The notes beneath the pieces were generated by a model that was not told where the DNA came from, searched no databases, and worked only from the letters and a program-made list of their open reading frames with translations. Positions 1 through 64,000 of a DNA stretch of 64,000 nucleotides are shown piece after piece (positions within the stretch are counted from its first letter, which is position 1; every line of letters begins with the position of its first letter). The stretch covers positions 11,014-75,013 of the forward strand of contig JAJCYE010000071.1 in assembly GCA_029263075.1 (NCBI GenBank), written 5' to 3'. A program made the position numbers and the translations under genes. The stretch is from Actinomycetes bacterium. Lineage in GTDB: Bacteria; Actinomycetota; CADDZG01; JAHWKV01.

Positions 1-405
1 GAAGTACTCAAGTTCGGGGCCGACGTAGTAGCTATAGCCGAGTTTGGCCGCATCTTTTAAGGTGCGTTTGAGCACCTGACGGGGGTCGCCGGCGAACGGG
101 GTGCCGTCGGGGTTCCATATGTCGCAGAACATTCGGGCCGAATCCGACCGTGATGGGTGGGCGGGCATGACCTGGAAGGTCGATGCATCCGGCCAGGCGA
201 TCATGTCCGACTCCTCGATGCGGGCAAAGCCCTCGATCGCAGAACCGTCAAACCCGATTCCCTCGGTCAGGGCCTCTTCCAGGTCGGTCGGCGTGATATC
301 GAAGGCCTTGAGAAAACCGAGGATGTCGGTGAACCAGAGGCGGACGAACTTGATGTTGCGTTCCTCAACCGTCTTTAGGACAAATTCTTGATCGGGTGTC
401 AGCAA
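1..405 (-). CDS. glnA: glutamine synthetase type I, N-terminal part (gene continues past window start)
   Basis: Reverse-strand translation starting at TTG 405-403 after a GGAGG RBS reads LTPDQEFVLKTVEERNIKFVRLWFTDILGFLKAFDITPTDLEEAL...GPELEYF, the typical GS-I N-terminal beta-grasp domain. Runs off the window edge. Confidence 0.85.
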   Translation of the reverse strand, partial: MLTPDQEFVLKTVEERNIKFVRLWFTDILGFLKAFDITPTDLEEALTEGIGFDGSAIEGFARIEESDMIAWPDASTFQVMPAHPSRSDSARMFCDIWNPDGTPFAGDPRQVLKRTLKDAAKLGYSYYVGPELEYF

Positions 406-453
406 AATTCCTCCAAAACCGGTACCCGCCGCACGGCAGGCACCCCCATTCGT

Positions 454-1110
454 CTAGCCGGCGAAGCGATATCCCACGTTTCTGACTGTCTCGATCATGT
501 GGGCTTCATGCCCAAGCTTGGCCCTCAACCGTCTCACATGAACGTCTACCGTACGGGTGCCTCCAAAAAAGTCGTAGCCCCAGACCTCGCTTAACAGTGC
601 ACTACGCGAACACACCCGGCCCGGTCTTTGGGCCAGATAGGCGATCAACTCGAACTCCTTGAACGTCAGGTCCAGGGTCTCGCCCCGTACCTTTACCTCG
701 AAGCGCTCCCGGTTGATGTTGATTTCCCCGCGCTTGATCACGTCCGATGACTCCACCTCCACCGGGGTGACCACCCTGCGGATCCGGGTGTCCAACTCGA
801 TGGAGGTGCAGCGGTCGGTTAAGAAGTCGGAGGCGCCGCAGTTCCAGTCGAAGGTGGCGAGAGACTCGTCGGAGAGCACCACGATAAAGGGGGCCTCGGT
901 TTCGCCCCGCAGCTTGCGGATGACGCCGGCGGCCTCCTCCGGACGCTCCCGTCCGTCCACCAGAACCAGGTCGGCCAATCTGCGACCGAGAAGATCCGGC
1001 GTGGCGTCGGCAAATGTGATCGGCTCAGGTGCCGGCCGTTTACCGGCGAGAGGGGAGAAGGACTCCTCGGGATCGGAACGCTGACTACTCAGCCAAAGTA
1101 GGCGAATCAT
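454..1110 (-). CDS. glnR: GlnR-type orphan OmpR-family response regulator with atypical receiver and winged-helix C-terminus
   Basis: C-terminus LDLTFKEFELIAYLAQRPGRVCSRSALLSEVWGYDFFGGTRTVDVHVRRLRAKLG...VRNVGYRF matches actinobacterial GlnR almost residue by residue. Receiver retains DLVLVDG but lacks the acidic pocket. Adjacent to glnA. Confidence 0.8.
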   Translation of the reverse strand: MIRLLWLSSQRSDPEESFSPLAGKRPAPEPITFADATPDLLGRRLADLVLVDGRERPEEAAGVIRKLRGETEAPFIVVLSDESLATFDWNCGASDFLTDRCTSIELDTRIRRVVTPVEVESSDVIKRGEININRERFEVKVRGETLDLTFKEFELIAYLAQRPGRVCSRSALLSEVWGYDFFGGTRTVDVHVRRLRAKLGHEAHMIETVRNVGYRFAG

Positions 1111-1199
1111 TAACAGCAGTCTAAGTGCTGATGCGGTAGCTGTGACGACCGTCGAATGTTGGACTCCCCTTGTTCTACCGAACTATAGGATAACTTGCC

Positions 1200-1988
1200 A
1201 TGTCCTCCGGATCGCAGGTCCCTGCTTCAGCGACGTCCCGAGCTGCCCTCGCCGGACTGGCTGCCGGGGCGGTGGGAGCGTCGATTTTGGGTCCGAGGAT
1301 CTTCGCCGGCTATGCAGCGGTGGGGCTGTTTTCGGGTGTAGGGCTCACTCTCAGGTCCCTCGGCACCTCCGGACGGTTCCTGCCGGGCTTGGCAGCCGGT
1401 CTGGTGGTCCTTTTCCCGCTGGCGGCGAGTGAGATGGGTGAGGAGGGGATTCTGCCGGCGGTCGCGGTAACCCTGATGGTGCTGGCCGCCGGGTTTATAG
1501 GCCGCGGCCTTAAGGGCGGGGCCGTCGGTTCAATGGCGCTCAGCCTGCTGGTGGTGCTGCATCTGGGCCTTCTCGGCTACTACCTGGTGCTGCTGGCGGC
1601 GTCTGGCAATCGTCTTCTGGGAGCCCTGTTCTTGATGGTGGCGGGGTTCGAGGTTGCCCACGGGCTGTTGGCCGGGCGGCAAAGCCCGAGGGCCGGCCGG
1701 CCCGCCATCGACCCGGTGGCAGCGGGCGCCGGGGTTGTGGCGTGCATTGCCTCGGCATTGGTAGCCAGCCTGTTTTTGGACTTCGGCCTCGGCCTCGACA
1801 GTTTTCTCCTCCTGGGAGCGGTGGTTGGTGCTTTTGCCGCCCTGGGGCATGTATCCGCGTCCGGGGCCATGGAGGACCTTTTTGGTGGTCGGGTGGGGGC
1901 TCCGAACCCCCGTGCCCTGGCCGCCCTGAATGCGCTGTTGTTCGCGGCCGGAGTTTTTTACTACGGGTTCAGGCTCTACCTGGCGTGA
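1200..1988 (+). CDS. hypothetical polytopic membrane protein (Ala/Gly/Leu-rich)
   Basis: 262-aa ORF with about 7 hydrophobic segments. No recognisable motif. Confidence 0.45.
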   Translation: MSSGSQVPASATSRAALAGLAAGAVGASILGPRIFAGYAAVGLFSGVGLTLRSLGTSGRFLPGLAAGLVVLFPLAASEMGEEGILPAVAVTLMVLAAGFIGRGLKGGAVGSMALSLLVVLHLGLLGYYLVLLAASGNRLLGALFLMVAGFEVAHGLLAGRQSPRAGRPAIDPVAAGAGVVACIASALVASLFLDFGLGLDSFLLLGAVVGAFAALGHVSASGAMEDLFGGRVGAPNPRALAALNALLFAAGVFYYGFRLYLA

Positions 1989-1995
1989 CATCCGC

Positions 1996-2379
1996 TCACG
2001 CTGGGGAGGTGGGGAGGGGATATGCCCTTGCCCTCTCCAGGGCGATGCGCAGGGCATCAAGAACGATGGTGGCGCAGTTCATCCGGTCCTCCGGGATTCC
2101 CCCCAGGGCGAAAGAAAGGTTGCCGGCGTTCAACATCTGGGCGGCGGTAATCGACGTGCCGATGACAAGCTCACAAACGGCATCCGCCGAGGCAATGGCG
2201 GTGGCGCAGCCCTGAGCCCGAAATCGGGCGTCGGCGATAACGCCGTCGACCACCTTTAGGGCCAGATGTACGACGTCGCCACAGGTTTCGTTGCCCGCCT
2301 GCGCCGCGCCCTGCGGCTGGTCCAGATCTCCGGCATGGGAAGGCTCCAGGAATCTGGCCATCAGCGCATCGCTGTACAT
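1996..2379 (-). CDS. IscU/SufU/NifU-like Fe-S cluster assembly scaffold
   Basis: MYSDALMARFLEPSHAGDLDQ...NETCGDVVHLALKVVDGVIADARFRAQGCATAIASADAV aligns with IscU (CGD ... GCxxxIAS motifs). Confidence 0.8.
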   Translation of the reverse strand: MYSDALMARFLEPSHAGDLDQPQGAAQAGNETCGDVVHLALKVVDGVIADARFRAQGCATAIASADAVCELVIGTSITAAQMLNAGNLSFALGGIPEDRMNCATIVLDALRIALERARAYPLPTSPA

Positions 2380-2453
2380 CTATCCACTCTAATGGAGGCC
2401 CCGTAGCTACCCGAGGCCCCCCGCAGCCCGGTAATGGTGCGTTACTCTGGGTC

Positions 2454-3590
2454 ATGCCTACTATCGAGCAAGTCCGTGACGTCCTGGCCACCATCAACGA
2501 CCCCGAGTTGCACCGCAGCATCGTGGAGTTGGGCATGGTGAAACAGATCGATGTCGCGGTGCCCCATGTGACGGTGGACCTGGCGTTGACCATCCCGGGC
2601 TGTCCTCTAAAGGCCTTCTTTCAGGAAGTACTCCCCGCGAAAATCCAGGCGTCCTTCCCGGAGATCACCCAGGTCACAGTGAACCTGGGCGCCATGACCG
2701 ACGAGGAGCGCAAAGCTCTGGTCGGCGGAGTCAAATCCGAAAGCCCGTCTTCCTTCGCCGGACCGCAGTCGCGGACTACGGTGCTCGCCGTCGGAAGCGG
2801 CAAGGGCGGTGTCGGAAAGTCCACCCTCACCGCCAACTTGGCGGCCGCTCTCGCGAAACGTGGCCACTCGGTTGGGCTGCTGGACGCGGACATCTGGGGA
2901 TTCTCGTCCTCACGGATGTTGGGGACCTCGGCCAAGCCGACGGTTATCGACGAGCGGCTGATTGTGCCGGTCGAAGCGTACGGCTTCAAGATGATCTCTA
3001 TGGGCAACCTGGTGGAGGACGACCGGCCGGTGGTCATGCGCGGCCCCATGCTCCACAAGATCCTTCAAAGCTTTCTTTCGGACGTGCACTGGGAGGAACC
3101 GGACTACCTATTGATAGACATGCCTCCCGGAACCGGCGACATCTCGCTTTCGCTTTCCCAGTTTGTCCCCGGGTGCTCGATCATCCTGGTCACCACCCCC
3201 CAGCAGGCTGCCGAGAAGGTTGCTGAGCGGGCCGGTCATATGGCCGGCAAAGTCGGAATGAAGGTGGCAGGGGTCATCGAGAACATGTCCTACGCCCTTT
3301 GTGATCACTGCGGAGAACGAACTCACCCCTTCGGCACCGGTGGAGGCAAGGAACTGGCTGAGACTTTCGGCGCCCCGCTTTTGGGTCAGATCCCCCTGGA
3401 CCCGCCCATGGGCGAATTGGCGGACCACGGCAAGCCGTCGGTCGTAGTCAGCCCGGACTCACCGTCGGCAAAGGCGTTCGAGGAAGTCACGGCGGCCTTG
3501 GTCGAGTTGATTCCGCCCAAGCCGAAGTCCCGGCCGAAGATTTCGTTGCCGATCATCATGAGTCCGTCGGCCCCGGCTCACAGCGGCTGA
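2454..3590 (+). CDS. apbC: Mrp/ApbC/NBP35 Fe-S cluster carrier ATPase with N-terminal MIP18/DUF59 domain
   Basis: DUF59-like N-terminus (INDPELHRSIVELGMV), P-loop VGSGKGGVGKSTLTANLA, and CxxC (CDHC) near the C-terminus. Confidence 0.9.
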   Translation: MPTIEQVRDVLATINDPELHRSIVELGMVKQIDVAVPHVTVDLALTIPGCPLKAFFQEVLPAKIQASFPEITQVTVNLGAMTDEERKALVGGVKSESPSSFAGPQSRTTVLAVGSGKGGVGKSTLTANLAAALAKRGHSVGLLDADIWGFSSSRMLGTSAKPTVIDERLIVPVEAYGFKMISMGNLVEDDRPVVMRGPMLHKILQSFLSDVHWEEPDYLLIDMPPGTGDISLSLSQFVPGCSIILVTTPQQAAEKVAERAGHMAGKVGMKVAGVIENMSYALCDHCGERTHPFGTGGGKELAETFGAPLLGQIPLDPPMGELADHGKPSVVVSPDSPSAKAFEEVTAALVELIPPKPKSRPKISLPIIMSPSAPAHSG

Positions 3591-3599
3591 GCAAGCCTC

Positions 3600-3958
3600 C
3601 GGCGCCTGATCGGCGGCGGGTTTCGGTGCCCGCATAGGGTCCGAAAAGCCAGTCCTGCGTCGTTCGAGAAAATCACTGGCCTATTGCCATATCACCTTGT
3701 ACGATACCGATGTCGTGTCCCCCTGTGGGGAGGCGATGATGTGTAGCGTTTGTCGTTTCTAGCGGGGTAGTGGAATTCTTGACGATTTCCTCGATTTGTC
3801 CCTCGCAAGGGGGTAGAAAACTTCCCAAATATGCAGTGTTGGAAGCAACTGATTCGTCCCGGATTTAGATCCTCCGGACGGTCGTGTCGTTCTGATAGAG
3901 TTTGCTAGACTCGCGTCAATTCACTTAGATTCGAAATGAAACGTAAGAGGAGGTAGTA
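3600..3958 (+). promoter_or_regulatory. lower-GC intergenic leader/promoter region upstream of the Cys-rich secreted protein; strong RBS AAGAGGAGG 7 nt before the ATG
   Basis: About 360 nt noticeably AT-richer than surroundings (ttgacgatttcc..., tagaaaac, aaatatgcag). Ends in aagaggaggtagtaATG. Confidence 0.4.
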
Positions 3959-4435
3959 ATGAAGAAGCTCACGGGACTACTGCTCGTGACTGTGATTGCA
4001 GGAGCGCTTTTCGCCGCTCTGGCTCTCCCGGCGTTTGCTGCCAGCAGCAACGCAGGTGGAGTTGTTGTCGAGTCCGGCGATGCGCCTGACTGTGTCGGCG
4101 GAAGCTGCGGCGGCGTCATCGTCGAGGACCCGGCCGGCATCGGCCCGGACTGCACCGGCGGTAACTGCGGCGGAAGCATCTGCCAGGGCCCGGACTGCGG
4201 AAGCTGCGCAGACGGTAACTGTGGTGGAAGCATCAGCGGACCCGGTACTCCGGCCAAGAGCCACACGGCTGCTGCGCCCCCCAAGGCCCTGCCTCGCACC
4301 GGTATCCCCACGGCTGCCACGCTTGCCCTGGGTGCCGGAATGATCCTGGTCGGACTGTTCTTCACCTTTGTGGAGCACCCCTCCACCAAAGTGGCGATGG
4401 CAGCAATGTCCTACCGCCCGAAGCGTCGTCTGTAA
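3959..4435 (+). CDS. secreted cysteine-rich repeat protein with LPXTG-type (LPRTG) sortase sorting signal
   Basis: Signal peptide MKKLTGLLLVTVIAGALFAALALPAFA. Repeats DCVGGSCGG / DCTGGNCGG / DCGSCADGNCGG. LPRTG followed by a hydrophobic span and an RPKRRL tail. Confidence 0.7.
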   Translation: MKKLTGLLLVTVIAGALFAALALPAFAASSNAGGVVVESGDAPDCVGGSCGGVIVEDPAGIGPDCTGGNCGGSICQGPDCGSCADGNCGGSISGPGTPAKSHTAAAPPKALPRTGIPTAATLALGAGMILVGLFFTFVEHPSTKVAMAAMSYRPKRRL

Positions 4436-4452
4436 CCAACTAGCTTCAACAA

Positions 4453-4483
4453 ACAGCCCCCGGAAACGGGGGCTGTTTTTTTT
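4453..4483 (+). terminator. rho-independent terminator (acagcccccg-gaaa-cgggggctgt + T8)
   Basis: Perfect 10-bp GC-rich stem, 4-nt loop, run of 8 T. Lies between the Cys-rich gene and the HTTM gene. Confidence 0.85.
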
Positions 4484-4500
4484 GTGCCATGAGCTAGGGT

Positions 4501-6078
4501 GTGCGTGAATTGAGCGCACCCGAATCTTCGCCCGAACTGCCGAACAAGCCGCCTTCGCCGCTGGCCCGACTGGCGGCGTCGCTGGGTTCGCCGGTGGACG
4601 CCGGTGCCCTCGCCTACTTCCGGATTGTTTTCGGGTTGGTACTCGCCTGGGAAGCGTACCGATACATGAGCTTCGGTTGGGTCGACAAGTACTACGTCGA
4701 CCGGCCGTTCTTGTTCGGTTACTGGCCTTTCGAATTCGTCAGGCCGTGGTCGGCCGACGGTCTGAGGGTGCATTTTGTCGTCCTGGTAGTAGCCGGCCTT
4801 CTCGTCAGTGCGGGCCTGTTCTACCGCCTGGCGACGGTTGTCGCGTTCTTGGGTGTGACCTACATGTTCTTGCTGGACAAGTCCCTGTACCTCAATCACA
4901 TCTATCTGGTTTGCCTTGTGGCGCTCGTGATGATGTTCCTCCCGGCCCATCGCCGCTGGTCGGTCGACGCCTTGCGCAGCACAGAAGTCGCTTGCGAGGT
5001 CGTTCCTGCCTGGATGTTGTGGCTTATCCGTTTCCAGATTGCCCTTCCGTACTTCTTCGGGGGGATATCCAAGCTCAACCCGGATTGGTTCCAGGGCCAG
5101 CCGTTGAAAATGTGGTTGGCGGATCAGACGGACTTCCCATTGATCGGCCACCTGTTCGTCCAGGACCCGGTTCCCCGGCTGATGACCTTCGGCGCCCTGG
5201 TGCTAGACCTGGGAGTGGTTCCGCTGCTCTTGTTCCGCAAGACGCGGCCCGTCGGATATGCGGCGGCGGTGGTATTTCATTTTCTGAACGCGAGGTTGTT
5301 CAACATCGGGATTTTCCCCTGGTTCATGATCGCGGCGACCGCGATCTTCTTCCCGCCCGACTGGCCCCGGCGGGTACTTAGGGATCTGAGGCGCAGACCG
5401 GAGTCGCTTCGATCGTTGGCCTGGTGGATCGGATTTGCGGGCGGAGCCTGGCTGGCGTGGTTCCTCCCGAAACGCTTTGAGGTGCCCCCAGTCGTCCTGG
5501 GGGGATTGGGCTGCGCCTTGGTTCTCTACAGCTTGGTAGAGCTCTTCCGGCCGCTTCCTGACGCTCCTGAGCCCGGCGGCGAGACGGGGGAGACCGCTTC
5601 CCTGGTAGCGAAGCGAGCGGACCGGCTTTCCCGCCCGGTTTCGGTGTTCCTGGCGCTTTGGGTTGCCTTCCATCTGCTGGTGCCCCTCAGGCACCTGGCG
5701 ATCCCGGGGAACACCTATTGGACCGAAGAGGGCCACCGTTTTTCGTGGATGATGCTGGTCCGATCTAAGGTCGGCACCACCCGCTACGTCATTACGGATA
5801 ACTCGAATGGCCGGACCTGGCAGGTCAATCCTGCGGTCTATCTGGCGCCGCATCAGCTTCAGGGGATGCGGGGCAAGCCGGACATGGTGCTTCAGTTCGC
5901 CCGCTACCTGCGGGATCGCCTCCACGAGGAGGGGCATACGGACGTCGAGGTCCGGGCGCTTACCAGCGTTTCGTTGAATGGGCGGGAGTGGCGTCCAATG
6001 GTCGATCCGGAAGTCGACCTTGCCGCAGCGCGGTGGCCGTGGTTCGGGCATGCCGATTGGATTTTGCCCGAGCGGTAG
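4501..6078 (+). CDS. HTTM-domain integral membrane protein, vitamin K-dependent gamma-glutamyl carboxylase-like
   Basis: N-terminal HTTM signature (LAYFRIVFGLVLAWEAY..., multiple TM). C-terminal NTYWTEEGHRFSWMMLVRSKVGTTRYVITDNSNGRTWQVNP resembles the conserved VKGC segment [41 protein letters not shown] (recalled from memory). GTG start is an assumption. Confidence 0.75.
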   Translation: MRELSAPESSPELPNKPPSPLARLAASLGSPVDAGALAYFRIVFGLVLAWEAYRYMSFGWVDKYYVDRPFLFGYWPFEFVRPWSADGLRVHFVVLVVAGLLVSAGLFYRLATVVAFLGVTYMFLLDKSLYLNHIYLVCLVALVMMFLPAHRRWSVDALRSTEVACEVVPAWMLWLIRFQIALPYFFGGISKLNPDWFQGQPLKMWLADQTDFPLIGHLFVQDPVPRLMTFGALVLDLGVVPLLLFRKTRPVGYAAAVVFHFLNARLFNIGIFPWFMIAATAIFFPPDWPRRVLRDLRRRPESLRSLAWWIGFAGGAWLAWFLPKRFEVPPVVLGGLGCALVLYSLVELFRPLPDAPEPGGETGETASLVAKRADRLSRPVSVFLALWVAFHLLVPLRHLAIPGNTYWTEEGHRFSWMMLVRSKVGTTRYVITDNSNGRTWQVNPAVYLAPHQLQGMRGKPDMVLQFARYLRDRLHEEGHTDVEVRALTSVSLNGREWRPMVDPEVDLAAARWPWFGHADWILPER

Positions 6079-6164
6079 GAATCTATGGGCGGCAGGTCAG
6101 ATACTCAGGCGTTTGAAACCCGGTTCGTGAAGCGCAATTCAGGTTTTGACAATGTAGGCCCAGC

Positions 6165-6197
6165 AAAAAGGGCGACCCCCGGAGGGGTCGCCCTTTT
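6165..6197. terminator. bidirectional intrinsic terminator (gggcgacccc-cgga-ggggtcgccc flanked by A5/T4)
   Basis: 10-bp GC stem with A-run upstream and T-run downstream. Serves the HTTM gene (+) and Gly-rich paralog 1 (-). Confidence 0.8.
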
Positions 6198-6214
6198 GTG
6201 AAGCTCGTCTTCTT

Positions 6215-6883
6215 TTAGCAGTCGTTGTTGGTGCCGGCGTCGGCACAAACGTCGCCGCTGTTGCCGGTCTCGCCGCTGTTGCCGGAGGTGCCGCCGTCGC
6301 CGGCGATGCCGGAGTCGCCGCCGACGCCACCTTCGCCACCGTCACCGGTGTCTGCGTCGCCGCCGTTACCTTCGCCGCCTTCGCCGCCTTCGCCGTTGCC
6401 ACCGTTGGCTCCGTTGCAACCTTCGCCGGTGTCGCCACCGCTACCGTCACAAGCACCGGTGCCGCCGTTGCCGCCTGCTCCGCCGCCGCCGTCGCCGCCG
6501 CCGGTGGTTGCACCTGCGTAGGCTCCGCTGCCGCCGGCTGCTCCGCCGCCGCCACCTGCGCCGCCGTTGCCGCCACCTGCGCCACCTGCGCCACCTGCGC
6601 CTGCTCCGCCGCCGCCGCCGTCGCCGCTACCGCCGGCCGCCGGGCCGGATGCGCCGCCTGCTCCGCCGGCTCCACCGTCTCCGGATGCGCCGCCTTCGCC
6701 GCCACTGCCGGTCTCACCGGAGTCGCCGCTGCTGCCGGATTCGAGGCTGAAGTCCTGCGAGCACTCGGCTTCGTCGGATCCGGCACCTGAGACGTCACAG
6801 TCGTTCTCTGCAGCCGCCGTGGGCATCAGCAGCGCTGAAACCATGGCGAGCATCATGAGCGTACCAAACAGCTTCTTGATCAT
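6215..6883 (-). CDS. secreted acidic Gly-rich repeat protein, paralog 1 (PGRS-like GGAGGNGG repeats, 6 conserved Cys)
   Basis: Signal peptide MIKKLFGTLMMLAMVSALLMPTAAA. Mature N-terminus ENDCDVSGAGSDEAECSQDF. Central GACDGSGGDTGEGCNG. C-terminus CADAGTNNDC. RBS GGAGG 8 nt upstream of ATG 6883. Confidence 0.8.
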   Translation of the reverse strand: MIKKLFGTLMMLAMVSALLMPTAAAENDCDVSGAGSDEAECSQDFSLESGSSGDSGETGSGGEGGASGDGGAGGAGGASGPAAGGSGDGGGGGAGAGGAGGAGGGNGGAGGGGGAAGGSGAYAGATTGGGDGGGGAGGNGGTGACDGSGGDTGEGCNGANGGNGEGGEGGEGNGGDADTGDGGEGGVGGDSGIAGDGGTSGNSGETGNSGDVCADAGTNNDC

Positions 6884-7036
6884 TACTGGTTACCTCCTAG
6901 GAACGGTTGGTGCCAGATGTCCTTGGGACACCGTGAGAAATCTATCCTCAGGGATGCGGCTTGGCAACCCCATTTGGGGGTGCCAGGAGGTAATTCTTAT
7001 GAGGAGTAGGAGTTTGGCTGGTTTGGCGAGAAAGAC

Positions 7037-7067
7037 GAAGGCCCCCGGGGAATCCCCGGGGGCCTTC
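7037..7067 (-). terminator. intrinsic terminator hairpin (14-bp stem gaaggcccccgggg/ccccgggggccttc) after paralog 2
   Basis: Perfect 14-bp inverted repeat with a 3-nt loop, then a T-rich tract on the minus strand. Confidence 0.6.
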
Positions 7068-7127
7068 GGTGTGACCTGATATGGAGTTGAGGGCTTGGCC
7101 CTCCGCTCCTAAATCACAGGTCTCGTT

Positions 7128-7796
7128 TTAGCAGTCGTTGTCGGTGCCGGCGTCGGCACATGCGTCGCCGCTGTTGCCGGTCTCGCCGCTGTCGCCGGAG
7201 GTGCCGCCGTTACCAGCGTTGCCGCTGACGCCGCCTTCGCCGCCGTTGCCAGCGTCGCCGGTGTCGGCGTCGCCGCCGTTACCTTCGCCGCCTTCGCCGC
7301 CTTCGCCGTCGCCGCCGTTGCCGCCGTTGCAGCCTTCGCCGTTGTCGCCGCCGCTGCCGTCACATGCGCCGTCGCCGCCGGTGCCACCTGCGCCGCCGCC
7401 GCCGTTACCGCCACCGGTGGTTGCGCCCGAGTAGTCGCCGCTGCCGCCGGCTGCTCCGCCGCCGCCACCTGCGCCACCGTTACCGCCACCTGCGCCACCG
7501 TCGCCGGCTGCGCCAGCTCCGCCGCCGCCGCCGTTGCCGCTGCCGCCGGCTGCTGCACCGGTGTCTCCACCAGCGCCGCCTTCGCCGCCAGCGCCGGACT
7601 CGCCGCCGTCGCCGCCACTGCCGGTCTCACCGGAGTCGCCGCTGCCGCCGGTCTCGAGGCTGAAGTCCTGCGAGCACTCGGCTTCGTCGGCTCCGGCACC
7701 TGAGACGTCACAGTCGTTCTCTGCAGCCGCCGTGGGCATCAGCAGAGCTGAAACCATGGCGAGCATCATGAGCATGCCAAAAAGCTTCTTGATCAT
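7128..7796 (-). CDS. secreted acidic Gly-rich repeat protein, paralog 2
   Basis: MIKKLFGMLMMLAMVSALLMPTAAAENDCDVSGAGADEAECSQDF...CADAGTDNDC. Same length and architecture as paralog 1. Confidence 0.8.
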   Translation of the reverse strand: MIKKLFGMLMMLAMVSALLMPTAAAENDCDVSGAGADEAECSQDFSLETGGSGDSGETGSGGDGGESGAGGEGGAGGDTGAAAGGSGNGGGGGAGAAGDGGAGGGNGGAGGGGGAAGGSGDYSGATTGGGNGGGGAGGTGGDGACDGSGGDNGEGCNGGNGGDGEGGEGGEGNGGDADTGDAGNGGEGGVSGNAGNGGTSGDSGETGNSGDACADAGTDNDC

Positions 7797-8033
7797 TGCG
7801 TGCTACCTCCCTGTTGCGTTGTCTTCTGACTTGGTGTTGCAGCGTTGCCTGATTGCTTGCTATCTCGATTCCCGCAACCCCATGGGACTTGCCGTGCACC
7901 TTATGCACCGTGGCGCCTAGGAACACTGTCCCCGAAGTTACGGCGTGACTCTATCAGGTTGGTTGGTCGGGAAGGTGGGAAGCCGCGAAGAAATCTTATA
8001 GACGGGTCGACGGGAGCAGCGCGGCTAGGAAAC

Positions 8034-8063
8034 AAAAAGGACGACCCGAAGGTCGTCCTTTTT
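8034..8063. terminator. bidirectional intrinsic terminator (ggacgacc-cgaa-ggtcgtcc flanked by A5/T5)
   Basis: Hairpin with flanking A and T runs, immediately after the stop of paralog 3. Confidence 0.75.
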
Positions 8064-8105
8064 GTTAGCCATTGCCCCGCACTTCATGTGCGGGACTCAA
8101 CGTCT

Positions 8106-8774
8106 TTAGCAGTCGTTGGTGTCAGCCTCGGCACATGCGTCGCCGGTGCTTCCGGAGTCGCCGGTGGTGCCGGAGTCGCCGCCGGTGCCTGCGTCGCCGG
8201 AGTCGCCACCGATGCCGCCTTCGCCGCCGTTGCCGGTGTCAGCGCTGCCGCCGTCACCTTCGCCGCCTTCGCCGCCGGTGCCGTCGCCGCCGTCGCCGCC
8301 GGTGCAACCAGCACCGTCGTCGCCGCCGCTACCGTCACATGCGCCGTCGCCGCCAGCGCCACCTGCGCCGCCGCCGCCGTTACCGCCACCAGTGGTAGCG
8401 CCCGAGTAAGCGCCGCTGCCGCCGGCTGCTCCGCCGCCGCCACCTGCGCCGCCGTTGCCGCCACCTGCGCCGCCGTCGCCGGCTGCGCCTGCGCCGCCGC
8501 CGCCGCCGTCGCCGCTACCGCCTGCTGCCGCACCGCTGGTGCCGCCGGTTCCGCCTGCGCCGGCTACGCCGGAGTTGCCACCTGCGCCACCCTCGCCGCT
8601 CTCGCCGGTAGCGCCGGAGTCGCCGGTGCCCAGTTCGTAGCTCTGCTCGCAGCTGGCTTCGTCTTCGCCGGCACCTGAAACGTCACAGTCGTTCTCTGCT
8701 GCTGCGGTCGGAACCAGAAGTGCGGCCGCGAGGGCCAGCATCATCAGCATTCCGAGGAGATTCTTGATCCTCAT
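8106..8774 (-). CDS. secreted acidic Gly-rich repeat protein, paralog 3 (most divergent N-terminus)
   Basis: MRIKNLLGMLMMLALAAALLVPTAAAENDCDVSGAGEDEASCEQSYELG...CAEADTNDC. Confidence 0.8.
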   Translation of the reverse strand: MRIKNLLGMLMMLALAAALLVPTAAAENDCDVSGAGEDEASCEQSYELGTGDSGATGESGEGGAGGNSGVAGAGGTGGTSGAAAGGSGDGGGGGAGAAGDGGAGGGNGGAGGGGGAAGGSGAYSGATTGGGNGGGGAGGAGGDGACDGSGGDDGAGCTGGDGGDGTGGEGGEGDGGSADTGNGGEGGIGGDSGDAGTGGDSGTTGDSGSTGDACAEADTNDC

Positions 8775-8957
8775 TCTGTGTGTCCTCCTTGTAGTTCTTC
8801 TAAAGCGGCTCCCAGAGGAGCCGTGATGCGTGCTTCAAACAAGGCATGAAGTTATGCAGCTTCACGCTGTGCTCGGGGAGTCTATCAAAACGCTTGGTCG
8901 GAATGGTGCCAGAACGGGAAGAAATATTCAGGGGTGTAGCGGTCCCAAAGGACGCGC

Positions 8958-8985
8958 AAAGGGCGGCCCGTTGGGCCGCCCTTTG
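8958..8985 (-). terminator. intrinsic terminator hairpin (gggcggccc-gtt-gggccgccc + TTTG) after paralog 4
   Basis: 9-bp GC stem, 3-nt loop, short T tract. Confidence 0.6.
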
Positions 8986-9025
8986 ATGTTGAGTGTTGCT
9001 TTAGTGCATTGCCGAGATCGGCTGC

Positions 9026-9694
9026 TTAGCAGTCGTTGTCGGTGTCAGCGTCTGCGCATGCTTCGCCGGAGTTGCCGGAGTCGCCGCTGGTGCCGGAGTC
9101 GCCACCGTCACCGGCGATGCCGGAGTCGCCACCGACGCCACCTTCGCCACCGTCACCGGTGTCAGCGTCGCCGCCGTTACCTTCGCCGCCTTCGCCGCCG
9201 GTGCCGTTGCCGCCATTGCCGCCGTTGCAGCCTTCGCCGTTGTCGCCGCCACTGCCGTCACATGCACCTGCGCCGCCGTCGCCGCCGGCTCCGCCGCCGC
9301 CGTTGCCGCCGCCGGTGGTTGCACCTGCGTAAGCGCCGCTGCCGCCGGCTGCTCCGCCGCCGCCACCTGCGCCGCCGTTGCCGCCACCTGCGCCGCCGTC
9401 GCCGGCTGCGCCTGCGCCGCCGCCGCCGCCGTCGCCGCTACCGCCGAGGGCTGCCGCGCTGGCGCCACCTGCGCCACCTGCGCCACCTGCGCCGGATGCG
9501 CCACCTGCGCCTGCGTCGCCGGTTGCGCCGGTTTCGCCGGTGTCACCGGTGGTGAGGTCGAATTCCTGCGAGCACTCAGCGCTGTCCGGGCCGAGGCCGG
9601 AGACGTCACAGTCGTTCTCTGCTGCTGCGGTCGGAACCAGAAGTGCGGCCGCGAGGGCCAGCATCATCAGGGTTCCCATGAGCTTCTTGATCAT
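9026..9694 (-). CDS. secreted acidic Gly-rich repeat protein, paralog 4
   Basis: Start taken at the internal Met (MIKKLMGTLMMLALAAALLVPTAAAENDCDVSG...) with AGGAGG RBS. The 341-aa track ORF has a non-homologous basic 5' extension and is rejected. Length then matches the other paralogs at 669 nt. Confidence 0.8.
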   Translation of the reverse strand: MIKKLMGTLMMLALAAALLVPTAAAENDCDVSGLGPDSAECSQEFDLTTGDTGETGATGDAGAGGASGAGGAGGAGGASAAALGGSGDGGGGGAGAAGDGGAGGGNGGAGGGGGAAGGSGAYAGATTGGGNGGGGAGGDGGAGACDGSGGDNGEGCNGGNGGNGTGGEGGEGNGGDADTGDGGEGGVGGDSGIAGDGGDSGTSGDSGNSGEACADADTDNDC

Positions 9695-10033
9695 TCTGTA
9701 TTTCCTCCTGTGTGTTCTTTTTGTTGCAATCGTTCCGTGGACCTTGCCGCCACGAAGAACGAAACCGTGAAAATTTGCGAACTGTTTGCGATGCCCGTGG
9801 GCGGTTCGATGTGCCGCCGGGTTGGTCTTTCGACCCTTTGAGATGACGACAACCATGCCCACACTAGCTGGCCGGTAGATGTTACCCCGTCGCTTGTTCG
9901 TGTTCAAGCAATTGTTGGGACCTCTAAAATGCTGCCCCCGAAGAAGCGGTGTCCTGCATGCGGTAGGCAGCCCGTGGCGCCGAGTTAGACTCAAGGGGCC
10001 CTTAATAAGCCGGGACTTGCGTCGGAGGATGAG

Positions 10034-10570
10034 TTGTCGGAGAAGCAGCAACGTCGTGATGACAGGATTCTGGACGCTGAGATCCTCAACAATGTCCAGA
10101 CGGTGCCAACCGGGGATCTGCGCACGCGGCGGGATGAGTGCCGTGAGTTGGAGTCGGAGTTTTCGTATGCCCGCCGTCTGCTCCAGGGCAAAATCGATAT
10201 TCTCGGTTCCGAGTTGAAGCGCCGTTCCGAGGGCGGTGATGTCGGCATGGGTGACCTGGTCGGCCGGCTTCCTTCAATACTGGCCGATGAACCCAGGACC
10301 GGCGGAGCGACCCGCCTGTTGGAATCGGATCTTCCCGCCAACGCCGGCAAGTACCGCCGGTACACGGAGCGGTTGGCTACCGGTCTTGCGCACATAGAGA
10401 CCTCTACGCCCGAAGAGCTGACCGCGATGGTGGAGGAGTTGGCGACCGAAGAGCGGAAGGTTTCTGAAGACCGCAGGCGCGCCCAGAAGATCATTGATGG
10501 GCTCAACGCAGAGTTGGTCCGGCGATATCAAAAGGGTGACGAGGATCCTTCGAGCCTCCTCGGCAACTGA
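10034..10570 (+). CDS. hypothetical cytoplasmic protein, likely coiled-coil
   Basis: 178-aa ORF. TTG start 5 nt after GGAGG. No recognised domain. Confidence 0.5.
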   Translation: MSEKQQRRDDRILDAEILNNVQTVPTGDLRTRRDECRELESEFSYARRLLQGKIDILGSELKRRSEGGDVGMGDLVGRLPSILADEPRTGGATRLLESDLPANAGKYRRYTERLATGLAHIETSTPEELTAMVEELATEERKVSEDRRRAQKIIDGLNAELVRRYQKGDEDPSSLLGN

Positions 10571-11354
10571 TCCGGTGGACCCCTCAGGCACTTCCGAGGT
10601 GAACGATGCGGACGGTCGGGTCTCCCCCGAGGAGATGGATTCCGATACCGACTACCGGGCAGAACTTGAACGCACCCGATCTCAACTGCTTGTCTTCGCT
10701 CGGGACATGAGCGCGGTCTACCAGCGCAAGCGTGAGCATGAACTAAAGCTGGGCGCCCTCCTGGAGGAGTTGAGAACCGACTATCTGTCGATCGTCGAGA
10801 CGCTGGCGCTGGTGGTCGAGGCCAAGGATCAGTACACCGCGAACCACCTTGAGCGGTGCAAGCGTTACGGCATCGCTCTGACCAGCCGCATCGACGAGTC
10901 GATGATCACCCCGCAGTTGCAGTACGGGTTCTTGCTCCACGACGTCGGCAAGATCGGTATCCCGGAAGGAATCCTGATGAAACCGGGACCGCTGACCGAC
11001 GAGGAGATGACGGTGATGAGAACCCATCCGCTGATCGGGGTGCAGATCGTGGCTCCGATGCGCCGGGTCCTCGATGAGGTCACGGTAGAGGTCATCCGGC
11101 ATCACCATGAGAGGTTCGACGGCAACGGCTACCCCGATGGACTAAAAGGCGAGGACATCCCGTTGTCGGCACGGATCTTCAGCATTGTGGACAGCTTCGA
11201 TGCCATGACCAGCGACCGGCCCTATCGCAAAGCCCTCGCCCTGGATGAGGCGTTAACCCGCCTGAGGGCCGAAGCCGGCAAACAATTCGATCCCGAGGTT
11301 GTCGCAGAATTCGAACAGCTCATGCAAAGCATCCAGTCCCCGGAGGATTGGTAG
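10494..11354 (+). CDS. HD-GYP domain phosphohydrolase (putative c-di-GMP phosphodiesterase); start uncertain
   Basis: HDVGKIGIPE ... HHERFDGNGYPDGL motifs. Track ORF overlaps the upstream gene by 77 nt. Alternative in-frame starts are GTG 10599 and ATG 10635. Confidence 0.75.
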   Translation: MMGSTQSWSGDIKRVTRILRASSATDPVDPSGTSEVNDADGRVSPEEMDSDTDYRAELERTRSQLLVFARDMSAVYQRKREHELKLGALLEELRTDYLSIVETLALVVEAKDQYTANHLERCKRYGIALTSRIDESMITPQLQYGFLLHDVGKIGIPEGILMKPGPLTDEEMTVMRTHPLIGVQIVAPMRRVLDEVTVEVIRHHHERFDGNGYPDGLKGEDIPLSARIFSIVDSFDAMTSDRPYRKALALDEALTRLRAEAGKQFDPEVVAEFEQLMQSIQSPEDW

Positions 11355-11420
11355 CCGCCCTAAGTCCGCTGGGATCGCCGGTGACCCGGGGTATCGCTGG
11401 AGTTCTGCTAGCGTCGCCGT

Positions 11421-12434
11421 GTGGAAATAACAGCGCATCCTATCGATGAATCATTCGGCCTCCCCGCCTGGGAACAGCTTTTAAGGGCCGATCCCAACCG
11501 GCACATCTTTTCGACCCCCGAGTGGAACCGGCTGTGGTGGGAGCGCTTCGGCAGGGGGCATCAGGAGGGCTTGGTCCTCACCTTCCAAGACCCCGAACCG
11601 GTAGCTATTGCCGCCTTGACGATCGACCGAACCGAACGCGGGCGGAGGGTCCGGTTCTTGGGGGGGGACGACCTGACGGACTACCAAGGTCCCCTCATTG
11701 TCTCGGAGCATTACCGCCCTGCGGTAGCCGAGGCCTTCCTTAAATACCTGTTCACCGAGTTCGCCGAATGGGACTACCTGGAGGCCAAGGGCCTGCCCGT
11801 ACCATTCCACTTCTCCGAGTGGCTGGTTGAGGCGGCCGACCGGATGGGACTTGAATTCGAACTGGAGCTGCACGAGTTGACGGCGGTCCTGATGCTGCCG
11901 GATACCTGGGAGAAGTACCTGATTGGTCTCGGGAAAAAAAGACGTCATGAACTTGAGCGAAAGACGCGGCGGTTCGAACGGGAGGCGCCCGGCGCCGTAC
12001 TGCGCACCGCCGGCGATCAAAGTCTTGAGGCGGACATCGAATCTTTTATCCGCATGCATAAGACCAGCGCCGGCGAGAAGGGGGAGTTCATGCTCCCGGC
12101 GCGGGAGGCGTTCTTCAGGGATGTCGCCCGCACCATGCAGGAGAAAGGCATGCTCTCCCTGGACTTTCTGGAGGTCCAGGGAAAGGCGCTGGCCGCCACC
12201 ATCTCCTTTCGCTACGACGGCGTCCTCTACCTGTACAACTCCGCTTACGACCTGGAGTTGAGGTCCATTTCACCCGGACTGATCCTGGTCTCCCGCATGA
12301 TCGCCCGATCCATTGAGGAGGGGGCCCGGCGTTTTGACTTTTTGAGGGGGCGGGAGCGGTACAAGTACGACCTCGGCGCAGAGGCGATGCCGCTCCACTC
12401 GATCCTGATGCGGCACCCGCCCGGGTCGCATTAG
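11421..12434 (+). CDS. FemAB/CelD-like GNAT acetyltransferase family protein (Acetyltransf_6-like)
   Basis: 337 aa. C-terminal half (ATISFRYDGVLYLYNSAYDLELRSISPGLIL...RFDFLRGRERYKYDLGA) is typical of the BioF2/FemAB-like GNAT fold. Confidence 0.55.
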   Translation: MEITAHPIDESFGLPAWEQLLRADPNRHIFSTPEWNRLWWERFGRGHQEGLVLTFQDPEPVAIAALTIDRTERGRRVRFLGGDDLTDYQGPLIVSEHYRPAVAEAFLKYLFTEFAEWDYLEAKGLPVPFHFSEWLVEAADRMGLEFELELHELTAVLMLPDTWEKYLIGLGKKRRHELERKTRRFEREAPGAVLRTAGDQSLEADIESFIRMHKTSAGEKGEFMLPAREAFFRDVARTMQEKGMLSLDFLEVQGKALAATISFRYDGVLYLYNSAYDLELRSISPGLILVSRMIARSIEEGARRFDFLRGRERYKYDLGAEAMPLHSILMRHPPGSH

Positions 12435-12595
12435 GAAGGGCAATTGGGCGCCTCCGGATCAATAAGTGCAGGGTTCGGCTACCATTTTCCTAGTAGGTAA
12501 GTAGCGTGTAGTGATGAGCCCCGGACCCGAAGGGCCTTTTATTGGCCGTTAGAGATTTCCCTTCAGCTGCCCAAAATCTGCCGCCCGTTCGCCGG

Positions 12596-13888
12596 GTGGC
12601 AATGCTTGTCGTTCACTCCAATCCCCTGGCCGAGCCCGGCTCGGGCGATGCCGGCGGCATGACCGTCTACGTTCGGCAGATGGCGGCGAGCCTCGCACAG
12701 CGCGGCATCAAAGTCGATATCTTCACCCGCCGCGACGATGCGGCAACCCCAACGGAGATGACCCTGCGGCCCGATGTTCGGGTGATACAGGTTGTTGCAG
12801 GTTCACCGGAGCTTTCCAAAGAGCAAATCCCCGCCTACCTACCCGAGTTCAGCGCCAACCTGCTCAAGATGGTGGAAGACTCCGGCGTCACCTACGACGT
12901 CGTCCACAGCCATTACTGGTTGTCGGGGAAGGTGGCCGCCATCGTCAGTGCCCGATGGAAGGTGCCGTTCGTCCACACATTCCACACCCTGGGCCGCGAG
13001 AAGAATCGGGCTCGCCGCCCCGGCGATTCACCGGAGCCGGAATTTCGTTTGGACGGGGAGGCGCGGGTGATCGCCGACGCCTGCGCGATTGTCGCCAGTA
13101 CGGTTGAGGAGCGACGGGCCCTCATCGAACTCTATGCCGCCCACCCGGAACGGATTCACCTGATTCCTCCCGGCGTCGACCACTCGACCTTTCGCCCGCA
13201 GGACCGGGAAGCGGCGAAACAGGCGCTGGGCCTCGATGGGAAGAAGGTCATGATTTTCGTCGGCCGGCTTCAACCCCTGAAGGCCGCCGATATTGCCATT
13301 GAAGCGCTGGGGCACCTGGTTCGCTGGGGCCGGGTCAACCTGGACGAGATCCGTCTGCTAATAGTCGGTGGCGCGAGTGGGACGTCTGGTGCATCGGAGA
13401 CCGGGCGGCTGGGCGATCTGGTTGAACGTTTAGGGCTAAAGGAAGCGGTTCAGTTCGTCCCCGCTCAACCCCACCACCGCCTACCTGCGTTTTATCAGGC
13501 GGCCGATGTTTGCCTGGTTCCCTCTTACACCGAGTCCTTCGGCCTGGTGGCACTGGAAGCCCAGGCGTCGGGAGTTCCGGTCGTTGGATCCGCAGTCGGG
13601 GGGCTCAAAGCCATCGTGAAGCACGGACAGACGGGCTTCCTCGTCTTGCCCGGAGCGTCGGAAAGTTTTGCCGAGAGGGCCTGGATGGTGCTTTCCGACA
13701 GCAGGCTTGCAGCCGGCATGGGCCGGTTGGCAGTGTGTTCTTCGGGAGATTTTGCGTGGGATCGGTCGGCCGGCGAGTTGCACGATCTATACACCGCCGG
13801 GGTACGCAGCAACGACTGCTCACCCTCCTCGATGTGGAGTGGGAATAAACCTTTCGGGTCGCGAACAATTGTCCTGAAGCGGCCTTGA
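12596..13888 (+). CDS. mshA: D-inositol-3-phosphate glycosyltransferase (mycothiol biosynthesis), GT4 family
   Basis: VAMLVVHSNPLAEPGSGDAGGMTVYVRQMAASLAQRGIKVDIFTRR ... HSHYWLSG ... FGLVALEAQASGVPVV closely parallels MshA. Start set at GTG 12596; track ORF starts at 12542. Confidence 0.8.
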   Translation: MAMLVVHSNPLAEPGSGDAGGMTVYVRQMAASLAQRGIKVDIFTRRDDAATPTEMTLRPDVRVIQVVAGSPELSKEQIPAYLPEFSANLLKMVEDSGVTYDVVHSHYWLSGKVAAIVSARWKVPFVHTFHTLGREKNRARRPGDSPEPEFRLDGEARVIADACAIVASTVEERRALIELYAAHPERIHLIPPGVDHSTFRPQDREAAKQALGLDGKKVMIFVGRLQPLKAADIAIEALGHLVRWGRVNLDEIRLLIVGGASGTSGASETGRLGDLVERLGLKEAVQFVPAQPHHRLPAFYQAADVCLVPSYTESFGLVALEAQASGVPVVGSAVGGLKAIVKHGQTGFLVLPGASESFAERAWMVLSDSRLAAGMGRLAVCSSGDFAWDRSAGELHDLYTAGVRSNDCSPSSMWSGNKPFGSRTIVLKRP

Positions 13889-14240
13889 CGCCCCCGCCGG
13901 GACTTGGGTAGCTTGTTCGAGTCGCACGCGGTCCGGTAGATCTCCGACAGCGAGCGGTTCCGAAGAGGGCAGAGCGAATCCTCGCTGGTCTTCCGTCTTT
14001 GAAGGTTTTGGCCTGCATCGGCGTGGATTTGGGCGGGAAGGCACTGAGTCGTCGGAGTCGTGGTTGTCCGGCTCATCCGGTCGGTTTGTGACAACGCAGG
14101 GCCCAAGATGCCGTAGGTAGCGTAGAGCTGTGTTCGGGGAAGTGCGCAGCGAGCGTGACCAAAGGTACCTTGGGCTCTGCTTTATTTTTGCCCGCCCGTG
14201 AATGTCTCGTGCCCCGCCCGGCATCTGGGATACTGCCCGA

Positions 14241-15059
14241 ATGAACAGCGTCGCCGCGGTAGCGGTAATTGGGTCGGGCAAGATGGGCGAGATCCTTGCC
14301 GCAGGCATGGTTCGTGCCGGGGCATTTCGAGCAGATCAAATCTTCGTCACCGATGCCAGTGAGCAACGGGTAGCCGAGGTTGTGGACCGCCACGGGTTCC
14401 GGTCCCCCGGAGGGAACCTGGCGGCGGTAGGAGCGGCCGGAATTGTACTGCTGGCCGTGAAACCAAAAGATGTGGCCCAGGTGTTGGAGGAGATCGGCCC
14501 TGGACTGGGCGACGGCCACCTGGTGATCTCCATTGCCGCCGGTATAACGACGGCGTTTATCGAGCAGGGGCTGCCTCAGGGAGCGGTGGTGCGGGCAATG
14601 CCGAACGCCGCTTCCCAGGTGGGTGAGGGGATGACGGCTATCTGTGCTGGAAGCCGGGCCACAATCGAGCAACTTGAGACCGCCCGGGTCATTTTGCAGG
14701 GCGTGGGCCCGGTGATTGTGATCGAGGAGTCCTACATCGACGCAGTGACTGCGGTTTCCGGTTCCGGGCCGGCTTACTTTGCGCTTTTTGCCGAGGCAAT
14801 GATTGATGCCGGAGTAACTGTCGGACTGCCACGGTCGGTGTCGGAACAGTTGGTGGCGCAGACAATGCGGGGGACCGCAGCCCTGGTGACCGACGGCGGT
14901 ATGCAGCCGGTTGAGGTCCGCTCGGCCGTTACATCCCCCGGCGGGACCACCGCGATGGCGGTGGGGGAGTTGGAGCGCGCCGGGGTGCGGGCGGCGGTAC
15001 TGAACGCCGTCCAGGCGGCGTTCGACCGCTCACGGGTCCTGCGGGGACCTTCAAGTTGA
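14241..15059 (+). CDS. proC: pyrroline-5-carboxylate reductase
   Basis: MNSVAAVAVIGSGKMGE Rossmann N-terminus, and a C-terminal SPGGTTAMAV motif. Confidence 0.9.
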   Translation: MNSVAAVAVIGSGKMGEILAAGMVRAGAFRADQIFVTDASEQRVAEVVDRHGFRSPGGNLAAVGAAGIVLLAVKPKDVAQVLEEIGPGLGDGHLVISIAAGITTAFIEQGLPQGAVVRAMPNAASQVGEGMTAICAGSRATIEQLETARVILQGVGPVIVIEESYIDAVTAVSGSGPAYFALFAEAMIDAGVTVGLPRSVSEQLVAQTMRGTAALVTDGGMQPVEVRSAVTSPGGTTAMAVGELERAGVRAAVLNAVQAAFDRSRVLRGPSS

Positions 15060-15066
15060 CCCGGCG

Positions 15067-15174
15067 CTAGGCGGATCCGCCAGCTTTCTTAGCGGCCTTC
15101 TTGGCCTTCTTGGCCGCCTGAGCCGCATCGTTTTTCGGGCGCTTCTTCTCTTTGGGTGCGGGTTGTTTGGCCAC
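15067..15174 (-). CDS. candidate small Lys/Ala-rich basic protein (35 aa), antisense between proC and the HTH gene
   Basis: GTG start 4 nt after AGGGAGG. Product VAKQPAPKEKKRPKNDAAQAAKKAKKAAKKAGGSA resembles a histone-like AKKA tail. Confidence 0.3.
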   Translation of the reverse strand: MAKQPAPKEKKRPKNDAAQAAKKAKKAAKKAGGSA

Positions 15175-15317
15175 GTTGCCTCCCTTTGATCAAGTGGCCG
15201 CCTGGCGCTTGTAACGGGCAAAAAACAGGCGAGCCACGCTGGTGCCATCTCGCATCGAAATGGTGCAGTTGCCGAGTGAGGGATCATACCTCGCCAGATG
15301 TCGAGGGTTGCCCTATG

Positions 15318-15343
15318 TTGCCCAGTGGGGCGGCATGTATACT
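15318..15343 (+). promoter_or_regulatory. putative sigma-70-like promoter (-35 TTGCCC, 14-nt spacer, -10 TATACT) for the HTH gene
   Basis: TATACT hexamer about 22 nt upstream of RBS AAGAGGG. Spacer is shorter than optimal. Confidence 0.3.
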
Positions 15344-15365
15344 CCCAAAAAAAGAGGGTGAGCGA

Positions 15366-15560
15366 ATGGCTCGTGAAAAGCAGGGTTTCCAGTTTCTGAC
15401 GGTCAGCGAGGTGGCTACGCTGATGCGTGTTTCGAACATGACCGTTTACCGGCTCATCAAATCCGGTTCCTTGAAAGCGGTGCAGGTCGGCAATCGCTAC
15501 CGGGTAAAAGAGTCGGATGTTCACCAGTACCTGGACGATCACTACGTCAGGGCGGTCTAG
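15366..15560 (+). CDS. excisionase/MerR-like HTH DNA-binding protein (Rv0500A-like)
   Basis: MAREKQGFQFLTVSEVATLMRVSNMTVYRLIKSGSLKAVQVGNRYRVKESDVHQYL. RBS AAGAGGG. Conserved position between proC and bS22. Confidence 0.75.
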   Translation: MAREKQGFQFLTVSEVATLMRVSNMTVYRLIKSGSLKAVQVGNRYRVKESDVHQYLDDHYVRAV

Positions 15561-15679
15561 GCAGCAGCTGTTGTTCTGACGGTTCCCGGACGGTTGCCCA
15601 TCGGGTCGCATCCGGCAATCGGTTCAGCTGTCGTCTTGAGTGGTGACGGCGCGCCGGCGAATACGTCAAAGGATGCCTT

Positions 15680-16576
15680 GTGGCGCGTGTCTCTCAAACC
15701 GAACTAATAGAGCGACTAGTCGAGTCCTGCCGCACGATCGTTCTCGTCGGTGGGATCGACTCCGGTAAAACCGGCTTCGGCCTCAACCTTGCGGAGGCCG
15801 CCCGGCGCAAGGGCATCTCGGTCGCCTATGTGGACTCGGACCTCGATCAGTCCACCGTCGGACCCCCAGCCTGTGTCGGGCTGAAGTTCTGCACCGACCT
15901 ACCCGTGGTCGATGCCAAAAACGTCCGGGACGCGGATGAACTCGGGTTCGTCGGATCCTGCAGCGCGGAACAGAACCTGGTCGGGCTAGTGGCGGCCACT
16001 GCTCGATTGGTGTCGCACGCCCGGGAAGCCGGGTGCCGGTTGGTGATCGTCGACACCAGCACGCTGATTTCCGGTCCCGAGGCCGAGCTGCTGAAGTTTC
16101 ACAAGATGGATTTGCTCCGGCCCGACCACGTCGTTGGATTTCAAAGGGGCGAGGAGCTCGGCCCGATCCTCGGCGTTCTCAGCCGGTTCTTCTCGGTGGA
16201 GGTCACGGCGCTGAAGATAGACGGAGAGATAGCGGAGAGGTCGGTGGAGGAGCGCCTCGCCGCCCGCGAGACGTCGCTCGCTTCCTACTTCCAGCCGCCG
16301 CTGAACCGGTGGAGGGTCAAACGTACGGTGTTCATGCCCACCCTTTCGCCCGGCATAGATGCAGCGCGCCTGGACGGGCTTTTGGTGGGCCTGGAAGACG
16401 GGACCGGAAGGTGCCGCGGCATCGGCCTGCTTGAGTACCAAGCGGAGGGCGATGTGCTTCGGATGGTATCGTCAATAGGCACCGGTGCAAGGGGCCTAAG
16501 GCTTGGGTCTATCCGGCTCAACGTTGAAGGCAGAACCATCGGCCGGTTTCTTGCGCAGGAGATTTTTAGCGGTTAG
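15680..16576 (+). CDS. P-loop NTPase, Clp1/Grc3-like polynucleotide kinase family (tentative)
   Basis: Walker A VLVGGIDSGKTGFGLNLA. Walker B-like LVIVDTS. Overall Clp1_P-like layout. Confidence 0.5.
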   Translation: MARVSQTELIERLVESCRTIVLVGGIDSGKTGFGLNLAEAARRKGISVAYVDSDLDQSTVGPPACVGLKFCTDLPVVDAKNVRDADELGFVGSCSAEQNLVGLVAATARLVSHAREAGCRLVIVDTSTLISGPEAELLKFHKMDLLRPDHVVGFQRGEELGPILGVLSRFFSVEVTALKIDGEIAERSVEERLAARETSLASYFQPPLNRWRVKRTVFMPTLSPGIDAARLDGLLVGLEDGTGRCRGIGLLEYQAEGDVLRMVSSIGTGARGLRLGSIRLNVEGRTIGRFLAQEIFSG

Positions 16577-16615
16577 TCCGGTTTAGGCCGAAATTCTTTA
16601 GGAGAAGGGCTCGAT

Positions 16616-16717
16616 TTGTCATCCGTCGTGAAGAAGCGCAGGAAGAAGATGCGCAAGAAGAAGCACAAGAAGATGTTGAAGCGGACCCGCTGGCAGCGCC
16701 GGCAGCAGGGTAAATAG
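16616..16717 (+). CDS. 30S ribosomal protein bS22 (Rv0500B-like, 33 aa)
   Basis: TTG start. Product (M)SSVVKKRRKKMRKKKHKKMLKRTRWQRRQQGK matches the actinobacterial bS22 pattern ([33 protein letters not shown]). Confidence 0.8.
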   Translation: MSSVVKKRRKKMRKKKHKKMLKRTRWQRRQQGK

Positions 16718-16729
16718 CCCTTCCGCCGG

Positions 16730-17554
16730 ATAACCTTTCTCTCCGACTTCGGGCTTTCCGACGAGTACGTCGCGGTCTGTAAGGCGGTGATCAGGAGCAT
16801 TGCTCCTGAGACCGAGATCTCCGACATCAGTCATCTTATCGCCCCCTTCGGGGTGCGGGAAGGTGCCGGGGTGTTGGCCGAATCGGTCGGATGGTTCCTT
16901 CAATCGATTCATCTTGCAGTCATCGATCCGGGTGTTGGTTCATCGCGCCGTGCGTTGATCCTGGCGACCCCTGACGGTTCGTATCTGGTCGGCCCGGACA
17001 ACGGGCTCCTGCTGCCCTCCGCCGCCCGTCTGGGTGGCGTAGAGGGCGCATGGGCGATACACAACCCGGCACTCGGCCTGCCTGAACGCTCGTCCACCTT
17101 TCACGGTCGGGACATCTTCGCCCCGGCCGCCGCCCACCTGGCCCGTGGGGTGTCCCCGCTTGAATTCGGACCGGCCGTGGATCCGGGATCCCTCGTGCGT
17201 CTGCCGGAGGTCGGGGTGCAGGTTTTGGGGGATAGGGTTCGGGCGCAGATTGTGCACATCGACCGTTTCGGGAATCTTCAGACGAGCATGACCCGCAGTC
17301 ACCTGGCCGGTCTCGGAGCGGAACCTGGTTCGGTGATGGCGCTGCAGATCTCCGGACGCACCTTCAAAGTTGCGATGCGGGAGGCTTACTCTTTCGGGGA
17401 GGCCGGAGAACTTCAGCTTGTTGAAGACTCGCACGGCAGTTTGGCTCTGTGCGTGAACCGGGGGAGCGCGGCTCAGGTATTGGGGATTCAAAAGACGGGT
17501 GTCGAGTTTGTGTTGGGGAGGCTGGGGCCGGGTGGCCTGCTCGGGGAGGACTAG
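16730..17554 (+). CDS. SAM hydroxide adenosyltransferase family protein (DUF62, fluorinase/chlorinase-like); 5' end and start codon unresolved
   Basis: Conserved N-terminus ITFLSDFGLSDEYVAVCKAVIRSI lies upstream of the first ATG (16787). It is in frame with, and directly after, the bS22 stop codon, with no ATG/GTG/TTG between. Later motifs GVGSSRRAL and GPDNGLL are present. Confidence 0.7.
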   Translation: MTFLSDFGLSDEYVAVCKAVIRSIAPETEISDISHLIAPFGVREGAGVLAESVGWFLQSIHLAVIDPGVGSSRRALILATPDGSYLVGPDNGLLLPSAARLGGVEGAWAIHNPALGLPERSSTFHGRDIFAPAAAHLARGVSPLEFGPAVDPGSLVRLPEVGVQVLGDRVRAQIVHIDRFGNLQTSMTRSHLAGLGAEPGSVMALQISGRTFKVAMREAYSFGEAGELQLVEDSHGSLALCVNRGSAAQVLGIQKTGVEFVLGRLGPGGLLGED

Positions 17555-17720
17555 TCGAAGGGTAGCCGCTGGGTCAGCGGGGGACGCTGCTCATTTGTAG
17601 GACCGACAGGGCGCCCATGATCAGGATCGCCAGCAGCAGGATGGCCACGGCCACAACCGTATTTCGTCTCACCCACAGAGGATAACGTGATCCGGCAGGT
17701 TCGACGGGGAGGTTAAGGAA

Positions 17721-17978
17721 ATGAGTGCGTTCATCTATGCAGTGATCGTCGGCGGCATCGCCGGCTGGCTGGCAAGCATCGTCACGGGAACCAACCAGCG
17801 AATGGGTTGTTTGCTCAACGTCGTGGTCGGCGTGGTCGGGGGATTTATCGGCGCGTGGGTGTTCGGCACGACCGGCATGCAGATGCCGGGCGGGGACTGG
17901 GTCGGTCCAATCCTGGTGTCCTTTGTGGGTGCGGTGTTGCTGTTGGGAGTGGTGCGCCTACTGACCGGTAGGAATTGA
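17721..17978 (+). CDS. GlsB/YeaQ/YmgE family (transglycosylase-associated) small membrane protein
   Basis: 85 aa, three TM, GxxxG-rich, typical family size. Confidence 0.8.
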   Translation: MSAFIYAVIVGGIAGWLASIVTGTNQRMGCLLNVVVGVVGGFIGAWVFGTTGMQMPGGDWVGPILVSFVGAVLLLGVVRLLTGRN

Positions 17979-17980
17979 CC

Positions 17981-18355
17981 CTATTTGCCGAGTTGTAGCG
18001 TCAGTTCACAGATGGCTCGCTCCAGCGTCTGGAGGCCGTCGGCTTTGCCGACACACAGCGCTACCCCGACGTCGGCGGCCTGCTGCTTTAGGTCTTTGTC
18101 CACGTAAGCGGTGTACAGGATGATGTTTTGGTCGGGGGTCGCTTCGAGGATGCGACGGGAAGCCTCAAGCCCGTTCATGCCGGCCATGGCGTGGTCGATG
18201 ACCATGACGCTGGGGCGGTGTTCGGCGGCGAGTTCAACCGCCTGGGCCCCGCTGGAGCCCTGTCCGACGATGTTGAAGCCGTCGAGGGTCAGTAGAGACA
18301 CCAACATGTCGAGCACGTGTTTGGTGTCGTCGACTACCACCACATCTATCGCCAC
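17981..18355 (-). CDS. single-domain CheY-like response regulator receiver protein
   Basis: VAIDVVVVDDTKHVLDMLVSLL...VMVIDHAMAGMNG...YTAYVDK. GTG start after AAGGAA RBS; track ORF has an 18-aa longer N-terminus. Confidence 0.75.
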   Translation of the reverse strand: MAIDVVVVDDTKHVLDMLVSLLTLDGFNIVGQGSSGAQAVELAAEHRPSVMVIDHAMAGMNGLEASRRILEATPDQNIILYTAYVDKDLKQQAADVGVALCVGKADGLQTLERAICELTLQLGK

Positions 18356-18446
18356 GTTGTTCCTTTCCCGAAGCCGTACCGGCCACGTCGGAGGCCCCGG
18401 AGTCCCCAATTCACATTACTTGAAGTTTCGCAGTTAGGGTGTAGGT

Positions 18447-19178
18447 GTGATGGGTCTATTTCCGCTGGCTGCAGCATTGGTAAGCGGCGTCTTTTCAGCC
18501 TCCCTGATCCGACAGTTTCGCCTCCGGAAAGGGCCGCACCGGCTCGCTTGGGGCGCCGCGCTTGCCACATTTGCGGCGGCGTCGATGTTTGCTTCGATCG
18601 GCATGTTCGGGGGGTGGTCGGATCCACTCTTTCGCGCTTACTACTTGTTCGGCGCTCTGGTTAACGTCCCGATCCTGGCGTTGGGCACCGTCTACCTTTA
18701 CTTTCCTCGCCGGGTTGCCCATTCAGTAGGGCTTGTGGTGGGCGTTGCCTGCTTGTACGGGGCCTACGCCCTTCTAGGGGCCGACTTGGTGCAGGCTCCG
18801 CTCAGGGTTTCCGGAACGATTCCGATGGGATCTGAGGTGATGGCTCCCGGCGTTCGGGCGCTTTCCCGCTACTACTCCTACGTCGGGTTTTTGATCGTGG
18901 TGGCCGGTGCGGTCTGGTCGGCCGGCAAGCTGGCTCGCAAGCCCGGTGTGCGGTTCAAACGATTGGCTCAGGGCAACGCGCTCATCGCGACCGGCACCGT
19001 GATTGTTGCGTTGGGGAGCGCGTTCGCCCGTCAGGGTCAGGGGTCCGTGTTCGCGGTCGGACTGGCCGTGGGCGTGTCTGTAATGTACGCAGGATTTGTC
19101 CGGACCAGTTCGCCGGCGAAACCGCAGAGCGTAGATGGTGTTGAAGTGCCCGGAGGCGCCGCTGTCCCCGGCGGTTGA
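18447..19178 (+). CDS. hypothetical polytopic membrane protein
   Basis: 243 aa, about 6 TM. No Cys motifs. Confidence 0.5.
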   Translation: MMGLFPLAAALVSGVFSASLIRQFRLRKGPHRLAWGAALATFAAASMFASIGMFGGWSDPLFRAYYLFGALVNVPILALGTVYLYFPRRVAHSVGLVVGVACLYGAYALLGADLVQAPLRVSGTIPMGSEVMAPGVRALSRYYSYVGFLIVVAGAVWSAGKLARKPGVRFKRLAQGNALIATGTVIVALGSAFARQGQGSVFAVGLAVGVSVMYAGFVRTSSPAKPQSVDGVEVPGGAAVPGG

Positions 19179-19213
19179 CGTGACCGGTCCGAAGTCGTCT
19201 AGGAGCTCACAAG

Positions 19214-19957
19214 TTGGCTGACGTTACGTCTGTGGGCCTTCCTATTGCCTTTGTCGCCGGGGCGGCCTCCTTCCTTTCTCCCTGCGTGCTGCCGCTGCTG
19301 CCCGGCTACCTGTCGTATATGTCGGGCATGTCCCTGGAGATGGTGCGGGAGGGGAGTGCACCGGCAAAACGGTTGCTGGGCCCCACTTTGTTGTTCGTCG
19401 CCGGGTTCTCAACGATCTTTGTAGCCCTGGGCACTTCGGCGAGCCTGGCCGGTTCGCTTCTACGGGACAATCAGGTCCTGTTGACCCGCATCGCCGGGTC
19501 GCTGGTCATCCTTATGGGTCTGGCCTTTATGGGCTTGCTTCCTTTGCCGTTTCTTTACCGGGAAAAGCGCCTGGACATGAGGAGAGGTAGGACCTATACC
19601 GGCAACTACCTGATGGGGCTGAGTTTCGGTTTGGGTTGGACGCCGTGCATCGGACCGACCCTCGGCGCGACGCTGGTGATTGCCTCCCAAGCGGATCGGA
19701 TCGGTGAGGGGGCGTTGTTGCTGTTGGTGTACTCAATGGGGCTGGGCATTCCCTTCGTCCTTGCAGCTTTGGGTGTTTCGCGGCTTGCCGGGGCCTTGGG
19801 CTTTTTCCGCCGGCACCAGCAGGCGATCCTGAGGGTCAGCGGAGGGCTGCTGGTCGGCTTCGGCCTACTGCTGTTCTTCAATCGGGTTTACGTAATTTCC
19901 GCCTGGATTCAGCGGGGGATGGATGCGGTTGGGCTTGAGGAGTTGATCGGGATTTGA
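19214..19957 (+). CDS. ccdA: cytochrome c-type biogenesis thiol-disulfide transporter CcdA (DsbD transmembrane-domain family)
   Basis: LSPCVLPLLPGYLSYM and GWTPCIGPTLGA Cys motifs. Six TM. Confidence 0.85.
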   Translation: MADVTSVGLPIAFVAGAASFLSPCVLPLLPGYLSYMSGMSLEMVREGSAPAKRLLGPTLLFVAGFSTIFVALGTSASLAGSLLRDNQVLLTRIAGSLVILMGLAFMGLLPLPFLYREKRLDMRRGRTYTGNYLMGLSFGLGWTPCIGPTLGATLVIASQADRIGEGALLLLVYSMGLGIPFVLAALGVSRLAGALGFFRRHQQAILRVSGGLLVGFGLLLFFNRVYVISAWIQRGMDAVGLEELIGI

Positions 19958-20184
19958 GTGAGGTGGTGGTGTTCGGCAAGGAGGGTTGTTGTCTGTGCGA
20001 GGACGCCAAGGAAGCGCTCACTGCAGCGGGGGTGGGCTTCCGGGAGGTGGACATCACCCGTGACCCGGGACTGCTTCAGGAGTATGGGATAACAATTCCG
20101 GTCGTGGAGGTGGATGGCGTAGCAGTCTTCCAGGCGGGGATGAATCCGGCCGACCTTGCGGATCTGGTGCGTGAGGTGTCGTGA
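19954..20184 (+). CDS. glutaredoxin/NrdH-like thioredoxin-fold protein
   Basis: 76 aa, VVVFGKEGCCLCEDAKE (CxxC). 4-nt overlap with ccdA. Confidence 0.7.
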   Translation: MSEVVVFGKEGCCLCEDAKEALTAAGVGFREVDITRDPGLLQEYGITIPVVEVDGVAVFQAGMNPADLADLVREVS

Positions 20185-20196
20185 ATTCCGGGCACT

Positions 20197-20235
20197 AAAA
20201 AGGGCCCGACCAATTGGTCGGGCCCTTTTGTTTGT
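20197..20235. terminator. bidirectional intrinsic terminator (gggcccgacc-aatt-ggtcgggccc flanked by A5/T4)
   Basis: Perfect 10-bp stem between convergent genes. Confidence 0.8.
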
Positions 20236-20242
20236 AGCTGGA

Positions 20243-21283
20243 CTATGCGAGCTGGGGCTGGCTGACCCGGGCTTGCTTTTCGATCCTCGAGACTCCGATG
20301 AGGTGAAGGATCATCAAGAACACGCTGATCACCAGGTAGATAACCGCGGGAACCTTTACGGAACCTCGCACCCTGACGGCGGCGACCTGCGCCTCGGGGG
20401 GAGCACCAGGCTGCCCGGTCATGTCCAGGGTGGCGATGGATACCTCGGGCTTGACCTTGTCGCCTTCGTTGAAGCCGAAATCGATCAGGTTGCCGGCGTT
20501 GTCGGCGTTGATCGTGATGGTCTGTCCGTCCGATTCAACCTCCATGACCGCCATGCCCGGGGTGATGTCGGTGCCCGGTTCGACCAGGAAGGACTTGACG
20601 GTGGCTTCTTCCTTGCCACCCAGGTCGCCGGCCGAAACGGACCCGGTGGCGACCGCTCTGCCTACCGCGATGACCGAGTCCTTGCCCGAAACCGTCTCCT
20701 GCTTCATACGGATGTCGGTGGCGGTGAACTGAGAGGGGTCGAGGGTGATCTCGCCCTCCACATGCTCGCTTACCGACTCACGGATGCCGGGGATCGGGCT
20801 GGTGGCTTCGCCGACCAGGGCCTCCATCACGGGTTTGGCGTTGTCCAGTTCGGACTGCACTTCGCCCTTGCCGAGGTCGGCGAGTTCGGAGTTCTCGTCC
20901 GGGACGATCCAACCTTCGCCGTCGGGGTAGTCCGCCGTCTCCCAGGTTCCCCATCTGGTTTCTGATTCCTGAAGGTTGGGGGCCAGCGAGGCGGGGTGCC
21001 AGGCGGTGTCGGTTCCTAGGTCGCCCCAGAAGCCGGCTTCGCCCTTCGGACCGAGGCCCGTGGCAACCCAGATGAGCGAAAGAATGGTCATGACTGCAAA
21101 CAGGCAAGCTCCGGTAACGAAGTAACCGAGTTTGGCCCCGAGGATCATCGAGGTCAGCAGCCATACGCTGCCGACGAAGATGACGATGAAGGCAACCGTG
21201 ATAGCGATCCCCTTCACAAAGGTCCCGCTACCACCAGAGGTTGCTGCCTCGGTGGCCAGCAGTGCGATGTCGGAGGTATTCAA
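20243..21283 (-). CDS. hypothetical membrane-anchored acidic protein, last gene of the cytochrome complex operon
   Basis: 346 aa. Two N-terminal TM, a C-terminal TM, and an acidic extracytoplasmic domain. Confidence 0.5.
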   Translation of the reverse strand: MNTSDIALLATEAATSGGSGTFVKGIAITVAFIVIFVGSVWLLTSMILGAKLGYFVTGACLFAVMTILSLIWVATGLGPKGEAGFWGDLGTDTAWHPASLAPNLQESETRWGTWETADYPDGEGWIVPDENSELADLGKGEVQSELDNAKPVMEALVGEATSPIPGIRESVSEHVEGEITLDPSQFTATDIRMKQETVSGKDSVIAVGRAVATGSVSAGDLGGKEEATVKSFLVEPGTDITPGMAVMEVESDGQTITINADNAGNLIDFGFNEGDKVKPEVSIATLDMTGQPGAPPEAQVAAVRVRGSVKVPAVIYLVISVFLMILHLIGVSRIEKQARVSQPQLA

Positions 21284-21309
21284 CGTCGTACTCCCATCTC
21301 CGACTGCAT

Positions 21310-22230
21310 CTACAGGCTCCTCTCGTATTCAACAACCAACTGAATCTGTTCGTCGGTAAGGGTTCCGCCCCAGGTCGGCATGGCGCCGGTACCGGTTCCG
21401 GAAGTTCCGTACGGCTGTCCGGCCTGCGAACCCGCCTTGACGAAGGCCGTGTGGTCTTCGACGTCGGGGAACTGGGCGACCGTAGCTCCGTTCTGCATGG
21501 AGGGACCGGACCCGCCGGCACCGCCAATACCGTGACAGGCGGAGCAGAACTGGCTGAAGATCTGGTCTCCGGTTGCGTCGGCACCGACCTGCGGTGTCTC
21601 CTGGATGCTCTCGATCCAGTTGACGATGTCGTCAAGCTCTTGCACGGTCAGCGGGCCGCCGTAATCGGCACCCCAGGTAGGCATGTCCGTTCCGGGCCGT
21701 CCTCGCTCGATGGTCTCCCGAATGAATTCTTTGGCGTCCTTGAATCCCGCCGGCGGGGTTTCGTACCTGGAGAAGACGGTTTTGAGTTCGGGCACATTGA
21801 TGATCGAGCGAGTGCCGGTGACCGGGTTCAGGAACTCGTTGGTTCCCCCCTCGGCGCCGACTCCGTGGCAGCGGGCGCACTCTTTGCCCTTGGCGTTGTG
21901 TGCACCGGTCTGCTGGTCCGTTTGCAGGGCGTAATACTCGGCGCCCCGCTCCAGCGACTCCTCGGCGAACTCAATTTCGTTGTCCAGCCGGTTCTGTGGC
22001 TCCTGCACCCAGTAGGCGGGCATAAAGAAGGCAAAGAACAGCGTGAGGGCCAAGCCCCACCCGTGGATCTTGGTTAGGCGTGAAGATTCCAGCACGGCAT
22101 CGATGTCCGCCGGCCTCAGGGCCGGGGGTACCTTCGACTTGTTGCCGGACCCCGAACGCGTCCTGAGTACAACCAGAGCGGCGCCGGCGGCAATGCCTCC
22201 TACGAGAACTGCGATAAGTAGCTGACCCAT
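21310..22230 (-). CDS. membrane-anchored diheme cytochrome c (QcrC-like)
   Basis: Two CxxCH motifs (CARCH, CSACH). N-terminal TM. Confidence 0.85.
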   Translation of the reverse strand: MGQLLIAVLVGGIAAGAALVVLRTRSGSGNKSKVPPALRPADIDAVLESSRLTKIHGWGLALTLFFAFFMPAYWVQEPQNRLDNEIEFAEESLERGAEYYALQTDQQTGAHNAKGKECARCHGVGAEGGTNEFLNPVTGTRSIINVPELKTVFSRYETPPAGFKDAKEFIRETIERGRPGTDMPTWGADYGGPLTVQELDDIVNWIESIQETPQVGADATGDQIFSQFCSACHGIGGAGGSGPSMQNGATVAQFPDVEDHTAFVKAGSQAGQPYGTSGTGTGAMPTWGGTLTDEQIQLVVEYERSL

Positions 22231-22267
22231 GATCTCCTGCTAACTTGCTGTGTCGACGGTCAAAGAT

Positions 22268-22969
22268 CTATGCGGTAACGCAGTGAGCCCCTTCAGGCTG
22301 CGGCTGCGTGGTAACGGTTCCCCGGGGTGCCCCGGCGATGATGGTGGCGGTATCGACGATCAACTGCCCGTCGACCACCTCAACCCGGAACTGGTCAAGG
22401 CTCCGAGGAGCCGGCCCGTCCCGGTACTCACCGTTAACCGAGTACTTCGAGCCGTGGCAGGGGCACTCGAACCACTTGGCAGGTGCACACCACGGCACGC
22501 TGCATCCGAGGTGTACACACTTGCGGTAGAGAGCCATGAACCCCGAAACATCCACATTCGCCGCTTTGTAAGCGGGAATGTCGGCTGCTTCTGCCGGGTC
22601 GCCTTCGTAAAGCGTCAGGTAGAAGCGACCGTCCGGGATGAACTTCGGCTCCCTGCTGCCGAGCTCGGCACGAAGATCTTCGGCTGAGCCGACATCGATC
22701 TTGGAACCGAAGCCGCCCCGCAGGCGGGGGTACAAAAAGTCGATGGAGGCCAGGGCGAACTGCCCCAAAAAGGCAAGGGAAGCAAAGCCCACGCCGCGCA
22801 GCAAGAACTTGCGGCGACCGACGTCGGTGACGTCGGAGACCGGAAGTGCCTCCAGCTGCCCGCCGGTGGCCCCGCCGGCCTTGCGGCCTCGGGCACCGAT
22901 GAGTGCAAATGGAATCCAGGCCAACAGTGAGGCCAGGGCAATGATGAGGGCGAACTGTATAGGTGTCAT
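22268..22969 (-). CDS. Rieske [2Fe-2S] iron-sulfur subunit
   Basis: CVHLGC ... CPCHGS boxes. Start ATG 22969-22967 overlaps the upstream stop (ATGA coupling); track ORF runs to 23080. Confidence 0.85.
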   Translation of the reverse strand: MTPIQFALIIALASLLAWIPFALIGARGRKAGGATGGQLEALPVSDVTDVGRRKFLLRGVGFASLAFLGQFALASIDFLYPRLRGGFGSKIDVGSAEDLRAELGSREPKFIPDGRFYLTLYEGDPAEAADIPAYKAANVDVSGFMALYRKCVHLGCSVPWCAPAKWFECPCHGSKYSVNGEYRDGPAPRSLDQFRVEVVDGQLIVDTATIIAGAPRGTVTTQPQPEGAHCVTA

Positions 22970-23799
22970 AGCTCGAAAAATATCCCCGCGTCCCATGGGT
23001 AGACAAAGTTGAATCCAGGGCCTCTCATGATGGACCCTAGCATGCCGAGAATTGCGAACATGAGCATGAAAATCGTCCACATCGAGATGGCAAGTTTCCG
23101 GTCACCGGGCTTGTTAGAGGGGTTCCGGTCGATGTAGGGAGCTGCCATCAAGCCCAGGATCAGCCACTGCGGAATCGAGACTCCGGCGACCTGGGGGTGG
23201 AAGTACCGAAGCAGCTCCTGCAGGCCGAGGAAGTACCACGGTGCTTTGGAGGGGTTCGGAGTGACGTTAATGTTGGCAAGTTCCCTCAACTCGGCGTTGA
23301 CGAAGACGGAAACGATCACCAGTAGAGCGGTGACGCTGAGAACCGCCAGGAACTCGCCGGCCATTAGATGGGGCCAAGTGTTGACCCTATCAATTGGCTC
23401 CTTCTCCACCCGCTGGATGGATTCGGGCTTAACAACAGCCAAAAGACGTTGCATACGCTCCGGAGCGGCGTCTCCCGCTCCTACGCCTGCTCGAGATGCG
23501 GCCCGCCTGCCTCCGGCAGCCGGAGCCTCAGGAGCAGATGCCGCCGCAGGGGGCGCAGATGCCGCCGCCGCAGGGGCAGCCGCAACCGCTGCCGGCTCGG
23601 GAGCCGCTGCAGGTTTTGCCGCCGCGGCTGCAGGTTTAGCTGCTGCCGCTGGAGATGCAGGAGGCGCAGCACCGGCGGCCGCTGCCTTTTTGGCGCGGTG
23701 CCTGGCTGCCTTGGCACGTGCTTCGGCTACCGCCGGAGACGAGCCTTTGGCGTTTTCCTCCGCCAGAGTCTGTTCGAATATTTCGTCAGGAGTGGGCAT
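22966..23799 (-). CDS. cytochrome b C-terminal part / b6f subunit IV-like, with about 110-aa Ala/Pro/Lys-rich N-terminal extension
   Basis: PNPSKAPWYFLGLQELLRYF matches the subunit IV/cyt b C-terminal PEWYFLP region. Low-complexity AAAKPAAAAAKPAAAP N-terminus. Confidence 0.8.
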   Translation of the reverse strand: MPTPDEIFEQTLAEENAKGSSPAVAEARAKAARHRAKKAAAAGAAPPASPAAAAKPAAAAAKPAAAPEPAAVAAAPAAAASAPPAAASAPEAPAAGGRRAASRAGVGAGDAAPERMQRLLAVVKPESIQRVEKEPIDRVNTWPHLMAGEFLAVLSVTALLVIVSVFVNAELRELANINVTPNPSKAPWYFLGLQELLRYFHPQVAGVSIPQWLILGLMAAPYIDRNPSNKPGDRKLAISMWTIFMLMFAILGMLGSIMRGPGFNFVYPWDAGIFFEL

Positions 23800-23833
23800 C
23801 AGTTCGTCCTAGTCCGTCGTGGAATGGTGCCGA

Positions 23834-24625
23834 TCATAGTGGTCCCGAAATTCCGCCGTCCTTGCGGACCCGCCAAAAGTGGACGGCCATAAGCAGAGTG
23901 ATGACGAACGGCAGCGCAAGCACGTGGAGTGTGTACCAGCGAATGAGCGTACCGGCGCCGATCTGCACGCCTCCCAGGAGGATGAACGAGACCTCTTTAC
24001 CAACCAGTGGGGATTCGTAACCCATTTGGGTGCCCACCGTGACCGCCCAGATTGCAAGTTGGTCCCAGGGCAAAAGGTACCCGGTGAAGGCCAGCAGCAA
24101 CGTGATGAGCAGCAAAACGACTCCGATGACCCAGTTGAACTCCCGTGGCGGCTTGTAAGAGCCGGTGTAGAAGACCCGGGACATGTGGAGAAAGACTGTG
24201 ACGACCATCAGGTGGGCGCTCCAGCGGTGCATGTTGCGCACAAGCTGTCCGAACGCCACCGAGGTGGCCAGCCCGACCATGTCCGTGTAAACGACTTCGG
24301 TCGAGGGCCGATAGAAGAACATCAAAAAGATGCCGGTGATGGTCAGGAAAATGAACAAGAAGAAGGAGAGGCCACCCAGGCACAAGGTGTACGAAAGTTT
24401 GATGCCATGGCGCTTCACCTTCACCGGGTGGAGGTGGTAGAGCACGGAGTTCATAATCACGTAAGCACGGTTACGTGGTGAGTCCTGGTATCCCTTGGTC
24501 AGAACCGATCCCGGCCTGAAAATGGAACGCCAGACCTGGCCGCCTCTCAACCCATCCCAAGCACCCTTTACCAGGGCGCCAGGGTGGCGTAGACCACCAA
24601 GCTTTTCTTTCAGATTTGTCGCCAC
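23834..24625 (-). CDS. cytochrome b6-type (N-terminal heme-binding half of split cytochrome b) with CLGG heme-ci-type Cys
   Basis: YHLHP and [10 protein letters not shown] heme-ligand His pairs. SYTLCLGG motif as in b6 and Bacillus QcrB. Confidence 0.85.
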
Positions 24626-24650
24626 CCGCTCTCCTTGTGTCTTAGAAAAC

Positions 24651-25064
24651 CTACGAAGATGCGCCTGAAACCTTGCCCATCGCCCGTGCCGGAGCCTTTT
24701 TGGCCTCCAGCCTGCCGATGGTCAGCGCCCCGGTGGGACACCTCTCAACGCACAGTAGGCACCGGGTGCACGCATCGTCATCGATCACGAACAAAATGTC
24801 ATTGCGCTTCATGTCTCGGGCTATCTCTTCCGAGCCTGCCTCCGCAACTATGTTGGGAGTAAGCATGAAGATGCAGTACCAGGGGCAGATGTCGACGCAG
24901 CCCTCGCAGAGGATACACAGTTCGGGAATAAGCCCGATGTACCGCGGTGGCTTGCGAACAGACTTGAGCCAGGTGGCTTCCACGTCCTGCATCATGTAGT
25001 CCGTGCGAAGGCGCGGCTTTTCTATGTCGTTCTTCTGGCTGAATGGATCCTGCGGGTACGTCAT
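24651..25064 (-). CDS. 2x[4Fe-4S] ferredoxin-domain protein
   Basis: [12 protein letters not shown] and [12 protein letters not shown] motifs. Confidence 0.8.
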
Positions 25065-25071
25065 CGGTCAA

Positions 25072-25416
25072 TCATTTCCCGGGGAGGTATCCCTTGACGC
25101 CCTCGCCGCCCCTGAGACCAAGCCTCCGGCGACGCTTTTCGCCAAGGATGTAGGTCGCAGCGACCGGGATAGCAAAAATAAAGGTCTGGATGCCCATCGT
25201 GATCGCATCGTGGATGCGAACGAGAGTGTAGGGATCCTTGAACTCGATGCCGGCAGTCTTGCTGATGAAGGCTGCGATTGCATCGGAGTTGCCGTCCCAT
25301 GCGTAACGGAACATGGATGGGAGGAAGCCGAGGGTGACGAATAAAATTCCGGTGATGATGGTGGACAAGATGATTGCCCGGACCCAGGTCATCGGTTTTT
25401 CAGCTTGTTTGCTCAA
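25072..25416 (-). CDS. small hypothetical membrane protein (2 TM), first gene of the complex cluster
   Basis: 114 aa, hydrophobic, basic C-terminus. Confidence 0.45.
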   Translation of the reverse strand: MSKQAEKPMTWVRAIILSTIITGILFVTLGFLPSMFRYAWDGNSDAIAAFISKTAGIEFKDPYTLVRIHDAITMGIQTFIFAIPVAATYILGEKRRRRLGLRGGEGVKGYLPGK

Positions 25417-25529
25417 GGTCGAAGATTCCTCATCTCGTATGGTTCTCCGTTCGGGGTAGAACGGGTGACGGGCGCATTATAGCCGACGGTTTCGAAGACC
25501 CATCAGCGCCGAACTGCACAGCCGCCACT

Positions 25530-25679
25530 CTACTTCGCCGGGCTTGATTTTTCAGACGCCTTGAGCTCTTGAATCCGATGTTCAAGCGCACGCTGGCGCC
25601 GGGAGACCGAAAAAAGGAACACTGTTATGCCTGCAAACACCAGCAAAAAGGCCAGTCCGAGAAATCCAAGGCCGTCCAT
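25530..25679 (-). CDS. ccmD: CcmD-like small single-TM protein (49 aa)
   Basis: MDGLGFLGLAFLLVFAGITVFLFSVSRRQRALEHRIQELKASEKSSPAK. Size, topology and position just after ccmC fit CcmD. Not in the ORF track because it is under 60 aa. Confidence 0.5.
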   Translation of the reverse strand: MDGLGFLGLAFLLVFAGITVFLFSVSRRQRALEHRIQELKASEKSSPAK

Positions 25680-25721
25680 CAGGCGCGCCGGTTACGGCAA
25701 ATTGAGTTCACGGGCAACAGA

Positions 25722-26435
25722 CTAACCCGTGATGTGGGGGGTTATGACCGCGTTCTCCAGGAAAGTCGCTTCCAACTCCATGACCTCGTCCTCCAACTTG
25801 AGCACCCTGACCCCCAGTGCGAGCAGGACCAGGTAGAGCAGCGTGAAGACGGCGAACATCCCGAGCAGCACTATCAACATCTCCTGAGGTAATGCGGCCG
25901 AGGCTTCCGGGCGCACCACCGTTCGTGACGGGTGCTGGCCCCGCCACCAATCGACTGAGAAGTGCACCAGGGGTACGACCATAAATCCCGCGATGCCTAT
26001 AACCGCGCCGATGCGGGCGCCGCGATTTTCGTCGCCGGCGTTGGCGCGGAACGCCAGGTAGCCCAGATAAATCAAAAAAAGCACCAGGGTTAACGTCAAC
26101 CGGGGGTCCCAGGCCCAAAACGCGCCCCAAATCGGCTTCCCCCACATTGCCCCGGTGATGAGGGTGGTTGCGGTGAACAGCACGCCAACCTTGGCCGAAG
26201 CGTGGGCGACCCAGTCCCAGCGGGACTCCGACGTCTTCAGGTAGGCGACCGAACAGACCAGGACCACCCCGAAGGCCAGGTATGCCACCCAGGCGGAGGG
26301 AGCGTGGAGGTAAACGATTCTCTGCGACACGCCCTGGAAGGCCTCGGTGGGCACCCAGAAAAAGATCGCGACGAGACCGGCCATAAAACCTATGGCGAGA
26401 ACAGTTTGGGTGAGCTGGAGTGGGTCTTTTTTCAT
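25722..26435 (-). CDS. ccmC: heme exporter protein C
   Basis: WWD domain WGKPIWGAFWAWDPR. Confidence 0.85.
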   Translation of the reverse strand: MKKDPLQLTQTVLAIGFMAGLVAIFFWVPTEAFQGVSQRIVYLHAPSAWVAYLAFGVVLVCSVAYLKTSESRWDWVAHASAKVGVLFTATTLITGAMWGKPIWGAFWAWDPRLTLTLVLFLIYLGYLAFRANAGDENRGARIGAVIGIAGFMVVPLVHFSVDWWRGQHPSRTVVRPEASAALPQEMLIVLLGMFAVFTLLYLVLLALGVRVLKLEDEVMELEATFLENAVITPHITG

Positions 26436-27136
26436 TCCTCGATCACAAACTCGAAAGTAACGGCTCCGAGGGTCAAAAAAACAACGTCGAAGACTGCCAT
26501 GAGGATAAACCAGCGCGCTTCACTACCAAACCGATTTTCAATAAGCAACGTCGAGGTCAGCTTGGATGCGCCCAGGATCACCGGAAGGCTGAGGGGGAAC
26601 GCAAGGAGAGGGAGCATGAGCGACCGGGCCTCCGCATACTGGGTCGCCGCACCGAACAGGGTCCCCACCGCGGCCATTCCCAAGCTGGCAACCAGCATCA
26701 CGGGCAGGATGCCGGGCAGCAGGGACCCCGGAGCGATGTTCGCAAAGAGCATAAATAGCGGGATGGCCACCAGTTCAGTAGCCAGCAGGAACGCCAGGTT
26801 GCCTATCAACTTGCCTGCGTAAAGGGCCGCCGGATCCACCGGCGCAAGAAGCAAGCCATCCCCGGCCGACCCCTCACGGTCGGCGGCGGCGCTCCTGCCG
26901 AACCCGATCACCGCCGCGAAGAAAATGCTGGTCCACAAGAGCAGACCGGTTATCTCCCGGGCGGAGATCGCCCCGGCCTTCGGCAGGGGGACCGGCGCCC
27001 TGAGTGCTCCCGGAGGCAGGGCGAAGGTCAACAGGAAAACCAGGGTGAGGGCAAATACAACCATCACCGGGGCGATCTGTTTGGCCCGCGACTCGCCGCG
27101 AAGGTCCTTGGCCGCCAAGGCCAGGATGGTTCTCAT
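26432..27136 (-). CDS. ccmB: heme exporter permease CcmB
   Basis: 234-aa 6-TM ABC-2-type permease. 4-nt overlaps with ccmA and ccmC. Confidence 0.75.
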   Translation of the reverse strand: MRTILALAAKDLRGESRAKQIAPVMVVFALTLVFLLTFALPPGALRAPVPLPKAGAISAREITGLLLWTSIFFAAVIGFGRSAAADREGSAGDGLLLAPVDPAALYAGKLIGNLAFLLATELVAIPLFMLFANIAPGSLLPGILPVMLVASLGMAAVGTLFGAATQYAEARSLMLPLLAFPLSLPVILGASKLTSTLLIENRFGSEARWFILMAVFDVVFLTLGAVTFEFVIEE

Positions 27137-27735
27137 TCGGCCCGGCCACCGGTCAGGTGAATGAGCCGATCTGCCACCTGTTCAGCTCTCGGCCGGTCGT
27201 GGGTGGAAAGCAGTACCGTTCGACCGTTTTGGGCAATGAGTCCTGGAAGGCGCTCCGAACTGGTTTCGTCCAGACCTGAAAAGGGTTCGTCGAGCAGCAG
27301 ATACCGGGGTTCGTGGAGCAGGGTCCTGGCCAGACCGAGCCGTTGGGACTCTCCGCGGGAGAAGGTGCGCACCAGCGAGGCGCCCTTGGCGCCCAATCCC
27401 ACATCTTCCAGCAACTTGGGAACCCGGGTCCGGTCAACCCGGTAGAGGTCGGCGTAGAAGTTGAGGTTTTCGGTGGCCGACAGGTAGCGGTAGAGAAACG
27501 GCTCGTGGCCCAGATAGCCGATGGCTGATTTGCACTCCGCCGGGGGCGACCCCTCCAGCGTCACCGATCCGGAGGTGGGTTTGACGAGGCCGGCGACGAG
27601 TTTAAGCAGGGTGGACTTGCCAGATCCGTTGGCGCCCAGGATGGCCACCGTGGTGCCGTCGGCAATCTGAAGGCTCAGGTTGGTGATTGCCCGGACGCGG
27701 CCGAATGTTTTCGTCAGTCCGTCGAGGACGATCAA
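27133..27735 (-). CDS. ccmA: heme exporter ATP-binding protein CcmA
   Basis: Walker A GANGSGKST, signature LSRGESQRLGLA, Walker B LLLDEP. Confidence 0.85.
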   Translation of the reverse strand: MIVLDGLTKTFGRVRAITNLSLQIADGTTVAILGANGSGKSTLLKLVAGLVKPTSGSVTLEGSPPAECKSAIGYLGHEPFLYRYLSATENLNFYADLYRVDRTRVPKLLEDVGLGAKGASLVRTFSRGESQRLGLARTLLHEPRYLLLDEPFSGLDETSSERLPGLIAQNGRTVLLSTHDRPRAEQVADRLIHLTGGRAE

Positions 27736-28931
27736 CTCTTTGGCGGTTCGCTCAGTCCGGCAAGCAGACTGGCGCGCTGGGACCTATATGTTGGTTCGTC
27801 CAGTTTGCCGGCCTCGAACTGTTCGTCGAGTTCGGCTATCCGGTCGATGAGTTCCTGCCTGGGGGAGGGCTCAACGGTTTTGGCCTCAGGGACCTGCGGT
27901 TTTTGTTTGGCCGCCCGGCGGCGGCGCATACGGAGGGCGGCCGTCACAAAAAGAGCCGCCAGGACCGCGGCCACTGCCCCGAACCCGATCCAGACTCCGT
28001 CCGACGAGCCGTCGTCGGGGAACCCGATGTCCGCCTCGATCACCGATCCCGGGTTCAATGCCCCGCTGCGGTACCGGTTGTAGGACTCTCCGCCCAGGGT
28101 TTTGTTCTCCTGGAACTCAAATCCCGGCGCCGCGGTAAGTGTGAGCCGGTCACCGACGAGCAGATCGGCGTGGTCGGTTGGGTTATAGACCTCACGGCGA
28201 AGTTGCCAGCCGGTCCGGGGAACCTTGACCTTAAACAGATAGGCGATCGAACTTTCTCCGGGGGGCAGGGCGGAAGTTGTCACCAATCTCCCCTCGCCGG
28301 AGGTGGCCAGGCCCGCGGCGTTGACGGGGTCGGCGGGTGCCAGGTCGTACGCGGACTCGGGGATGGGCAGCTTGAGGACCTGGCGAGCCGGTGCCTCGGC
28401 GGGAGGGCTGGCCTGCGGGTCGGGAGCATCCTGATCTGAGTCGGCGCCGACGAAAGTGCGGTCAGATTCGTTGCGGAACCTCATAAGCTGCAGCACTTCC
28501 AGGACGTTGCCCTGTCCGTCGACCGTGCTTTGTAGAACCGTAATCGAGTCGGATACGACCGTAACTGCGGAGGCTTCGGTGGTGGTTTCGAAGATCTTGA
28601 GTTCGATCCCGGTGGTCTCGCCCGGCTCCAGTGACCGGCTGTAGGCAACACCTTTGTAGAACAAGCCCACCAGATGCCCCTTTTCAGGATCGGCGTCGAA
28701 GGTGAAGGCGCCCCCGGCCCCGACCGGCGAAAACGACGGTTGACCCTGGGGCACGCCGTCGGAGTCGTTTTCCAGGACGGTCACCCGCAGCGCTCCGGGC
28801 AATTCGGTGCCTGCCGTCCCCATAACCACGTTCCCCGTTGCGGCGGTGGGGGTGGCCGCCCGGGCCGGGGCCGGACCGAACATGGCCGCAAGGACCATTG
28901 CGACGGCGGAGAACGTCCGTGAAATCCTCAA
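27732..28931 (-). CDS. secreted Cys-free protein with C-terminal TM anchor, embedded in the ccm operon (unknown function)
   Basis: Signal peptide MRISRTFSAVAMVLAAMFGPAPARA. About 300-aa extracytoplasmic domain, TM (VWIGFGAVAAVLAALFVTAAL), basic/acidic cytoplasmic tail. Confidence 0.5.
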   Translation of the reverse strand: MRISRTFSAVAMVLAAMFGPAPARAATPTAATGNVVMGTAGTELPGALRVTVLENDSDGVPQGQPSFSPVGAGGAFTFDADPEKGHLVGLFYKGVAYSRSLEPGETTGIELKIFETTTEASAVTVVSDSITVLQSTVDGQGNVLEVLQLMRFRNESDRTFVGADSDQDAPDPQASPPAEAPARQVLKLPIPESAYDLAPADPVNAAGLATSGEGRLVTTSALPPGESSIAYLFKVKVPRTGWQLRREVYNPTDHADLLVGDRLTLTAAPGFEFQENKTLGGESYNRYRSGALNPGSVIEADIGFPDDGSSDGVWIGFGAVAAVLAALFVTAALRMRRRRAAKQKPQVPEAKTVEPSPRQELIDRIAELDEQFEAGKLDEPTYRSQRASLLAGLSEPPKS

Positions 28932-29272
28932 TTTTTGCGAAGGCGGCCCCGCGCCGCCCGGATCTCCTCCTCAAGGGTCGCCAGGTCGGTCTGCTGGGTG
29001 TCCTCGCCCTCCAGTTCGTGGATGATTCCCAAGGCCTCGGCCTTGCTCTGCCCGCGCAGTTGCTCGTAGTCCTGATCGCCCATCTTTCCCATCTCGTGGT
29101 CCATCTCAAGGTCGACGATCGATCGGTAGACGCTCTGCTTGGCTTCAAGCAGGTCCTCGGTCCGCCGGTCTTCGTCCGGACCCCCGAGGGCTCGCCGGCT
29201 CCCCAGGAGGGGTTTCACGATCCACCCGACCGCGGCGAGTACGACGGCAGCTACCACGACCTGTTCGATCAC
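28928..29272 (-). CDS. small membrane-anchored acidic protein in the ccm operon (unknown)
   Basis: 114 aa, N-terminal TM, then a charged helical region. Confidence 0.4.
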   Translation of the reverse strand: MIEQVVVAAVVLAAVGWIVKPLLGSRRALGGPDEDRRTEDLLEAKQSVYRSIVDLEMDHEMGKMGDQDYEQLRGQSKAEALGIIHELEGEDTQQTDLATLEEEIRAARGRLRKN

Positions 29273-29741
29273 TCTGACCCCCTGCGGAAGTTGCCGAAGT
29301 CTTTGTCGAACACGCGCTCCTCCTCGGGAGTTAGTTGCGAGGTTGCTTCATCGATCGGGGTCCGGGCTTGACCGGGTGGCTGGCGGCGCCGGAGGACGAG
29401 CATGATCACAAACAGGCCCGCCAGGACCGCCAGAGGCGGCGCTACCCAGGCCAGGGTTCCATCCGGCCGCGCGAGTGCCACCTCGCCGAAGTTGTCGACT
29501 ATCCAACGGTCGATCTGTTCGTTGGTGTCGCCCCGGAGGACCATCTGGTTGATCTCGCCCCTCAGCCGGCTGGCCTGGTCCGACGGGCACTCCTCCAGGG
29601 TAAGCCCGGGACAGAAGGGTGACATCATGCGAGCGGCGACCTCGTCGGTGGTGGGGACCGCGCCGGGATCGGGGCCCGCGGTTATGACCATGCCGAAAGC
29701 CAAACCGCCGATGACAGCTAAGGCCGCGAGGGGCCAGAGCC

Positions 29742-29745
<4 letters not shown>
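29269..29745 (-). CDS. ccmH: CcmH/CycL-like cytochrome c biogenesis protein with non-canonical Cys spacing
   Basis: FCPGLTLEECPSDQASRLRGEINQMVLRGDTNEQIDRWIVDNFG parallels the CcmH LRCPKCQNQS...EIVDYMVARYG region. The Cys pair is C-x7-C instead of CxxC. C-terminal TM. Confidence 0.6.
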
Positions 29746-31742
<1,997 letters not shown>

Positions 31743-31758
31743 TCCTCCTGCGGTGAAG

Positions 31759-32148
31759 CTAGCCTTCTGAGGCCAGCTTGGCTTCCATCTTCGAGGGGCA
31801 TTTGACCAGGACGCTGGAGGCGGAGAAAGCTTCTGCCCCCATGGCGCCTTCGGCCACGACCTCAACGTCGCCGGCGAAAGTGTCGGGCAGGGCGTCCTCG
31901 GTGGTCACTGCGACCTCAGCGGATCCGTCGGACACCATGAAGTTGGTGGTGGTCCCGGCCAGTTCGATGGAACCTGGGACCACGATCCCGGCAACCCGGA
32001 CCGTGCGGTTTTCTTCAAAACTGCCGGAGTTCAGCTCGGAGGGCGTCCGGTAGTAGGCCGTGGTGCCCGAGAGCGACCAGACGATCAACCCGACGATTGA
32101 TATAACGATCACTCCCGCGGCGAGGCTGAAGCGTTTGGTAGCGGACAT
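31759..32148 (-). CDS. ccmE: heme chaperone CcmE, variant with Cys at the heme-attachment position
   Basis: N-terminal TM and OB-fold region align with CcmE (VAGIVVPGSIE...). The canonical LAKHDENY is replaced by LVKCPSKM. Confidence 0.75.
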   Translation of the reverse strand: MSATKRFSLAAGVIVISIVGLIVWSLSGTTAYYRTPSELNSGSFEENRTVRVAGIVVPGSIELAGTTTNFMVSDGSAEVAVTTEDALPDTFAGDVEVVAEGAMGAEAFSASSVLVKCPSKMEAKLASEG

Positions 32149-32263
32149 GGGCTCATTATCCCATTGATGGAAACGGTCACGACCACATGGGGCGTGGGAC
32201 TCAAGTCGGTGTGAGAATTAGACTGAGATTAAAGCGACTGCTCAAATCGTCTGGAGGCATTGA

Positions 32264-33586
32264 TTGGCGGATTACGACGCAATTGTCGTCGGGGCCGGTC
32301 CCGGGGGCTCGGCCGCCGCTTACTGGCTGGCAGCAGCCGGGCTCAAGGTCGTCCTTTTGGAGAAAAAGGCGCTGGGCCGCGACAAGGTGTGCGGCGACGG
32401 GCTGACTCCGCGGGCGACCAAGGCCCTGGTCGAGATGGGGGTGCGCCCCGCGACGGAGTCCTACCACCGGATCCGAGGCCTGAGGGTCCTGGGCGCCGAT
32501 CGGGAAATGGAACTGGACTGGCCCTCTCTCAGCAACTTCCCCGCCAACGGACTGGTTGCCGCCCGGGCGGTCCTGGATGCGGACATCACCCGCCGGGCCG
32601 TGGAAGCCGGGGTGGAACTCCGCGACATGACCGAGGCGGTGGAACCGGTGCGGGAGGGAACCACCGTGGTCGGCGTCAAGTGGGTCCGCAAGGAGCCCGC
32701 TGAAGGAGGCGGGGTCATCAAGGCCGACGAAGGGGAGATCCTGGCCCCCTTCACCATCGTCGCCGACGGCGCATCCTCGTCCTTCGGCCGGGCGCTCGGC
32801 ATCAAAATGGACCCTAGCTACCCGCTGGGCCTGGGGATTCGCGCCTACTACCAGACCGATCGCCACGACGACGACTTCATCGAGTCGTGGCTCGAGCTAC
32901 GCAAGGACGACCTTTTATTGCCGGGCTACGGCTGGCTCTTCCCGCTGGGCGACGGAACGATGAACGTGGGCGTCGGCCTGCTCCAGACCTCCAAGCGCGA
33001 CCTCAATGTGAACCTCAGCCGGTTGCAGCACGACTTCATCGACTGCCTGCCCAAGTCTTACGGCATCACCCACGAAAGCGCGACCGGTCCCTATAAGTCG
33101 GCCCGGCTGCCGCTCGGGGGGAGTATCCGCAAACCCTACGGCGACGGCTTCCTTTGTATTGGCGATGCCGCCGGCATGATCAACCCGTTCAACGGGGAGG
33201 GCATCGACTATGCGCTGGAAACCGGCAAGCTTGCCGCCGGCATGGTCAGCGCTGCGCTCTCCCGGGGGGACTCGGCCGAACTGCATGACTACCAGACGGC
33301 CCTGCGGGACATCTACGGCGGCTACTACCGGTTGGGCCGGCTGTTTTTGAAGATGATCAGCAAACCGGAACTGTTCCGGTTGATGTGCGGGATCGGGATG
33401 CGCTCGGAGACGGTCATGGCCTTTGCACTCCAGGTGCTGGCCAACCTGGGAGAGGACAACGGCGGGAAGATGGCCGACCGGGCGTTCCGGGGTCTGGTGC
33501 GGGCCGCCGAGAAGGGCCTGGACGAGTACAGGGACCCGGAAATCCCAACCCCCAGCGGCGCAAAGGTGGGCGCAGGAGTCTCCTGA
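32264..33586 (+). CDS. geranylgeranyl reductase family FAD-dependent oxidoreductase (MenJ-like menaquinone/isoprenoid reductase)
   Basis: YDAIVVGAGPGGSAAAYWLA FAD-binding N-terminus. GDAAG motif (CIGDAAGMINP). Confidence 0.75.
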   Translation: MADYDAIVVGAGPGGSAAAYWLAAAGLKVVLLEKKALGRDKVCGDGLTPRATKALVEMGVRPATESYHRIRGLRVLGADREMELDWPSLSNFPANGLVAARAVLDADITRRAVEAGVELRDMTEAVEPVREGTTVVGVKWVRKEPAEGGGVIKADEGEILAPFTIVADGASSSFGRALGIKMDPSYPLGLGIRAYYQTDRHDDDFIESWLELRKDDLLLPGYGWLFPLGDGTMNVGVGLLQTSKRDLNVNLSRLQHDFIDCLPKSYGITHESATGPYKSARLPLGGSIRKPYGDGFLCIGDAAGMINPFNGEGIDYALETGKLAAGMVSAALSRGDSAELHDYQTALRDIYGGYYRLGRLFLKMISKPELFRLMCGIGMRSETVMAFALQVLANLGEDNGGKMADRAFRGLVRAAEKGLDEYRDPEIPTPSGAKVGAGVS

Positions 33587-33759
33587 ACTGAGCGGTGACA
33601 GGCCGTACCGCCTAGGGCAATGGGCGGCCGCCAAATACCCCTAGTGAATCCTGCCATGATGATGAGAACTCCGGCTCCGTTTAGGACAAGTTGGGTCGGT
33701 GGTCCCGCAAGCTCATTCGAGCGCCGGCCCACTGGGCGCTCCGAGTACAGGAGGTTGGG

Positions 33760-33933
33760 ATGTCCGGCAAGTTCGAGGTTTACCAGGCCAAGGACGGTTT
33801 TCGCCTGAGGTTAAAGGCGGGCAACGGGGAGATAGTCGCATCCGGTGAGGCCTACTCAACTCGCGCCGGGGCCCACAAGGGATGTGAGGCGGTCGCCAGG
33901 GCGGCCGCCGGAGCCACCATCGAGGACAAATAA
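33760..33933 (+). CDS. DUF1508/YegP-family small protein
   Basis: MSGKFEVYQAKDGFRLRLKAGNGEIVASGEAYSTRAGAHKG. RBS AGGAGG 6 nt upstream. Confidence 0.7.
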   Translation: MSGKFEVYQAKDGFRLRLKAGNGEIVASGEAYSTRAGAHKGCEAVARAAAGATIEDK

Positions 33934-34045
33934 CCGGGGCGGCCACCGCGGGATGTGAACTCTGCGCCCAGCGCAGGGTCCGACCTTCTCGACGTAACAG
34001 GCATGCGGTTGTCCCATCAATAGGGCTTTTCCAAAATCACCTCAT

Positions 34046-34735
34046 TTGGTCGTTAACAACCTGCCCTTTCCTGCCGATCACCCTCCAAGGGAACCGCGGG
34101 TATCTCCTATGGAGGCATGGGCTGATATGGATGGAAAAGCTGCCAAAAGCATCGAGGCGATCCTCGACGAGTACAACAAAAAACAGCGAGCTGTGAGGCT
34201 GGAGATGGAACTCAGAAGAGCTCAGCGGGAAGAGTTTTTGAGCAACTTTGCAAGCAGGATTCAGGCAGTGGTCCGGCCCGTGATGCAAGAGGCCGGAGAG
34301 CTTCTCAGGCACAGCGGGCACGATTACGAAATCATCGAACACTCAGACGGGCTTCAGCCCGACGGCAAGACCCTCAACGCGGCCATCGTTCTCGCCATCT
34401 ATCCGGAGGGGGAGCGCCCCAACGACCCCCGCCGGCAAGAAGATCAGACCGGCTGGCCCCACATCACCTTTTTCGTCAACCCCAACAAGAACACGATCAT
34501 CGTGCACGAGAGCGCCATGATGCCCAACGTCGGCGGCCCGGCGGGGACCGCGGGCGAGTACTCCCTCGATCAGATCTCGGCCGAGACGGTACAAAAACAT
34601 CTCGTCAGTGTGCTGGCGCGGGCCATGGGCATCGGGCGGGCCAAAAGAACTGCCCGGTCGCTGCGCACCCCCCGCACCCGCAAGCATGAGGAAGAGCCGA
34701 TCCCCGCAGCGCCCTACAACTACCTGGCCCGCTAG
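34046..34735 (+). CDS. hypothetical protein
   Basis: 229-aa ORF. Basic C-terminus. No motif recognised. Confidence 0.4.
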   Translation: MVVNNLPFPADHPPREPRVSPMEAWADMDGKAAKSIEAILDEYNKKQRAVRLEMELRRAQREEFLSNFASRIQAVVRPVMQEAGELLRHSGHDYEIIEHSDGLQPDGKTLNAAIVLAIYPEGERPNDPRRQEDQTGWPHITFFVNPNKNTIIVHESAMMPNVGGPAGTAGEYSLDQISAETVQKHLVSVLARAMGIGRAKRTARSLRTPRTRKHEEEPIPAAPYNYLAR

Positions 34736-34873
34736 TAGAGCGGGCAATCATTACCACGTGTAACCCGCCGCGGCAGCGGTAGGGCTACGGCCTGAGCGGC
34801 CTCGGGGCGGGGGGCAAGCTTGTGATAGCTTTCAGGAAGTCTGTCGGCTATTCACGAAGGGAAATGACGCTCG

Positions 34874-35242
34874 GTGCCAGACGGTTATTTTGGTTCTTAC
34901 CTGACCCTGGCCATCTACTCTTTGGCCATGATCGGCCTGGTAGGCGGGACCCTCGGCCTCAACCGCCTGGTTTCGCCGAAGGTTCCCGGCAAAGAAAAGA
35001 TGACCACCTACGAAAGTGGCGTCGACCCCATCGGCAGTGGCCAGAGCCAGACCACCATTCGTTATTACATGTTCGCCTTACTCTTCGTCATCTTCGACGT
35101 CGAGGCGGTGTTCCTGTTCCCGTGGGCAGTGGTATTCGAGGAGATCGGCGTCTTCGCCTTTGTCGAGATGATGATCTTCGTCGCCATCCTCGCTCTCGGC
35201 CTGCTTTACGCCTGGCGTAAGAAGGTGCTGGACTGGATTTGA
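34874..35242 (+). CDS. nuoA: NADH-quinone oxidoreductase subunit A
   Basis: 122 aa, 3 TM. Conserved FDVEAVFLFPWA. Confidence 0.85.
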   Translation: MPDGYFGSYLTLAIYSLAMIGLVGGTLGLNRLVSPKVPGKEKMTTYESGVDPIGSGQSQTTIRYYMFALLFVIFDVEAVFLFPWAVVFEEIGVFAFVEMMIFVAILALGLLYAWRKKVLDWI

Positions 35243-35297
35243 GAGTTTTTAGCTCGGCAGGCCACAACTGCGTCACCCCGATTCCCGCAGAGGAGCT

Positions 35298-35846
35298 TTG
35301 ATGGCCCAAGATCCCGACGTTGAGAAGGTCAAACTCCCAAAGGGCGTCAGCTTCCTGCTGAACTGGGGACGCAAGTACTCCCTGTGGATGTTCCAGTTCG
35401 GCCTCGCATGTTGCTCCATAGAATTCATCGCCTCGGCGATGCCCAAACATGACATCATGCGGCTGGGCGTCATCCCGTTCCCGGCCTCACCCCGCCAGGC
35501 GGACCTCATGGTGGTTGCCGGCACCGTGACCGACAAGATGGCCCCGGCGATCAAGCGGGTCTACGAGCAGATGGCCGAACCGAAGTACGTGATCTCTATG
35601 GGTTCGTGCGCCAACTGCGGCGGACCCTACTGGGACTCCTACTGCGTTACCAAGGGCGTCGATCAGATTCTCCCGGTCGATGTCTACGTACCGGGCTGCC
35701 CGCCCAGGCCCGAGGGTCTGTTGGGCGGCATCATCCGTCTGCAGAACATGATTCAGGGCGAAAACATCAAAGAGAAATGGCAAGGTAGTGACCACACAGG
35801 AAAGATTCCGCAGATCATTGGAACGGGTCGAGCCGGAGGAATTTAG
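35298..35846 (+). CDS. nuoB: NADH-quinone oxidoreductase subunit B
   Basis: CCSIEF ... [11 protein letters not shown]2 cluster motifs. Confidence 0.9.
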
Positions 35847-36336
35847 CCGGCGGGTCTCCGCCAAGATCGGGGACCTGGCCACCGATGTCGAGGTTAAATA
35901 CGGGCACGTTTGGGCGAAGGTTGATCCTGCGCGCATTGTTGACGTCGTGTCCGCCCTCAAGACCGCTCCGGACCTGGCGTGCGGCTACCTGACCTTCCTG
36001 GCCGGCGTCGACTGGCAGGAGGAGGGCTTTGAGGTCGTTGTGACTGTCTACTCGGTAACCAACGAGAACACGGTGATCCTGAGTGTTTCCCTGGGGGCCG
36101 ACGCCACTATGCCCACCCTTACCGGAGTTTTCCGCAGCGCCGAGTGGCATGAACGTGAAGCGCACGAGATGTTCGGCATCAACTTCGATGGCCACCCGAA
36201 CCCGGAGAAGTTGTACCTGCCGGAAGACTTCGAGGGTCACCCTCTGCGCAAAGATTTCCGGCTGGCCAGCAGGGTCTTCAAGCCCTGGCCCGGCGCCAAG
36301 GATCCGTCAGAGGCAGCCGGTGGAGGACGCGCATGA
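35788..36336 (+). CDS. nuoC: NADH-quinone oxidoreductase subunit C (start uncertain)
   Basis: [22 protein letters not shown] motif. Track ORF overlaps nuoB by 59 nt. Confidence 0.8.
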
Positions 36337-36396
36337 GCACCTGTGACAAGGCTGCACGACTTTGTAAAACAGCAGCCGGTGGAGGACGCGCATGAG
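36313..36396 (+). repeat. 59-nt direct duplication of the nuoC-stop/nuoD-start junction (gcagccggtggaggacgcgcatgag x2)
   Basis: Identical 25-mer at 36313-36337 and 36372-36396. Each contains RBS GGAGGA and an ATGA overlap. Creates a 20-codon micro-ORF ([20 protein letters not shown]) at 36333..36395. Confidence 0.8.
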
Positions 36397-37552
36397 TTCG
36401 CTCATCCCCACCACCGATCGCTGGTTGAGCGAAGCCCGCCTGTCCGGCGACGGCACGTTGCGCACCGAAGAGATGGTCCTCAACATCGGTCCCCAGCACC
36501 CGGCGACCCACGGGGTGCTCCGGGTGGTCGTCACCCTGGACGGCGAGAAGATCGTGGAGGCCAAGCCGGTCATCGGGTACATGCACCGCGGCCACGAGAA
36601 GCTTTTTGAGCAGCGTGATTTCCGCCAGATCACCAACCTGTGCTCTCGGATGGACTGGCTTTCCGGGATCAACAACGAGATCCCGGCGTCGCTCGCGGTC
36701 GAACGTTTGATGGAGATCGAGGTGCCCCGCCGGGCCACTTTCCTCCGGGTGATCATGGCGGAGATAAACCGCATCCTGAACCACCTGATGTTCACCGGAT
36801 CGTTCGGCCTGGAGTTGGGCGCCACCACCCCGGTTATGTACGCATTCCGGGAACGCGAGTTGCTCCAGTCGGCCATGGAGATGGCCACCGGGGGACGCCT
36901 GCACTTCGGCTTCATCCGCCCGGGTGGGCTTAAGGAGGACGTTCCGAGGGGGTTCGTGGACCTGGCGCTGCGGGGCATTCGCCAGTTGCAGCGGGCGATC
37001 CCGGATTACGAAGACCTTTTGATCGGCAACGAGATTTTTAAGGCCCGAACGGTTGGGGTTGGGCTTCTGGACCCCGATCTGGCGGTGGAGTACGGCGTTT
37101 CCGGCCCCATTCTGCGTGCCAGCGGCGTACCCTACGACGTCCGCAAGGCCGAGCCGTACCTGAACTACAACGAGTTTGACTTCAACATCCCGGTGGGACT
37201 CCACGGGGACTCCTTCGATCGGTACTGGGTGCTCATCCAGGAGATGAAGGAGTCGGCAAAGATAGTGGAGCAGGCGCTTATGGGCCTTCCGTCCGGCTCA
37301 CACATCGGACAGGTTCCCAAGCGGCTCACCGTCCCCAAGGGGGCCATTTGGGCGAAAGCCGAAAACCCGCTGGGCGAGTTGGGCTACTACATTGTTTCCG
37401 ACGGTGACTCCCGTCCCTACCGGATGAAGGCACGGACCCCGTCGTTCTCCAACATCTCGGTGGTGCCCCACATGTTGCGCGGCGCTTACGTTCCCGACAT
37501 GGTGGCGGTCCTGGGCAGCATGTTCTTTGTGGTGGGAGATATCGACCGATGA
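36392..37552 (+). CDS. nuoD: NADH-quinone oxidoreductase subunit D (49 kDa)
   Basis: 386 aa. NIGPQHPATHGVLR ... typical NuoD. Confidence 0.9.
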   Translation: MSSLIPTTDRWLSEARLSGDGTLRTEEMVLNIGPQHPATHGVLRVVVTLDGEKIVEAKPVIGYMHRGHEKLFEQRDFRQITNLCSRMDWLSGINNEIPASLAVERLMEIEVPRRATFLRVIMAEINRILNHLMFTGSFGLELGATTPVMYAFRERELLQSAMEMATGGRLHFGFIRPGGLKEDVPRGFVDLALRGIRQLQRAIPDYEDLLIGNEIFKARTVGVGLLDPDLAVEYGVSGPILRASGVPYDVRKAEPYLNYNEFDFNIPVGLHGDSFDRYWVLIQEMKESAKIVEQALMGLPSGSHIGQVPKRLTVPKGAIWAKAENPLGELGYYIVSDGDSRPYRMKARTPSFSNISVVPHMLRGAYVPDMVAVLGSMFFVVGDIDR

Positions 37553-38562
37553 TTGCGGAGATCTTGGGGAACGGTTACGTCCAGCTGGGCATGAAGCTCG
37601 GCGTGTTGATGATCCTGCTCCCTGCGACGCTTGCCCTGGGCTGGGTGGAGCTGAAAATCGGCGCCCACATGCAGGCGCGCATGGGCCCGATGTATCCCGG
37701 CGGTTTCCACGGCTGGGCTCAGACCCTTGCCGACGGCATCAAGTTCGTCCTGAAGGAGAACATCATCCCGAAGAACGCCGACAAGAGCGTGTTTTCGATG
37801 GTGCCTTACGTGACGATGCTAGGCGCCGCCCTTATTTATGTCGTGATCCCCGCCGGGGAGAACCTGGTGATCGAGAACCTGGAAGTGGGCGTGTTCTACG
37901 TGCTCGCCGCCTCTTCGATCGGGGTCATCGGCGTTTTGATGGCCGGTTGGGCGTCGGCCAACAAGTACTCGATGATGGGGGCCCTGCGAGCGGCTGCCCA
38001 GCTGATCGCCTACGAACTCCCCCTGGTGCTTGCCGCGGCCGCGGTTGCGATGATGGCGGGTTCGTTGTCGCTGGTGGACATCGTGGAAGGCCAGAAGCAG
38101 ATTGTCCTGGCCGGCTTCTACATCCCCTTCTTGCCCTTCCAAATCATCGGATTTGTCATCTTCCTCATTGCAGCCACGGCAGAGATGACGCGGCCTCCGT
38201 TTGACATGCCGGTGGCGGAAGCGGAACTGATTACCGGAGCTTTCACCGAGTACACCGGGATCCGGTTCGCCTTCAGCCTTTTCGCCGCCGAATACATCAC
38301 GATGATCGGGTTGTCGGCCTTCGGAGCCACCATGTTCCTCGGGGGATATGCGCCGTTGCACACCGCGCTTGAGTTCATCCCCGGTATCGTGTGGCTGCTG
38401 GCCAAGACCGGCACGATCCTGTTTCTTTTGATCTGGATTCGCTGGACCTTCCCCCGCCTTCGGGAGGACCAGCTGCAGAAGTTCGCCTGGAAGGTTCTGA
38501 TCCCCCTGTCGCTGGTGAACATCTTCATCACCGGCGCCCTGAAGCTGACCCCGTGGATCTAG
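37549..38562 (+). CDS. nuoH: NADH-quinone oxidoreductase subunit H
   Basis: 337 aa, 8 [14 protein letters not shown] motif. Directly follows nuoD with a 4-nt overlap, so nuoE, F and G are absent. Confidence 0.9.
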
Positions 38563-38570
38563 GAGACGAT

Positions 38571-39164
38571 ATGTCAGTCGCAGAGAACCGAGTCGACGAG
38601 CTGGTCACCCGCGAAGAGATAAAAACTCTTTCGCCGGGCGAGGCCAAGCGCACGACGTACGGCATAGGTCTTATCAAGGGCCTGGGCATCACGTTGCGCC
38701 ACATGCTCAAGCCCGCAATCACCATTCAATACCCGGACGTTGTCGACGAGCTGCCGGCACGGTCGCGTGGCGTCATCGCACTCAAGCAGGAGAACTGCAC
38801 GGTGTGCATGCTCTGCGCCCGCGAGTGCCCGGACTGGTGCATCTATATAGAAGGACACAAAGAGGCGCGGGAGAGCGTTGCCGGCAAGAGGGCGAAGAAG
38901 TTCAACGTCCTGGACCGGTTCGCCATCGACTATGCCCTGTGTATGTACTGCGGCATCTGCGTGGAGGTCTGTCCGTACGACGCGCTTTTCTGGGGCCAGG
39001 AGGACAACTACTCCGAACACGACGTAGTAGGGCTCACCCACGAGATGGACAAGTTGAGCCAGTGGATGTACAACGTGCCGCCTCCGGTTGAGTTGGAGCT
39101 GGGTGCGATGGGCCCCGAGGTCAAACCACTCCCGACTGCCGCCCCGGCCAAGGAAGGGTCTTAG
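38571..39164 (+). CDS. nuoI: NADH-quinone oxidoreductase subunit I
   Basis: Two 4Fe-4S motifs [12 protein letters not shown] and [15 protein letters not shown] after AGGAG; track ORF has a non-homologous upstream extension. Confidence 0.9.
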
Positions 39165-39165
39165 C

Positions 39166-39651
39166 GTGCAGGGACTCATCTTTCTGGTGGTCGCCGCCAC
39201 CTCGGGTTTCGCCGCGGTGCGCCTGGTGACCAACAAGAACCTGGTGCACGCCGCCCTCTACCTGGTGGTGACCCTGATGGGTATGGCGATCATCTTCCTG
39301 CTGCTTACGGCGGAGTTCGTCGCCTGGGTGCAGGTGCTCATCTACGTCGGAGCCGTGATCGTATTGTTGCTCTTCGGGCTGATGCTTACCCGGGCGCAGA
39401 TCGGCAAGACTGCCCTGGACCGTCAGCAACGTTGGGTGGCGGGTCCGGTGGCGTTGGTGTTGTTCGGGGTCACCGCTCCGGTGCTGTGGAGGTTCTTCGA
39501 CGGCCGGACGATCAGTCTGGACCGGCAGAGCGGCAACACCGAAGCTTTGGGGACCGAGATCTTCACCAAGTTCGTCCTGCCCTTCGAGGTAGTGTCCGTT
39601 TTGTTGCTGGCTGCCCTGGTGGGCGCCGTCTTCCTGGCGAAAAAGGATTAG
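39166..39651 (+). CDS. nuoJ: NADH-quinone oxidoreductase subunit J
   Basis: GTG start VQGLIFLVVAA. 5 TM. Confidence 0.8.
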   Translation: MQGLIFLVVAATSGFAAVRLVTNKNLVHAALYLVVTLMGMAIIFLLLTAEFVAWVQVLIYVGAVIVLLLFGLMLTRAQIGKTALDRQQRWVAGPVALVLFGVTAPVLWRFFDGRTISLDRQSGNTEALGTEIFTKFVLPFEVVSVLLLAALVGAVFLAKKD

Positions 39652-39654
39652 GGA

Positions 39655-39960
39655 ATGCCTCTGAACTGGGTCCTGGTCCTGACCACCTTCTTGTTTTGTG
39701 TCGGCGTCTACGGTGTGCTGGCCCGAAGGAATGCGGTCATCGTCTTGATGTCGATCGAGATCATGCTGAACGCGGTAAACCTCAACCTCATCGCCTTCAA
39801 CGGCGCGCTGGAGGGGGACCGGCTGATAGGGCAAGTTTTTGCCCTGTTCGTGATCGCCATCGCGGCGGCCGAGTTGGGCGTCGGGTTGGCCATCGTTCTT
39901 TTGATCTATCGCAACAGCTTCACGGTTTCTCTGGATGAGGTGAATCTGCTCAAATGGTGA
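39655..39960 (+). CDS. nuoK: NADH-quinone oxidoreductase subunit K
   Basis: 101 aa, 3 TM. SIEIMLNAVNLN motif. Confidence 0.9.
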   Translation: MPLNWVLVLTTFLFCVGVYGVLARRNAVIVLMSIEIMLNAVNLNLIAFNGALEGDRLIGQVFALFVIAIAAAELGVGLAIVLLIYRNSFTVSLDEVNLLKW

Positions 39961-41999
39961 CAACTCTCGCAACTGCGGCAGAGCACGGAGCGGAAGTTGC
40001 CGCCTCCACCGGCGCTCCCCTGGAGATGGCCTGGCTGATCCCGATCATTCCTATGGTCTCGGCCGCGGTGATCTGGGGCGTGGGCAAAAGATTCCCCAAA
40101 AAGGGAGCCGAGATCGGCATCCTGGCGATGCTGGCGGTCCTTGCCGGCGCGCTGGTGGTCTTCTTTGACACCATCGGTCACATCGCGGCGGACGAGGGCT
40201 GGCACGGCTACGAGAGGGCCGTCACCTGGATGAACTTCGGGCCCGGGACCACCCTGGAACTCGGGTTCAAGGTCGACGGACTCGCTGCAGTGCTGCTTGT
40301 CGTGGTCGGGGTCGTGGCCACCATGGTCCACCTCTACGCCTCCTCCTATATGCACGACGAGGTGCGGGTCACCCACTTCTTTGCTTCGCTCTCGCTGTTC
40401 ACCGCTTCGATGTTGAACCTGGTCCTGGCCAACAACACCATTCAAATGCTGGTCGGCTGGGAGGGTATGGGCGTCTGCTCCTACCTGCTCATCGGCCACT
40501 GGTGGGAAAAACACGAGAACTCGTCGGCGGCCATCAAGGCGTTCCTCACCACCCGGGTGGGCGATGTCGGGTTCATGTTGGGGATCTTCGTTTTGTTCTG
40601 GGGCGCCCAAAGCTTCAACGTCGGGGTCATCTCCGAGATGGCAACCGCAGGCGATATCGCCAAGGGCACCCTGACGGTCGGAGCGATCCTGCTGTTCTGC
40701 GGCGCCATCGGCAAGTCGGCGCAATTCCCTCTCCACACGTGGCTGCCCGACGCAATGGCCGGCCCGACGCCGGTTTCTGCCCTGATCCACGCCGCAACCA
40801 TGGTTGTGGCAGGCGTCTACCTGGTGGCCCGGATGTTCCCCGTGTTTGCCGCGGCTGCTCCGGTGGCGCTGGAAGAGGTGGCGATCATCGGGTCGATCAC
40901 CATGCTGATCGCCGCGCTGCTGGCGCTGGTGCAGGACGACCTCAAGAAAGTTTTGGCCTACTCGACCATCTCCCAACTCGGCTACATGATCGCCGGCCTC
41001 GGAGTGCACGCCTACACCGCAAGCGTTTTTCACATCTGGACTCACGCCTGGTTCAAGGCCCTGCTCTTTTTGGGAGCCGGTTCGGTGATCCATGCGGTGC
41101 ACTCCAACAAGATGAGTGACATGGGCGGGCTCTACAAGAAGATGCCGGTCACCTCAATCACCTACATCATCGGCGGGTTGGCCCTTGCCGGGTTCCCTCC
41201 GTTCGCAGGGTTCTGGTCCAAGGACGAACTGGTCCTGGGTGCCTACACGCAGGCGATGGAGGGCAGCGGGGCAGCCATGTTCACCTTCATTGCCATGCTG
41301 GTCACCGCTTTCCTGACGGCCCTGTACGTCGCCCGGATGCTGGCGCTCACGTTCTTCGGTAAGCCGAAGTACGACGAGAAGCACGTCCACCCACACGAGA
41401 GCCCCAAGCTGATGATCGTTCCGCTGATGATCCTGGCCGCGCTTGCGGTTGCCGGCGGCTGGGTCGGTCTGCCCGGCGAGATGAACCAGTTCGGCAAGTG
41501 GGTGCACCTGCCCGGTTCCGAACACGAGCCGTTCAACATGATGATCGCGGTGGTGTCGACCGGCGCAGCCCTGGCAGGCTTCGGCATCGGATGGGCGATC
41601 TTCCGATTGGGCAAGGTCAAGGTTGACCTGCAGAAGACGGCCCTGGCGCCGGTATACAAGCTGCTGGTCAACAAGTACTACCTGGACGACATCTACTGGA
41701 AGTTCATCGTTCGGCCGGTGCGTGACCGCCTCTCGGCTGCGGCCTACTGGATCAACATGAAGGTCCTGGACGGTGCGGTCAACGCAGCGGGGATCGTTGC
41801 AGTCAAAACCGGCGATTTCATGTACCGGGACGTCGACCAGGGCCTTATCGACGGCGGGGTGAACAACCTGGCCGGTCTTATGGGGCTGGCGGGCAGCAAG
41901 TTGAAGTTTTGGCAGACCGGCAACATGCAGCGGTACGCCGCGGCGATGTTCCTCGGGGTCGCCGTGCTGGTCGGCGCATTCGTATTTTTCCGAATTTAG
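39954..41999 (+). CDS. nuoL: NADH-quinone oxidoreductase subunit L
   Basis: 681 aa antiporter-like subunit with long C-terminal amphipathic region. Confidence 0.9.
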   Translation: MVTTLATAAEHGAEVAASTGAPLEMAWLIPIIPMVSAAVIWGVGKRFPKKGAEIGILAMLAVLAGALVVFFDTIGHIAADEGWHGYERAVTWMNFGPGTTLELGFKVDGLAAVLLVVVGVVATMVHLYASSYMHDEVRVTHFFASLSLFTASMLNLVLANNTIQMLVGWEGMGVCSYLLIGHWWEKHENSSAAIKAFLTTRVGDVGFMLGIFVLFWGAQSFNVGVISEMATAGDIAKGTLTVGAILLFCGAIGKSAQFPLHTWLPDAMAGPTPVSALIHAATMVVAGVYLVARMFPVFAAAAPVALEEVAIIGSITMLIAALLALVQDDLKKVLAYSTISQLGYMIAGLGVHAYTASVFHIWTHAWFKALLFLGAGSVIHAVHSNKMSDMGGLYKKMPVTSITYIIGGLALAGFPPFAGFWSKDELVLGAYTQAMEGSGAAMFTFIAMLVTAFLTALYVARMLALTFFGKPKYDEKHVHPHESPKLMIVPLMILAALAVAGGWVGLPGEMNQFGKWVHLPGSEHEPFNMMIAVVSTGAALAGFGIGWAIFRLGKVKVDLQKTALAPVYKLLVNKYYLDDIYWKFIVRPVRDRLSAAAYWINMKVLDGAVNAAGIVAVKTGDFMYRDVDQGLIDGGVNNLAGLMGLAGSKLKFWQTGNMQRYAAAMFLGVAVLVGAFVFFRI

Positions 42000-42018
42000 T
42001 TAGACAGACGGAGGGGCT

Positions 42019-43584
42019 ATGAACTTGGTTGAAGAGTGGGGAATCACGTTGGCGGTGTTTCTGCCACTGCTTGGGGCGATTGTTATCGTCCTGACGCCCA
42101 AGGGAATGGAAAGCATCCAGAAGGTCCTGGCCCTGGCGGCCACGGGCGCAGCCCTGCTCGTCGGTCTGGCTCTAACCTTTGCCTTCGAGCACGGCGAACC
42201 GGGGATGCAGTTCGAAAAGTCTCTTTCCTGGATCCCGTCGATCGACTCCAATTACCACGTCGGGATCGACGGCATCTCACTGCCTCTGCTCGTGCTGAGC
42301 GTTCTGGTGTGCTTCCTGTGCATCATTTACGCTTGCTGGCACATCCCGGAGCCCGGCAACGCCAAGGCCTTCCTGGCGCTGATCCTGCTGCTCGAGACCG
42401 GCATGAACGGGTCCTTCATCGCACTGGACCTGGTGCTGTTCTTCGTCTTCTGGGAACTGGTGCTGGTCCCTATGTACTTCTTGATCGGCATCTGGGGCGG
42501 CGAGAACCGCCAGTACGCCTCCATAAAGTTCTTCTTGTACACGCTGTTCGGGAGTGTCTTTATGCTCCTGGGTTTCCTGGCGCTGTACTTCCAATCCGAC
42601 CCCCACACCTTCGACATGCTGCTGCTGCAAGAGTCGGGCGTTTTGGACATCCCGGCCGGTTTGGCGAGCCTGATCTTCGGCGGTTTGGCACTCGGCTTCG
42701 CGGTCAAGGTTCCGATGTGGCCGTTCCACACCTGGCTCCCTGACGCCCACACCCAGGCCCCGACCATCGGTTCGGTGCTACTGGCGGCCGTCTTGCTGAA
42801 GATGGGTACCTACGGCTTCATGCGTATTGCCATCCCGATCCTTCCCGGACCGGCGATGCAGTTCGCTCCGGTCATCGCGGTCCTGGCGGCGATTGCAATT
42901 GTCTACGGCGCGTTGTGTTGTCTGGCCCAGACGAACCTGAAGCGGATGATCGCCTTCTCGTCTGTGGGGCATATGGGTTTTGTGATGCTCGGCATATCGA
43001 CAATGACCCCCGAGGGGTTCAATGCCGCGGTCTTCGGCATGGTCGCCCACGGCGTGGTCACCGGCATGTTGTTCTTCCTGGCGGGATCTATTAAAGAGCG
43101 GTACCACACCTACGAAATGCCTGAACTGGCCGGCATGGGGTTGAAAATCCCCAAGATGGCGGGGTTGTTGGCCTTCTGTGCCATCGCGTCTTTGGGTCTG
43201 CCGGGTCTCGCCGGTTTCTGGGGTGAGGTCATGGCGCTGCTTGCCTCCTACCAGCCTCTTGAGGGGCTCGACCCCACCATCTTCCGGGGGGCTATGGTTG
43301 TCGGCGCTATCGGCACCGTGCTGACGGCCGGGTACTTCTTGTGGATGCTGCAGCGGGTCAACATGGGCAAAATCTCCGAGAAATGGAAGAAGGTCAAGCT
43401 GGCCGATGTGGAGACGCTGGAGTACGCGGCGTGGCTGCCGCTGCTGGCGTTGATCCTGGTTCTGGGGCTTTACCCCCGGCTGATCATGGACACCACCACC
43501 AGTTCGGTCACCGCCCTTACCGAGACCATCACCGGGCGTAGCTCCGGGGATGACGCCCATGTCGCTCAGGTGACCGACCACTAA
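42019..43584 (+). CDS. nuoM: NADH-quinone oxidoreductase subunit M
   Basis: 521 aa antiporter-like subunit. Confidence 0.9.
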   Translation: MNLVEEWGITLAVFLPLLGAIVIVLTPKGMESIQKVLALAATGAALLVGLALTFAFEHGEPGMQFEKSLSWIPSIDSNYHVGIDGISLPLLVLSVLVCFLCIIYACWHIPEPGNAKAFLALILLLETGMNGSFIALDLVLFFVFWELVLVPMYFLIGIWGGENRQYASIKFFLYTLFGSVFMLLGFLALYFQSDPHTFDMLLLQESGVLDIPAGLASLIFGGLALGFAVKVPMWPFHTWLPDAHTQAPTIGSVLLAAVLLKMGTYGFMRIAIPILPGPAMQFAPVIAVLAAIAIVYGALCCLAQTNLKRMIAFSSVGHMGFVMLGISTMTPEGFNAAVFGMVAHGVVTGMLFFLAGSIKERYHTYEMPELAGMGLKIPKMAGLLAFCAIASLGLPGLAGFWGEVMALLASYQPLEGLDPTIFRGAMVVGAIGTVLTAGYFLWMLQRVNMGKISEKWKKVKLADVETLEYAAWLPLLALILVLGLYPRLIMDTTTSSVTALTETITGRSSGDDAHVAQVTDH

Positions 43585-45032
43585 TGGACGTTAATTTCGA
43601 AGCGCTACTCCCGGAACTGCTGCTGACGCTCGTAGCTTGCGGCGTCATGACCATCGACCTGTTCCTTCCCAAAGAAAAACGGGGTTTGGCTTTCCCGCTG
43701 GCATTCATCGGGGTGCTGGCGACACTGGCGGCGGTCCTGAATCTCTACGGACAGAACCTGACCACGCTGGACGGGATGTTCGTGGTCGACAGGTTTGCCG
43801 TGATTTTCAAAATCATCTTCTGTGTCGCCGCCCTGCTGGTCTTTGCCGTGTCGCAGGCCTATCTCAACGACGACAAGGACGTCCCGCACGGCGAGTACTA
43901 CACGATGATGTTGTTCTCGCTCCTGGGCATGCTGACAATCGCGTCGAGCCGGGACCTGATCGCCATTTTCGTGGCGCTGGAGATGATTTCGCTTCCCGCC
44001 TTTATCCTGGCCGGGATCCGCAAGTACGACATCCGCTCCAATGAGGCGGCACTCAAGTTCTTCTTGTTCGGCGTCCTGTCCACCGCGTTGATGCTTTTCG
44101 GGATGTCTCTGTTCTACGGACTGACTGGCGCCACCAACCTGGCGGACATCTCGGCCGGGCTGGCCGGGCGCACCGATATCGACGAAGTGGCCCTTTTGGC
44201 GATCCTGTTTTTGATCGTCGGGTTTGGGTTTAAGGTCTCCGCCTTCCCGTTCCAGTGGTGGGTACCCGACACCTACGAGGGTGCCCCGATCCCGGTGGCG
44301 GCATTCTTGTCGGTGGCGTCGAAGACGGCGGGGTTCGTTGGTTTGTTCCAGGTTATGTTCTTGGGGCTGGGAGAACTTGCCGACATGTGGAGGCCGATGT
44401 TCGCGGTCATAGGCATCGTCACGATGACCTTCGGCAACCTGGTGGCCATCCAGCAGAAGCAGATCGTCCGCCTTTTGGCTTATTCATCGATCGCCCAGGC
44501 GGGTTACATGCTGGTCCCGCTGGGCGTTGCAAGCGCTACCGACGGTGCCCTCAACACCCAGATCATCTTCTCCGTGGTGGCCTACCTGCTGGTCTACGCC
44601 TTTATGGAGACCGGCGCCTTCGCGGCGGCGACCGCATTCGGCCGCAAAACCGGCAAGTACCTGATCGAGGACTATGCCGGGCTGTTCGGCCGCTCTCCGG
44701 CTCTGGCCGTTGCCATGGCGGCCTTCTTGTTCTCGCTGGCGGGGATCCCGCCGTTCGCCGGTTGGTGGGCCAAGTTCGTCATATTCAAGACTCTGATTGA
44801 AGGCGACGGGTTGGTCCTGGCCGTGATTATGGCCCTCAACACCGTGATCGCCATGTTCTTCTACCTGGCGGTAGTCAAGAAGATGTTCGTCGACAAATCG
44901 GAGGACACCGCGGCAATTGCGATGCCGCGGTCGCTGGCCGGTGCTATCGGTATTGCCGCGATCGTCATCACGGTAGGAGGGTTCCTGCCGAACCTGTTCG
45001 GTCAGCTGGCGGAGAACGCCAACTTCTTCTAG
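43584..45032 (+). CDS. nuoN: NADH-quinone oxidoreductase subunit N
   Basis: 482 aa antiporter-like subunit. ATGG-type overlap with nuoM. Confidence 0.9.
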   Translation: MDVNFEALLPELLLTLVACGVMTIDLFLPKEKRGLAFPLAFIGVLATLAAVLNLYGQNLTTLDGMFVVDRFAVIFKIIFCVAALLVFAVSQAYLNDDKDVPHGEYYTMMLFSLLGMLTIASSRDLIAIFVALEMISLPAFILAGIRKYDIRSNEAALKFFLFGVLSTALMLFGMSLFYGLTGATNLADISAGLAGRTDIDEVALLAILFLIVGFGFKVSAFPFQWWVPDTYEGAPIPVAAFLSVASKTAGFVGLFQVMFLGLGELADMWRPMFAVIGIVTMTFGNLVAIQQKQIVRLLAYSSIAQAGYMLVPLGVASATDGALNTQIIFSVVAYLLVYAFMETGAFAAATAFGRKTGKYLIEDYAGLFGRSPALAVAMAAFLFSLAGIPPFAGWWAKFVIFKTLIEGDGLVLAVIMALNTVIAMFFYLAVVKKMFVDKSEDTAAIAMPRSLAGAIGIAAIVITVGGFLPNLFGQLAENANFF

Positions 45033-45529
45033 AGCTCTTTGCGGTAGAACCAGTAGGGCGGTGCGCCCCGTTTGGTTAAGCCCTGCTCCCGGTGAAAGCC
45101 CATGCTGGAGAACAGCCCTTGGGCCGCGCTCATGTGGCCGCCCACTATGGCTCCAAGGATTGCGGCTTCGGGGCCGGCTCGGTCGATGCAGGCCTGGACC
45201 AGCGCCCGGCCGACGCCCGCTCGGCGGTTGGCCGGGGAGACGGCCAGTAGGTCGACCGAAGCCCACGATGCCGGCACAGGCTTGACCGACCTACCCGCCG
45301 GCCGGAAGGCCACCGAACCCACCGGGTTGCCGTCTTCACGTACGACCAGGAAGTCGGCGTCGCCGTCGGCCGTATCCAAGTTGGTCAGCCGCCGAACGAC
45401 TTCCGGCCAAACTTCCGCCCCCAGGTCTACCGAGAACTCCCGGTAAGCCCACACGTTGAGGTGTGCGATGGCTATGGAGTCGGCGGACGTCGCCGGTTCA
45501 ACTTCGAAGCTTCGGGAGGGATCGGGCAT
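45029..45529 (-). CDS. GNAT family N-acetyltransferase
   Basis: RRAGVGRALVQACIDRA acetyl-CoA binding motif. Confidence 0.75.
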   Translation of the reverse strand: MPDPSRSFEVEPATSADSIAIAHLNVWAYREFSVDLGAEVWPEVVRRLTNLDTADGDADFLVVREDGNPVGSVAFRPAGRSVKPVPASWASVDLLAVSPANRRAGVGRALVQACIDRAGPEAAILGAIVGGHMSAAQGLFSSMGFHREQGLTKRGAPPYWFYRKEL

Positions 45530-45564
45530 CTGGTCACCTTACCCTCGAAGCGTGACGCGGGGTG

Positions 45565-47862
45565 TCAGTCCTCCAGGCTGTGCAGAATTGCCCTCTGGAG
45601 CTCGCCAAGTGTGTACTCGTCGGCGATCTTGTTGCCGTCCCGTCCCCGAATATAGAAAGAGTCGACAACCTTGCCGCCCATGGTCTGGACTTTTGCGGAT
45701 CGGATGTCCAGGTCCAGGTCGACGAGAGCCCGGGTGATCCGGTAGAGCACCCCCACGCCGTCGGGTGCGTGGACCTCCACGACCGTTGCCGACTGCGAGG
45801 TGTTGTTGTCGAACCGCACGGAAGCCTCAATCGGGCTGCGGGTAGTCGGCTTCTTGCGCCCGTAGGTCCGGGCCCGTTCGGCGACCCTGGCCTGCAGCGC
45901 AAGCCCGCCTCCCAGTGCCAGGCCGAGGTCCTTGCGGACCTTGTCCCAGGGTGTGACGTCCCGGCGCGGGTCGGCAACCTGGAACTGAGCCAGAGCGCGG
46001 TCGTCGTCGCTCGAGTAGGCGCTGGCGGTCAGTACATCCAGCCCGTGCAACGCCAGCACCCCGGCGACCCGGCTAAAGGTGCCGGGCCGGTCGGCGGTGT
46101 AGACCGTAACCAACGAGTCACCGGCCTCGATGATTTCCTCCGGCCGGGCCAGCTTGTCCAGTTGCGGATCGGTGGGGAACGCGTCGCCGGAGAAGGAGTC
46201 CGCCGGCGCTCCTTTGAGGACCCGGTCCACGCGGCTCACCAATTCGGCTACCAGCGACGATTTCCACGGACTCCACGCCGAGGGACCTGTAGCCAGCGAG
46301 TCGGCTTCGGTCAGGGCCCAAAGCTGCGCCAGGCGTTCAGGGTTGCCGACCTTCCCGCCCACCGTCTTTAGGGTTCCCGGGTCATCCAGGTCTCGCCGGG
46401 TGGCGGCGTCGGGCAACAACAGGTGATACCTGACCATTTCGCCGAACGACTCGACGTCTTCGGGGGGGAAGCCCATCCGGGCGGTCATGGTCTTGATCAA
46501 GTCGGCGCCCACGATGCTGTGGTCGCCCGGGTAACCCTTGCCGATGTCGTGCAGGACCGCCACCACCATCAACATGTCGACGCGGCTGACTCTGGAGGTC
46601 AGGCGGGACGCCTGGGCCGCGGTCTCCAGCAGGTGCCGGTCGACCGTGAACAGGTGGTAGGCATTGTGCTGCGGCCTGGCCTGAACCGGCCTCCACTCCG
46701 GCAGGAGCCTGAGCCACAGGCCCCGCTGGTCTAGAGCTTCAATCACGCGGATCGCGGGCTGGCCCACCAGCAGGAGGTCGACGAAGAGCTTCAGCAGTTC
46801 CGAGGGCCACGGCTCCGGGACGGGGGGCGGATCGGCGGCTACCAGTCGTTCCAGAGAATGTCTCTCGATGACCGTCTCCCGGGTGGCCGCGGCGAGGGCC
46901 ACCTTGAGGGGCAGGAGGGGGTCGGACCAGGGGGCGTCATCGGTCAGTTCCACCTCGCCGTCCTTGAGGACTATTCCTTTGCCGAGCACCCGGGCCCGGC
47001 CGGCGGCCCGGCTCACCTTGCCCCTGAGGTCCGATCGGATCCGGCGCCACGCGTCATCGCTGGTCCAGGCGATCAGCCGAGCCGACTCCGCGATGCGGTT
47101 CATCATCGAGTCGGCGTCTTTGTCGCCCAGCGCCAGCGCCACAGCCGGCTGTTCTTGCAGTGCAAGCACGTTGTTAGGCCGTCCAGTGAGCCGTTGCAAC
47201 TCCACCCGGGCGTCCAGGATGACTGCGTAGGCTTTGGTCAGGGCCTCGGCGTCGTGCTCCAGCAGGACCCGATGCGAAGCGCCGGCCCAACCGAGGGCGT
47301 GGACGTCCCTCAGCCCGCCCCGGCCCTCTTTCAAGTCCGGTTCCAGCCGGAACGCCACCTCGCCGAACTTGGCATGCCGCTCCTCCGTCCTGTCGGCCAG
47401 CAGCGACAGCCACCGTTTTGACCTGCGTTCCCACTGAGCCCCCGCACCAACTCCGAGCTGGGCCGATAGGGAAGCGTCTCCGGCGACATGGCGGGCGCTC
47501 AGGAGGGCGGTGGCGGTGTCCAGGTCTTCGTCGGCCAGTGCCAGGGCCTCCTTGACCGTTGACACGCTCTGACCCAACTTCAGTCCCTGGTCCCAGATGG
47601 GATACCAGATCCGGTCGGCCACCGATCTGAGGTCGGGGATCTTGTCGTGGACCAGCATCACGTCTATGTCGCTGCCCGGACACAACTCCGAACGACCGTA
47701 GCCGCCGATTGCCACCAGCGCCAAGCCCCGGGGTTCGCCGGAGTCGGACGCGACCTTGAGTAGTTCGGCCAGCCAGGCGTCCATGAGATCGCTGTGTGCG
47801 CGGCACCAGGAAGCGCCGGTCACGGTGTCGTCGGCAAGAAGGAGTTCGCGTTCGGGGACCAT
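45565..47862 (-). CDS. glnD: [protein-PII] uridylyl/adenylyl-transferase GlnD (NTase + HD + 2 ACT domains)
   Basis: LVAIGGYGRSELCPGSDIDV NTase motif. HD domain (VAVLHDIGKG). Two C-terminal ACT-like repeats. Confidence 0.85.
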   Translation of the reverse strand: MVPERELLLADDTVTGASWCRAHSDLMDAWLAELLKVASDSGEPRGLALVAIGGYGRSELCPGSDIDVMLVHDKIPDLRSVADRIWYPIWDQGLKLGQSVSTVKEALALADEDLDTATALLSARHVAGDASLSAQLGVGAGAQWERRSKRWLSLLADRTEERHAKFGEVAFRLEPDLKEGRGGLRDVHALGWAGASHRVLLEHDAEALTKAYAVILDARVELQRLTGRPNNVLALQEQPAVALALGDKDADSMMNRIAESARLIAWTSDDAWRRIRSDLRGKVSRAAGRARVLGKGIVLKDGEVELTDDAPWSDPLLPLKVALAAATRETVIERHSLERLVAADPPPVPEPWPSELLKLFVDLLLVGQPAIRVIEALDQRGLWLRLLPEWRPVQARPQHNAYHLFTVDRHLLETAAQASRLTSRVSRVDMLMVVAVLHDIGKGYPGDHSIVGADLIKTMTARMGFPPEDVESFGEMVRYHLLLPDAATRRDLDDPGTLKTVGGKVGNPERLAQLWALTEADSLATGPSAWSPWKSSLVAELVSRVDRVLKGAPADSFSGDAFPTDPQLDKLARPEEIIEAGDSLVTVYTADRPGTFSRVAGVLALHGLDVLTASAYSSDDDRALAQFQVADPRRDVTPWDKVRKDLGLALGGGLALQARVAERARTYGRKKPTTRSPIEASVRFDNNTSQSATVVEVHAPDGVGVLYRITRALVDLDLDIRSAKVQTMGGKVVDSFYIRGRDGNKIADEYTLGELQRAILHSLED

Positions 47863-48052
47863 GGCGGAAGGGTATTCCGAGACGGAAGGGTTGGACTCCC
47901 GATTTGCCCCTCCTTGCTCAGAATTGACACGGAGTTAACGCATCGGGGATCCTCCGCTAACAGTTGGTCCCGGCGATTTTTACCGTTTTCTAAGCGCAGT
48001 TCCCCGAGTTATCGACGCCCTCGGTCGTACTCTGGATTCAAGAGGTGATGAC

Positions 48053-48925
48053 ATGAAGAACAACATGAAGACGGTGGTGCTGCTGGGGTCCCTCGCGGGG
48101 CTGATGGTGGTTGCTGGGAACTTGCTGGGAGGACGGACCGGGGCGATCTTCGGGCTGGGCTTCGCGGTGTTGATGAACATGGGTTCTTACTGGTTTTCGG
48201 ACAAGATCGCTCTGAAGATGAGCCGCGCCCGGCCGGTGAGCAGTGCTGAAGCTCCGGAGTTGTACAACTCGGTCCGGCGACTGACCCAAAGGGCCGGCTT
48301 ACCTATGCCTTCTTTGCATCTCATCCCGTCGGAGCAGCCCAACGCCTTTGCGACCGGCCGCAATCCTTCTCATGCGGCGGTCGCGGTTACCGAAGGTATC
48401 CTCCGGATCTTGACGCCCGAGGAACTCGAGGGTGTGCTGGCTCACGAGTTGGCGCACGTGCAGAACCGGGACATCCTGATTGCGTCGGTGGCGGCAACAA
48501 TTGCGGGCGCTATCTCGTTTCTCGCCACCATGGCCCGCTGGGGAGCCATGTTCGGTGGCGGCAGAGACGACGACGACCACCCCGGCGGGATAGCGGGTGT
48601 TCTTGTCGCAAGCATCGTGGCTCCGCTCGCTGCAATGATCATGCAGATGGCGGTCTCCCGCTCCCGTGAGTTCCAGGCGGATGCCCGGGGCGCACAGATC
48701 GCGGGCAGGCCCCAAGGGCTTTCCAGTGCCCTGCGAAAGCTGGAGGTGGCATCTCAGAGGATTCCGATGGCCGTCAACCCCTCCGCCGCTCCCATGTTCA
48801 TCGTCAATCCCCTGCGCGGGGCGTGGGCCAAGAACGCATCCCGCCTGTTCAGCACCCACCCGCCCACGGAAGAACGGATTCGCAGGCTGGACGAGATAGC
48901 CGCCAGGACCGGCTTTCCGGCCTGA
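48053..48925 (+). CDS. htpX: zinc metalloprotease HtpX (M48)
   Basis: [10 protein letters not shown] HExxH motif. Two N-terminal TM. Downstream [10 protein letters not shown]. Confidence 0.85.
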
Positions 48926-49101
48926 AAGAGCTCGCCGCCGGGCCTGATTGCATCAAAAGAGGGTCCCCGGGGCCCTCTTTTGACAATGGGTTCGCCGTAG
49001 TTTGACTTGCCCCGGCTAATTCGCGGTAGGGTTCCGTAACATTTCGGCCGTCGCGCGGAAGCGCACGCGACGGCGCCTTTATCGCCGTTTGGGAGGACCG
49101 C

Positions 49102-50257
49102 GTGGGGCGTTCAGCGAAACTGGCGGTTTGTTGTGCCATGGTCATCTCAATGGTGGCCTTCTCCGCCGTTCCGGCCAGTGCCCAACTCGGGGATCTCTTG
49201 AACCTGCTATTCCCCAGCCCTGCAGCGCCGCCACCCCCGGTCGAACCCGCTCCTGGTCCGGCGGCACCGCCGCCTCCGGCACCGGCCGCCGCCCCGGCAC
49301 CGGCCGCTAAGCCCGCCGACCCCCGGTCCCAGCCCTTCCCGATAGCCTTGCCTCAGATCCGGCGTTCACCGGCCAGGAACACCAACGTGCTGTTCGAACA
49401 TTTGCAGCCGGCGGTTGCGAAGGGCATCCCAATGGAGACGGCGTTGTTGTCTGTGGTGTCCCCTTTCCCCATTGCCGGCAAGACCAACTTCAGTCATGAC
49501 TGGGGTTTCCCCAGGTACACCCCCACCCCCCACCTGCACAAGGGCACCGACGTGTTCGCCGACTTCGGCACGCCCAGTCAGTTCGGAACCGGGCAAGGTC
49601 ATCGCCAAGGGCACGGTGGGAGCGGGCGGGATCTCGGTTTGGCTGCGTGGTGACAGTGGGATGGGCTACTACTACGCCCACATGCAGAGCTGGGCCAAAG
49701 GTCTTGTCGTGGGTCAGAGGGTTGAGAAAGGTTACGTGATCGGTTTTGTCGGGGACACCGGAAATGCCGAAGGCGGTTCTCCGCACCTGCATTTCGAGTT
49801 GCATCCCGGCGGGGGTCCGGGAACGCCGGCCCGTGACCCCAAGCCGTTCTTGGACGACGCCCTTAGGCAGGCCGAGGAGCAGGCGATCGTATTCGCCGCT
49901 CAGGGGGCCGGCGGAATTCCCAACACCGCCGGGCAGACCGTTCTTCCCGGGATCATAGTGACCAAAGAGGTTGACAAACTGCTGCAGAACTCGGCAATCC
50001 AGGCGCCGGAAGACGTCCTGTGGTTTTCCATGATGGACCCGACGCTGGGGGTTCTGGGATTGGCGCGGCAGAGCGCGGCCGCCGGCGCCGTTGAGCAGGA
50101 GCAGCTAACCGACGAGCAGAAGGCTGAGGAGCAGCGGCTGGACGACGTTCGCAACGCCATCAGTTCACGCAACAAGAAGATGAGCGATTTTGTAGGCAAC
50201 TCCATCTCGAAAAGTGCGGTGGTGCTGGGGCCCGTCAAGCAGGCTTTGATCCGCTAG
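49102..50257 (+). pseudogene. secreted M23/LytM-family metallopeptidase interrupted by a frameshift near 49576 (pseudogene or sequencing error)
   Basis: Frame 1 (49102..) has a signal peptide, Pro/Ala-rich linker and HKGTDVFADFGTP (HxGxD). Frame 2 (..50257) continues VSSEPGKVIAKGTVGAGGISVWLRG...YYAHMQ and GDTGNAEGGSPHLHFELH (HxH). Removing a single A after acgccc at about 49576 restores one ORF. Confidence 0.7.
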
Positions 50258-50300
50258 GCCCGTTAACCGGATTCACCGGTCGATCCGCAGCCCACCGGTT

Positions 50301-50720
50301 TCAGTTCAAGCGTTGCCTGATGGTAGTTGCCGTTTCTGAAATCGCCTGTTTGTTGCCCGGCTCGGGGGATATCGGCTGAACCAACCGGTCCCCGTCCCAC
50401 CTGGGAATCAAGTGCATGTGAAAGTGGTCGACCGCCTGCCACGCGGCCCGACCGTTGGACTGGAGCAGGTTCAGGCCGTCCGCCCCCACCGCGTCCCGAA
50501 TCGCGGGAGCTAGCCGGTGAGCCACCTCCATGACCGAAGCCGCGTCGGTTGCAGAGATCTCCCAGATGTTCGCGGCGTGAGTTTTTGGGATGACCAGGAC
50601 GTGGCCGGGGTTCCACGGAAAAATGTCCATGATGGCGAAAACCGCTTCGTCCTCGTAAACCTTCTCAGCGGGGGACTCGCCGGCGGCGATGCCGCAGAAG
50701 ATGCAGTCCCGGTCGGTCAC
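50301..50720 (-). CDS. HIT family (histidine triad) nucleotide hydrolase
   Basis: HVLVIPKTH ... HFHMHLIP triad. Confidence 0.85.
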   Translation of the reverse strand: MTDRDCIFCGIAAGESPAEKVYEDEAVFAIMDIFPWNPGHVLVIPKTHAANIWEISATDAASVMEVAHRLAPAIRDAVGADGLNLLQSNGRAAWQAVDHFHMHLIPRWDGDRLVQPISPEPGNKQAISETATTIRQRLN

Positions 50721-50728
50721 GATTCCGC

Positions 50729-51217
50729 CTATCGGTAGTTGGTGAACTGGAGGGGGATGCCGAAGTCCTCTTCTTTGAGGGCGGTAATGACCGCCTGCAG
50801 GTCGTCGCGGGATTTGGACGACACCCGAAGTTGGTCTCCCTGGATCTGGCTCTGTACGCGGTGCCCGGACGCCTTGATGAACTTGTTGATGGTCCGGGCC
50901 TTCTCCTCCGAGATGCCGTGGACTATGTCGATGACCTGCTTGAAGGTGGATCCGCCGGCGGGTTCGATCTTGCCTTCGGACAGCGCCTTGAGCGATACGT
51001 TGCGGCGGACCATTTTCTCTTTGAGAACGTCCACCGCCGCCTGAACCCGGCCTTCGGAGTTGGACCGGATGTTGATCTGCTCGCCCTGGTGGTCGATTTC
51101 AGTGCCGGTGTTCTTGAAATCGAAGCGCTGAGTAATCTCGCGTCGCGCCTGATCCAGGGCGTTCATAACCTCCTGGTTGTCGACTTCGCTGACCACGTCA
51201 AAAGATGCTTGTGCCAC
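50729..51217 (-). CDS. YajQ family nucleotide-binding protein (UPF0234)
   Basis: GTG start after GGGGG RBS. VAQASFDVVSEVDNQEVMNALDQARREITQRFDFK is typical of YajQ. Confidence 0.8.
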   Translation of the reverse strand: MAQASFDVVSEVDNQEVMNALDQARREITQRFDFKNTGTEIDHQGEQINIRSNSEGRVQAAVDVLKEKMVRRNVSLKALSEGKIEPAGGSTFKQVIDIVHGISEEKARTINKFIKASGHRVQSQIQGDQLRVSSKSRDDLQAVITALKEEDFGIPLQFTNYR

Positions 51218-51314
51218 TGTGCCCCCAGATTCGTCGATTCTTGTTGTTATCCTAATGCTGCAGCGTGACACCGGGACCCGCAAACCACGACCGAGTTACC
51301 TGCCCAACACCCAG

Positions 51315-51398
51315 GTGGGATACCTAAGTGGCCAAAGGGAGCCGGCTGTAAACCGGTTGCGTAAGCTTCGGAGGTTCGAATCCTTCTCCCACCACCCC
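51315..51398 (+). tRNA. tRNA-Tyr (GTA), class II with long variable arm
   Basis: GGTGGGATACCTAAGTGGCCAAAGGGAGCCGGCTGTAAACCGG... folds into a cloverleaf with acceptor GGTGGGA/TCCCACC and anticodon loop CTGTAAA. Confidence 0.85.
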
Positions 51399-51512
51399 AA
51401 CACATGCGGCCGCCGTGCATTAAGCACCGGCGGCCGCACCGCGCTCGGGGCCACGGGCATCGGGCATTTTTCTCCGAATGAGTGCTTGACTACATGAACT
51501 TGATGTCGTGTA

Positions 51513-51968
51513 ATGGGCGATGTGATTACACCAGATGCCCCTCACGCAATCAGCGGCCCGAAGGCGGCGGAGCTCGCCAACATCACCTACCGCCAGCTCG
51601 ACTACTGGGCACGCCAGGGTTGGGTTAAGCCCTCGGTTGAAGCCGGGGTCGGCAGGCCGGGCCGTCGTATTTACGGACCGCCCGACGTCGTGAAGCTGGC
51701 GGCCCTCGGGCACTTCGGCCGGTCGGGCGCCGACGTCGGGCAGCTGGGCGCGGCCGTCGGGTCGCTGGACATCTCGGCCGCCCCGGACGACTACCTGTTG
51801 GTCAGTGCAGGGGGAGGGGAGGTCGAAGTAGTGGGCGCGGAAGACCTCCGGGCCCGGGTGTCGGTCCCCGGCGCAAGTTTTGTATTCGATCCATCCGCCG
51901 TGCTAGCCCGCATGGCCGGATCTGGATCTCGAGCCGGGGACAGCCGGGCGACCAGGAGGAGCGCATGA
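51513..51968 (+). CDS. MerR-family HTH protein (hypothetical)
   Basis: AAELANITYRQLDYWARQGWV MerR-type HTH. Confidence 0.55.
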   Translation: MGDVITPDAPHAISGPKAAELANITYRQLDYWARQGWVKPSVEAGVGRPGRRIYGPPDVVKLAALGHFGRSGADVGQLGAAVGSLDISAAPDDYLLVSAGGGEVEVVGAEDLRARVSVPGASFVFDPSAVLARMAGSGSRAGDSRATRRSA

Positions 51969-52543
51969 CCCAGCTCTTCGAAGTTCCTCCGGCTATCGAT
52001 GACCCCTACGAAAACCTGCCTTCCGTCTATGCCGCTTTCCAGGCGCTGGCCTCGGCCGCCGGAGCCGATTTCAAAGATATGGCGCGGGAGTGGATCGTCC
52101 AGGCCGGCGGAGAGTTGGAGCCCGGCCGGTTGACTTTCGACAGCTATCCGGCCGACGGCCTGATCCGGGGGCAGAACGGAGCCCGCTTCGTACTCCTGGC
52201 TCGGGGCACCCCGGACGATGGCCCTCGCGCTGGACTCCGGCGCAACGACACGGTTCTCAAGATGGGCTGCCGGGCGATGATGATCGCCCGGAGGACCGAA
52301 CTCCCAATTCTGGTGGTGACCTCCCACCTTCCCGACCCGGCGAGCCGGGCGGGCAAAATCCTTGCCGACCTGCACACCGACATCTTCGACGTGACGGCCA
52401 CGGTGGGGGACCTGGCCGGGTTCCAGCGCTTCCGTCGCCACCTGACCGAGTCCCCGCCACCGTCCGACCCACTTCCGTCGATCTGGCGGACCGGAGTTTT
52501 TGCCCAACCCGAGTTGTTCGATGAGGAGCCCGCCGATGCGTGA
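51965..52543 (+). CDS. hypothetical protein
   Basis: 192-aa ORF overlapping its neighbours by 4-8 nt. No motif recognised. Confidence 0.45.
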   Translation: MTQLFEVPPAIDDPYENLPSVYAAFQALASAAGADFKDMAREWIVQAGGELEPGRLTFDSYPADGLIRGQNGARFVLLARGTPDDGPRAGLRRNDTVLKMGCRAMMIARRTELPILVVTSHLPDPASRAGKILADLHTDIFDVTATVGDLAGFQRFRRHLTESPPPSDPLPSIWRTGVFAQPELFDEEPADA

Positions 52544-53108
52544 TCGACTGCCGTCCGACTGGAAGACTGATCTTCGGGAGCGCCATCAACTGGAGGCCGA
52601 CGTCCGCAACGAGTTGGCGGCCCACCCGGAACTGGCGATGCTCCAGTGCTCAACCTCATCCACCGACCGCCTGGACTACCAGTTGGTCGGCCCCGGCGGC
52701 CGGTTGCTGGAGGTCGAGCTCAAGACCAAACGACAGGTGTACCGGGGGTGGGGCCGGTACCGCCCGGACGTTGAAGAGAAGGACCTGCTGATCTTGGATG
52801 AACTGGCGTTGCGCAAACTTGTTGACGCCGGAAAGTACGCTTTTTTGCTGGTGCGTGACCTGCCCGGTGACCGCTGGGCGGTGTGGTCCACCCACGATCT
52901 GGTCATGACTTCCAAGTCGCGGGTAACCCGGCGGCTGGACGTGGGGACCGGGGCGGTTAAAGGAAAGGTGCTCGTCAGTTTTGCCGAGGACGCCAGCCTG
53001 TTCGCCGACGTTGCCAGCGCGATCGATCACATAGTCGACACCTTGCGGAACACCGACCAGCGGTGGCAGGACATCGCCCCCTGGCCCTCGCCGAACCGGG
53101 CTTCTTAG
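52536..53108 (+). CDS. hypothetical protein with candidate PD-(D/E)xK nuclease motif
   Basis: DRLDYQLVGPGGRLLEVELKTKRQ fits a D-x13-EVELK core. Convergent with the DNA methyltransferase. Confidence 0.4.
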   Translation: MRDRLPSDWKTDLRERHQLEADVRNELAAHPELAMLQCSTSSTDRLDYQLVGPGGRLLEVELKTKRQVYRGWGRYRPDVEEKDLLILDELALRKLVDAGKYAFLLVRDLPGDRWAVWSTHDLVMTSKSRVTRRLDVGTGAVKGKVLVSFAEDASLFADVASAIDHIVDTLRNTDQRWQDIAPWPSPNRAS

Positions 53109-53112
53109 CGGT

Positions 53113-54681
53113 TCAAAGCTTCTTGGTGACCCGCCCGTTGTTGCTCGTCCGGCCCATGGCTGCCACCCGGGGGCCCGGAACCGGATCTATCTTCGCAAAA
53201 CCCGGGTCGGCCTCCGGCGCGGGAAGGGGATCCGGATTCCGCCCGTTCTCGGCGTAGCTATAGAGACGGGCACGGTCCAGGCGGGACCGCATCGAGATCA
53301 CATCTGTGATTGGCTTGCCGTCGCCCAGGACCACCCGTAGGGCGGCGTCCCCGGCGCTGCCTTTGGGCGGCGTGTCGGTGGTCAGCAGTACCAGCGGGGT
53401 GTCCGGAAGGGTTTCGTGAAGCACTGCCGCCTTGCCGAGCGCCTTCCACAGGGTGTCGGTTCGCTTCAGCCCGGGACGGTTGCTGGTGAACCCTCCGGAA
53501 ACGTCGAATAACCACGTCCCCCCGGTCCGGTCCTTGGCCCGGAAGTTGACCTCCACTCCGGAGGGCAGACGCACGTTGTTCTCGATGAATTCGAACTTGC
53601 AATCCAGCAGGATGGCTTCGGCGATCTGCTTGGCCGCCCGTCCCTCGGCCACGGCCCGCTGCTGGAATCCCATGTCCTGGGTAGCGGGCAGGCGGGTGGC
53701 GGGAAGTTCGAACCGAAGCTGCTCGGGGTCTTCCCCGTGGAGGGCCTCGGAGGCCCGGGCCCGCTCCACCCGTCCCCGGGAGCGCTGCACGTAAGCTTCG
53801 TCCATCTCGTAGCCGAAAAAGTGCCGGCCGGTCCGGATGGCGGCGACCGCGGTGGTGCCCGACCCCATGAACGGATCAAGGACCAGATCCCCTTTATACG
53901 TGTAGAGGTGGATCAGCCTTTTTGGGAGATCGACCGGGAAGGGGGCCGGGTGCCCGACCCTGGTGGCGCTCTCCGACGGGATTTCCCAAAGGTCGGTGGT
54001 CGCCTCCATGTACTCGTCGCTCCATAGCGAGGCGGTGGAGGGAAAGTCGTGTTCCTCTCGCTCTTTGGCGCTCAACGCCCGGTCAAAACGACCTTTGCTT
54101 GCGATGATCACCCGTTCGGTAAGGTCCCGCAGAACCGGGTTCGCCGGCCGTTGAAACGACCCCCATGCACAGGAACCGGAGGATCCACGGGCTTTTTGCC
54201 AGATCACCTCCCCCCGCAACAGCAGGCGGAGACGATCCTGAAGGATGGTGATGACGTCCGACGACAGCGACCGGTAGGGCTTGCGTCCGAGGTTGGCAAC
54301 GTTGACGGCGATCCGGCCTCCGGGCTCAAGCTTGCGGACACACTCGGCAAAAACCTCCTCGAGCATTTTTAGGTACTCCAGGTAGGTGGCCGGGACATGC
54401 CCCTCCCCCAAGGTGGACTCGTACTCCTTGCCGGCAAAGTAGGGGGGCGACGTAACCACCAGGGCGACCGAGCCGTCGGCCACCAGATCCATCCGGCGGG
54501 CGTCGCCGACAATAATTTCGTCCAGCCGGGACTGCCGGGCAATGGAGGTTTCCCGGCTCAACTCAGGTGCTACGAAACGGGCATAGAAAGGGCTGGCGTC
54601 ATGGTTCTCCCGGGCTCCGACGCCGAAATCGGAGGTGGTGGTGCCGTTCGCGCGACGCTTGTTGTTCGGTGTTTTGGACAT
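53113..54681 (-). CDS. site-specific DNA methyltransferase (N6A/N4C, beta-class) with about 200-aa extra C-terminal domain
   Basis: Motif IV VVTSPPYF precedes motif I VLDPFMGSGTTAVAA. Confidence 0.8.
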   Translation of the reverse strand: MSKTPNNKRRANGTTTSDFGVGARENHDASPFYARFVAPELSRETSIARQSRLDEIIVGDARRMDLVADGSVALVVTSPPYFAGKEYESTLGEGHVPATYLEYLKMLEEVFAECVRKLEPGGRIAVNVANLGRKPYRSLSSDVITILQDRLRLLLRGEVIWQKARGSSGSCAWGSFQRPANPVLRDLTERVIIASKGRFDRALSAKEREEHDFPSTASLWSDEYMEATTDLWEIPSESATRVGHPAPFPVDLPKRLIHLYTYKGDLVLDPFMGSGTTAVAAIRTGRHFFGYEMDEAYVQRSRGRVERARASEALHGEDPEQLRFELPATRLPATQDMGFQQRAVAEGRAAKQIAEAILLDCKFEFIENNVRLPSGVEVNFRAKDRTGGTWLFDVSGGFTSNRPGLKRTDTLWKALGKAAVLHETLPDTPLVLLTTDTPPKGSAGDAALRVVLGDGKPITDVISMRSRLDRARLYSYAENGRNPDPLPAPEADPGFAKIDPVPGPRVAAMGRTSNNGRVTKKL

Positions 54682-54729
54682 AAACGGAGTCTAGCCCTCG
54701 CAGATGACAACTTCGCGAAAACCCGCCGG

Positions 54730-55743
54730 CTACAACCAGTCCTTCTTCTTGAAGTAGACGTAGAAGGTGGCGGAGGTGATCAGCATGACCCCTATTGCTA
54801 TCCAAAAGCCGAGCGGATTGCGCCCGTCGGGCCACAACCGGAAGTTCATGCCGTAAATGCCGACTATGACGGTGTTGACTCCGATGATCGCCGCCCATCC
54901 GGTGAGCTGTTTCATGATGATGTTCAGGCGATTGGACGAGATCGACATGTTTAGCTGGATGGCGTTCAGCAGCAGTTCCTGAAGGGCCTCCAGGTCGCCT
55001 CCGACCCGCAGGACGTGATCCTTGATGTCGCCGTAGTACGGCTTCATCTCCTCCGAGATCGACAGGATCGGGCTTTCCATCAGGGTGTGGAAACTTTCTC
55101 TCAACGGGAGGACGACCCGCCTGAGGCCCACCACCGCCCGGCGCAACTCCAGAAGATCCCTCTGCAGGTCGCCGGTGGGCTCTTGCCGCAGTAGGGCCTC
55201 TTCAACTTCGTCCAGACGCTCCTCGATCTGCCCGGTGACAAGCGCGTACTGGTCCACGATTTCGTCGAGGAGCGCGTGGAGCATAAAGCTGACCCCGTAG
55301 TCGAGGAGGCTCTCGCCTTCATCCCAGCGCTTCAGTACCGGCTCGATGTTCCACACCGGGTCCTTCCGGACGGTGATCAGGTACTGGTTGCCCGCAAACA
55401 CGTCCACTTCGGCCGTTTCCAGTTCGAACTGGTGGCGAAGCGAATCGTGCAATCCGGGGGCCTGCTGGTCCGGGGGCGTCGTCAGCCGGGCGGCGTACAC
55501 CGTGGCAAAAAGATGATGACGGTAGCGATCCACCTTTGGCCGCTGGTGGGAGTGAGCAGCATCCTCGACCGCCAGGGGATGGAGCCCGAACTCCTCCTGG
55601 AACAGTCCGAGCTCCTCCGGCGAGGCGTGGACCAGGTCGAGCCAGACCACGAAATCCGGTTTGGCCAGGTAGTCGGAGATCAAGCCCGGGTCGCCGTCCT
55701 CGGCAAACAACTTTCCGTCTCTGTAGACCCTGGTCCTGATCAC
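54730..55743 (-). CDS. corA: CorA-family magnesium/cobalt transporter
   Basis: YGMNF signature and two C-terminal TM. Confidence 0.85.
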   Translation of the reverse strand: MIRTRVYRDGKLFAEDGDPGLISDYLAKPDFVVWLDLVHASPEELGLFQEEFGLHPLAVEDAAHSHQRPKVDRYRHHLFATVYAARLTTPPDQQAPGLHDSLRHQFELETAEVDVFAGNQYLITVRKDPVWNIEPVLKRWDEGESLLDYGVSFMLHALLDEIVDQYALVTGQIEERLDEVEEALLRQEPTGDLQRDLLELRRAVVGLRRVVLPLRESFHTLMESPILSISEEMKPYYGDIKDHVLRVGGDLEALQELLLNAIQLNMSISSNRLNIIMKQLTGWAAIIGVNTVIVGIYGMNFRLWPDGRNPLGFWIAIGVMLITSATFYVYFKKKDWL

Positions 55744-55946
55744 CGGACCAGCCTACTCCCGGTTTATCCGGGCTCCGCGGAGAAAAATCCTCTCCCCGAC
55801 GTTACGCGACTTGCACTGTGGCCCTACACTGGTTGGGTCTGTCTTTGAAGCCGCGCCCGACAGCTTTTCAGGTCTTAGTTAGACTGATGCGCCGGAGGCG
55901 CCTCGAAACCCGGTTTCGGGCGGAGTGGTTGGCCCTCAGACGTTGT

Positions 55947-56019
55947 GCCCTCTTAGCTCAGTCGGTAGAGCGACGCCATGGTAAGGCGTAGGTCCGCGGT
56001 TCGATTCCGCGAGAGGGCT
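55947..56019 (+). tRNA. tRNA-Thr (GGT)
   Basis: GCCCTCTTAGCTCAGTCGGTAGAGCGACGCCATGGTAAGGCGTAGGTCCGCGGTTCGATTCCGCGAGAGGGCT cloverleaf. Anticodon loop ATGGTAA. Confidence 0.85.
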
Positions 56020-56066
56020 CAAGCGGTTCTAATGACTTTGTACGAGTAACAGGTTGGGAAGCAACT

Positions 56067-56138
56067 TGGCGGCGTAGCTCAGAGGCAGAGCAAGCGGCTC
56101 ATAATCGCTGTGTCGGCGGTTCGATTCCGCCCGCCGCT
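56067..56138 (+). tRNA. tRNA-Met (CAT), elongator type
   Basis: GGCGGCGTAGCTCAGAGGCAGAGCAAGCGGCTCATAATCGCTGTGTCGGCGGTTCGATTCCGCCCGCCGCTA. Anticodon loop CTCATAA. G1 pairs with T72, so not initiator-like. Confidence 0.8.
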
Positions 56139-56256
56139 ACTGGACTCTCGTCATACGTACGCGGGAAGCCAAGGATTAGGTACTCTCTTAGTAAGAACTA
56201 GATTGTTTAGAGAAGTGAATAAACGAGGCTAACAGGTAGCCGGAAGGGAAGTAGGC

Positions 56257-57447
56257 ATGGCAAAGGCGAAGTTCGAGCGGAACAAGCCGCATCTCAACAT
56301 TGGAACCATCGGACACATCGATCACGGCAAAACGACGCTCACGGCCGCTATTACCAAGACCCTGACGGACAAGGGCCTGGGCAACTTCTTCACTGCCTTC
56401 GATCAGATTGACAAGGCGCCTGAGGAGAAGGCTCGTGGCATCACAATCACCATCGCCCACGTTGAGTACGAGACGCCAAACCGTCACTACGCACACGTCG
56501 ACTGTCCGGGTCACGCCGACTACATCAAGAACATGATTACCGGCGCAGCCCAGATGGACGGCGCGATTCTTGTCGTATCGGCGGCGGACGGTCCTATGCC
56601 TCAGACCCGTGAGCACGTATTGCTGGCCAGGCAGGTCGGTGTGCCTTACATCGTCGTAGCAATGAACAAGTGCGACATGGTCGATGACCCGGAGATCCTG
56701 GACCTGGTGGAGCTCGAGGTTCGCGAGCTTCTCAGCTCCTACGACTTCCCGGGGGACGACCTTCCGGTTGTCCGTGTCTCGGCGCTGAAGGCGCTCGAGG
56801 GCGACGCGGATTCGCAGGCTCAGATCATGGAACTCATGGAAGCTTGTGACACCGCAATTCCTGAGCCCACCCGTGACATCGACAAGCCGTTCCTCATGCC
56901 TATTGAGGACGTCTTCTCGATTACCGGCCGGGGAACCGTGGTTACCGGTCGTGTAGAGCGTGGTCAGGTCAAGGTTGGCGAGACCATCGAGATCGTCGGT
57001 ATCAAGGACAAGGTGCAGAGCACCGTCTGTACCGGCGTCGAGATGTTCCGCAAGCTGCTCGACTCCGGTCAAGCAGGCGACAACATCGGTGCACTGCTGC
57101 GTGGTATCGACAAGAACAACGTGGAGCGCGGACAGGTCCTGGCGAAGCCGGGCTCTATCACCCCGCACACCGTGTTCGACGCTCAGGTCTACGTTCTGGG
57201 CAAGGACGAAGGTGGACGCCACACGCCGTTCTTCAACAACTACCGGCCGCAGTTCTACTTCAGGACCACCGACGTCACCGGAGCGGTAACGCTGCCGGAG
57301 GGCATCGAGATGGTCATGCCGGGCGACAACACGATCATGCACGTTGAGCTGATTCAGCCCATCGCCATGGACGAGGGCCTGCAGTTCGCCATCCGTGAGG
57401 GTGGACGGACCGTCGGCGCCGGTCGTGTGACCAAGATCATCAAGTAG
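56257..57447 (+). CDS. tuf: elongation factor Tu
   Basis: [33 protein letters not shown]... Confidence 0.95.
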
Positions 57448-57460
57448 GGACGGTAGAAAA

Positions 57461-57628
57461 ATGGCAGCCAAGAGCGACAAGCGGCCGCATGTGACTTTGG
57501 CGTGCCAGGAGTGCAAGCGCCGCAACTACATCACCACCAAGAACCGCCAAAAGCAGCAAGGCCGGATGGAGCTTAAGAAGTACTGCAGATGGTGCAGGCT
57601 TCACACCGCTCACCGGGAGACCAGGTAG
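57461..57628 (+). CDS. rpmG: 50S ribosomal protein L33 (not in ORF track; 55 aa)
   Basis: [55 protein letters not shown] (Zn-ribbon CxxC...CxxC). Confidence 0.85.
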
Positions 57629-57747
57629 TCGAGGTCTTCCGAAAGGGCGCCACGTCGTCCGTCCGCAGCAAACTGAATAGCCAGCTTCACGCGAAGCGCC
57701 CTGTAACGTTCAGGGCGCTTTGCGCGTCATGGGGCTAGGCAACCATT

Positions 57748-58308
57748 TTGGACGTCCCCGACAGTGTCATCAAAGCATGCCAAGAGGGCGACCAAGCCGC
57801 GTTTGAGGAGTTGATCCGCTTGTCCCACGCTTCGGTGTACTCGTTGTCACTGAGGATTGTGGGCAACCCGGAAGATGCCGCCGAAGTTACCCAGGATGTC
57901 TTCATCAAGCTCCTGCGGGTGATCAAGCAATTCCGGGGGGAGGCCAAGTTTTCCACCTGGCTCTATCGGGTCACCTCCAACGTCGCAATCACGCTGCTGC
58001 GCCGCAGGTCCCGCAGGAACGTCGAGGTTCGTATGGAGCAAGAGGACTGGAGCCTCATGCCCGCAGCGGACTCCTCGGATCCCGCGGTAGCTGCTGAGCA
58101 GCACTCGCTCAAGGCGAGGCTGGATTCGGCAATCGCATCGTTGCCCGAGGACTACCGGACCGTCGTCGTCATGAAAGACGTCTACGGGATGGCGTTCGAG
58201 GAGATCGCTGGGCAGCTTGGGATTCAGGAGGGCACCGCCCGGGTGAGGTTGTTCCGGGCCCGCCAAAAACTGAGAATCATGCTGCACGACGAATTGGCGG
58301 CGGAATGA
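57748..58308 (+). CDS. ECF-type RNA polymerase sigma-70 factor
   Basis: Region 2 (VTQDVFIKLLR...FSTWLYRVTSN) and region 4 (AFEEIAGQLGIQEGTARVRLFRARQKLR). Confidence 0.85.
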   Translation: MDVPDSVIKACQEGDQAAFEELIRLSHASVYSLSLRIVGNPEDAAEVTQDVFIKLLRVIKQFRGEAKFSTWLYRVTSNVAITLLRRRSRRNVEVRMEQEDWSLMPAADSSDPAVAAEQHSLKARLDSAIASLPEDYRTVVVMKDVYGMAFEEIAGQLGIQEGTARVRLFRARQKLRIMLHDELAAE

Positions 58309-58718
58309 GTGAAAAGGCAGATGCGATGGAGTGTGTAAAGGCCAGGGAGTTGTTCCCGGCATTCGACGAACAGAAGTTTCCGCCCGAGGTCCTCGGGCAT
58401 CTTGAAGGTTGTGAGGAGTGCAAAGCGGAGCTTTCGGAGTTCCGGGCTCTTTCGGCCGGACTAGGCTCCCTTGCCACGGCAGACATCCAACCGCCCTCCT
58501 GGCTGTTGGGCGCGATCACCGAACGGGTCGCCGAGACCGCACGTAGGCGTGCCGTCGTAGAGGGGGCTCGAAGGCAGATGGGCCGGGTCACCACGGGGGC
58601 TTCCCGGCAACTGGGCGAGCACAGGGTGGCTACCGGTTCGGCTCTTGGGCTCGCGATGCTGGCCGGTGCACTGTTGTTTGGACGGACCCGAAAACACGGA
58701 GTGAAAGCGGCGGCGTAG
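58305..58718 (+). CDS. ZAS-family zinc-binding anti-sigma factor with C-terminal TM
   Basis: C-x(n)-HLEGCEEC (HxxxCxxC) motif. 4-nt overlap with the sigma gene. Hydrophobic ALGLAMLAGALLF. Confidence 0.7.
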   Translation: MSEKADAMECVKARELFPAFDEQKFPPEVLGHLEGCEECKAELSEFRALSAGLGSLATADIQPPSWLLGAITERVAETARRRAVVEGARRQMGRVTTGASRQLGEHRVATGSALGLAMLAGALLFGRTRKHGVKAAA

Positions 58719-58828
58719 AACTCGTTTTGTAACCAACCTGCGGATAAGGCGTCATATCCGGCACTTGGAACTCGGGAAACGCTCCGGCCGCCGGCCGGGG
58801 GGGAGCCCGAAAGAGCAGGAGGTTTCGA

Positions 58829-59074
58829 ATGGAAGTTCTCGCCGCAGTGGTCCTCGGTATCGCCGCCGGCATCTTCATCAAGGGAGTCTTTCTCAAGGAC
58901 TCCAGCATCTTGTGGGATGTCGCGCTGGGTGCAACCGGAGGTCTCGCCGCCTACTTCCTGGCGGGTGCGCTCTCCGAGAGCATCTACGGCTACGTAGCCA
59001 CCCTCGGCACCGCAGTAGTGGTAGCGGGTGTGCTGGCCGGAATTGTCGGCAAGGTGAATCGCCCCACAGCGTAG
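58829..59074 (+). CDS. GlsB/YeaQ/YmgE family small membrane protein (second copy in the window)
   Basis: 81 aa, 3 TM, similar to 17721..17978. Confidence 0.75.
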   Translation: MEVLAAVVLGIAAGIFIKGVFLKDSSILWDVALGATGGLAAYFLAGALSESIYGYVATLGTAVVVAGVLAGIVGKVNRPTA

Positions 59075-59103
59075 CCATCGCAGGGCAAAAGAAAGAAAAA
59101 CAA

Positions 59104-59140
59104 GAGGGTGCCTCAGGCACCCTCTTGTTGTTGCGTCTTG
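59104..59140 (+). terminator. intrinsic terminator (caagagggtgcc-tcag-gcaccctcttg + TTGTTG)
   Basis: 11-bp stem after an A-rich tract, followed by a T-rich tract. Confidence 0.7.
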
Positions 59141-59269
59141 ACCTCTTCCCACCCCGAGGCCATACACTGTTCGGGCGGGGTAGTAGTGTCCACCCGGGGA
59201 GCTTGTCTCGCCGAACGATCGATCGCCTATACTTAATCGGTTGCACGGGCACTGGTGTGTGCCGTTTGA

Positions 59270-59342
59270 TAGGCCCGTGGCTCAATTGGTAGAGCACCGG
59301 TCTCCAAAACCGGGGGTTGGGGGTTCAAGTCCCTCCGGGCCT
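59270..59342 (+). tRNA. tRNA-Trp (CCA)
   Basis: AGGCCCGTGGCTCAATTGGTAGAGCACCGGTCTCCAAAACCGGGGGTTGGGGGTTCAAGTCCCTCCGGGCCTG. Anticodon loop CTCCAAA. Classic position before secE. Confidence 0.85.
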
Positions 59343-59382
59343 GCCGGATTCAACTAATCCCTATACCGTCGGAGTTACAAGC

Positions 59383-59976
59383 ATGGCAACAGATGGCGAC
59401 AAGAAGGGCAAAGAGGCCGTAGAACCGGCCAGCGGCAGCAAGCCGGCGGGCGCGCGCGCCAAAAGCGCGTCGACCGGCGGAGGTAAACCCAACGGACGGT
59501 CGGGCAGCGCGGCCAACCGGCCGGCCAGCCGGGCATCCGCCAAGCCGGGGGCCAAGGGTGCAGCCGCCAAGCCGGCCGCCCGTTCAACGCGGTCCTCCAC
59601 TGCAACCGCCAAGGCTGACAAGGAGCCCAGGGCGGCAGCGAAGGCGAAGGCCACGAAGGCGGACGATCCGGCAGCCGACGGTACCGGAACCGGAGTAAAC
59701 CGGGAGATGAAGAGGGCGATGAAAAAGCGCGAAGGCGCTGCAGATCGCTTGAAGCGGGCCCCCACCGCCCCCAGCCGGAAGCGGACGAAGCCCCTCACCT
59801 TCCTCAAGGAGGTCCGGGGGGAGCTGGGACGGGTTGCCTGGCCCACCAGGCAGGAAGTCATCACGTACAGCGTCGTGGTGCTGGTAACCGTGATGTTTTT
59901 TATGATCGTTATCGCAGGAATCGATTATGTGGCTCTCAAGGGAGTCCTGTTTTTGATCGACCGAGGAGGCAGGTAA
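59383..59976 (+). CDS. secE: preprotein translocase subunit SecE with long basic Ala/Lys-rich N-terminal extension
   Basis: C-terminal [45 protein letters not shown] is the SecE TM/hinge. Start set at ATG 59383, downstream of the tRNA. Confidence 0.8.
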
Positions 59977-59977
59977 T

Positions 59978-60685
59978 TTGGCTGAAGATCAAGGTCTTGC
60001 TGTGACCGATGAGCCGGCAAGCGATGAGGACAGTCAGGCTTCTGTCTCGGACGGGGCATCCCCTGAGGTCGAGCCGGACGACTCGGAGAGCGAAGAGGCG
60101 GCGGAGGCCGCTGAAGCGGCCGAGGCCCGTGACCACGATTTCGAGGTTCCGTTCAGCGAGCGAGCCGGAGACTGGTTCGTAGTTCACACCTACGCCGGAT
60201 ACGAGAACAAGGTCAAAGGCAGCATTCTCACCCGAATCAACTCCATGAACATGGAGGAGAAGATCTTCGAGGTTGTCATCCCGATGGAAGACGTCATGGA
60301 GTTCAAGGGTGGCAAGAAGCAGGTTGTCCAAAAGAAGGTATTCCCCGGCTACCTGCTCGTGCGTATGTACCTGGAGGACGACTCCTGGTATGTGGTGCGC
60401 AACACCCCGGGTGTGACCGGATTCGTGGGATCGGGAGCAAAGCCCATCCCGCTGGCCCCGAAAGAGGTTGAGAAGATCCTTCGGGTCAAGCCGGTCGAGA
60501 AGCTCAAGCCCCGGTTGGAGTTCGAAGAGGGCGAAAGCGTCCGTGTGGTCACCGAGCCCTTCTCCAACTTCACCGGCACCATCTCAGAGATCAATGTGGA
60601 TCAAAGCAAGCTCAAGGTGCTCGTAAACGTGTTCGGCCGGGAGACCCCGGTGGAGCTGTCCTTCGAGCAGGTCGCCAAGCTCTAA
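59978..60685 (+). CDS. nusG: transcription termination/antitermination factor NusG with acidic N-terminal extension
   Basis: NGN domain ([14 protein letters not shown]) and KOW ([22 protein letters not shown]). TTG start. Confidence 0.9.
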
Positions 60686-60703
60686 TTAAGGAACGGAAAA
60701 CCA

Positions 60704-61132
60704 ATGGCTAAGAAGAAAAAGGTCCTGGCAGTCGCGAAGTTGCAGATTCCCGCCGGGCAGGCAACTCCGGCACCCCCGGTGGGTACCGCACTCGGCCCCC
60801 ACGGCGTGGCGATCATGGATTTTGTCCGCCAGTACAATGAGAAGACTGCGTCCCAGCAGGGCATGGTCATCCCGGTGGTAGTCACCATCTACGACGACCG
60901 CACCTTCGACTTCGTCTTGAAGTCGCCCCCGGCCGCGAACCTGCTTCGCCAGGCTGCGGGTATCGACAAGGGATCCTCCGAGCCCAACCGGACCAAGGTG
61001 GGCACCGTGACCGGCGACCAGATCCGCAAGATCGCCGAGACCAAGATGGGGGACCTAAACGCCACCGACATCGAAGCGGCCGCAAAAATCATTGAGGGCA
61101 CCGCCCGCTCTATGGGGATCAACGTGGCCTAG
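60704..61132 (+). CDS. rplK: 50S ribosomal protein L11
   Basis: [35 protein letters not shown]... Confidence 0.95.
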
Positions 61133-61197
61133 TACCGACCTTTGAGTCGGGTAACACCATCGAGGGCACTGCCCGCTCGATGGGAAACGCAGTAGCC
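61090..61197 (+). repeat. imperfect direct duplication (about 75 percent identity over 42 nt) of the rplK 3' end in the rplK-rplA spacer
   Basis: atcattgagggcaccgcccgctctatggggatcaacgtggcc at the rplK end, versus accatcgagggcactgcccgctcgatgggaaacgcagtagcc 66 nt downstream. Confidence 0.6.
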
Positions 61198-61265
61198 GGT
61201 CCCTGAGCCGGCTATAGGGCAGGAGGAGAAGGGCGCAGGGCCCTCTTCGACCCGGGAGGCAAGAT

Positions 61266-61985
61266 ATGAGCAACAAGGGCAAGCGGTACGACGCAGCGAT
61301 GGCCAAATTCGACCGCAGCAAGCTTTACGAGCCGGCCGAGGCGCTTGAACTGGTCAAGCAGATGGCAGCCGCCAAGTTCGATGAAACCGTTGAGTTGAGC
61401 ATTCTGTTGGGGCTGGATGTCCGCAAGGCGGACCAGCAGGTCCGGGGAACGGTCAGCCTTCCCAAGGGCACCGGCAAAACGTTGCGGGTTGCAGTGTTCG
61501 CCCAGGCCGAGCGGGCCCGCGAGGCGGAAGAGGCCGGCGCCGACGTTGTCGGCGACAAAGACTTGGCCGAGCGGATCGAGAAGGGCTGGACCGACTTCGA
61601 CATCGCCATCGCCACCCCCGACATGATGCCGGTGGTCGGGAAGCTCGGTAAGATCCTCGGCCCCCGCGGTCTGATGCCAAACCCCAAGTCTGGAACGGTG
61701 ACCACCGACGTTGCCAAGACGGTCCGGGAATTCAAGGCGGGCAAGATCGAGTACAAGACCGACAGGCAGGCCAATGTCCACGCCATAATCGGAAAAGCCT
61801 CGTTCCCCTTGGAGGACCTGGCGGCCAACTACCTGACGGTGGTAGACGAGATCATCCGGGTCAAGCCTGCTGCGTCCAAAGGCAAGTACATCAAGACCAT
61901 GGCGGTCTCATCGACCATGAGCCCCGGGGTACGGATCGATCCCACGTCCGCCAAGAAGCTGGAAATTGAGGCAGACGCGGGCTGA
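61266..61985 (+). CDS. rplA: 50S ribosomal protein L1
   Basis: [32 protein letters not shown]... Confidence 0.95.
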
Positions 61986-62121
61986 GGGTTCGCATTCGCT
62001 GAATTGGGTAGGAGGGGAATGCGCCGTCCGGCCATAATTGATGCCGGGGGTGGTTTAGGCGAAGATACCGCTAAGTGTGTAGGGCGGCGGACCGTTCCCA
62101 TCTAAGATTCAGGACACCAAG

Positions 62122-62658
62122 TTGCCGGATTTCGAGGCACAGTTGAAGATCCCTCCGATTTCTGCGGGAATCGGAGAGGCACGCCGGTTTGCTCGCGACC
62201 AACTCGCAATCTGCGGGCTCACCGGTCTCGCCGACAATGCGACCCTGTTGATAAGCGAGCTTGTCACGAACGCCCTTCTGCATGGCGGCGAAGGCGCAGT
62301 ATTGACCCTGACCGTCGATGACTTGCGGGTCCGGGCCGAAGTCCGCGACTCCAGCCCGGCAATCCCTGTCGTCAGAAATTACTCGGAGACGTCTACCACC
62401 GGCCGGGGCATGGTGATCGTCGATGCGCTGGCGGCCGCCTGGGGAACCTATCCGGTGGCCGGCGGCAAGGTGGTGTGGTTTGAACTCGGAACCGGGCGGG
62501 CTGCCGACGAAGAGCAGGCTCGCCGGGAGAAGGCGCCGCCGAGGCCTCGTGCGACCAGGGCGTCCTCGGAGTTCCGCAGGCCGGCGTCGGGATCTCTTGA
62601 CGGTGGCAATACCAACCCAACCGGCCGGCTGGCGGGTTCCGGCATGGAGCCATCTTGA
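62122..62658 (+). CDS. anti-sigma regulatory factor, HATPase_c Ser/Thr kinase (RsbW-like)
   Basis: LISELVTNALLHGG (N-box) and TTGRGMVIVDALAAAWG (G-box). Confidence 0.75.
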   Translation: MPDFEAQLKIPPISAGIGEARRFARDQLAICGLTGLADNATLLISELVTNALLHGGEGAVLTLTVDDLRVRAEVRDSSPAIPVVRNYSETSTTGRGMVIVDALAAAWGTYPVAGGKVVWFELGTGRAADEEQARREKAPPRPRATRASSEFRRPASGSLDGGNTNPTGRLAGSGMEPS

Positions 62659-63164
62659 GCGAGGAGGATGCTCCCGCTGAACTCGTAACCGTGCGACTGA
62701 TAGGGATGCCGCTGGCAATCCAGGCGCGCAGCGCGGAGCACCAGGACGGACTGCGGCGGGAGTTCCGGATGCTCGTCGAACAGGGGCAAGCGGACCGAGC
62801 CAGCGTCCCCGGGCGGCTGATTGCTCTGGCGGCGGAGTTGGATCGCCGTTTCCAATCGTTCGGAGCAGCAGGTCGGGCGGAGATTGAGGCTGCGGCCGGT
62901 CGTGGAGACGCCTCGATCGATCTGACCTTGGAGGCGCCCAGGGCTATCGGTGCCGCCGCCCGTGATTTCGGCCGGATGTTGGAGGAGGCCGACGAATACT
63001 GCCGGGCGGGCGAACACCTGCTCACGCTCGCCAGCCCCGCAGACGTCGTCGATTTCCGCAACTGGGTGCTGGCGGAACTGGAACACCAAGCAGAAGGGGG
63101 GCGCCCAGTCCCCTGGCCGGAGTACAAGGCTGGTGTTCGGACCGGAGAAACTCACGCCGGTTAG
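62655..63164 (+). CDS. hypothetical protein co-transcribed with the anti-sigma kinase
   Basis: 169-aa ORF with 4-nt overlap. Not STAS-like by eye. Confidence 0.4.
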   Translation: MSEEDAPAELVTVRLIGMPLAIQARSAEHQDGLRREFRMLVEQGQADRASVPGRLIALAAELDRRFQSFGAAGRAEIEAAAGRGDASIDLTLEAPRAIGAAARDFGRMLEEADEYCRAGEHLLTLASPADVVDFRNWVLAELEHQAEGGRPVPWPEYKAGVRTGETHAG

Positions 63165-64000
63165 TCTCCGGGGAACCTCGCTACCAGGGCAGCAATATCG
63201 TCGGGGTGGTCGGGTTGTACGCCCATTGCCACCGTTTCCACGAGCTTCGCCAGTTCTTTTGCGGACCCGGGAGAGGCTTGCGAGAGCGCTTCGCTGAGTA
63301 CCGGGTCCCAGACTCCACCCTCTCCGACGCAGCCGTCGGTTACCAGCAGGAACGCATCTCCGGCTTCCAGCACCACGTCCTCTTCTATCAGGTCCAGCCG
63401 GTAGAAGATCCCCAGAGGCAGGCCGGTTTTACCGCAGGTCTCGATGGCGCCGGACTTGCGTATCAGGAAAGGTTTGGGATGCCCGGCCACCGCCACGGTC
63501 ACCCGGATGCCCTTAGGGGAGGGGCCGAAGGCGCCGCAGGCAAGGCTACAGAACCGACCATCGGGGAGTTGATCCACCAAGGCCTCGTTGACCGCTGCCA
63601 GAAGTTCGGCGGGACTGGCGTGGTACTGGGCCAGGGTGCGGAGTGTGTAGCGAGCCATCGCCGTCAACGCAGCGGCCTCGACGCCTTTGCCGCAGACGTC
63701 GGCGATCAAAAGCAGGGACCTGCCGTCGGCGAGAGATACAACGTCGTAAAAGTCGCCTCCGACACCCGATGCGGCGGGCCGCACGAAACCGAATACATCG
63801 AGGCCGGGTACCTCCTGGATCTCAGCCGGGACCAGTGACTGAGACAAAATAGCGGCTGCGCGGGAGCGCTCGGCGTACAGGTTTGCATTCTCGATCTTGC
63901 CTCCGGCCCGCCGTCCCACCTCCTCGATTAGCTCCAGGTCCTCGTGAACGAACCTTGCCCGTGAACGGTGCCGGACCAGCAGGATCGCCCCGAGCGGACC
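63161..64000 (-). CDS. PP2C-family (SpoIIE/RsbU-like) serine phosphatase, C-terminal part (gene continues past window end)
   Basis: GGDFYDVV ... LLIADVCGKGVEAA ... LVTDG motifs. The reading frame stays open upstream of the annotated Met to position 64000 (…LELIEEVGRRAGGKIENANLYAER). Confidence 0.8.
   Translation of the reverse strand, partial: GPLGAILLVRHRSRARFVHEDLELIEEVGRRAGGKIENANLYAERSRAAAILSQSLVPAEIQEVPGLDVFGFVRPAASGVGGDFYDVVSLADGRSLLLIADVCGKGVEAAALTAMARYTLRTLAQYHASPAELLAAVNEALVDQLPDGRFCSLACGAFGPSPKGIRVTVAVAGHPKPFLIRKSGAIETCGKTGLPLGIFYRLDLIEEDVVLEAGDAFLLVTDGCVGEGGVWDPVLSEALSQASPGSAKELAKLVETVAMGVQPDHPDDIAALVARFPGD

Follow-up and report, generated by a model that had tools for sequence, protein, structure and literature searches.

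Blood clotting and bone biology in animals depend on the vitamin K-dependent carboxylase. Outside animals, a Leptospira ortholog is reportedly the sole bacterial one to have been assayed on protein-type substrates (Rishavy et al. 2005, J Biol Chem), and it reportedly showed epoxidase but no carboxylase activity on the standard substrates. No acidic neighbor is known to have been described for it. Aspartyl carboxylation has been demonstrated for another bacterial ortholog, MloH of Streptomyces malonomycin biosynthesis (Law et al. 2018, as related in PMC12647623 and PMC12186529). Going by these two accounts, the statement in the original prediction for the present locus that no bacterial substrate was established was not strictly right. 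HTTM proteins such as CrdG are also found in linaridin clusters (PMC9927463, PMC10849128). The literature that we searched assigns no protein substrate to bacterial orthologs of the VKGC family.

Here we compare these systems with a locus in 64 kb of actinobacterial DNA (the window), in which a gene for a VKGC homolog lies among genes for exported proteins.

Domains and catalytic core of the carboxylase homolog

4501..6078, plus strand: HTTM/VKGC enzyme gene, 525 aa, GTG start with a weak RBS (assigned by Pfam and phmmer)

This protein had been predicted to carry an HTTM domain and a GGCX-like C-terminal segment, and profile searches against the VKGC and HTTM families bore out both. Pfam identified an HTTM domain over the full profile length (PF05090, E 6.8e-83, residues 31-288) and a VKGC_lumenal_dom (PF22777, E 2.2e-46, residues 380-524), with no DCC or desaturase domain. 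The protein matched human GGCX structures in phmmer (E 2e-48); its C-terminal segment aligns with human GGCX 364-504, and the region equivalent to human 374-418 is retained in this alignment. The animal C-terminal domain (about residues 510-758) is missing, as the protein ends at residue 525, right after the lumenal domain.

The roles of the catalytic residues, in human numbering, have been described previously (PMC12647623, PMC13486548). Seven of them, human N159, H160, K218, W223, D263, N290 and F299, correspond to N132, H133, K191, W196, D236, N263 and F272 of the window enzyme, and in an alignment of 120 homologs all seven were invariant in the 12 members of the enzyme's own subclade and in at least 107 of the 108 others. 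The active-site conservation that the original prediction had named as a check is present. These residues include the set for quinol binding and deprotonation (Lys218, the catalytic base, Asp263 and Asn290, here K191, D236 and N263), Trp223 and Phe299 of the CO2 site (W196 and F272), and the Glu-carboxylate ligands Asn159/His160 (N132/H133). At the position of the stacking residue Tyr395 the window enzyme has His412; of the 120 aligned bacterial homologs, 107 have His or Gln there. Judged by sequence, the protein is a genuine VKGC ortholog with a predicted intact catalytic core. Bacterial orthologs are widespread, with 1968 of the scored candidate proteins matching at E<=1e-20.

The upstream Cys-rich gene and its terminator

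3948..3953, plus strand: AGGAGG Shine-Dalgarno sequence of the Cys-rich gene, spaced 5 nt from the ATG (read from the sequence)
3959..4435, plus strand: gene for a Cys-rich exported protein, 158 aa, with signal peptide, 8 Cys, LPRTG and TM helix
4451..4486, plus strand: intrinsic terminator of the Cys-rich gene, with a 12-bp stem, GAAA loop and T8

As predicted, a Cys-rich LPXTG gene with a good RBS and a terminator lies upstream of the enzyme gene. The encoded protein contains CxGG[SN]CGG-type repeats, three in all, and ends in a conserved basic tail; its anchor signal is complete, consisting of LPRTG, a 23-residue hydrophobic stretch and a ...YRPKRRL tail. Across 33 homologs the LPRTG motif is nearly invariant, and the tail stands out for its length and conservation. 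Conservation is strong overall (54-94% identity over 73 clusters), and all clusters for which the source names an organism come from uncultured Actinomycetota. A metagenome scan with the alignment of this protein yielded five loci only. The protein has no Pfam match, and its AlphaFold2 model (pLDDT 66) has no fold match in the PDB. No sortase gene was present among the ORFs of the window scanned with Pfam.

The arrangement had been read as precursor-hairpin-enzyme, the layout of peptide-modification clusters, with the Cys-rich protein as the precursor; on this reading a leaky terminator would set the precursor:enzyme ratio. The two genes do share a strand, the Cys-rich gene has a strong RBS, and the enzyme start codon lies only ~15 nt past the terminator, so that the enzyme may depend on read-through; linaridin peptide clusters also do contain HTTM proteins (PMC9927463). 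However, the hairpin is the Cys-rich gene's own terminator. All related loci have an equivalent one 3' of this gene, irrespective of whether an HTTM gene, a convergent GT2 gene or a Gly-rich gene comes next, and at the other type-A loci 70-130 nt follow the terminator, leaving room for a separate enzyme promoter. The Cys-rich protein is conserved to an equal degree in loci without an enzyme gene, and Glu (3) and Asp (6) are few in its mature form. In addition, the readable part of the upstream flank at one enzyme locus (L086) contains no Cys-rich gene, while the contig of another (L083) begins too near the enzyme gene to show whether a Cys-rich gene lies upstream. Linaridin-type RiPP features were likewise lacking: the block encodes no hydrolase, the neighbors are full-size exported proteins, and the Cys-rich terminator is independent of the enzyme gene. 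We conclude that the Cys-rich protein is probably not the substrate of the enzyme, and we consider the precursor arrangement extremely unlikely.

Acidic exported proteins beside the enzyme gene and its orthologs

6165..6197, no strand assigned: bidirectional terminator, AAAAA-GGGCGACCCC-CGGA-GGGGTCGCCC-TTTT, between the convergent HTTM gene and first Gly-rich gene (read from the sequence)
6215..6883, minus strand: Gly-rich acidic secreted paralog 1, 222 aa (mature 197 aa), with its own AGGAGG RBS and terminator
7128..7796, minus strand: Gly-rich acidic secreted paralog 2, terminator at 7036-7068
8106..8774, minus strand: Gly-rich acidic secreted paralog 3, with its own RBS and terminator
9026..9694, minus strand: Gly-rich acidic secreted paralog 4, true start ATG at 9694 with AGGAGG before it

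The four secreted paralogs of the original prediction are present, each 222 aa long and 75-86% identical to one another, but their placement needed correction: they are read from the minus strand, converge on the enzyme gene and lie behind the bidirectional terminator, and each is monocistronic with its own RBS and terminator. A longer ORF of paralog 4, reaching 10051, is an artefact, as the ATG preceded by AGGAGG at 9694 is the start. Differences between paralogs fall mainly at codon position 3, which supports the reading frame. The mature proteins are 44% Gly and 16% Asp+Glu, with no Lys, Arg or His, and are the most net-acidic products of the window; mature paralog 1 is 45% Gly and contains 30 Asp+Glu, 6 Cys in three pairs, and a GGX periodicity. 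Their Glu and Asp residues are mostly preceded by Gly, and not by the hydrophobic residue preferred by the human enzyme.

The suggestion that the N-termini are Gla-like did not hold up. Only 3-4 Glu occur within the first 25 residues, and none of the neighbors matched a Gla domain in Pfam (E<=0.1) or the PROSITE pattern PS00011. There is no propeptide-like recognition site and, by inspection, no spacer separates the signal peptide from the mature N-terminus. We also rejected an RTX-type or PE_PGRS-type identity, given no Pfam match and, by inspection, no hydrophobic repeat position. AlphaFold2, run with a 4-sequence alignment, gave no fold (pLDDT 38.6). A word-indexed search for proteins like one Gly-rich paralog was swamped by low complexity and returned one weak match. 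When all four paralogs were run in a full HMMER scan against 1.84 billion representatives, there were 26 matches, about five of them real and most of them fragments, so the distribution of the family is poorly sampled.

The enzyme subclade (P0001-P0012) is monophyletic, and all members with readable flanks adjoin Gly-rich acidic genes, across three contexts. The order ApbC-Cys-HTTM-Gly array occurs in the window and in L081, L085, L087 and L091, with L001 showing HTTM-Gly only; the order Gly-Gly-HTTM-HTTM-Gly-GT2 occurs in L086, where a tandem enzyme duplication sits between Gly-rich genes; and the order HTTM-Gly-CitMHS occurs in L083. The subclade is thus always adjacent to the Gly-rich acidic family, even after rearrangement. 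A composition scan, used instead of tblastn for the Gly-rich genes at ortholog loci, found no further ORF of this type in the window and none in 1.35 Mb around distant orthologs. Run with composition correction, a tblastn search of 80 ortholog loci for the Cys-rich and Gly-rich proteins returned nothing and missed even the true homolog in L001.

Equally related genomes, with ApbC 85-88% identical, retain the Cys-rich and Gly-rich genes without an enzyme in the block: a cellulose-synthase-like GT2 takes up the enzyme slot in L092 and L097, the slot is empty in L093, and other genes fill it in L100 and L099. The view of these neighbors as "dedicated" substrates is therefore not supported. HTTM genes are also widespread without them, which formally counts against the original prediction on its own terms. 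Between loci whose neighbors are 78-95% identical, the enzyme is 57-65% identical. By inspection, whether Gly-rich proteins have the C-terminal Cys pair shows no relation to whether the enzyme is present.

At the 80 loci of distant orthologs, we compared ORFs within 600 bp with those farther away. Clustering of the neighbors by sequence gave no conserved partner family, and the acidic signal emerged by composition only. Acidic (poly-Asp) tracts were found in 12 of 177 near ORFs vs 1 of 971 farther ones (Fisher p 1.5e-9), and at least two D4+ runs in 13 of 177 vs 0 of 971 (p 2e-11). The acidic exported neighbors fall into six unrelated families, with different export or anchoring signals (SLH, T9SS tail, lipobox, signal peptide), and the enrichment for adjacent exported poly-Asp proteins spans at least four other phyla (Bacteroidota, Balneolota, Cyanobacteria and Latescibacterota). 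Such poly-Asp tracts are absent from the Gly-rich proteins of the window.

These neighborhoods could reflect no enzyme-substrate relation. A mobile accessory carboxylase homolog might reside in a variable cell-envelope locus and have some other target, such as a lipid, a small molecule or the quinone pool itself; it could, for instance, work purely as a menaquinol epoxidase, a role put forward for homologs from Leptospira and giant viruses. In that case, both the Gly-rich and the Cys-rich proteins would be surface or matrix components independent of it. Several observations fit: the enzyme family is widespread with no sequence-conserved neighbor, GT2 or other genes occupy the slot in sister genomes, the enzyme evolves much faster than its neighbors, the Gly-rich genes form transcription units of their own, convergent with the enzyme gene, and apparently epoxidase-only homologs have been described (PMC13486548). 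However, adjacency of the subclade to Gly-rich genes is kept in three contexts, including the tandem enzyme duplication, and the cross-phylum enrichment of acidic neighbors is difficult to ascribe to chance. Moreover, unlike the viral epoxidases, the enzyme retains both the carboxylate-binding Asn-His pair and the lumenal region needed for carboxylation. We regard the absence of a relation as a serious alternative, although we incline against it.

A redox role was also considered, in which menaquinol is converted to the epoxide and recycling by VKOR- or DCC-type partners is coupled to disulfide formation in the exported neighbors. Cys pairs are conserved in all neighbors in the window (8 Cys in the anchored protein, 6 per Gly-rich protein), and HTTM domains frequently occur next to DCC thiol-disulfide oxidoreductase domains or in fusion with them (P0106; L002, L003; bioRxiv 10.64898/2026.08.19.745780). 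Nevertheless, no VKOR or DCC gene is present among the window ORFs scanned, the poly-Asp neighbors of other phyla are mostly Cys-poor, and the Cys-rich and Gly-rich genes persist where the block has no enzyme. This role appears very unlikely.

Proposed role and comparison with known systems

The explanation that we tentatively favor, at a little under even chance, is that the enzyme modifies, and probably carboxylates, Asp/Glu of the adjacent exported acidic proteins, as its neighborhood suggests. The enzyme belongs to a known family; its set of acidic protein substrates is plausible but unproven. Of the original prediction, the enzyme identity and the Gly-rich adjacency stand, now joined by the poly-Asp enrichment, while the Cys-rich precursor, the Gla reading and the dedicated substrates are not supported.

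The setting would be a cell-surface locus specific to the lineage of this uncultured actinobacterium, with a conserved, predicted wall-anchored 8-Cys protein on one side of the enzyme and four putatively strongly expressed, extremely acidic Gly-rich secreted proteins on the other. The membrane enzyme would direct its active site and clamp-like domain to the cell exterior. By homology, reduced menaquinone and O2 would generate a strong base that deprotonates a carboxylate-bearing side chain, with capture of CO2. A MenJ-like gene had been cited as consistent with menaquinone use; a geranylgeranyl-reductase-like gene is indeed present at 32264-33586, but it is not diagnostic. From their position beside the enzyme, the candidate targets would be Gly-flanked Asp and/or Glu of the acidic proteins during their exit from the Sec channel. 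MloH, as described, acts on an aspartyl residue, so the VKGC family can work on Asp. Modification would increase divalent-cation binding of the acidic proteins, and the enzyme would be an accessory, fast-evolving component of the locus and not an obligate partner.

A broader reading, which we consider rather unlikely, is that each lineage supplies its own substrate family to its carboxylase homolog. On this reading, the families would be cyanobacterial poly-Asp SLH proteins, Rhodohalobacter poly-Asp lipoproteins, Bacteroidota T9SS proteins and the Gly-rich array here, and the window locus would be among the first sets of enzyme and protein substrate of the VKGC family outside animals. The recurrence of enzyme and acidic protein in several phyla provides testable candidate protein substrates, and the cross-phylum pattern makes the question directly approachable in cultured species. 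Such pairs occur in Rhodohalobacter halophilus JZ3C29 (L075, acidic gene at 9193-9909 and enzyme gene at 10001), Fulvivirga sp. M361 (L034), Sphaerothrix gracilis (L036) and Almyronema epifaneia (L057). If these enzymes modify their acidic exported neighbors, protein carboxylation would occur outside animals, in bacteria. This would be a new bacterial post-translational modification, likely serving calcium/metal binding, mineralization or envelope structure, and would offer simple enzyme-substrate pairs for the study and engineering of quinone-driven CO2 fixation.

Compared with human GGCX, the window enzyme has the HTTM membrane domain, the lumenal clamp domain, the seven catalytic residues and the 374-418 region, with an active side predicted to be turned to exported proteins. 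It differs in length (525 aa vs 758 aa, with the entire C-terminal domain absent here), in having Gly-His for Leu394-Tyr395, in unconserved propeptide contacts (Tyr415 to Ile, Tyr425 to Gln), and in neighbors without a propeptide or Gla domain. The Leptospira ortholog is similarly a stand-alone bacterial enzyme and is not known to have a protein substrate. MloH, as the literature describes it, acts on a polyketide-nonribosomal peptide intermediate in a biosynthetic cluster, whereas the present locus has no such cluster and encodes only exported proteins. Linaridin HTTM proteins are likewise membrane proteins encoded beside a ribosomal peptide or protein that they presumably modify, but they have an alpha/beta hydrolase partner and short precursors, whereas the window enzyme has a full lumenal domain and neighbors of 150-220 aa. 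Finally, the HTTM-DCC fusion with a DUF5819 partner (bioRxiv 10.64898/2026.08.19.745780) and the giant-virus epoxidase-desaturase homologs (PMC13486548) share the HTTM core, the catalytic Lys and a proposed quinol-dependent chemistry in non-animal systems. In these proteins the lumenal carboxylase domain is lacking or supplied in trans, and the giant-virus homologs are without residues 374-418, whereas the window enzyme, which has no DCC or desaturase domain, contains both the lumenal domain and this region.

The Cys-rich and Gly-rich genes around the enzyme

The region contains six genes, laid out as follows:

3959-4435, plus strand: Cys-rich gene for a 158-aa product: signal peptide, eight Cys arranged in CxGG[SN]CGG-type repeats, LPRTG, hydrophobic helix, basic tail; the ATG follows AGGAGG at a distance of 5 nt
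4451-4486: terminator of the Cys-rich gene, a 12-bp hairpin with a T8 run
4501-6078, plus strand: enzyme gene, encoding the 525-aa carboxylase homolog from a GTG start ~15 nt past the terminator of the Cys-rich gene
6165-6197: bidirectional terminator 3' of the enzyme gene
6215-6883, 7128-7796, 8106-8774 and 9026-9694, all minus strand: Gly-rich paralogs, 222 aa each

Each of the four paralogs has an AGGAGG-type ribosome-binding site and a hairpin terminator of its own. The original prediction had correctly recognized four tandem acidic paralogs but missed their orientation: they are convergent with the enzyme gene and monocistronic. Their pairwise identity is 75-86% (protein) and 78-88% (DNA), and the differences concentrate at codon position 3 (e.g., 47 vs 15 and 18), indicating that the Gly-rich frame is the coding frame. 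The mature protein of 197 aa is 44-45% Gly with a three-residue periodicity, contains 30-34 Asp plus Glu, three conserved pairs of Cys and no Lys, Arg or His; these proteins have the highest net acidity among the window's products. Their Asp and Glu residues are isolated and Gly-flanked, without the poly-Asp tracts seen in other phyla. The Gla-like N-termini once suspected matched no Gla pattern, no Pfam or NCBIfam family was matched, and AlphaFold2 gave no confident fold. Against 1.84 billion representatives, a full HMMER scan returned only a handful of true relatives, mostly fragments. Long spurious ORFs, rich in Ala, Pro and Arg, occupy the five other frames on both strands of 6079-10100 as by-products of the GGN repeats, and contigs frequently break inside the GGN-rich array (L084, L087, L089); together these probably explain the scarcity of full-length homologs in protein databases.

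The Cys-rich family is small (73 clusters, 51-94% identical) and, where the source names the organism, occurs only in uncultured Actinomycetota. Its Cys framework and LPRTG motif are near-invariant. The Cys-rich protein is much more conserved than most of its neighbours. Past the membrane helix it has a conserved 20-residue tail, HPSTKxAMAxxxYRPKRRL, a feature not usual in LPXTG sorting signals, and in the divergent members P0179-P0189 the signal peptide is immediately followed by a poly-Asp stretch. The "precursor-hairpin-enzyme" layout had suggested that this protein is a precursor modified by the enzyme. In related loci, however, the Cys-rich gene ends in this same terminator no matter which gene lies beyond it, so this argument fails, and we consider such a precursor hardly credible.

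The window is core chromosome, with glnA, glnR, NifU, ApbC, RsiG, HD-domain, bc1 and Ccm genes, SecE (confirmed by Pfam) and, by inspection, EF-Tu, NusG, L11 and L1. A geranylgeranyl-reductase-like gene (32264-33586) precedes genes that by inspection resemble the nuo operon. This gene content is consistent with an aerobic, quinone-using actinobacterium but proves nothing more. At 10034-11354, a gene for an RsiG-like anti-sigma factor extends into the beginning of an HD_5/HD-domain gene. These two genes, with conserved synteny in L081 and L092, may be a c-di-GMP-linked regulatory pair beside the surface-protein locus. The block's other fast-evolving gene (1200-1988, between glnR and NifU) encodes a multi-pass membrane protein of 262 aa that matches nothing in Pfam; it keeps its syntenic position in all related loci at only 28-54% identity.

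A bacterial vitamin K-dependent carboxylase orthologue

The enzyme matched Pfam HTTM (E 6.8e-83) and VKGC_lumenal_dom (E 2.2e-46), covering both profiles nearly end to end. Its sole PDB match by phmmer was the human carboxylase GGCX (E about 2e-48; human 49-331 and 364-504), and the C-terminal segment highlighted in the original prediction falls inside the second stretch. Through this alignment we mapped functional residues listed in PMC12647623 (cryo-EM papers) and PMC13486548 (giant-virus study).

Functional residues of human GGCX and their counterparts in the window enzyme
Asn159/His160: N132/H133, conserved
Lys218: K191, conserved
Trp223: W196, conserved
Asp263: D236, conserved
Asn290: N263, conserved
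Phe299: F272, conserved
Arg406: K423, conservative change
Leu394-Tyr395: G411-H412, changed
Tyr415, Tyr425 (propeptide contacts): I431, Q441, both changed

Across an alignment of 120 homologs, the catalytic positions show little or no variation, and 107 of these proteins have His or Gln at position 395. Given the Pfam and GGCX matches and the retained catalytic positions, we conclude from sequence that the enzyme is a real member of the bacterial VKGC orthologue family and presumably active. A disulfide or redox role for it appears highly unlikely. The family, annotated as HTTM or "vitamin K-dependent gamma-carboxylase", is large: 1968 scored candidates matched at E<=1e-20, and a pattern scan of the genomes searched, one per species, gave 269 relatives. 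Two Dehalococcoidia genomes carry a small gene resembling DCC-type thiol-disulfide oxidoreductases (L002 9527-9919; L003 9577-10023; FYYDGxCGxC) immediately upstream of the carboxylase homolog, in the same orientation.

A variable slot between conserved surface-protein genes

Related loci were gathered with the enzyme and the Cys-rich protein as queries. The order ApbC, Cys-rich gene, enzyme, Gly-rich array recurs in five distinct relatives: L081, L085, L087 (with L088-L090), L091 and L084. A sixth, L001, is short, with only the enzyme and one Gly-rich gene visible. Two loci from another sample differ in layout: in L086, two Gly-rich genes are followed by a tandem pair of enzyme genes, a third Gly-rich gene and a family-2 glycosyltransferase (GT2) gene, and L083 has the enzyme and a Gly-rich gene followed by a citrate-transporter block. 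The tandem copies of L086 (1317-2900 and 2910-4460) have same-strand Gly-rich acidic genes on either side; in the tree the second falls outside the window's subclade, and the flanking GT2 (5391-6233) is a smaller protein of 280 aa.

In a neighbour-joining tree, the enzymes adjoining Gly-rich genes form one clade, and a composition scan found Gly-rich ORFs in every locus of that clade with enough flanking sequence. It detected no such ORF in the rest of the window or in the 1.35 Mb surrounding 79 orthologues that are more distant. Because this clade and the Gly-rich genes stay adjacent across contexts, and such ORFs are absent around distant orthologues, the pattern argues for a functional tie between them.

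Other loci keep the surface-protein genes without the enzyme. L092 and L097 resemble the window in their housekeeping neighbours as closely as enzyme-bearing loci do. They keep the Cys-rich gene and three Gly-rich genes, yet a cellulose-synthase-like GT2 (L092 11955-13895; L097 781-2664) takes the enzyme's place. In L093 a Gly-rich gene directly follows the Cys-rich gene. In L100 other genes fill the slot, with only a divergent Gly-rich relative 3.6 kb away; P0121, a divergent family member, adjoins penicillin-binding proteins. Near glnA, L100 also encodes an 898-aa secreted protein of GDGG/TGDGG repeats (874-3570; 30% Gly, 12% Asp+Glu); the block of this genome has no carboxylase homolog. Enzyme identity between loci is 57-65%, vs 78-95% for the ApbC, GlnR and Cys-rich genes. 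From the enzyme-less loci and this low identity we conclude that the Cys-rich and Gly-rich pair is the conserved core of the locus and the enzyme a fast-evolving accessory that occupies a variable slot. Substrates "dedicated" to the enzyme, as first envisaged, do not fit L092, L097 and L093. The main alternative to a role on these neighbours is that the enzyme came to lie in a variable envelope locus by accident and acts on a different substrate or only as an epoxidase; this is possible though rather doubtful.

Acidic exported neighbours and comparison with known systems

Clustering by sequence found no conserved partner family among the neighbours of distant orthologues, but their composition revealed a pattern. 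At 80 such loci, an acidic tract, defined as at least 12 Asp/Glu in 20 residues, was present in 12/177 ORFs lying no more than 600 bp from the enzyme gene vs 1/971 ORFs farther off (Fisher p 1.5e-9), and two or more runs of at least four Asp in 13/177 vs 0/971 (p 2e-11). Mostly sharing the strand of the enzyme gene and lying 90-400 nt away from it, these neighbours carry (D4-6 G)n tracts, and all begin, by inspection, with a signal peptide, lipobox or signal-anchor-like segment. They comprise six unrelated families:

Cyanobacteria: SLH-domain proteins
Rhodohalobacter and relatives: lipoprotein with a poly-Asp tail
Bacteroidota MAG: T9SS-sorted PKD protein
Latescibacterota: proteins without an assigned family
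Fulvivirga: protein without an assigned family
Anaerolineae MAG: protein without an assigned family; tract 11/20, just under the cut-off

Exported poly-Asp proteins directly adjoining distant orthologues (Bacteroidota, Balneolota, Cyanobacteria, Latescibacterota and, just under the cut-off, an Anaerolineae MAG)
L050 2713-3429; L065 5952-6734; L066 9198-9917; L075 9193-9909
L077 3633-4655; L079 3554-4570; L036 11590-12783; L057 11559-12722
L026 11739-12761; L049 11740-12978; L009 11515-16095; L034 8563-9594; L030 8869-9921

The literature searched contained nothing on this pattern. Together with MloH, the malonomycin-pathway orthologue that carboxylates an aspartyl residue (PMC12647623, PMC12186529), it independently supports the general idea that these enzymes act on acidic exported proteins. 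What was observed is family membership, an intact catalytic core, neighbours that carry export signals and are extremely acidic, and both neighbourhood statistics. On this basis we tentatively propose, as a reading close to but short of probable, that the enzyme would use menaquinol and O2 at the membrane's outer face to carboxylate Asp and/or Glu of the adjacent acidic proteins, which would raise their cation binding. The window alone offers mixed evidence from an uncultured organism; with the cross-phylum pattern, a long-standing question becomes directly testable.

Compared with animal VKGC, the window system lacks the C-terminal domain, Tyr395 and propeptide/Gla substrates; unlike viral "epoxidase-only" homologs, its enzyme retains the 374-418 region. 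The original statement that no bacterial substrate is known overlooked MloH and the HTTM proteins of linaridin systems (PMC9927463), but holds for protein substrates, none being established for bacterial orthologues in the literature searched. By sequence, then, the enzyme is of a known kind, a bacterial VKGC orthologue, and what is new is best described as the setting of such an orthologue, a lineage-specific locus for surface proteins in which it lies among candidate acidic substrates.

Follow-up and report, generated by a model that had tools for sequence, protein, structure and literature searches.

The window, a 64,000-nucleotide stretch of DNA, carries four paralogous genes in tandem on the minus strand, each of which encodes a secreted, acidic, glycine-rich protein with six invariant cysteines. 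The products constitute a lineage-restricted orphan family of uncultured soil Actinomycetota, without name or known function. We tentatively propose, with a probability of roughly 0.4, that each product is a disulfide-stapled, folded, polyanionic Gly-triplet protein that may serve outside the cell in cation binding or in the protection of hydration, a reading drawn from sequence features.

Array organization and coding frame

ORF listing and translation place four minus-strand ORFs of 669 nt (222 aa) where an earlier note on this DNA had located them, and alignment and composition (composition for copies 1 and 2) support the assignments. Copy 1 (6215..6883) encodes a 25-aa Sec signal peptide followed by a 197-aa mature region. 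Copy 2 (7128..7796) is 86% identical to copy 1 in protein sequence, and copy 3 (8106..8774) is the most divergent at 75%; it gains one residue at the N-terminus and lacks one at the C-terminus, so its precursor is still 222 aa long. Copy 4 (9026..9694), divergent from rsiG, starts at the ATG at 9694, and a longer TTG-initiated ORF reaching 10051 was rejected as its gene. Pairwise, the copies are 77-88% identical in DNA, and copies 2-4 match copy 1 in 75-86% of protein residues. The array interior, including copy number and order, is known from a single assembly, with three independent short-read assemblies confirming only the edges (they end at 6350 and resume at 9641). Independently of this assembly, the related contig L009 carries two copies in tandem whose junction is orthologous; copy 3 is the positional orthologue of its truncated second copy, and copy 4 that of L009a and of P0002/L016.

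The motif (A/G)GGAGG occurs precisely 9 nt upstream of the ATG in all four copies. An AGGAGG ribosome-binding site had been claimed for every unit, which holds for copies 1 (6893-6898), 3 (8784-8789) and 4 (9704-9709) but not for copy 2, where the motif is GGGAGG (7806-7811); all are on the minus strand.

The minus-strand Gly frame, previously proposed as the coding frame, agrees with the ATG, RBS spacing, signal peptide, cysteines, stop codon and terminator. Variable sites fall mostly at its third codon positions (104, versus 47 and 54 at the others), and its dN/dS is 0.39, compared with 1.1-1.8 in four other frames. The plus-strand Pro-rich frame has a nearly identical value (0.40) and shares the wobble positions, so the codon-position argument alone cannot exclude it. 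It was rejected because a stop codon splits it in all four copies and because it crosses gene boundaries, its second ORF spanning the gene start into the spacer. It is thus extremely improbable that this frame, the same-strand Ala-rich frame or non-coding repeat DNA accounts for the array, even though the array products are absent from a 15-billion-protein collection in which flanking proteins of the same contig occur. The Ala-rich frame has a dN/dS above 1, whereas the Gly frame is intact in the relatives L008, L009 and L010 and alone combines a conserved ATG, a fixed-distance RBS, a signal peptide, invariant cysteines and a conserved stop with a terminator directly behind it.

Protein architecture

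The signal peptides follow the Sec-type consensus M(R)IKKL..LMMLA....LL.PTAAA|EN, with cleavage predicted at AAA|EN. The mature proteins, of about 197 aa and 16 kDa, consist of 45% glycine, with 30-34 Asp plus Glu, no Lys, Arg or His, 0-1 Pro and a net charge of about -30 (copy 1: 45% Gly, 30 Asp plus Glu, no basic residue), and only 5-8 of 197 residues are hydrophobic. Glycine autocorrelation peaks at lags of 3, 6 and 9, with in-phase triplet runs of up to 11, and the genes show DNA repeat periods of 9, 18, 27 and 63 nt.

An acidic N-terminal Cys loop (C-D-x10-C-x-Q) is followed by about 100 residues of Gly-X-X and Gly-Gly-X triplets, within which lies a strongly conserved core of three units of about 21 residues with one aromatic residue. 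Next come the central Cys loop (GACDGS...GC) and a stretch of GGX triplets, some 55 residues long, that evolves fast, and the protein terminates in a further acidic loop, C-A-D-A-x-T-x-N-D-C. All three loops are rich in Asp, Glu and Asn. The six cysteines, grouped in three local pairs, are unchanged in all seven full-length members (the four copies and three relatives from another metagenome), whose alignment has 114 invariant columns out of 237; mature length is 196-200 residues in six of the seven. The separate RBSs, signal peptides and terminators, together with these cysteines, bear out the view of the copies as separately transcribed paralogues whose products are secreted, acidic and Gly-rich. 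The consensus strings that the earlier note gave for the Cys loops survive in their cysteines, while the strings themselves differ between copies (copy 4, CDVSGLGPDSAEC; copy 3, GAGCTG and CAEADTNDC). The aligned copies contain no lipobox, LPXTG motif or transmembrane segment, so surface attachment is not evident.

Relatives and habitat

Profile searching across 1.84 billion representatives retrieved only about 18 relatives, mostly contig-end fragments. The three full-length ones (L008, L009 and L010) all derive from the Antarctic Dry Valley soil metagenome Ga0136613, in which the relatives are again tandem and beside rsiG; a further relative occurs in a soil MAG. The tandem layout recurs with at least two copies on L009 and at least two on L005. 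Any inference on habitat draws mainly on one metagenome and on incomplete collections. On L005, a neighbouring gene encodes genuine Ca-binding repeats of RTX type (PF00353, E 3.4e-9, scoring above the cut-off) fused to the C-terminal module of this family, ...SGDSGDSGDACADADEDNDC-stop, a link that involves one short contig and a 20-residue module in common.

Selection and recombination

The core had been described as near-invariant, and only 0-3 sites per 30 nt vary at nt 300-360. Its dN/dS is 0.07-0.3 with dS up to 0.77; against L010 the values are 0.07-0.15 at dS 0.6-0.77, indicating amino-acid conservation across metagenomes. Such low ratios despite high synonymous divergence from relatives in another metagenome indicate that the core is under purifying selection and not merely a homogenised conversion tract. 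The C-terminal repeats evolve fast (dN/dS 0.5-1.5). Purifying selection acts on the core and Cys loops; at the C-terminal repeats, it is relaxed or replaced by diversifying selection.

The copies are mosaics: the signal peptides pair copy 1 with copy 2 and copy 3 with copy 4, and the C-terminal repeats pair copy 1 with copy 4. This pattern fits recombination or gene conversion, which the tandem repeats had been expected to favour, and the array evolves through duplication and between-copy recombination.

Comparison with known Gly-rich families

The proteins had no family match in Pfam (E<=1), NCBIfam or PDB, and no known Ca-binding family in Pfam (E<=1) or NCBIfam matched any of the four. The sole PDB profile matches, all weak, were to collagens and BclA (E 0.022-9.1). 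With collagen-like (Gly-X-Y) proteins such as BclA and Scl, the array proteins share glycine at each third residue in unbroken runs of 9-11 triplets, but they have 0-1 Pro, several register shifts, no trimerisation domain and no Pfam Collagen match, and membership is not supported. Glycine is also common at their X and Y positions, where it destabilises the collagen triple helix.

The resemblance to the PGRS region of mycobacterial PE_PGRS proteins, modelled as a polyglycine-II sandwich, was pointed out earlier and extends to very high glycine content in Gly-Gly-Ala and Gly-Gly-Asn triplets, a recombination-prone multigene family, an actinobacterial host and a surface or extracellular location. 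It does not amount to membership: a PE domain and GRPLI linker are lacking (no Pfam match), export relies on a Sec signal peptide instead of ESX-5, and none of the 26 profile matches was PE_PGRS-like. The array proteins are also strongly acidic, fixed in length and marked by six invariant cysteines, and they lack the hydrophobic or aromatic loop edge of PGRS (PMC9436101). The suggested kinship with RTX beta-rolls fared similarly. Both are secreted Gly/Asp-rich repeat proteins with several GGxGxD strings, and the L005 neighbour joins true RTX repeats to the family's C-terminal Cys loop; however, PF00353 gave no match to the array proteins at E<=1, the hydrophobic residue at nonapeptide position 8 is missing, and the repeats have a period of 3 residues, not 9.

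Proposed fold and role

In the proposed mechanism, disulfides would close each of the three neighbouring Cys pairs into a loop once the protein has been exported by Sec. The Gly triplets would form a compact fold of polyglycine-II type, or one with a similar dependence on glycine, with Asp, Glu, Asn, Ser or Thr at the X positions that face outward. Outside the cell, the polyanionic protein might then bind cations (most likely Ca2+) and hold water as part of the envelope or matrix, possibly protecting cells in dry, freezing soils, and four separately promoted copies would permit high dosage and condition-specific isoforms. The choice of Ca2+ draws on the RTX fusion on L005 and on the acidic make-up of the three Cys loops. 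Polyglycine-II sandwiches are an accepted model for other Gly-triplet proteins (PMC9436101; PMC10235112). AlphaFold2 confidence is low (pLDDT 38.5 from a 5-row alignment and 44.9 from one sequence alone) and Foldseek returned no match, so the proposed fold is conjectural.

That pLDDT is below 50 nearly throughout also suits intrinsically disordered polyanions, which would serve the envelope or biofilm matrix as a hydrated gel, a spacer or an 'entropic bristle', their disulfide loops only limiting proteolysis. Extreme low complexity, scarce hydrophobic residues, very high net charge and the lax C-terminal repeats point the same way, but position-exact purifying selection on a near-pure Gly/Ala core at high dS would be odd for a disordered spacer, and the strict triplet register, six invariant cysteines and nearly fixed mature length argue for a defined structure, making disorder unlikely. 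To our knowledge, the polyproline-II bundle fold has been reported so far only in Collembola. Convergence with the snow flea, yielding secreted ice-binding (antifreeze or recrystallisation-inhibiting) polyproline/polyglycine-II bundles that control ice in polar desert soil, appears distinctly unlikely, even though the collembolan 15-kDa format (signal peptide of about 20 aa, about 190-aa mature protein, about 45% Gly in GXX/GGX triplets, 2-4 disulfides, multiple isoforms; PMC10235112) closely resembles that of the array and a cold habitat is common to Collembola and some array relatives, those from Antarctic soil. Other relatives come from soil samples of unspecified climate, and the host is bacterial; a PDB profile search detected no similarity to snow-flea antifreeze entries at E<=10. 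In the collembolan proteins, alternate helices build a flat, hydrophobic, Ala-rich surface that binds ice, whereas the array proteins have no evident alternating Ala-rich face, no Pro-containing turns, a strong negative charge and no confidently predicted fold.

It is quite improbable that the copies are variable surface proteins, as the earlier note suggested, or decoys, generating sequence or copy-number variants by repeat recombination, for example in evading phage or predators. The mosaic identity, repeat-rich DNA (periods of 9-63 nt), C-terminal dN/dS of up to 1.5 and recurring tandem layout would agree with such a role; the copies nevertheless lack anchoring signals, gene length is conserved, and the core is invariant. 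A last alternative concerns the neighbouring gene (4501-6078), a vitamin-K-dependent gamma-carboxylase homologue with HTTM and a VKGC lumenal domain, convergent with copy 1. Its product could modify Glu in the array proteins, or assist in Cys-protein maturation, raising Ca2+ binding. The position directly beside copy 1, an apparently bidirectional terminator common to both genes, the exported, Glu-rich nature of the array proteins and a GEGGEGGEG motif in all four copies favour this idea. As a parallel, the HTTM protein SdpB of Bacillus subtilis is required for maturing the exported, disulfide-containing toxin SdpC. The genes are not co-transcribed, however, and relatives with known flanks adjoin other genes, leaving the adjacency to this organism only. 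No Glu is strictly conserved, Asp, Glu, Gly and Thr replacing one another there among relatives, and the array proteins have no recognisable propeptide, so a substrate relationship is very improbable. The folded, disulfide-stapled polyanion remains our preferred reading.

Promoter-like elements and terminators

Promoter scanning and alignments with L009 agree with the earlier statement that the upstream regions vary, with a different element at each copy. All are on the minus strand. Copy 1 has TTGCCA-17 nt-TAGATT (6939..6967; one site in the scan against 0.2 expected). Alignment with L009 identifies an extended -10-like element at copy 3 (TGATAGACT, 8879..8887), where the block TTTGATAGACTCCCCGA is kept, and the element at copy 2 (TGATAGAGT, 7948..7956) is read by analogy with it. 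At copy 4 (TTGAAC-17 nt-TAACAT, 9879..9907; alignment and sequence), both hexamers are kept in L009a and the spacer has diverged; between L009 and the array, promoter hexamers and RBSs are conserved and spacers diverged. The upstream motifs ascribed to copies 1 and 2 in common are real but only weakly above chance, and stand in a different order in the two regions: GCAACCCCAT occurs only at 6964 and 7874 (0.16 expected), and CTAGGAAC at 6897, 7917 and one further site (0.88 expected).

Each copy has its own hairpin terminator, as had been claimed, at -25 to -36 kcal/mol and z -4.8 to -8.5 against shuffles, again on the minus strand. The hairpin after copy 4 (8957..8985; -25.4 kcal/mol, z -4.8) has a TTT tail only and is kept at the same position in the L009 alignment. 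Terminator scanning found a 15-bp stem followed by TCTTTCT after copy 2 (7036..7068; -35.6 kcal/mol, z -6.4). Two hairpins follow copy 3 (8031..8096; jointly -44.5 kcal/mol, z -8.5). The second of these and the hairpin after copy 1 (6166..6197; -29.6 kcal/mol, z -5.1), which the convergent HTTM gene shares, look bidirectional, consistent with the earlier count of two, because an A-run precedes and a T-run follows the stem (A5/T5 at copy 3).

Gene array and coding frame

Four tandem genes occupy the minus strand at 6215-6883 (copy 1), 7128-7796 (copy 2), 8106-8774 (copy 3) and 9026-9694 (copy 4), each spanning 669 nt including the stop codon and encoding 222 amino acids, with distances of 913, 978 and 920 nt between successive starts. 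The ORF coordinates and translations bear out the tandem layout described in the earlier note. Every ATG (4/4 copies) is preceded by an (A/G)GGAGG ribosome binding site with a 9-nt spacer, and the products exhibit 75-86% identity to that of copy 1, with the six cysteines and most glycines invariant. A strong hairpin lies 20-70 nt past each stop codon, with folding energies of -29.6, -35.6, -44.5 (two hairpins summed, copy 3) and -25.4 kcal/mol for copies 1 to 4, and with z-scores from -4.8 to -8.5, none of the shuffles folding equally well; these values corroborate the claim that each copy has its own terminator. The hairpins of copies 1 and 3 look bidirectional, as had been suggested for two of the four, because an A-run precedes and a T-run trails the stem, and the copy 1 hairpin also serves the convergent gene ending at 6078. 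The array is a set of real, well-delimited tandem genes for an undescribed and very rarely assembled family.

The Gly-rich minus-strand frame overlaps a Pro-rich frame on the plus strand, and both were considered as the source of the product. Of the variable sites among the four copies, 47 and 54 fall on the first and second codon positions in the Gly frame and 104 on the third. In a Nei-Gojobori analysis of 12 pairs, three relatives included, dN/dS was 0.39 in the Gly frame versus 1.1-1.8 in four other frames. The antisense Pro frame shares the wobble positions of the Gly frame and gave 0.40, so substitution patterns cannot tell these two frames apart, and ORF integrity was used as the criterion for this reason. 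The Pro frame is broken by a stop in 4/4 copies, leaving pieces at 6225-6521 and 6567-7079 in copy 1, and the second piece crosses the gene start into the spacer; the stop and the overrun rule it out as a product. A conserved ATG, ribosome binding site, signal peptide, invariant cysteines and a stop with an immediate terminator occur in the Gly frame only, which is also unbroken in relatives from another metagenome. The earlier assignment of coding to the minus strand thus holds on ORF structure, not on substitution pattern.

Protein features

Each product begins with a predicted signal peptide, comprising M(R)IKKL, a hydrophobic core and PTAAA|EN, and we infer cleavage after AxA. The mature chains of 196-197 residues (about 16 kDa) contain 44-45% Gly, about 13% Ala and 30-34 Asp+Glu (15-17% of residues), with 0-1 Pro and no Lys, Arg or His, giving a net charge of about -30. 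Hydrophobic residues are limited to 5-8 per 197, and aromatic residues to one or two. Gly autocorrelation peaks at lags of 3, 6 and 9, with in-phase triplet runs of 11, 9 and 11, and strings of the GGAGGGNGGAGGGGG type are present. Tandem Repeats Finder detected DNA periods that are multiples of 9 nt, as well as a 63-nt (21-residue) unit that recurs in the core about 2.5-2.8 times.

The six cysteines fall into three local pairs that presumably form disulfides. These are C29-C41 in the motif C-D-x10-C-x-Q, C145-C156 in GACDGSGGDxGxGC, and C213-C222 in C-A-D-A-x-T-x-N-D-C, where C222 is the C-terminal residue. No lipobox, sortase motif or transmembrane anchor was found in the four proteins.

Comparison with named Gly-rich families

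Neither Pfam nor NCBIfam scans assigned any of the four products to a family; a 'NOVBLXIJ' match at E 0.03 was restricted to the signal peptide and was discarded as noise. AlphaFold2 models, with mean pLDDT of 38.5 from a five-row alignment and 44.9 from the single sequence, were both unusable, and a Foldseek search of the predicted model against the PDB returned no match. A sequence profile search of the PDB at E<=10 retrieved collagens, BclA and a cytochrome only, the collagen and BclA matches being weak (E >= 0.022) and compositional.

PGRS domains and springtail antifreeze proteins are Gly-triplet proteins whose outward residues are small, modelled or solved as polyglycine-II sandwiches (PMC9436101; PMC10235112). 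The copies resemble PE_PGRS proteins in being built mostly of Gly-Gly-Ala/Gly-Gly-Asn-type triplets, with 45% Gly and a period of 3. In contrast, the PE domain (PF00934) and the GRPLI linker are absent (no Pfam family at E<=1), and the N-terminus carries a Sec signal peptide in place of ESX export. The loop edge of PE_PGRS abounds in hydrophobic as well as aromatic residues (Phe, Trp) for mycomembrane association (PMC9436101), and such an edge is missing in the copies (5-8 hydrophobic residues per 197). None of the 26 hits from a HMMER search of 1.84 billion representatives looked like PE_PGRS, although the composition correction of that search may mask weak similarity. The likeness to PGRS noted earlier is one of triplet composition only. 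The likeness to RTX beta-roll repeats (PF00353 HemolysinCabind, nonapeptide GGxGxDxUx), also noted earlier, does not amount to membership, as the four copies lack the hydrophobic position and do not match PF00353 at E<=1. The test is able to detect RTX repeats, because the same scan finds them in a gene next to the family member on contig L005 (E 3.4e-9).

The in-phase runs of 9-11 triplets recall collagen-like triple helices (PF01391), whose long unbroken (Gly-X-Y)n stretches have X/Y positions rich in Pro or charge pairs, and from which the copies differ in having 0-1 Pro, many Gly in the X/Y positions, no Pfam hit and a best PDB match of only E 0.022. Springtail antifreeze proteins are secreted, Gly-rich (over 40%) chains that fold as two-layer antiparallel PPII helical bundles; the 15-kDa forms, of which there are many isoforms, have a signal peptide, about 190 residues with GXX/GGX triplets, and 2-4 disulfides (PMC10235112). 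The copies share with them a signal peptide, 45% Gly, triplets and six cysteines in three pairs, the disulfides of the copies being presumed; their charge is very unlike, and the likeness is one of format. No homology to springtail or snow-flea antifreeze appeared in the PDB profile search at E<=10, a database which we take to include snow-flea antifreeze entries. The four proteins thus look, at least by sequence, like the Gly-triplet class and like members of none of the named families. Unusual features among secreted Gly-triplet repeat proteins are the charge of about -30, the lack of basic residues, the six invariant cysteines and a Gly core that is strongly constrained.

Relatives and database coverage

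When 1.84 billion cluster representatives were searched exhaustively with HMMER (E<=1e-3), 26 hits emerged, about 18 of which are true relatives, mostly 66-130-residue fragments ending within Gly repeats, the remainder being collagen-like compositional matches. A full-length copy, used as query in a word-indexed homology search, returned one match, crowded by Gly-rich candidates, and an N-terminal profile search returned four fragments. Among 185,579 species genomes, a seven-row N-terminal alignment found members in one soil MAG only (SMAG_U6709, Actinomycetota), both at contig ends, and the same alignment gave no match in JGI metagenomes. Three loci (L008, L009 and L010), all in JGI metagenome Ga0136613, were identified with a degenerate DNA pattern for the first Cys loop; a fourth match, in a phage-like locus (L011), was dismissed as chance. 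Ga0136613, the only sample accession of the relatives traced in the literature, has a gene listed in a paper on an 'Antarctic Dry Valley metagenome' (PMC10140301). Gly-like tblastn matches at about 49.2 kb, 23.5 kb and 1.4 kb in the window are off-frame Ala/Pro-rich stretches of unrelated genes.

Full-length members at L008-L010 have 222-235 residues, the three Cys loops of the window proteins and the same core, GGSGDGGGGGA...GGGNGGAGGGGGAAGGSGA[YW]AG[AT]TTGGG[DN]GGGG. L009 contains two tandem copies, positional orthologues of copies 4 and 3, beside rsiG and an HD-GYP-type gene as in the window, and a further locus (L016) holds one copy divergent from rsiG. Two adjacent family genes also occur on contig L005, and this recurrence of the tandem layout in L009 and L005 makes it a property of the family. 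The L010 contig terminates at about 2564-2623 in a poly-G run right after the last family Cys codon, which we regard as an artefact of sequencing or assembly; the stop codon of this member thus lies beyond view. At L015, 1201-1401 (+), a 66-residue protein (P0015) consists of the signal peptide and first Cys-loop module only, its gene lying, in another actinobacterium, between pup and the proteasome genes.

The window belongs to a 90,123-bp NCBI contig whose flanking proteins do occur in a collection of 15 billion proteins, where exact look-up found 0/4 of the products and 0/10 alternative-frame ORFs; the region was either left without a gene call or given one with other boundaries. In three short-read assemblies made independently for this organism, the sequence stops at 6350 (in copy 1) and resumes at 9641 (in copy 4), and the array interior rests on one assembly for this reason. 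The final bases of one of them (L001) fit copy 4, not copy 1, which points to a tangle caused by the repeats. Support for the interior comes from the 12-23% divergence between copies, from their spacers, each unique, and from an orthologous junction on L009. With short-read assemblers breaking at both array edges and the products missing from the collection, such families may be systematically under-counted.

Divergence and probable recombination among the copies

Signal-peptide codons are identical at 21/25 positions between copies 1 and 2 and between copies 3 and 4, with 7-9/25 across these groups, whereas in the C-terminal repeats the closest pair is copies 1 and 4 (40/55 codons). This mosaic identity in the alignment of the four copies fits recombination or gene conversion, as the earlier note had anticipated. 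Compared with L010, the core (59 codons) shows 21-25 synonymous and 3-7 non-synonymous codon differences, with dN/dS of 0.07-0.15 and dS of 0.62-0.77, a pattern indicating that it is not merely homogenised between copies. That a near-pure Gly/Ala core is conserved residue by residue speaks for a defined structure. In the C-terminal GGX repeats, dN/dS is 0.5-1.5.

Proposed function and genomic neighbours

The proteins would adopt a compact fold in which disulfide-stapled Gly triplets display carboxylates, acting outside the cell as a cation-binding (most likely Ca2+) and hydration-protective component. We hold this reading with moderate-to-low confidence. The features that bear on it are export, a polyanionic chain devoid of basic residues, three Asp/Glu/Asn-rich loops of disulfide type, the polyglycine-II sandwiches modelled or solved for other Gly-triplet proteins, and the origin of several relatives in Antarctic desert soil. 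At L005, a truncated gene at 14-268 (+) encodes RTX Ca2+-binding repeats (PF00353, 36.9 bits, E 3.4e-9) fused to the C-terminal Cys loop of the family, ending ...SGDSGDSGDACADADEDNDC, and is followed at 514-1032 (+) by a second member (P0004) with a different C-terminal loop.

Several rivals to the compact cation-binding fold bear consideration. Ice binding would suit the cold-soil relatives and the antifreeze-like format; springtail antifreeze has a flat, hydrophobic, Ala-rich face for ice on alternate helices, and no such alternation is evident by eye in the sequence (Ala 13%, Asp/Glu 15-17%). A disordered polyanionic gel would be in keeping with the charge and the low pLDDT, and is opposed by the residue-by-residue conservation of the core. 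A variable surface protein would draw on the mosaic copies and the loosely constrained C-terminal repeats, set against the constrained core and the lack of an anchor motif.

The remaining rival, that the proteins are substrates of a neighbouring carboxylase homologue, arises from the gene at 4501-6078 (plus strand, 525 aa), a homologue of vitamin-K-dependent gamma-carboxylase (VKGC), which contains HTTM (E 6.8e-83) and VKGC lumenal (E 2.2e-46) domains, is convergent with copy 1 and has the apparently bidirectional terminator in common with it. It is suggestive that a full-length bacterial VKGC homologue adjoins Glu-rich exported proteins; the two are seen as neighbours in this organism only. 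Vitamin-K-dependent (Gla) substrates carry a propeptide recognised by the carboxylase, with conserved Glu residues beside it, and no Glu is strictly conserved in the seven-member alignment.

A bolder reading, improbable in our estimate, would make these proteins the first polyglycine/polyproline-II helical bundles from bacteria, a secreted, disulfide-stapled and Ca2+-loaded Gly-triplet fold binding ice or holding water round polar-desert Actinomycetota and convergent with springtail antifreeze, whose fold is so far reported only in Collembola. On such a helical-bundle reading, the neglect of the family would be explained by assemblers breaking on the array and by the absence of its products from the collection (checked for one contig).

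If the functional inference holds, the array would represent an undescribed extracellular protein family of cold, dry-soil Actinomycetota. It would be a second independent Gly-triplet protein type in this phylum after PGRS, but Sec-exported, polyanionic and disulfide-stapled. At 16 kDa, and free of membrane or ESX dependence, it would also offer a small, tractable polyglycine-II model and a candidate for Ca2+-dependent hydration, desiccation or ice protection.

On the other side of the array, rsiG (10034-10570, plus strand; PF22802), whose product is the anti-sigma factor of WhiG and binds c-di-GMP, lies ahead of a gene resembling HD-GYP-type c-di-GMP phosphodiesterases (about 10599-11354, plus strand). 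Both genes run divergently from copy 4, an adjacency found again in L009 and L016; it may reflect control of the array by c-di-GMP or by development, or mere synteny among close relatives. About 9.5 kb from the array, at about 19214-20230 (+), a DsbD_TM/CcdA-type membrane protein gene precedes a glutaredoxin-like gene (annotation on L012, a short-read locus of the source organism). These could form a thiol-redox system of the envelope that matters for exported Cys proteins, or be unrelated.

Transcription signals

Promoter-like elements precede the copies. Copy 4 has TTGAAC-17-TAACAT at 9907-9879 (minus strand), with both hexamers kept in L009 and the spacer diverged; copy 3 has a -10-like element, TGATAGACT, inside a block kept in L009; copy 2 has a -10-like element, TGATAGAGT, recognised by sequence reading; and copy 1 has TTGCCA-17-TAGATT. 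With such an element and a terminator each, the copies are separately promoted and terminated. A WhiG (sigma-28-type) promoter was considered since rsiG adjoins, and was dropped because, by eye, the -10 boxes are of the TANNNT type (TAGAnT, TAACAT), not TAAA-N15-GCCGATAA. In the predicted 5' UTR of copy 4, at 9737-9766 (-), the block GGTTTCG...TGGCGGCAAGGT.CA.G is conserved with the copy 4 match in L009, about 45-70 nt before the ATG. The block, which had no Rfam match at gathering thresholds, might serve as an additional promoter, as an operator or as an RNA element.

The motifs reported earlier upstream of copies 1 and 2 are present, namely GCAACCCCAT (2 occurrences versus 0.16 expected) and CTAGGAAC (3 versus 0.88 expected), with modest statistics and a different order in the two regions. 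The shared motif ATGGGGTTGC (minus strand) overlaps the copy 1 -35 element at 6964-6973 and lies in the copy 2 5' UTR at 7874-7883. At about 3640-3680 of L006, a distant MAG locus, a similar AGATGGGGCGG...CCCTGAGAAT occurs upstream of the family gene there.

What the first reader, a model, noticed from the sequence alone, without database searches (positions are those of the whole stretch)
20243..25416. b6-type split cytochrome b / Rieske complex with heme-ci Cys, ferredoxin subunit and diheme cytochrome c, chained to the ccm operon
Gene order on the minus strand: small membrane protein, 2x[4Fe-4S] ferredoxin, cytochrome b6 (with SYTLCLGG, the motif that covalently binds heme ci in b6f and Bacillus bc), subunit IV-like protein with a 110-aa Ala/Pro/Lys low-complexity N-terminal extension, Rieske (ATGA-coupled), diheme cytochrome c, acidic membrane protein. 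Typical actinobacterial QcrCAB has an unsplit long cytochrome b, so this Firmicutes/heliobacterial-style b6c complex with a ferredoxin-like extra subunit is out of place. It is immediately downstream of, and co-directional with, the Ccm genes that would mature its c-type heme and possibly heme ci.
Basis: partly seen in the sequence, partly recalled or inferred. Interest (0 to 1): 0.55.

Follow-up and report, generated by a model that had tools for sequence, protein, structure and literature searches.

The report
Acidimicrobiia-type b6c respiratory complex operon
This is a real seven-gene operon for a cytochrome b6-type respiratory complex III with an attached ferredoxin-like gene, but it is the normal form in this branch of Actinomycetota, not an out-of-place acquisition; only the role of the ferredoxin-like protein remains open.

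Summary
Window 25416-20243 (minus strand) holds seven tightly packed genes: small membrane protein, 2x[4Fe-4S] protein, cytochrome b6 with the heme-ci cysteine, subunit IV with a long Ala/Pro-rich N-terminal extension, Rieske protein (ATGA-coupled), membrane-anchored diheme cytochrome c, and an acidic membrane protein.

The interpretation "out of place" is not supported. The same Fd-b6-SUIV-Rieske-cytochrome c order, with the same motifs, occurs in essentially every informative one of 80 related genome loci (Acidimicrobiia and unclassified Actinomycetota), out of at least 594 species with a close cytochrome b6 relative. Published KEGG tables for one Acidimicrobiia order show the b6 type in 81% of genomes and canonical qcrB in 5%.

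The cytochrome b belongs to the already catalogued "APWY clade" (Kao and Hunte 2014, which includes Ilumatobacter), not the Firmicutes or heliobacterial clade.

Adjacency to ccm is found only in the two closest relatives. Ccm acts on the wrong membrane side to attach heme ci.

What remains uncharacterised is the strictly co-conserved, lineage-restricted ferredoxin-like protein, a plausible cytoplasmic-side redox subunit.

The parts
25072..25416 (-). Small membrane protein (114 aa, 2 TM, basic C-terminus); first gene of the operon
   Evidence: ORF and no Pfam or NCBIfam hit. It aligns with the 140-260 aa, 2-4 TM protein encoded just upstream of the Fd gene in eight related loci sampled (A1; invariant W11, P33, D70). 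There is a GAGGA about 10 nt before the TTG start. tblastn at 1e-5 finds it only in L001 and L002.
24651..25064 (-). 2x[4Fe-4S] ferredoxin-like protein (137 aa), with no signal peptide or TM helix; predicted cytoplasmic
   Evidence: Fer4 families match and there are two CxxCxxCxxxCP motifs. It lies 7 nt after the previous gene and 25 nt before cytochrome b6. It is present upstream of cytochrome b6 in 78/80 loci and in every locus that has subunit IV. 45 columns are invariant across 39 homologues, including the non-cluster N-terminal KP..R.DY...W (A2). The family is narrow: 292 word-index hits, those with a source name almost all labelled Actinomycetota, and only 11 clusters at E<=1e-30 among 1.84 billion representatives. 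It is not NuoI, because the nuo operon has its own nuoI.
23834..24625 (-). Cytochrome b6 (263 aa): four-helix, two b-hemes, Cys82 in the heme ci (cn) position, and about 45 extra N-terminal residues
   Evidence: PF00033 E 9e-44. NCBIfam scores are ExtP 293 bits (cut-off 290), PRK03735 cytochrome b6 208, and actinobacterial QcrB 114 against cut-off 500. Aligned to 1vf5_A at E 1e-45, with Cys35, the His ligands and Arg207 conserved.
22966..23799 (-). Subunit IV (277 aa): about 115-aa Ala/Pro-rich cytoplasmic N-terminal extension plus a three-helix PetD-like core with Qo motif APWY
   Evidence: PF00032 E 9e-10; ExtQ 38.8 bits (cut-off 150); PetD 20.5 bits. It carries KAPWYFLGLQELL. The extension and its N-terminal motif are conserved in relatives. 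The median cytb6-SUIV gap is 18 nt when the long ORF is used. An automatic gene call truncated it to 132 aa and called a spurious opposite-strand ORF.
22268..22969 (-). Rieske [2Fe-2S] protein (233 aa), with an extra N-terminal TM helix plus a Tat-like GRRKFLL anchor; start overlaps the subunit IV stop (ATGA)
   Evidence: Start overlap shown. PF00355; PetC-type models 68-70 bits, actinobacterial QcrA 29 bits against cut-off 275. Motifs are CVHLGC and CPCHGSKY. The best solved relative is 9rk3 (Kuenenia Kustd1480), followed by cyanobacterial PetC.
21310..22230 (-). Membrane-anchored diheme class I cytochrome c (306 aa, pI 4.7)
   Evidence: Two CxxCH motifs at residues 118 and 229, each followed by an MPTWG motif. 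PF13442 and PF00034 match. Actinobacterial QcrC scores 21 bits against cut-off 200. Two CxxCH motifs are found in 62/69 relatives.
20243..21283 (-). Acidic membrane protein (346 aa, pI 4.4, 2 N-terminal + 1 C-terminal TM) with a lipoyl-like barrel domain lacking the lipoyl lysine; last gene of the operon
   Evidence: Weak PF00364 hit (E 6e-6); the sequence reads VESDGQ where lipoyl domains have E(T/S)DK. tblastn finds it in 24/80 loci. A 300-400 aa, 2-3 TM acidic protein occupies the same position in most of the 12 loci inspected.
25530..32148 (-). Context only: System I cytochrome c maturation cluster (ccmE, F, H, 114-aa and 399-aa unknowns, ccmA, B, C, 49-aa CcmD-like ORF) upstream on the same strand
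   Evidence: Pfam CcmE, CcmF_C, CcmH, ABC_tran, CcmB and Cytochrom_C_asm. The 49-aa ORF 25679-25530 was read and called as a gene. The cluster is adjacent to the bc operon only in L001 and L002.

Best explanation
The region is the lineage-typical complex III of an uncultured Actinomycetota bacterium allied to Acidimicrobiia. It is a menaquinol:cytochrome c oxidoreductase of the split-cytochrome-b (b6c) type and belongs to the "APWY clade" of Rieske/cytochrome b complexes.

Inferred mechanism (by homology to b6f and bc complexes):
- Menaquinol is oxidised at the Qo site, which is formed by cytochrome b6 and subunit IV (motif APWY).
- One electron goes through the Rieske cluster to the membrane-anchored diheme cytochrome c, and from there to a terminal oxidase.
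- The other electron crosses the membrane through hemes bL and bH, and probably a covalently bound heme ci on Cys82, to reduce quinone at the cytoplasmic side. This builds proton-motive force.

Three further conserved operon products are most likely accessory subunits: the small membrane protein, the acidic membrane protein and the 2x[4Fe-4S] protein.

The iron-sulfur protein is predicted to sit on the cytoplasmic face near heme bH/ci and the extended N-termini of cytochrome b6 and subunit IV. Whether it carries electrons into or out of the low-potential chain is not shown.

The neighbouring ccm genes would mature the diheme cytochrome c but not heme ci.
For: Shown:
- Seven co-directional genes with gaps of 37 nt or less and one ATGA overlap.
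- Domain assignments for the five core proteins.
- Residue-level alignment of cytochrome b6 to solved b6f structures, with the heme ligands and Cys35 equivalent conserved.
- Rieske cluster motifs, with closest solved relatives from b6f and Kuenenia Rieske/cytochrome b complexes.
- The APWY motif.
- Operon order and motifs conserved in 70-78 of 80 loci from Ilumatobacteraceae, Microthrixaceae, Iamiaceae, Aquihabitans, Salinilacustrithrix and unclassified Actinomycetota.
- The b6-type cytochrome b is the common one, and canonical qcrCAB nearly absent, in an Acidimicrobiia order.
- No other cytochrome b or Rieske gene turned up among the roughly 57 window ORFs screened against Pfam.
- The clade was described previously and includes Ilumatobacter.
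- For the Fd: presence in every locus that has subunit IV, very high conservation outside the cluster ligands, and a narrow distribution.

Inferred: the Q-cycle mechanism, heme ci occupancy, and the position and role of the Fd.
Against: - No member of the APWY clade has been characterised biochemically, so even the direction of operation is an inference.
- Proline at the second Qo position removes the usual carboxylate.
- The Rieske protein carries the Ser/Tyr signature associated with high potential, although these organisms are expected to use menaquinone. That combination has been argued to indicate unusual energetics in Kuenenia.
- Heme ci binding is proven only for b6f, Bacillus and heliobacteria.
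- Physical association of the Fd with the complex rests on gene adjacency alone. My AlphaFold2 model of the Fd was too poor to use (pLDDT 55), and no multimer prediction was possible.
- I could not search the window organism's whole genome for a second complex III.
Confidence: 0.8

Rival explanations
1. Ferredoxin-coupled Rieske/cytochrome b complex. The 2x[4Fe-4S] protein would be a redox-active cytoplasmic-side subunit wired to heme ci/bH. The enzyme would then do one of two things. It could take electrons from the low-potential pool into the quinone pool (a ferredoxin:quinone reductase route, as proposed for cyclic flow through b6f). Or it could use quinol bifurcation at Qo to push one electron uphill onto the Fe-S clusters, as proposed for the Kuenenia complexes that carry NAD(P) oxidoreductase modules. 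This extends the best explanation rather than excluding it.
For: - The Fd gene is strictly co-conserved and tightly spaced with cytochrome b6.
- Its non-ligand residues are strongly conserved, as expected for a bound subunit.
- The heme-ci cysteine is conserved.
- The extended cytoplasmic N-termini of b6 and subunit IV are conserved.
- The Rieske protein is closest to Kustd1480 (+335 mV with menaquinone) and carries the Ser/Tyr high-potential signature.
- Cytochrome b of subfamily G is known to co-occur with cytoplasmic Fe-S oxidoreductase subunits.
- UBA5794 Acidimicrobiia run a ferredoxin-dependent 2-oxoglutarate oxidoreductase instead of ODH, so they need a ferredoxin sink.
Against: - There is no flavin or NAD(P) domain in the operon, so no obvious final acceptor or donor.
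- No structural or biochemical evidence of binding exists.
- The Fd model was unusable.
- No natural Fd-b6 fusion was found; the long hits are frameshifted read-throughs.
- Predicting redox potential from sequence is crude.
Confidence: 0.3
2. One reading: a Firmicutes/heliobacterial-style b6c complex acquired by horizontal transfer and foreign to its actinobacterial host, functionally chained to the ccm operon.
For: - It differs from the QcrCAB of Actinomycetes.
- Kao and Hunte consider APWY-clade genes to have spread by horizontal transfer between phyla in the deep past.
- ccm is adjacent and co-directional here.
Against: - Base composition is uniform across the region (GC 0.57-0.65).
- The operon is conserved across families of Acidimicrobiia and allied MAGs at 68-84% cytochrome b6 identity.
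- The canonical qcr genes are the rare ones in this class.
- The motif and gene order are not those of Firmicutes.
- ccm is adjacent in only 2 of 80 loci.
Confidence: 0.04
3. The Fd and the upstream small membrane protein are not subunits. They would be dedicated assembly factors, for example for attaching heme ci on the cytoplasmic side, taking the place of the CCB pathway of chloroplasts.
For: - Heme ci needs a cytoplasmic-side attachment pathway distinct from Ccm.
- Among the seven operon proteins screened against Pfam, none matched a CCB family.
- The two genes always come first in the operon.
Against: - The known CCB proteins are described as transmembrane proteins (PMC2712960 abstract); that none of them is an Fe-S protein is from my own knowledge.
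- The small membrane protein matches no CCB family or any other family.
- Assembly factors are rarely this conserved or this tightly coupled to structural genes.
Confidence: 0.08
4. An ExtOPQ-type module for selenite/tellurite or extracellular metal reduction, as NCBI's pipeline names the cytochrome b in related MAGs.
For: The cytochrome b scores 293 bits against NF040969 ExtP (cut-off 290). Relatives carry that name in NCBI records.
Against: - ExtQ scores 38.8 against a cut-off of 150, and no ExtO model was hit.
- None of the defining Geobacter neighbours is present: porin ExtI, rhodanese ExtH, and the multiheme cytochromes ExtKL, M, N, S.
- The partner here is a diheme class I cytochrome c.
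Confidence: 0.02

Closest known systems
"APWY clade" of cytochrome b (Kao and Hunte 2014, PMC4122944), equivalent in my judgement to subfamily G of Dibrova et al. 2013/2017 (PMC5600118) and groups A1/A2 of Baymann et al. 2012 (PMC3509893); this equivalence was not tested
   Same: Split cytochrome b, CxGG heme-ci motif, and Qo motif APWY. The published clade contains an Acidimicrobidae member, Ilumatobacter coccineum YM16-304. Loci labelled Ilumatobacter in my set have the same operon.
   Different: The published clade mostly shows WCMGG; here the motif is LCLGG. In the text I could read, those papers do not describe the ferredoxin-like gene, the conserved flanking membrane proteins, or the subunit IV extension.
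Kuenenia stuttgartiensis Rieske/cytochrome b complexes Kustd1480-1485 and Kuste4569-4574 (PMC12954380)
   Same: Split b6-type cytochrome b with heme cN, and menaquinone with a Ser-containing Rieske. The best solved relative of the window Rieske is Kustd1480 (9rk3, E 5e-16). There is a cytoplasmic-side Fe-S module encoded in the operon.
   Different: The Kuenenia module is a large FAD/NAD(P) oxidoreductase with about four Fe-S clusters, and its partners are multiheme cytochromes. Here there is only a 137-aa 2x[4Fe-4S] protein and a diheme class I cytochrome c.
Cytochrome b6f (cyanobacteria/chloroplasts)
   Same: Closest solved structures for cytochrome b6 (E 1e-45). Four plus three helices, Cys35, the His ligands, Arg207, and a PetC-like Rieske with CPCHGS.Y.
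   Different: No cytochrome f and none of the small Pet subunits were recognised. The Qo motif is APWY, not PEWY. Rieske has two TM helices. b6 and subunit IV have long N-terminal extensions. The ferredoxin-like gene is extra.
Firmicutes QcrABC / heliobacterial PetCBDX
   Same: Non-photosynthetic or type-I-RC-linked b6c complexes using menaquinol, with a split cytochrome b, heme ci and a diheme or fused cytochrome c.
   Different: The usual Firmicutes gene order is Rieske first (my own knowledge); here Rieske follows subunit IV. There is no subunit IV-cytochrome c fusion. The Qo motif is not PDWY/PEWY. NCBIfam cytochrome b6 (PRK03735) scores 208 against a cut-off of 325.
Actinobacterial QcrCAB (Mycobacterium/Corynebacterium supercomplex III)
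   Same: Same physiological slot: menaquinol oxidation, a diheme cytochrome c that can pass electrons on without a soluble carrier, and a multi-helix Rieske.
   Different: QcrB is unsplit with about 540 aa and has no heme-ci cysteine. All three NCBIfam actinobacterial models are far below cut-off: 114/500, 29/275 and 21/200.

Membership tests
b6-type (split) Rieske/cytochrome b complex | Cytochrome b split after helix D into a four-helix b6 and a three-helix subunit IV, encoded by adjacent genes | tested here: met
   PF00033 on the 263-aa protein and PF00032 on the next gene. The alignment to 1vf5_A ends at the b6 C-terminus GISGPL. Subunit IV aligns to PetD residues 31-145.
b6-type (split) Rieske/cytochrome b complex | Four histidine ligands for hemes bL and bH | tested here: met
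   HRWSAH...H and H...LP...H align with the 1vf5_A ligands.
b6-type (split) Rieske/cytochrome b complex | CxGG motif with the cysteine that binds heme ci | tested here: met
   Cys82 in TLCLGG aligns with Cys35. The motif is conserved in 76/80 relatives.
b6-type (split) Rieske/cytochrome b complex | Heme ci actually bound covalently | not testable with these tools
   Needs heme staining, mass spectrometry or EPR. It has been shown only for b6f, Bacillus and heliobacteria.
b6-type (split) Rieske/cytochrome b complex | Rieske subunit with CxH and CxxH cluster ligands plus disulfide cysteines, encoded in the operon | tested here: met
   CVHLGC and CPCHGS are present. PF00355 and PetC models match. 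The motifs are found in 69/70 relatives.
APWY clade (Kao and Hunte 2014) | Qo motif APWY in subunit IV | tested here: met
   KAPWYFLGLQELL in the window; APWY in 75/76 relatives.
APWY clade (Kao and Hunte 2014) | Clusters phylogenetically with the clade's reference sequences | tested here: inconclusive
   No tree with reference sequences was built. Indirect support: the best NCBIfam model is Geobacter ExtP (293 bits, against 208 for cytochrome b6); whether Geobacter ExtP itself lies in the APWY clade was not tested. Ilumatobacter, named in the clade, has this operon.
Geobacter ExtHIJKLMNOPQS cluster (selenite/tellurite) | ExtP, ExtQ and ExtO equivalogs together with porin ExtI, rhodanese ExtH and multiheme ExtKL/M/N/S | tested here: not met
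   ExtP scores 293 against cut-off 290, only marginally above. ExtQ scores 38.8 against 150. No ExtO hit, and no multiheme, porin or rhodanese neighbours.
Actinobacterial QcrCAB | Unsplit QcrB, QcrA and QcrC reaching the NCBIfam cut-offs | tested here: not met
   114/500, 29/275 and 21/200 bits.
Firmicutes/heliobacterial b6c | Rieske-first gene order, PDWY/PEWY Qo motif, and (in Bacillus) subunit IV fused to cytochrome c | tested here: not met
   The order is b6-SUIV-Rieske-cytochrome c, the motif is APWY, and cytochrome c is a separate diheme protein. PRK03735 is below cut-off.
Rieske/cytochrome b complexes with a cytoplasmic Fe-S oxidoreductase module (Kuenenia type) | Operon-encoded cytoplasmic subunit with Fe-S clusters plus FAD/NAD(P) domains | tested here: not met
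   Only a 137-aa 2x[4Fe-4S] protein is present; no flavin or nucleotide-binding domain is in the operon. The resemblance is functional and is not membership.

The most novel reading that the evidence does not exclude
The 137-aa 2x[4Fe-4S] protein is a stoichiometric cytoplasmic-side subunit that exchanges electrons with heme ci/bH. This would make it a natural, genetically hard-wired ferredoxin module on a heme-ci-type cytochrome b6 complex in aerobic, non-photosynthetic bacteria with cultured representatives. It would give a simple bacterial system for testing two things: whether heme ci is an entry point for ferredoxin electrons (the long-debated ferredoxin:quinone reductase route of cyclic electron flow), or whether quinol bifurcation can drive reduction of a low-potential Fe-S acceptor.
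Probability: 0.27. Interest if true: 0.65.

Novelty: new variant of a known kind. Interest (0 to 1): 0.33.

Why it matters
As a genome oddity it does not matter. This is simply how Acidimicrobiia and their relatives build complex III, and the cytochrome b type was catalogued in 2014.

It has three more modest points of value.

1. It shows that a large, environmentally abundant actinobacterial class respires through an uncharacterised b6c-type enzyme, not the mycobacterial QcrCAB that is usually assumed for the phylum.
2. The enzyme consistently comes with a lineage-restricted ferredoxin-like protein, two conserved membrane proteins and long cytoplasmic extensions that I could not find described. 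This makes it a tractable candidate for testing what heme ci and cytoplasmic-side Fe-S modules do in Rieske/cytochrome b complexes.
3. Current automatic names for these genes are misleading: "ExtP selenite/tellurite reduction", "NuoI", and subunit IV truncated to 132 aa.

Tried and rejected
- **Fd structure.** AlphaFold2 of the Fd with a 39-sequence alignment gave pLDDT 55 and pTM 0.36. This is too poor for a fold search, so none was run.
- **Natural fusions of the Fd.** I looked for fusions to cytochrome b6 or to the upstream membrane protein. Long ORFs in my loci are upstream over-extensions in the wrong frame. Long database hits (P0258, P0269, P0271, P0284) are frameshifted read-throughs. 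There is no Rosetta-stone evidence.
- **Complex I Q-module idea.** I considered that the Fd plus the downstream nuoABCD of other Acidimicrobiia might form a complex I Q-module docked on the b6c complex, because L079 has ABC transporters after nuoD. This is rejected. In L045, L004 and L047 nuoD is followed by nuoE, and in the first two then by nuoF; similarly sized ORFs follow in the other loci listed. The window's nuo operon has its own nuoI.
- **Upstream membrane protein.** I tested whether it is a known family (CCB or other). No Pfam or NCBIfam hit was found in the window protein or in four relatives.
- **Dibrova et al. 2013.** I could not obtain it, and the Kao and Hunte supplements are not held. 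I therefore cannot say whether their operon figures already show the ferredoxin gene.
- **Promoter/terminator scan.** It gave nothing informative in the ccmD-to-operon gap.

Full report
**1. What is there**

The window has about 62% G+C with no compositional break around the finding. On the minus strand from 25416 to 20243 lie seven ORFs with high third-position G+C. The gaps between them are 7, 25, 34, -4, 37 and 26 nt. Profile searches give the following.

- **25416-25072:** a 114-aa two-helix membrane protein with no family.
- **25064-24651:** a 137-aa protein with two complete CxxCxxCxxxCP motifs (Fer4, E 2e-12). It has no signal peptide and no transmembrane helix.
- **24625-23834:** a 263-aa cytochrome b6 (PF00033, E 9e-44).
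- **23799-22966:** a 277-aa subunit IV (PF00032, E 9e-10).
- **Rieske protein:** identified by PF00355.
- **22230-21310:** a 306-aa protein with two CxxCH motifs.
- **21283-20243:** a 346-aa acidic protein (pI 4.4) with three predicted helices and a weak lipoyl-like domain that lacks the lipoyl lysine.

The subunit IV stop and the Rieske start overlap as ATGA at 22969-22966. The Rieske gene is therefore 22969-22268 (233 aa). It has an N-terminal helix followed by a Tat-like GRRKFLL anchor.

Aligned to the solved Mastigocladus cytochrome b6 (1vf5_A, E 1e-45), Cys82 of TLCLGG falls on Cys35, the residue that binds heme ci. The four heme histidines and the C-terminal R..GISGPL are also conserved.

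**2. The subunit IV extension is real**

The first 115 residues of subunit IV include 51 Ala and 16 Pro. One public gene call skipped this stretch, truncating the protein to 132 aa and calling a spurious opposite-strand ORF.

In the twelve relatives aligned the long ORF is kept. The extension starts with a conserved helix-like motif: AEE.AKGSSPAVAEARAKA in the window's group, and EIPEHLRKRAEEARAKA in most Acidimicrobiia. It ends in a conserved QRLL.VVK..SIQ.V...P.D.V..WPHL just before the first helix. With the long ORF the median b6-to-subunit IV gap is 18 nt.

By homology with PetD this N-terminus is cytoplasmic. Cytochrome b6 also has about 45 extra, conserved N-terminal residues.

**3. Is it unusual for its lineage? 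No**

The cytochrome b6 has thousands of close homologues, all 68-98% identical among the 120 listed. Where they carry a source name it is Actinomycetota or Acidimicrobiia.

A scan of one genome per species found at least 594 species with a relative. The best 80 loci come from Ilumatobacteraceae, Microthrixaceae, Iamiaceae, Aquihabitans, Salinilacustrithrix and unclassified Actinomycetota MAGs. tblastn with the window's proteins shows the following counts.

| Gene, in the same order and orientation | Loci of 80 |
|---|---|
| Fd | 78 |
| Subunit IV | 76 |
| Rieske | 70 |
| Diheme cytochrome c | 71 |

The shortfalls are contig ends plus two loci (L003, L018) that hold an orphan cytochrome b6 paralogue. 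Motifs are conserved as follows.

| Motif | Count |
|---|---|
| TLCLGG | 73/80 |
| APWY | 75/76 |
| Two Fe-S motifs | 77/78 |
| Both Rieske motifs | 69/70 |
| Two CxxCH | 62/69 |

The small upstream membrane protein is alignable with a longer 2-4-helix protein at the same position in eight other loci sampled. An acidic membrane protein of 300-400 aa follows the cytochrome c gene in most of the 12 loci inspected. In 57 of the loci the nuoABCD genes come next; in the three loci checked by Pfam nuoD is followed by nuoE, and in two of them then by nuoF.

Published KEGG tables for the Acidimicrobiia order UBA5794 list the b6-type cytochrome b (K03887) in 81% of genomes. Canonical qcrB, qcrA and qcrC are in 5%, 4% and 1%.

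**4. Which kind of complex**

The NCBIfam scores rank the cytochrome b as follows.

| Model | Bits | Cut-off |
|---|---|---|
| Geobacter ExtP | 293 | 290 |
| Cytochrome b6 (PRK03735) | 208 | 325 |
| Actinobacterial QcrB | 114 | 500 |

Subunit IV carries APWY where b6f has PEWY and Firmicutes have PDWY. Kao and Hunte (2014) defined an "APWY clade": split cytochrome b with the CxGG motif, found in Deltaproteobacteria, Chloroflexi, Nitrospirales, Planctomycetes, two deep Firmicutes and a few Actinobacteria. They explicitly include Ilumatobacter coccineum of the Acidimicrobidae. None of these complexes has been characterised, and the authors suspect reverse operation.

In my judgement the same group corresponds to subfamily G of Dibrova et al., whose members often sit next to cytoplasmic Fe-S oxidoreductase genes. 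This equivalence was not tested.

The window's complex is therefore not Firmicutes- or heliobacterial-style. It is also not a Geobacter Ext cluster, whose defining neighbours are a porin, a rhodanese and multiheme cytochromes. The "ExtP selenite/tellurite" name that NCBI's pipeline gives to relatives rests on a score 3 bits above the cut-off.

The Rieske protein's closest solved relative is Kustd1480 of Kuenenia (9rk3), followed by cyanobacterial PetC. It carries CPCHGSKY, the Ser/Tyr pair associated with high potential. Kustd1480 titrates at +335 mV although Kuenenia uses menaquinone.

**5. The ccm link**

Upstream on the same strand are ccmE, ccmF, ccmH, two unassigned ORFs, ccmA, ccmB, ccmC and a 49-aa CcmD-like ORF. 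A 113-nt gap follows before the operon's TTG start, which has a GAGGA about 10 nt upstream.

This adjacency is shared only by the two closest relatives, L001 and L002. It is a local arrangement and not a feature of the system.

Ccm would mature the diheme cytochrome c. Heme ci is attached on the opposite (stromal/cytoplasmic) face by a separate pathway in chloroplasts (PMC2712960). The suggestion that Ccm might mature heme ci is therefore topologically unlikely. This last step is an inference from established knowledge.

**6. How it most likely works**

By homology, this is the organism's menaquinol:cytochrome c oxidoreductase operating a Q cycle. The high-potential branch runs Rieske to diheme cytochrome c to a terminal oxidase. 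The low-potential branch runs bL to bH to (heme ci) to the Qi site.

- **Shown:** gene content, ligands, motifs and conservation.
- **Inferred:** activity, direction, heme ci occupancy, the quinone type and the oxidase partner.

I put 0.8 on "this is the lineage's ordinary complex III".

**7. The open part**

The ferredoxin-like protein has four properties.

- It is present in every locus that has subunit IV and absent from the two orphan b6 loci.
- It is conserved at 45 invariant positions of 137, including a non-cluster N-terminal segment.
- It belongs to a narrow family. A word-index search found 292 hits, of which the 120 listed are 54-95% identical and, where a source names them, almost all Actinomycetota. 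A profile search of 1.84 billion representatives found only 11 clusters at E<=1e-30.
- It is distinct from NuoI, which the nuo operon encodes separately.

Its nearest solved relatives are polyferredoxin domains and NuoI, matched only over the cluster core. It is most simply read as a cytoplasmic-face subunit.

Whether it feeds electrons into, or takes electrons out of, the heme bH/ci end is untested. The Kuenenia proposals and models are the closest precedent. Ferredoxin-dependent 2-oxoglutarate oxidation in UBA5794 Acidimicrobiia gives a physiological motive. I give this reading about 0.3.

An assembly-factor role for the Fd and the small membrane protein is possible but less likely (0.08).

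**8. Novelty and score**

The cytochrome b type and its presence in Acidimicrobiia are already known. The operon as a whole appears undescribed in the literature I could search: the Fd, two conserved membrane proteins, the extended subunit IV and the two-helix Rieske. It is a variant of a known kind.

Interest is modest (0.33). The finding as framed (an out-of-place complex) is explained away. The enzyme itself is an uncharacterised, widespread respiratory complex and a reasonable target for testing the function of heme ci.

Noticed in passing
window 34874-45032 (+): The nuo operon runs nuoA, B, C, D, H, I, J, K, L, M, N, with the nuoD stop overlapping the nuoH start (37549-37552). nuoK, M and N are assigned by position and length only. 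There is no nuoE, F or G, so this is an 11-subunit complex-I-like enzyme lacking the NADH-oxidising module. Its electron donor is unknown. Its subunits are only 26-54% identical to the nuoABCD that follows the b6c operon in other Acidimicrobiia; there nuoD is followed by nuoE, and by nuoF where checked.
   Followed up: partly
window 31759-32148 (-): CcmE reads VLVKCPSKM at the heme-binding site. It has Cys in place of the usual His, as in the CxxxY variant of archaea and Desulfovibrio (PMC9084895), and Met in place of the Tyr. A System I (Ccm) pathway in an actinobacterial lineage is itself unusual, since the phylum normally uses System II (my own knowledge, not tested).
   Followed up: partly
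window 27732-29272 (-): Two ORFs inside the ccm cluster (399 aa and 114 aa) have no Pfam hit. Both carry a CcmI-like acidic helix (ELDEQFEAGKLDEPTYRSQ and DLEMDHEMGKMGDQDYEQL). The 399-aa protein has a signal peptide and a C-terminal helix. They may be divergent CcmI-like apocytochrome chaperones.
   Followed up: no
window 25530-25679 (-): A 49-aa single-helix ORF (MDGLGFLGLAFLLVFAGITVFLF...) lies between ccmC and the bc operon. By position and size it is probably CcmD. It was called as a gene in a public assembly.
   Followed up: partly
L003 10001-10735 and L018 (Ilumatobacteraceae MAGs): These loci hold an orphan cytochrome b6 paralogue, 73-74% identical to the window's; the L003 copy, which was inspected, keeps the TLCLGG motif. 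The gene stands alone with no ferredoxin, subunit IV, Rieske or cytochrome c next to it. It is followed by a small membrane protein, a sigma-factor-like gene and an ABC transporter.
   Followed up: partly
L004, L019, L045, L047, L077 and about 50 further loci, roughly 4.3-5 kb downstream of cytochrome b6: In most Acidimicrobiia the b6c operon is followed directly, on the same strand, by nuoA-B-C-D. nuoE follows nuoD in L045, L004 and L047, and nuoF in the first two. The two form one respiratory gene block. L079 is an exception, with ABC transporters after nuoD.
   Followed up: yes
window 23368-23892 (+) and public annotations of relatives: There are three annotation artefacts. A spurious 174-aa ORF is called opposite the Ala/Pro-rich part of subunit IV, truncating subunit IV to 132 aa. 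The cytochrome b6 of relatives is named "selenite/tellurite reduction operon b-type cytochrome ExtP" on a score 3 bits over the cut-off. The ferredoxin-like protein is named "NADH-quinone oxidoreductase subunit I".
   Followed up: yes
window 4501-6078 (+): A 525-aa protein matches both the HTTM domain (E 7e-83) and the lumenal domain of vitamin K-dependent gamma-carboxylase (E 2e-46). This is a full-length VKGC-like protein in a bacterium expected to make menaquinone.
   Followed up: no
window 32264-33586 (+): An FAD-dependent geranylgeranyl-reductase-like protein lies between the ccm cluster and the nuo operon. It is possibly a menaquinone side-chain reductase (MenJ-like), which would fit the partly saturated menaquinones reported for Acidimicrobiia (my own knowledge).
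   Followed up: no
window 20243-21283 (-): The last operon gene has a periplasmic lipoyl/biotinyl-like barrel domain (PF00364, E 6e-6). It reads VESDGQ where lipoyl domains have E(T/S)DK, so it cannot be lipoylated. Its function is unknown.
   Followed up: partly
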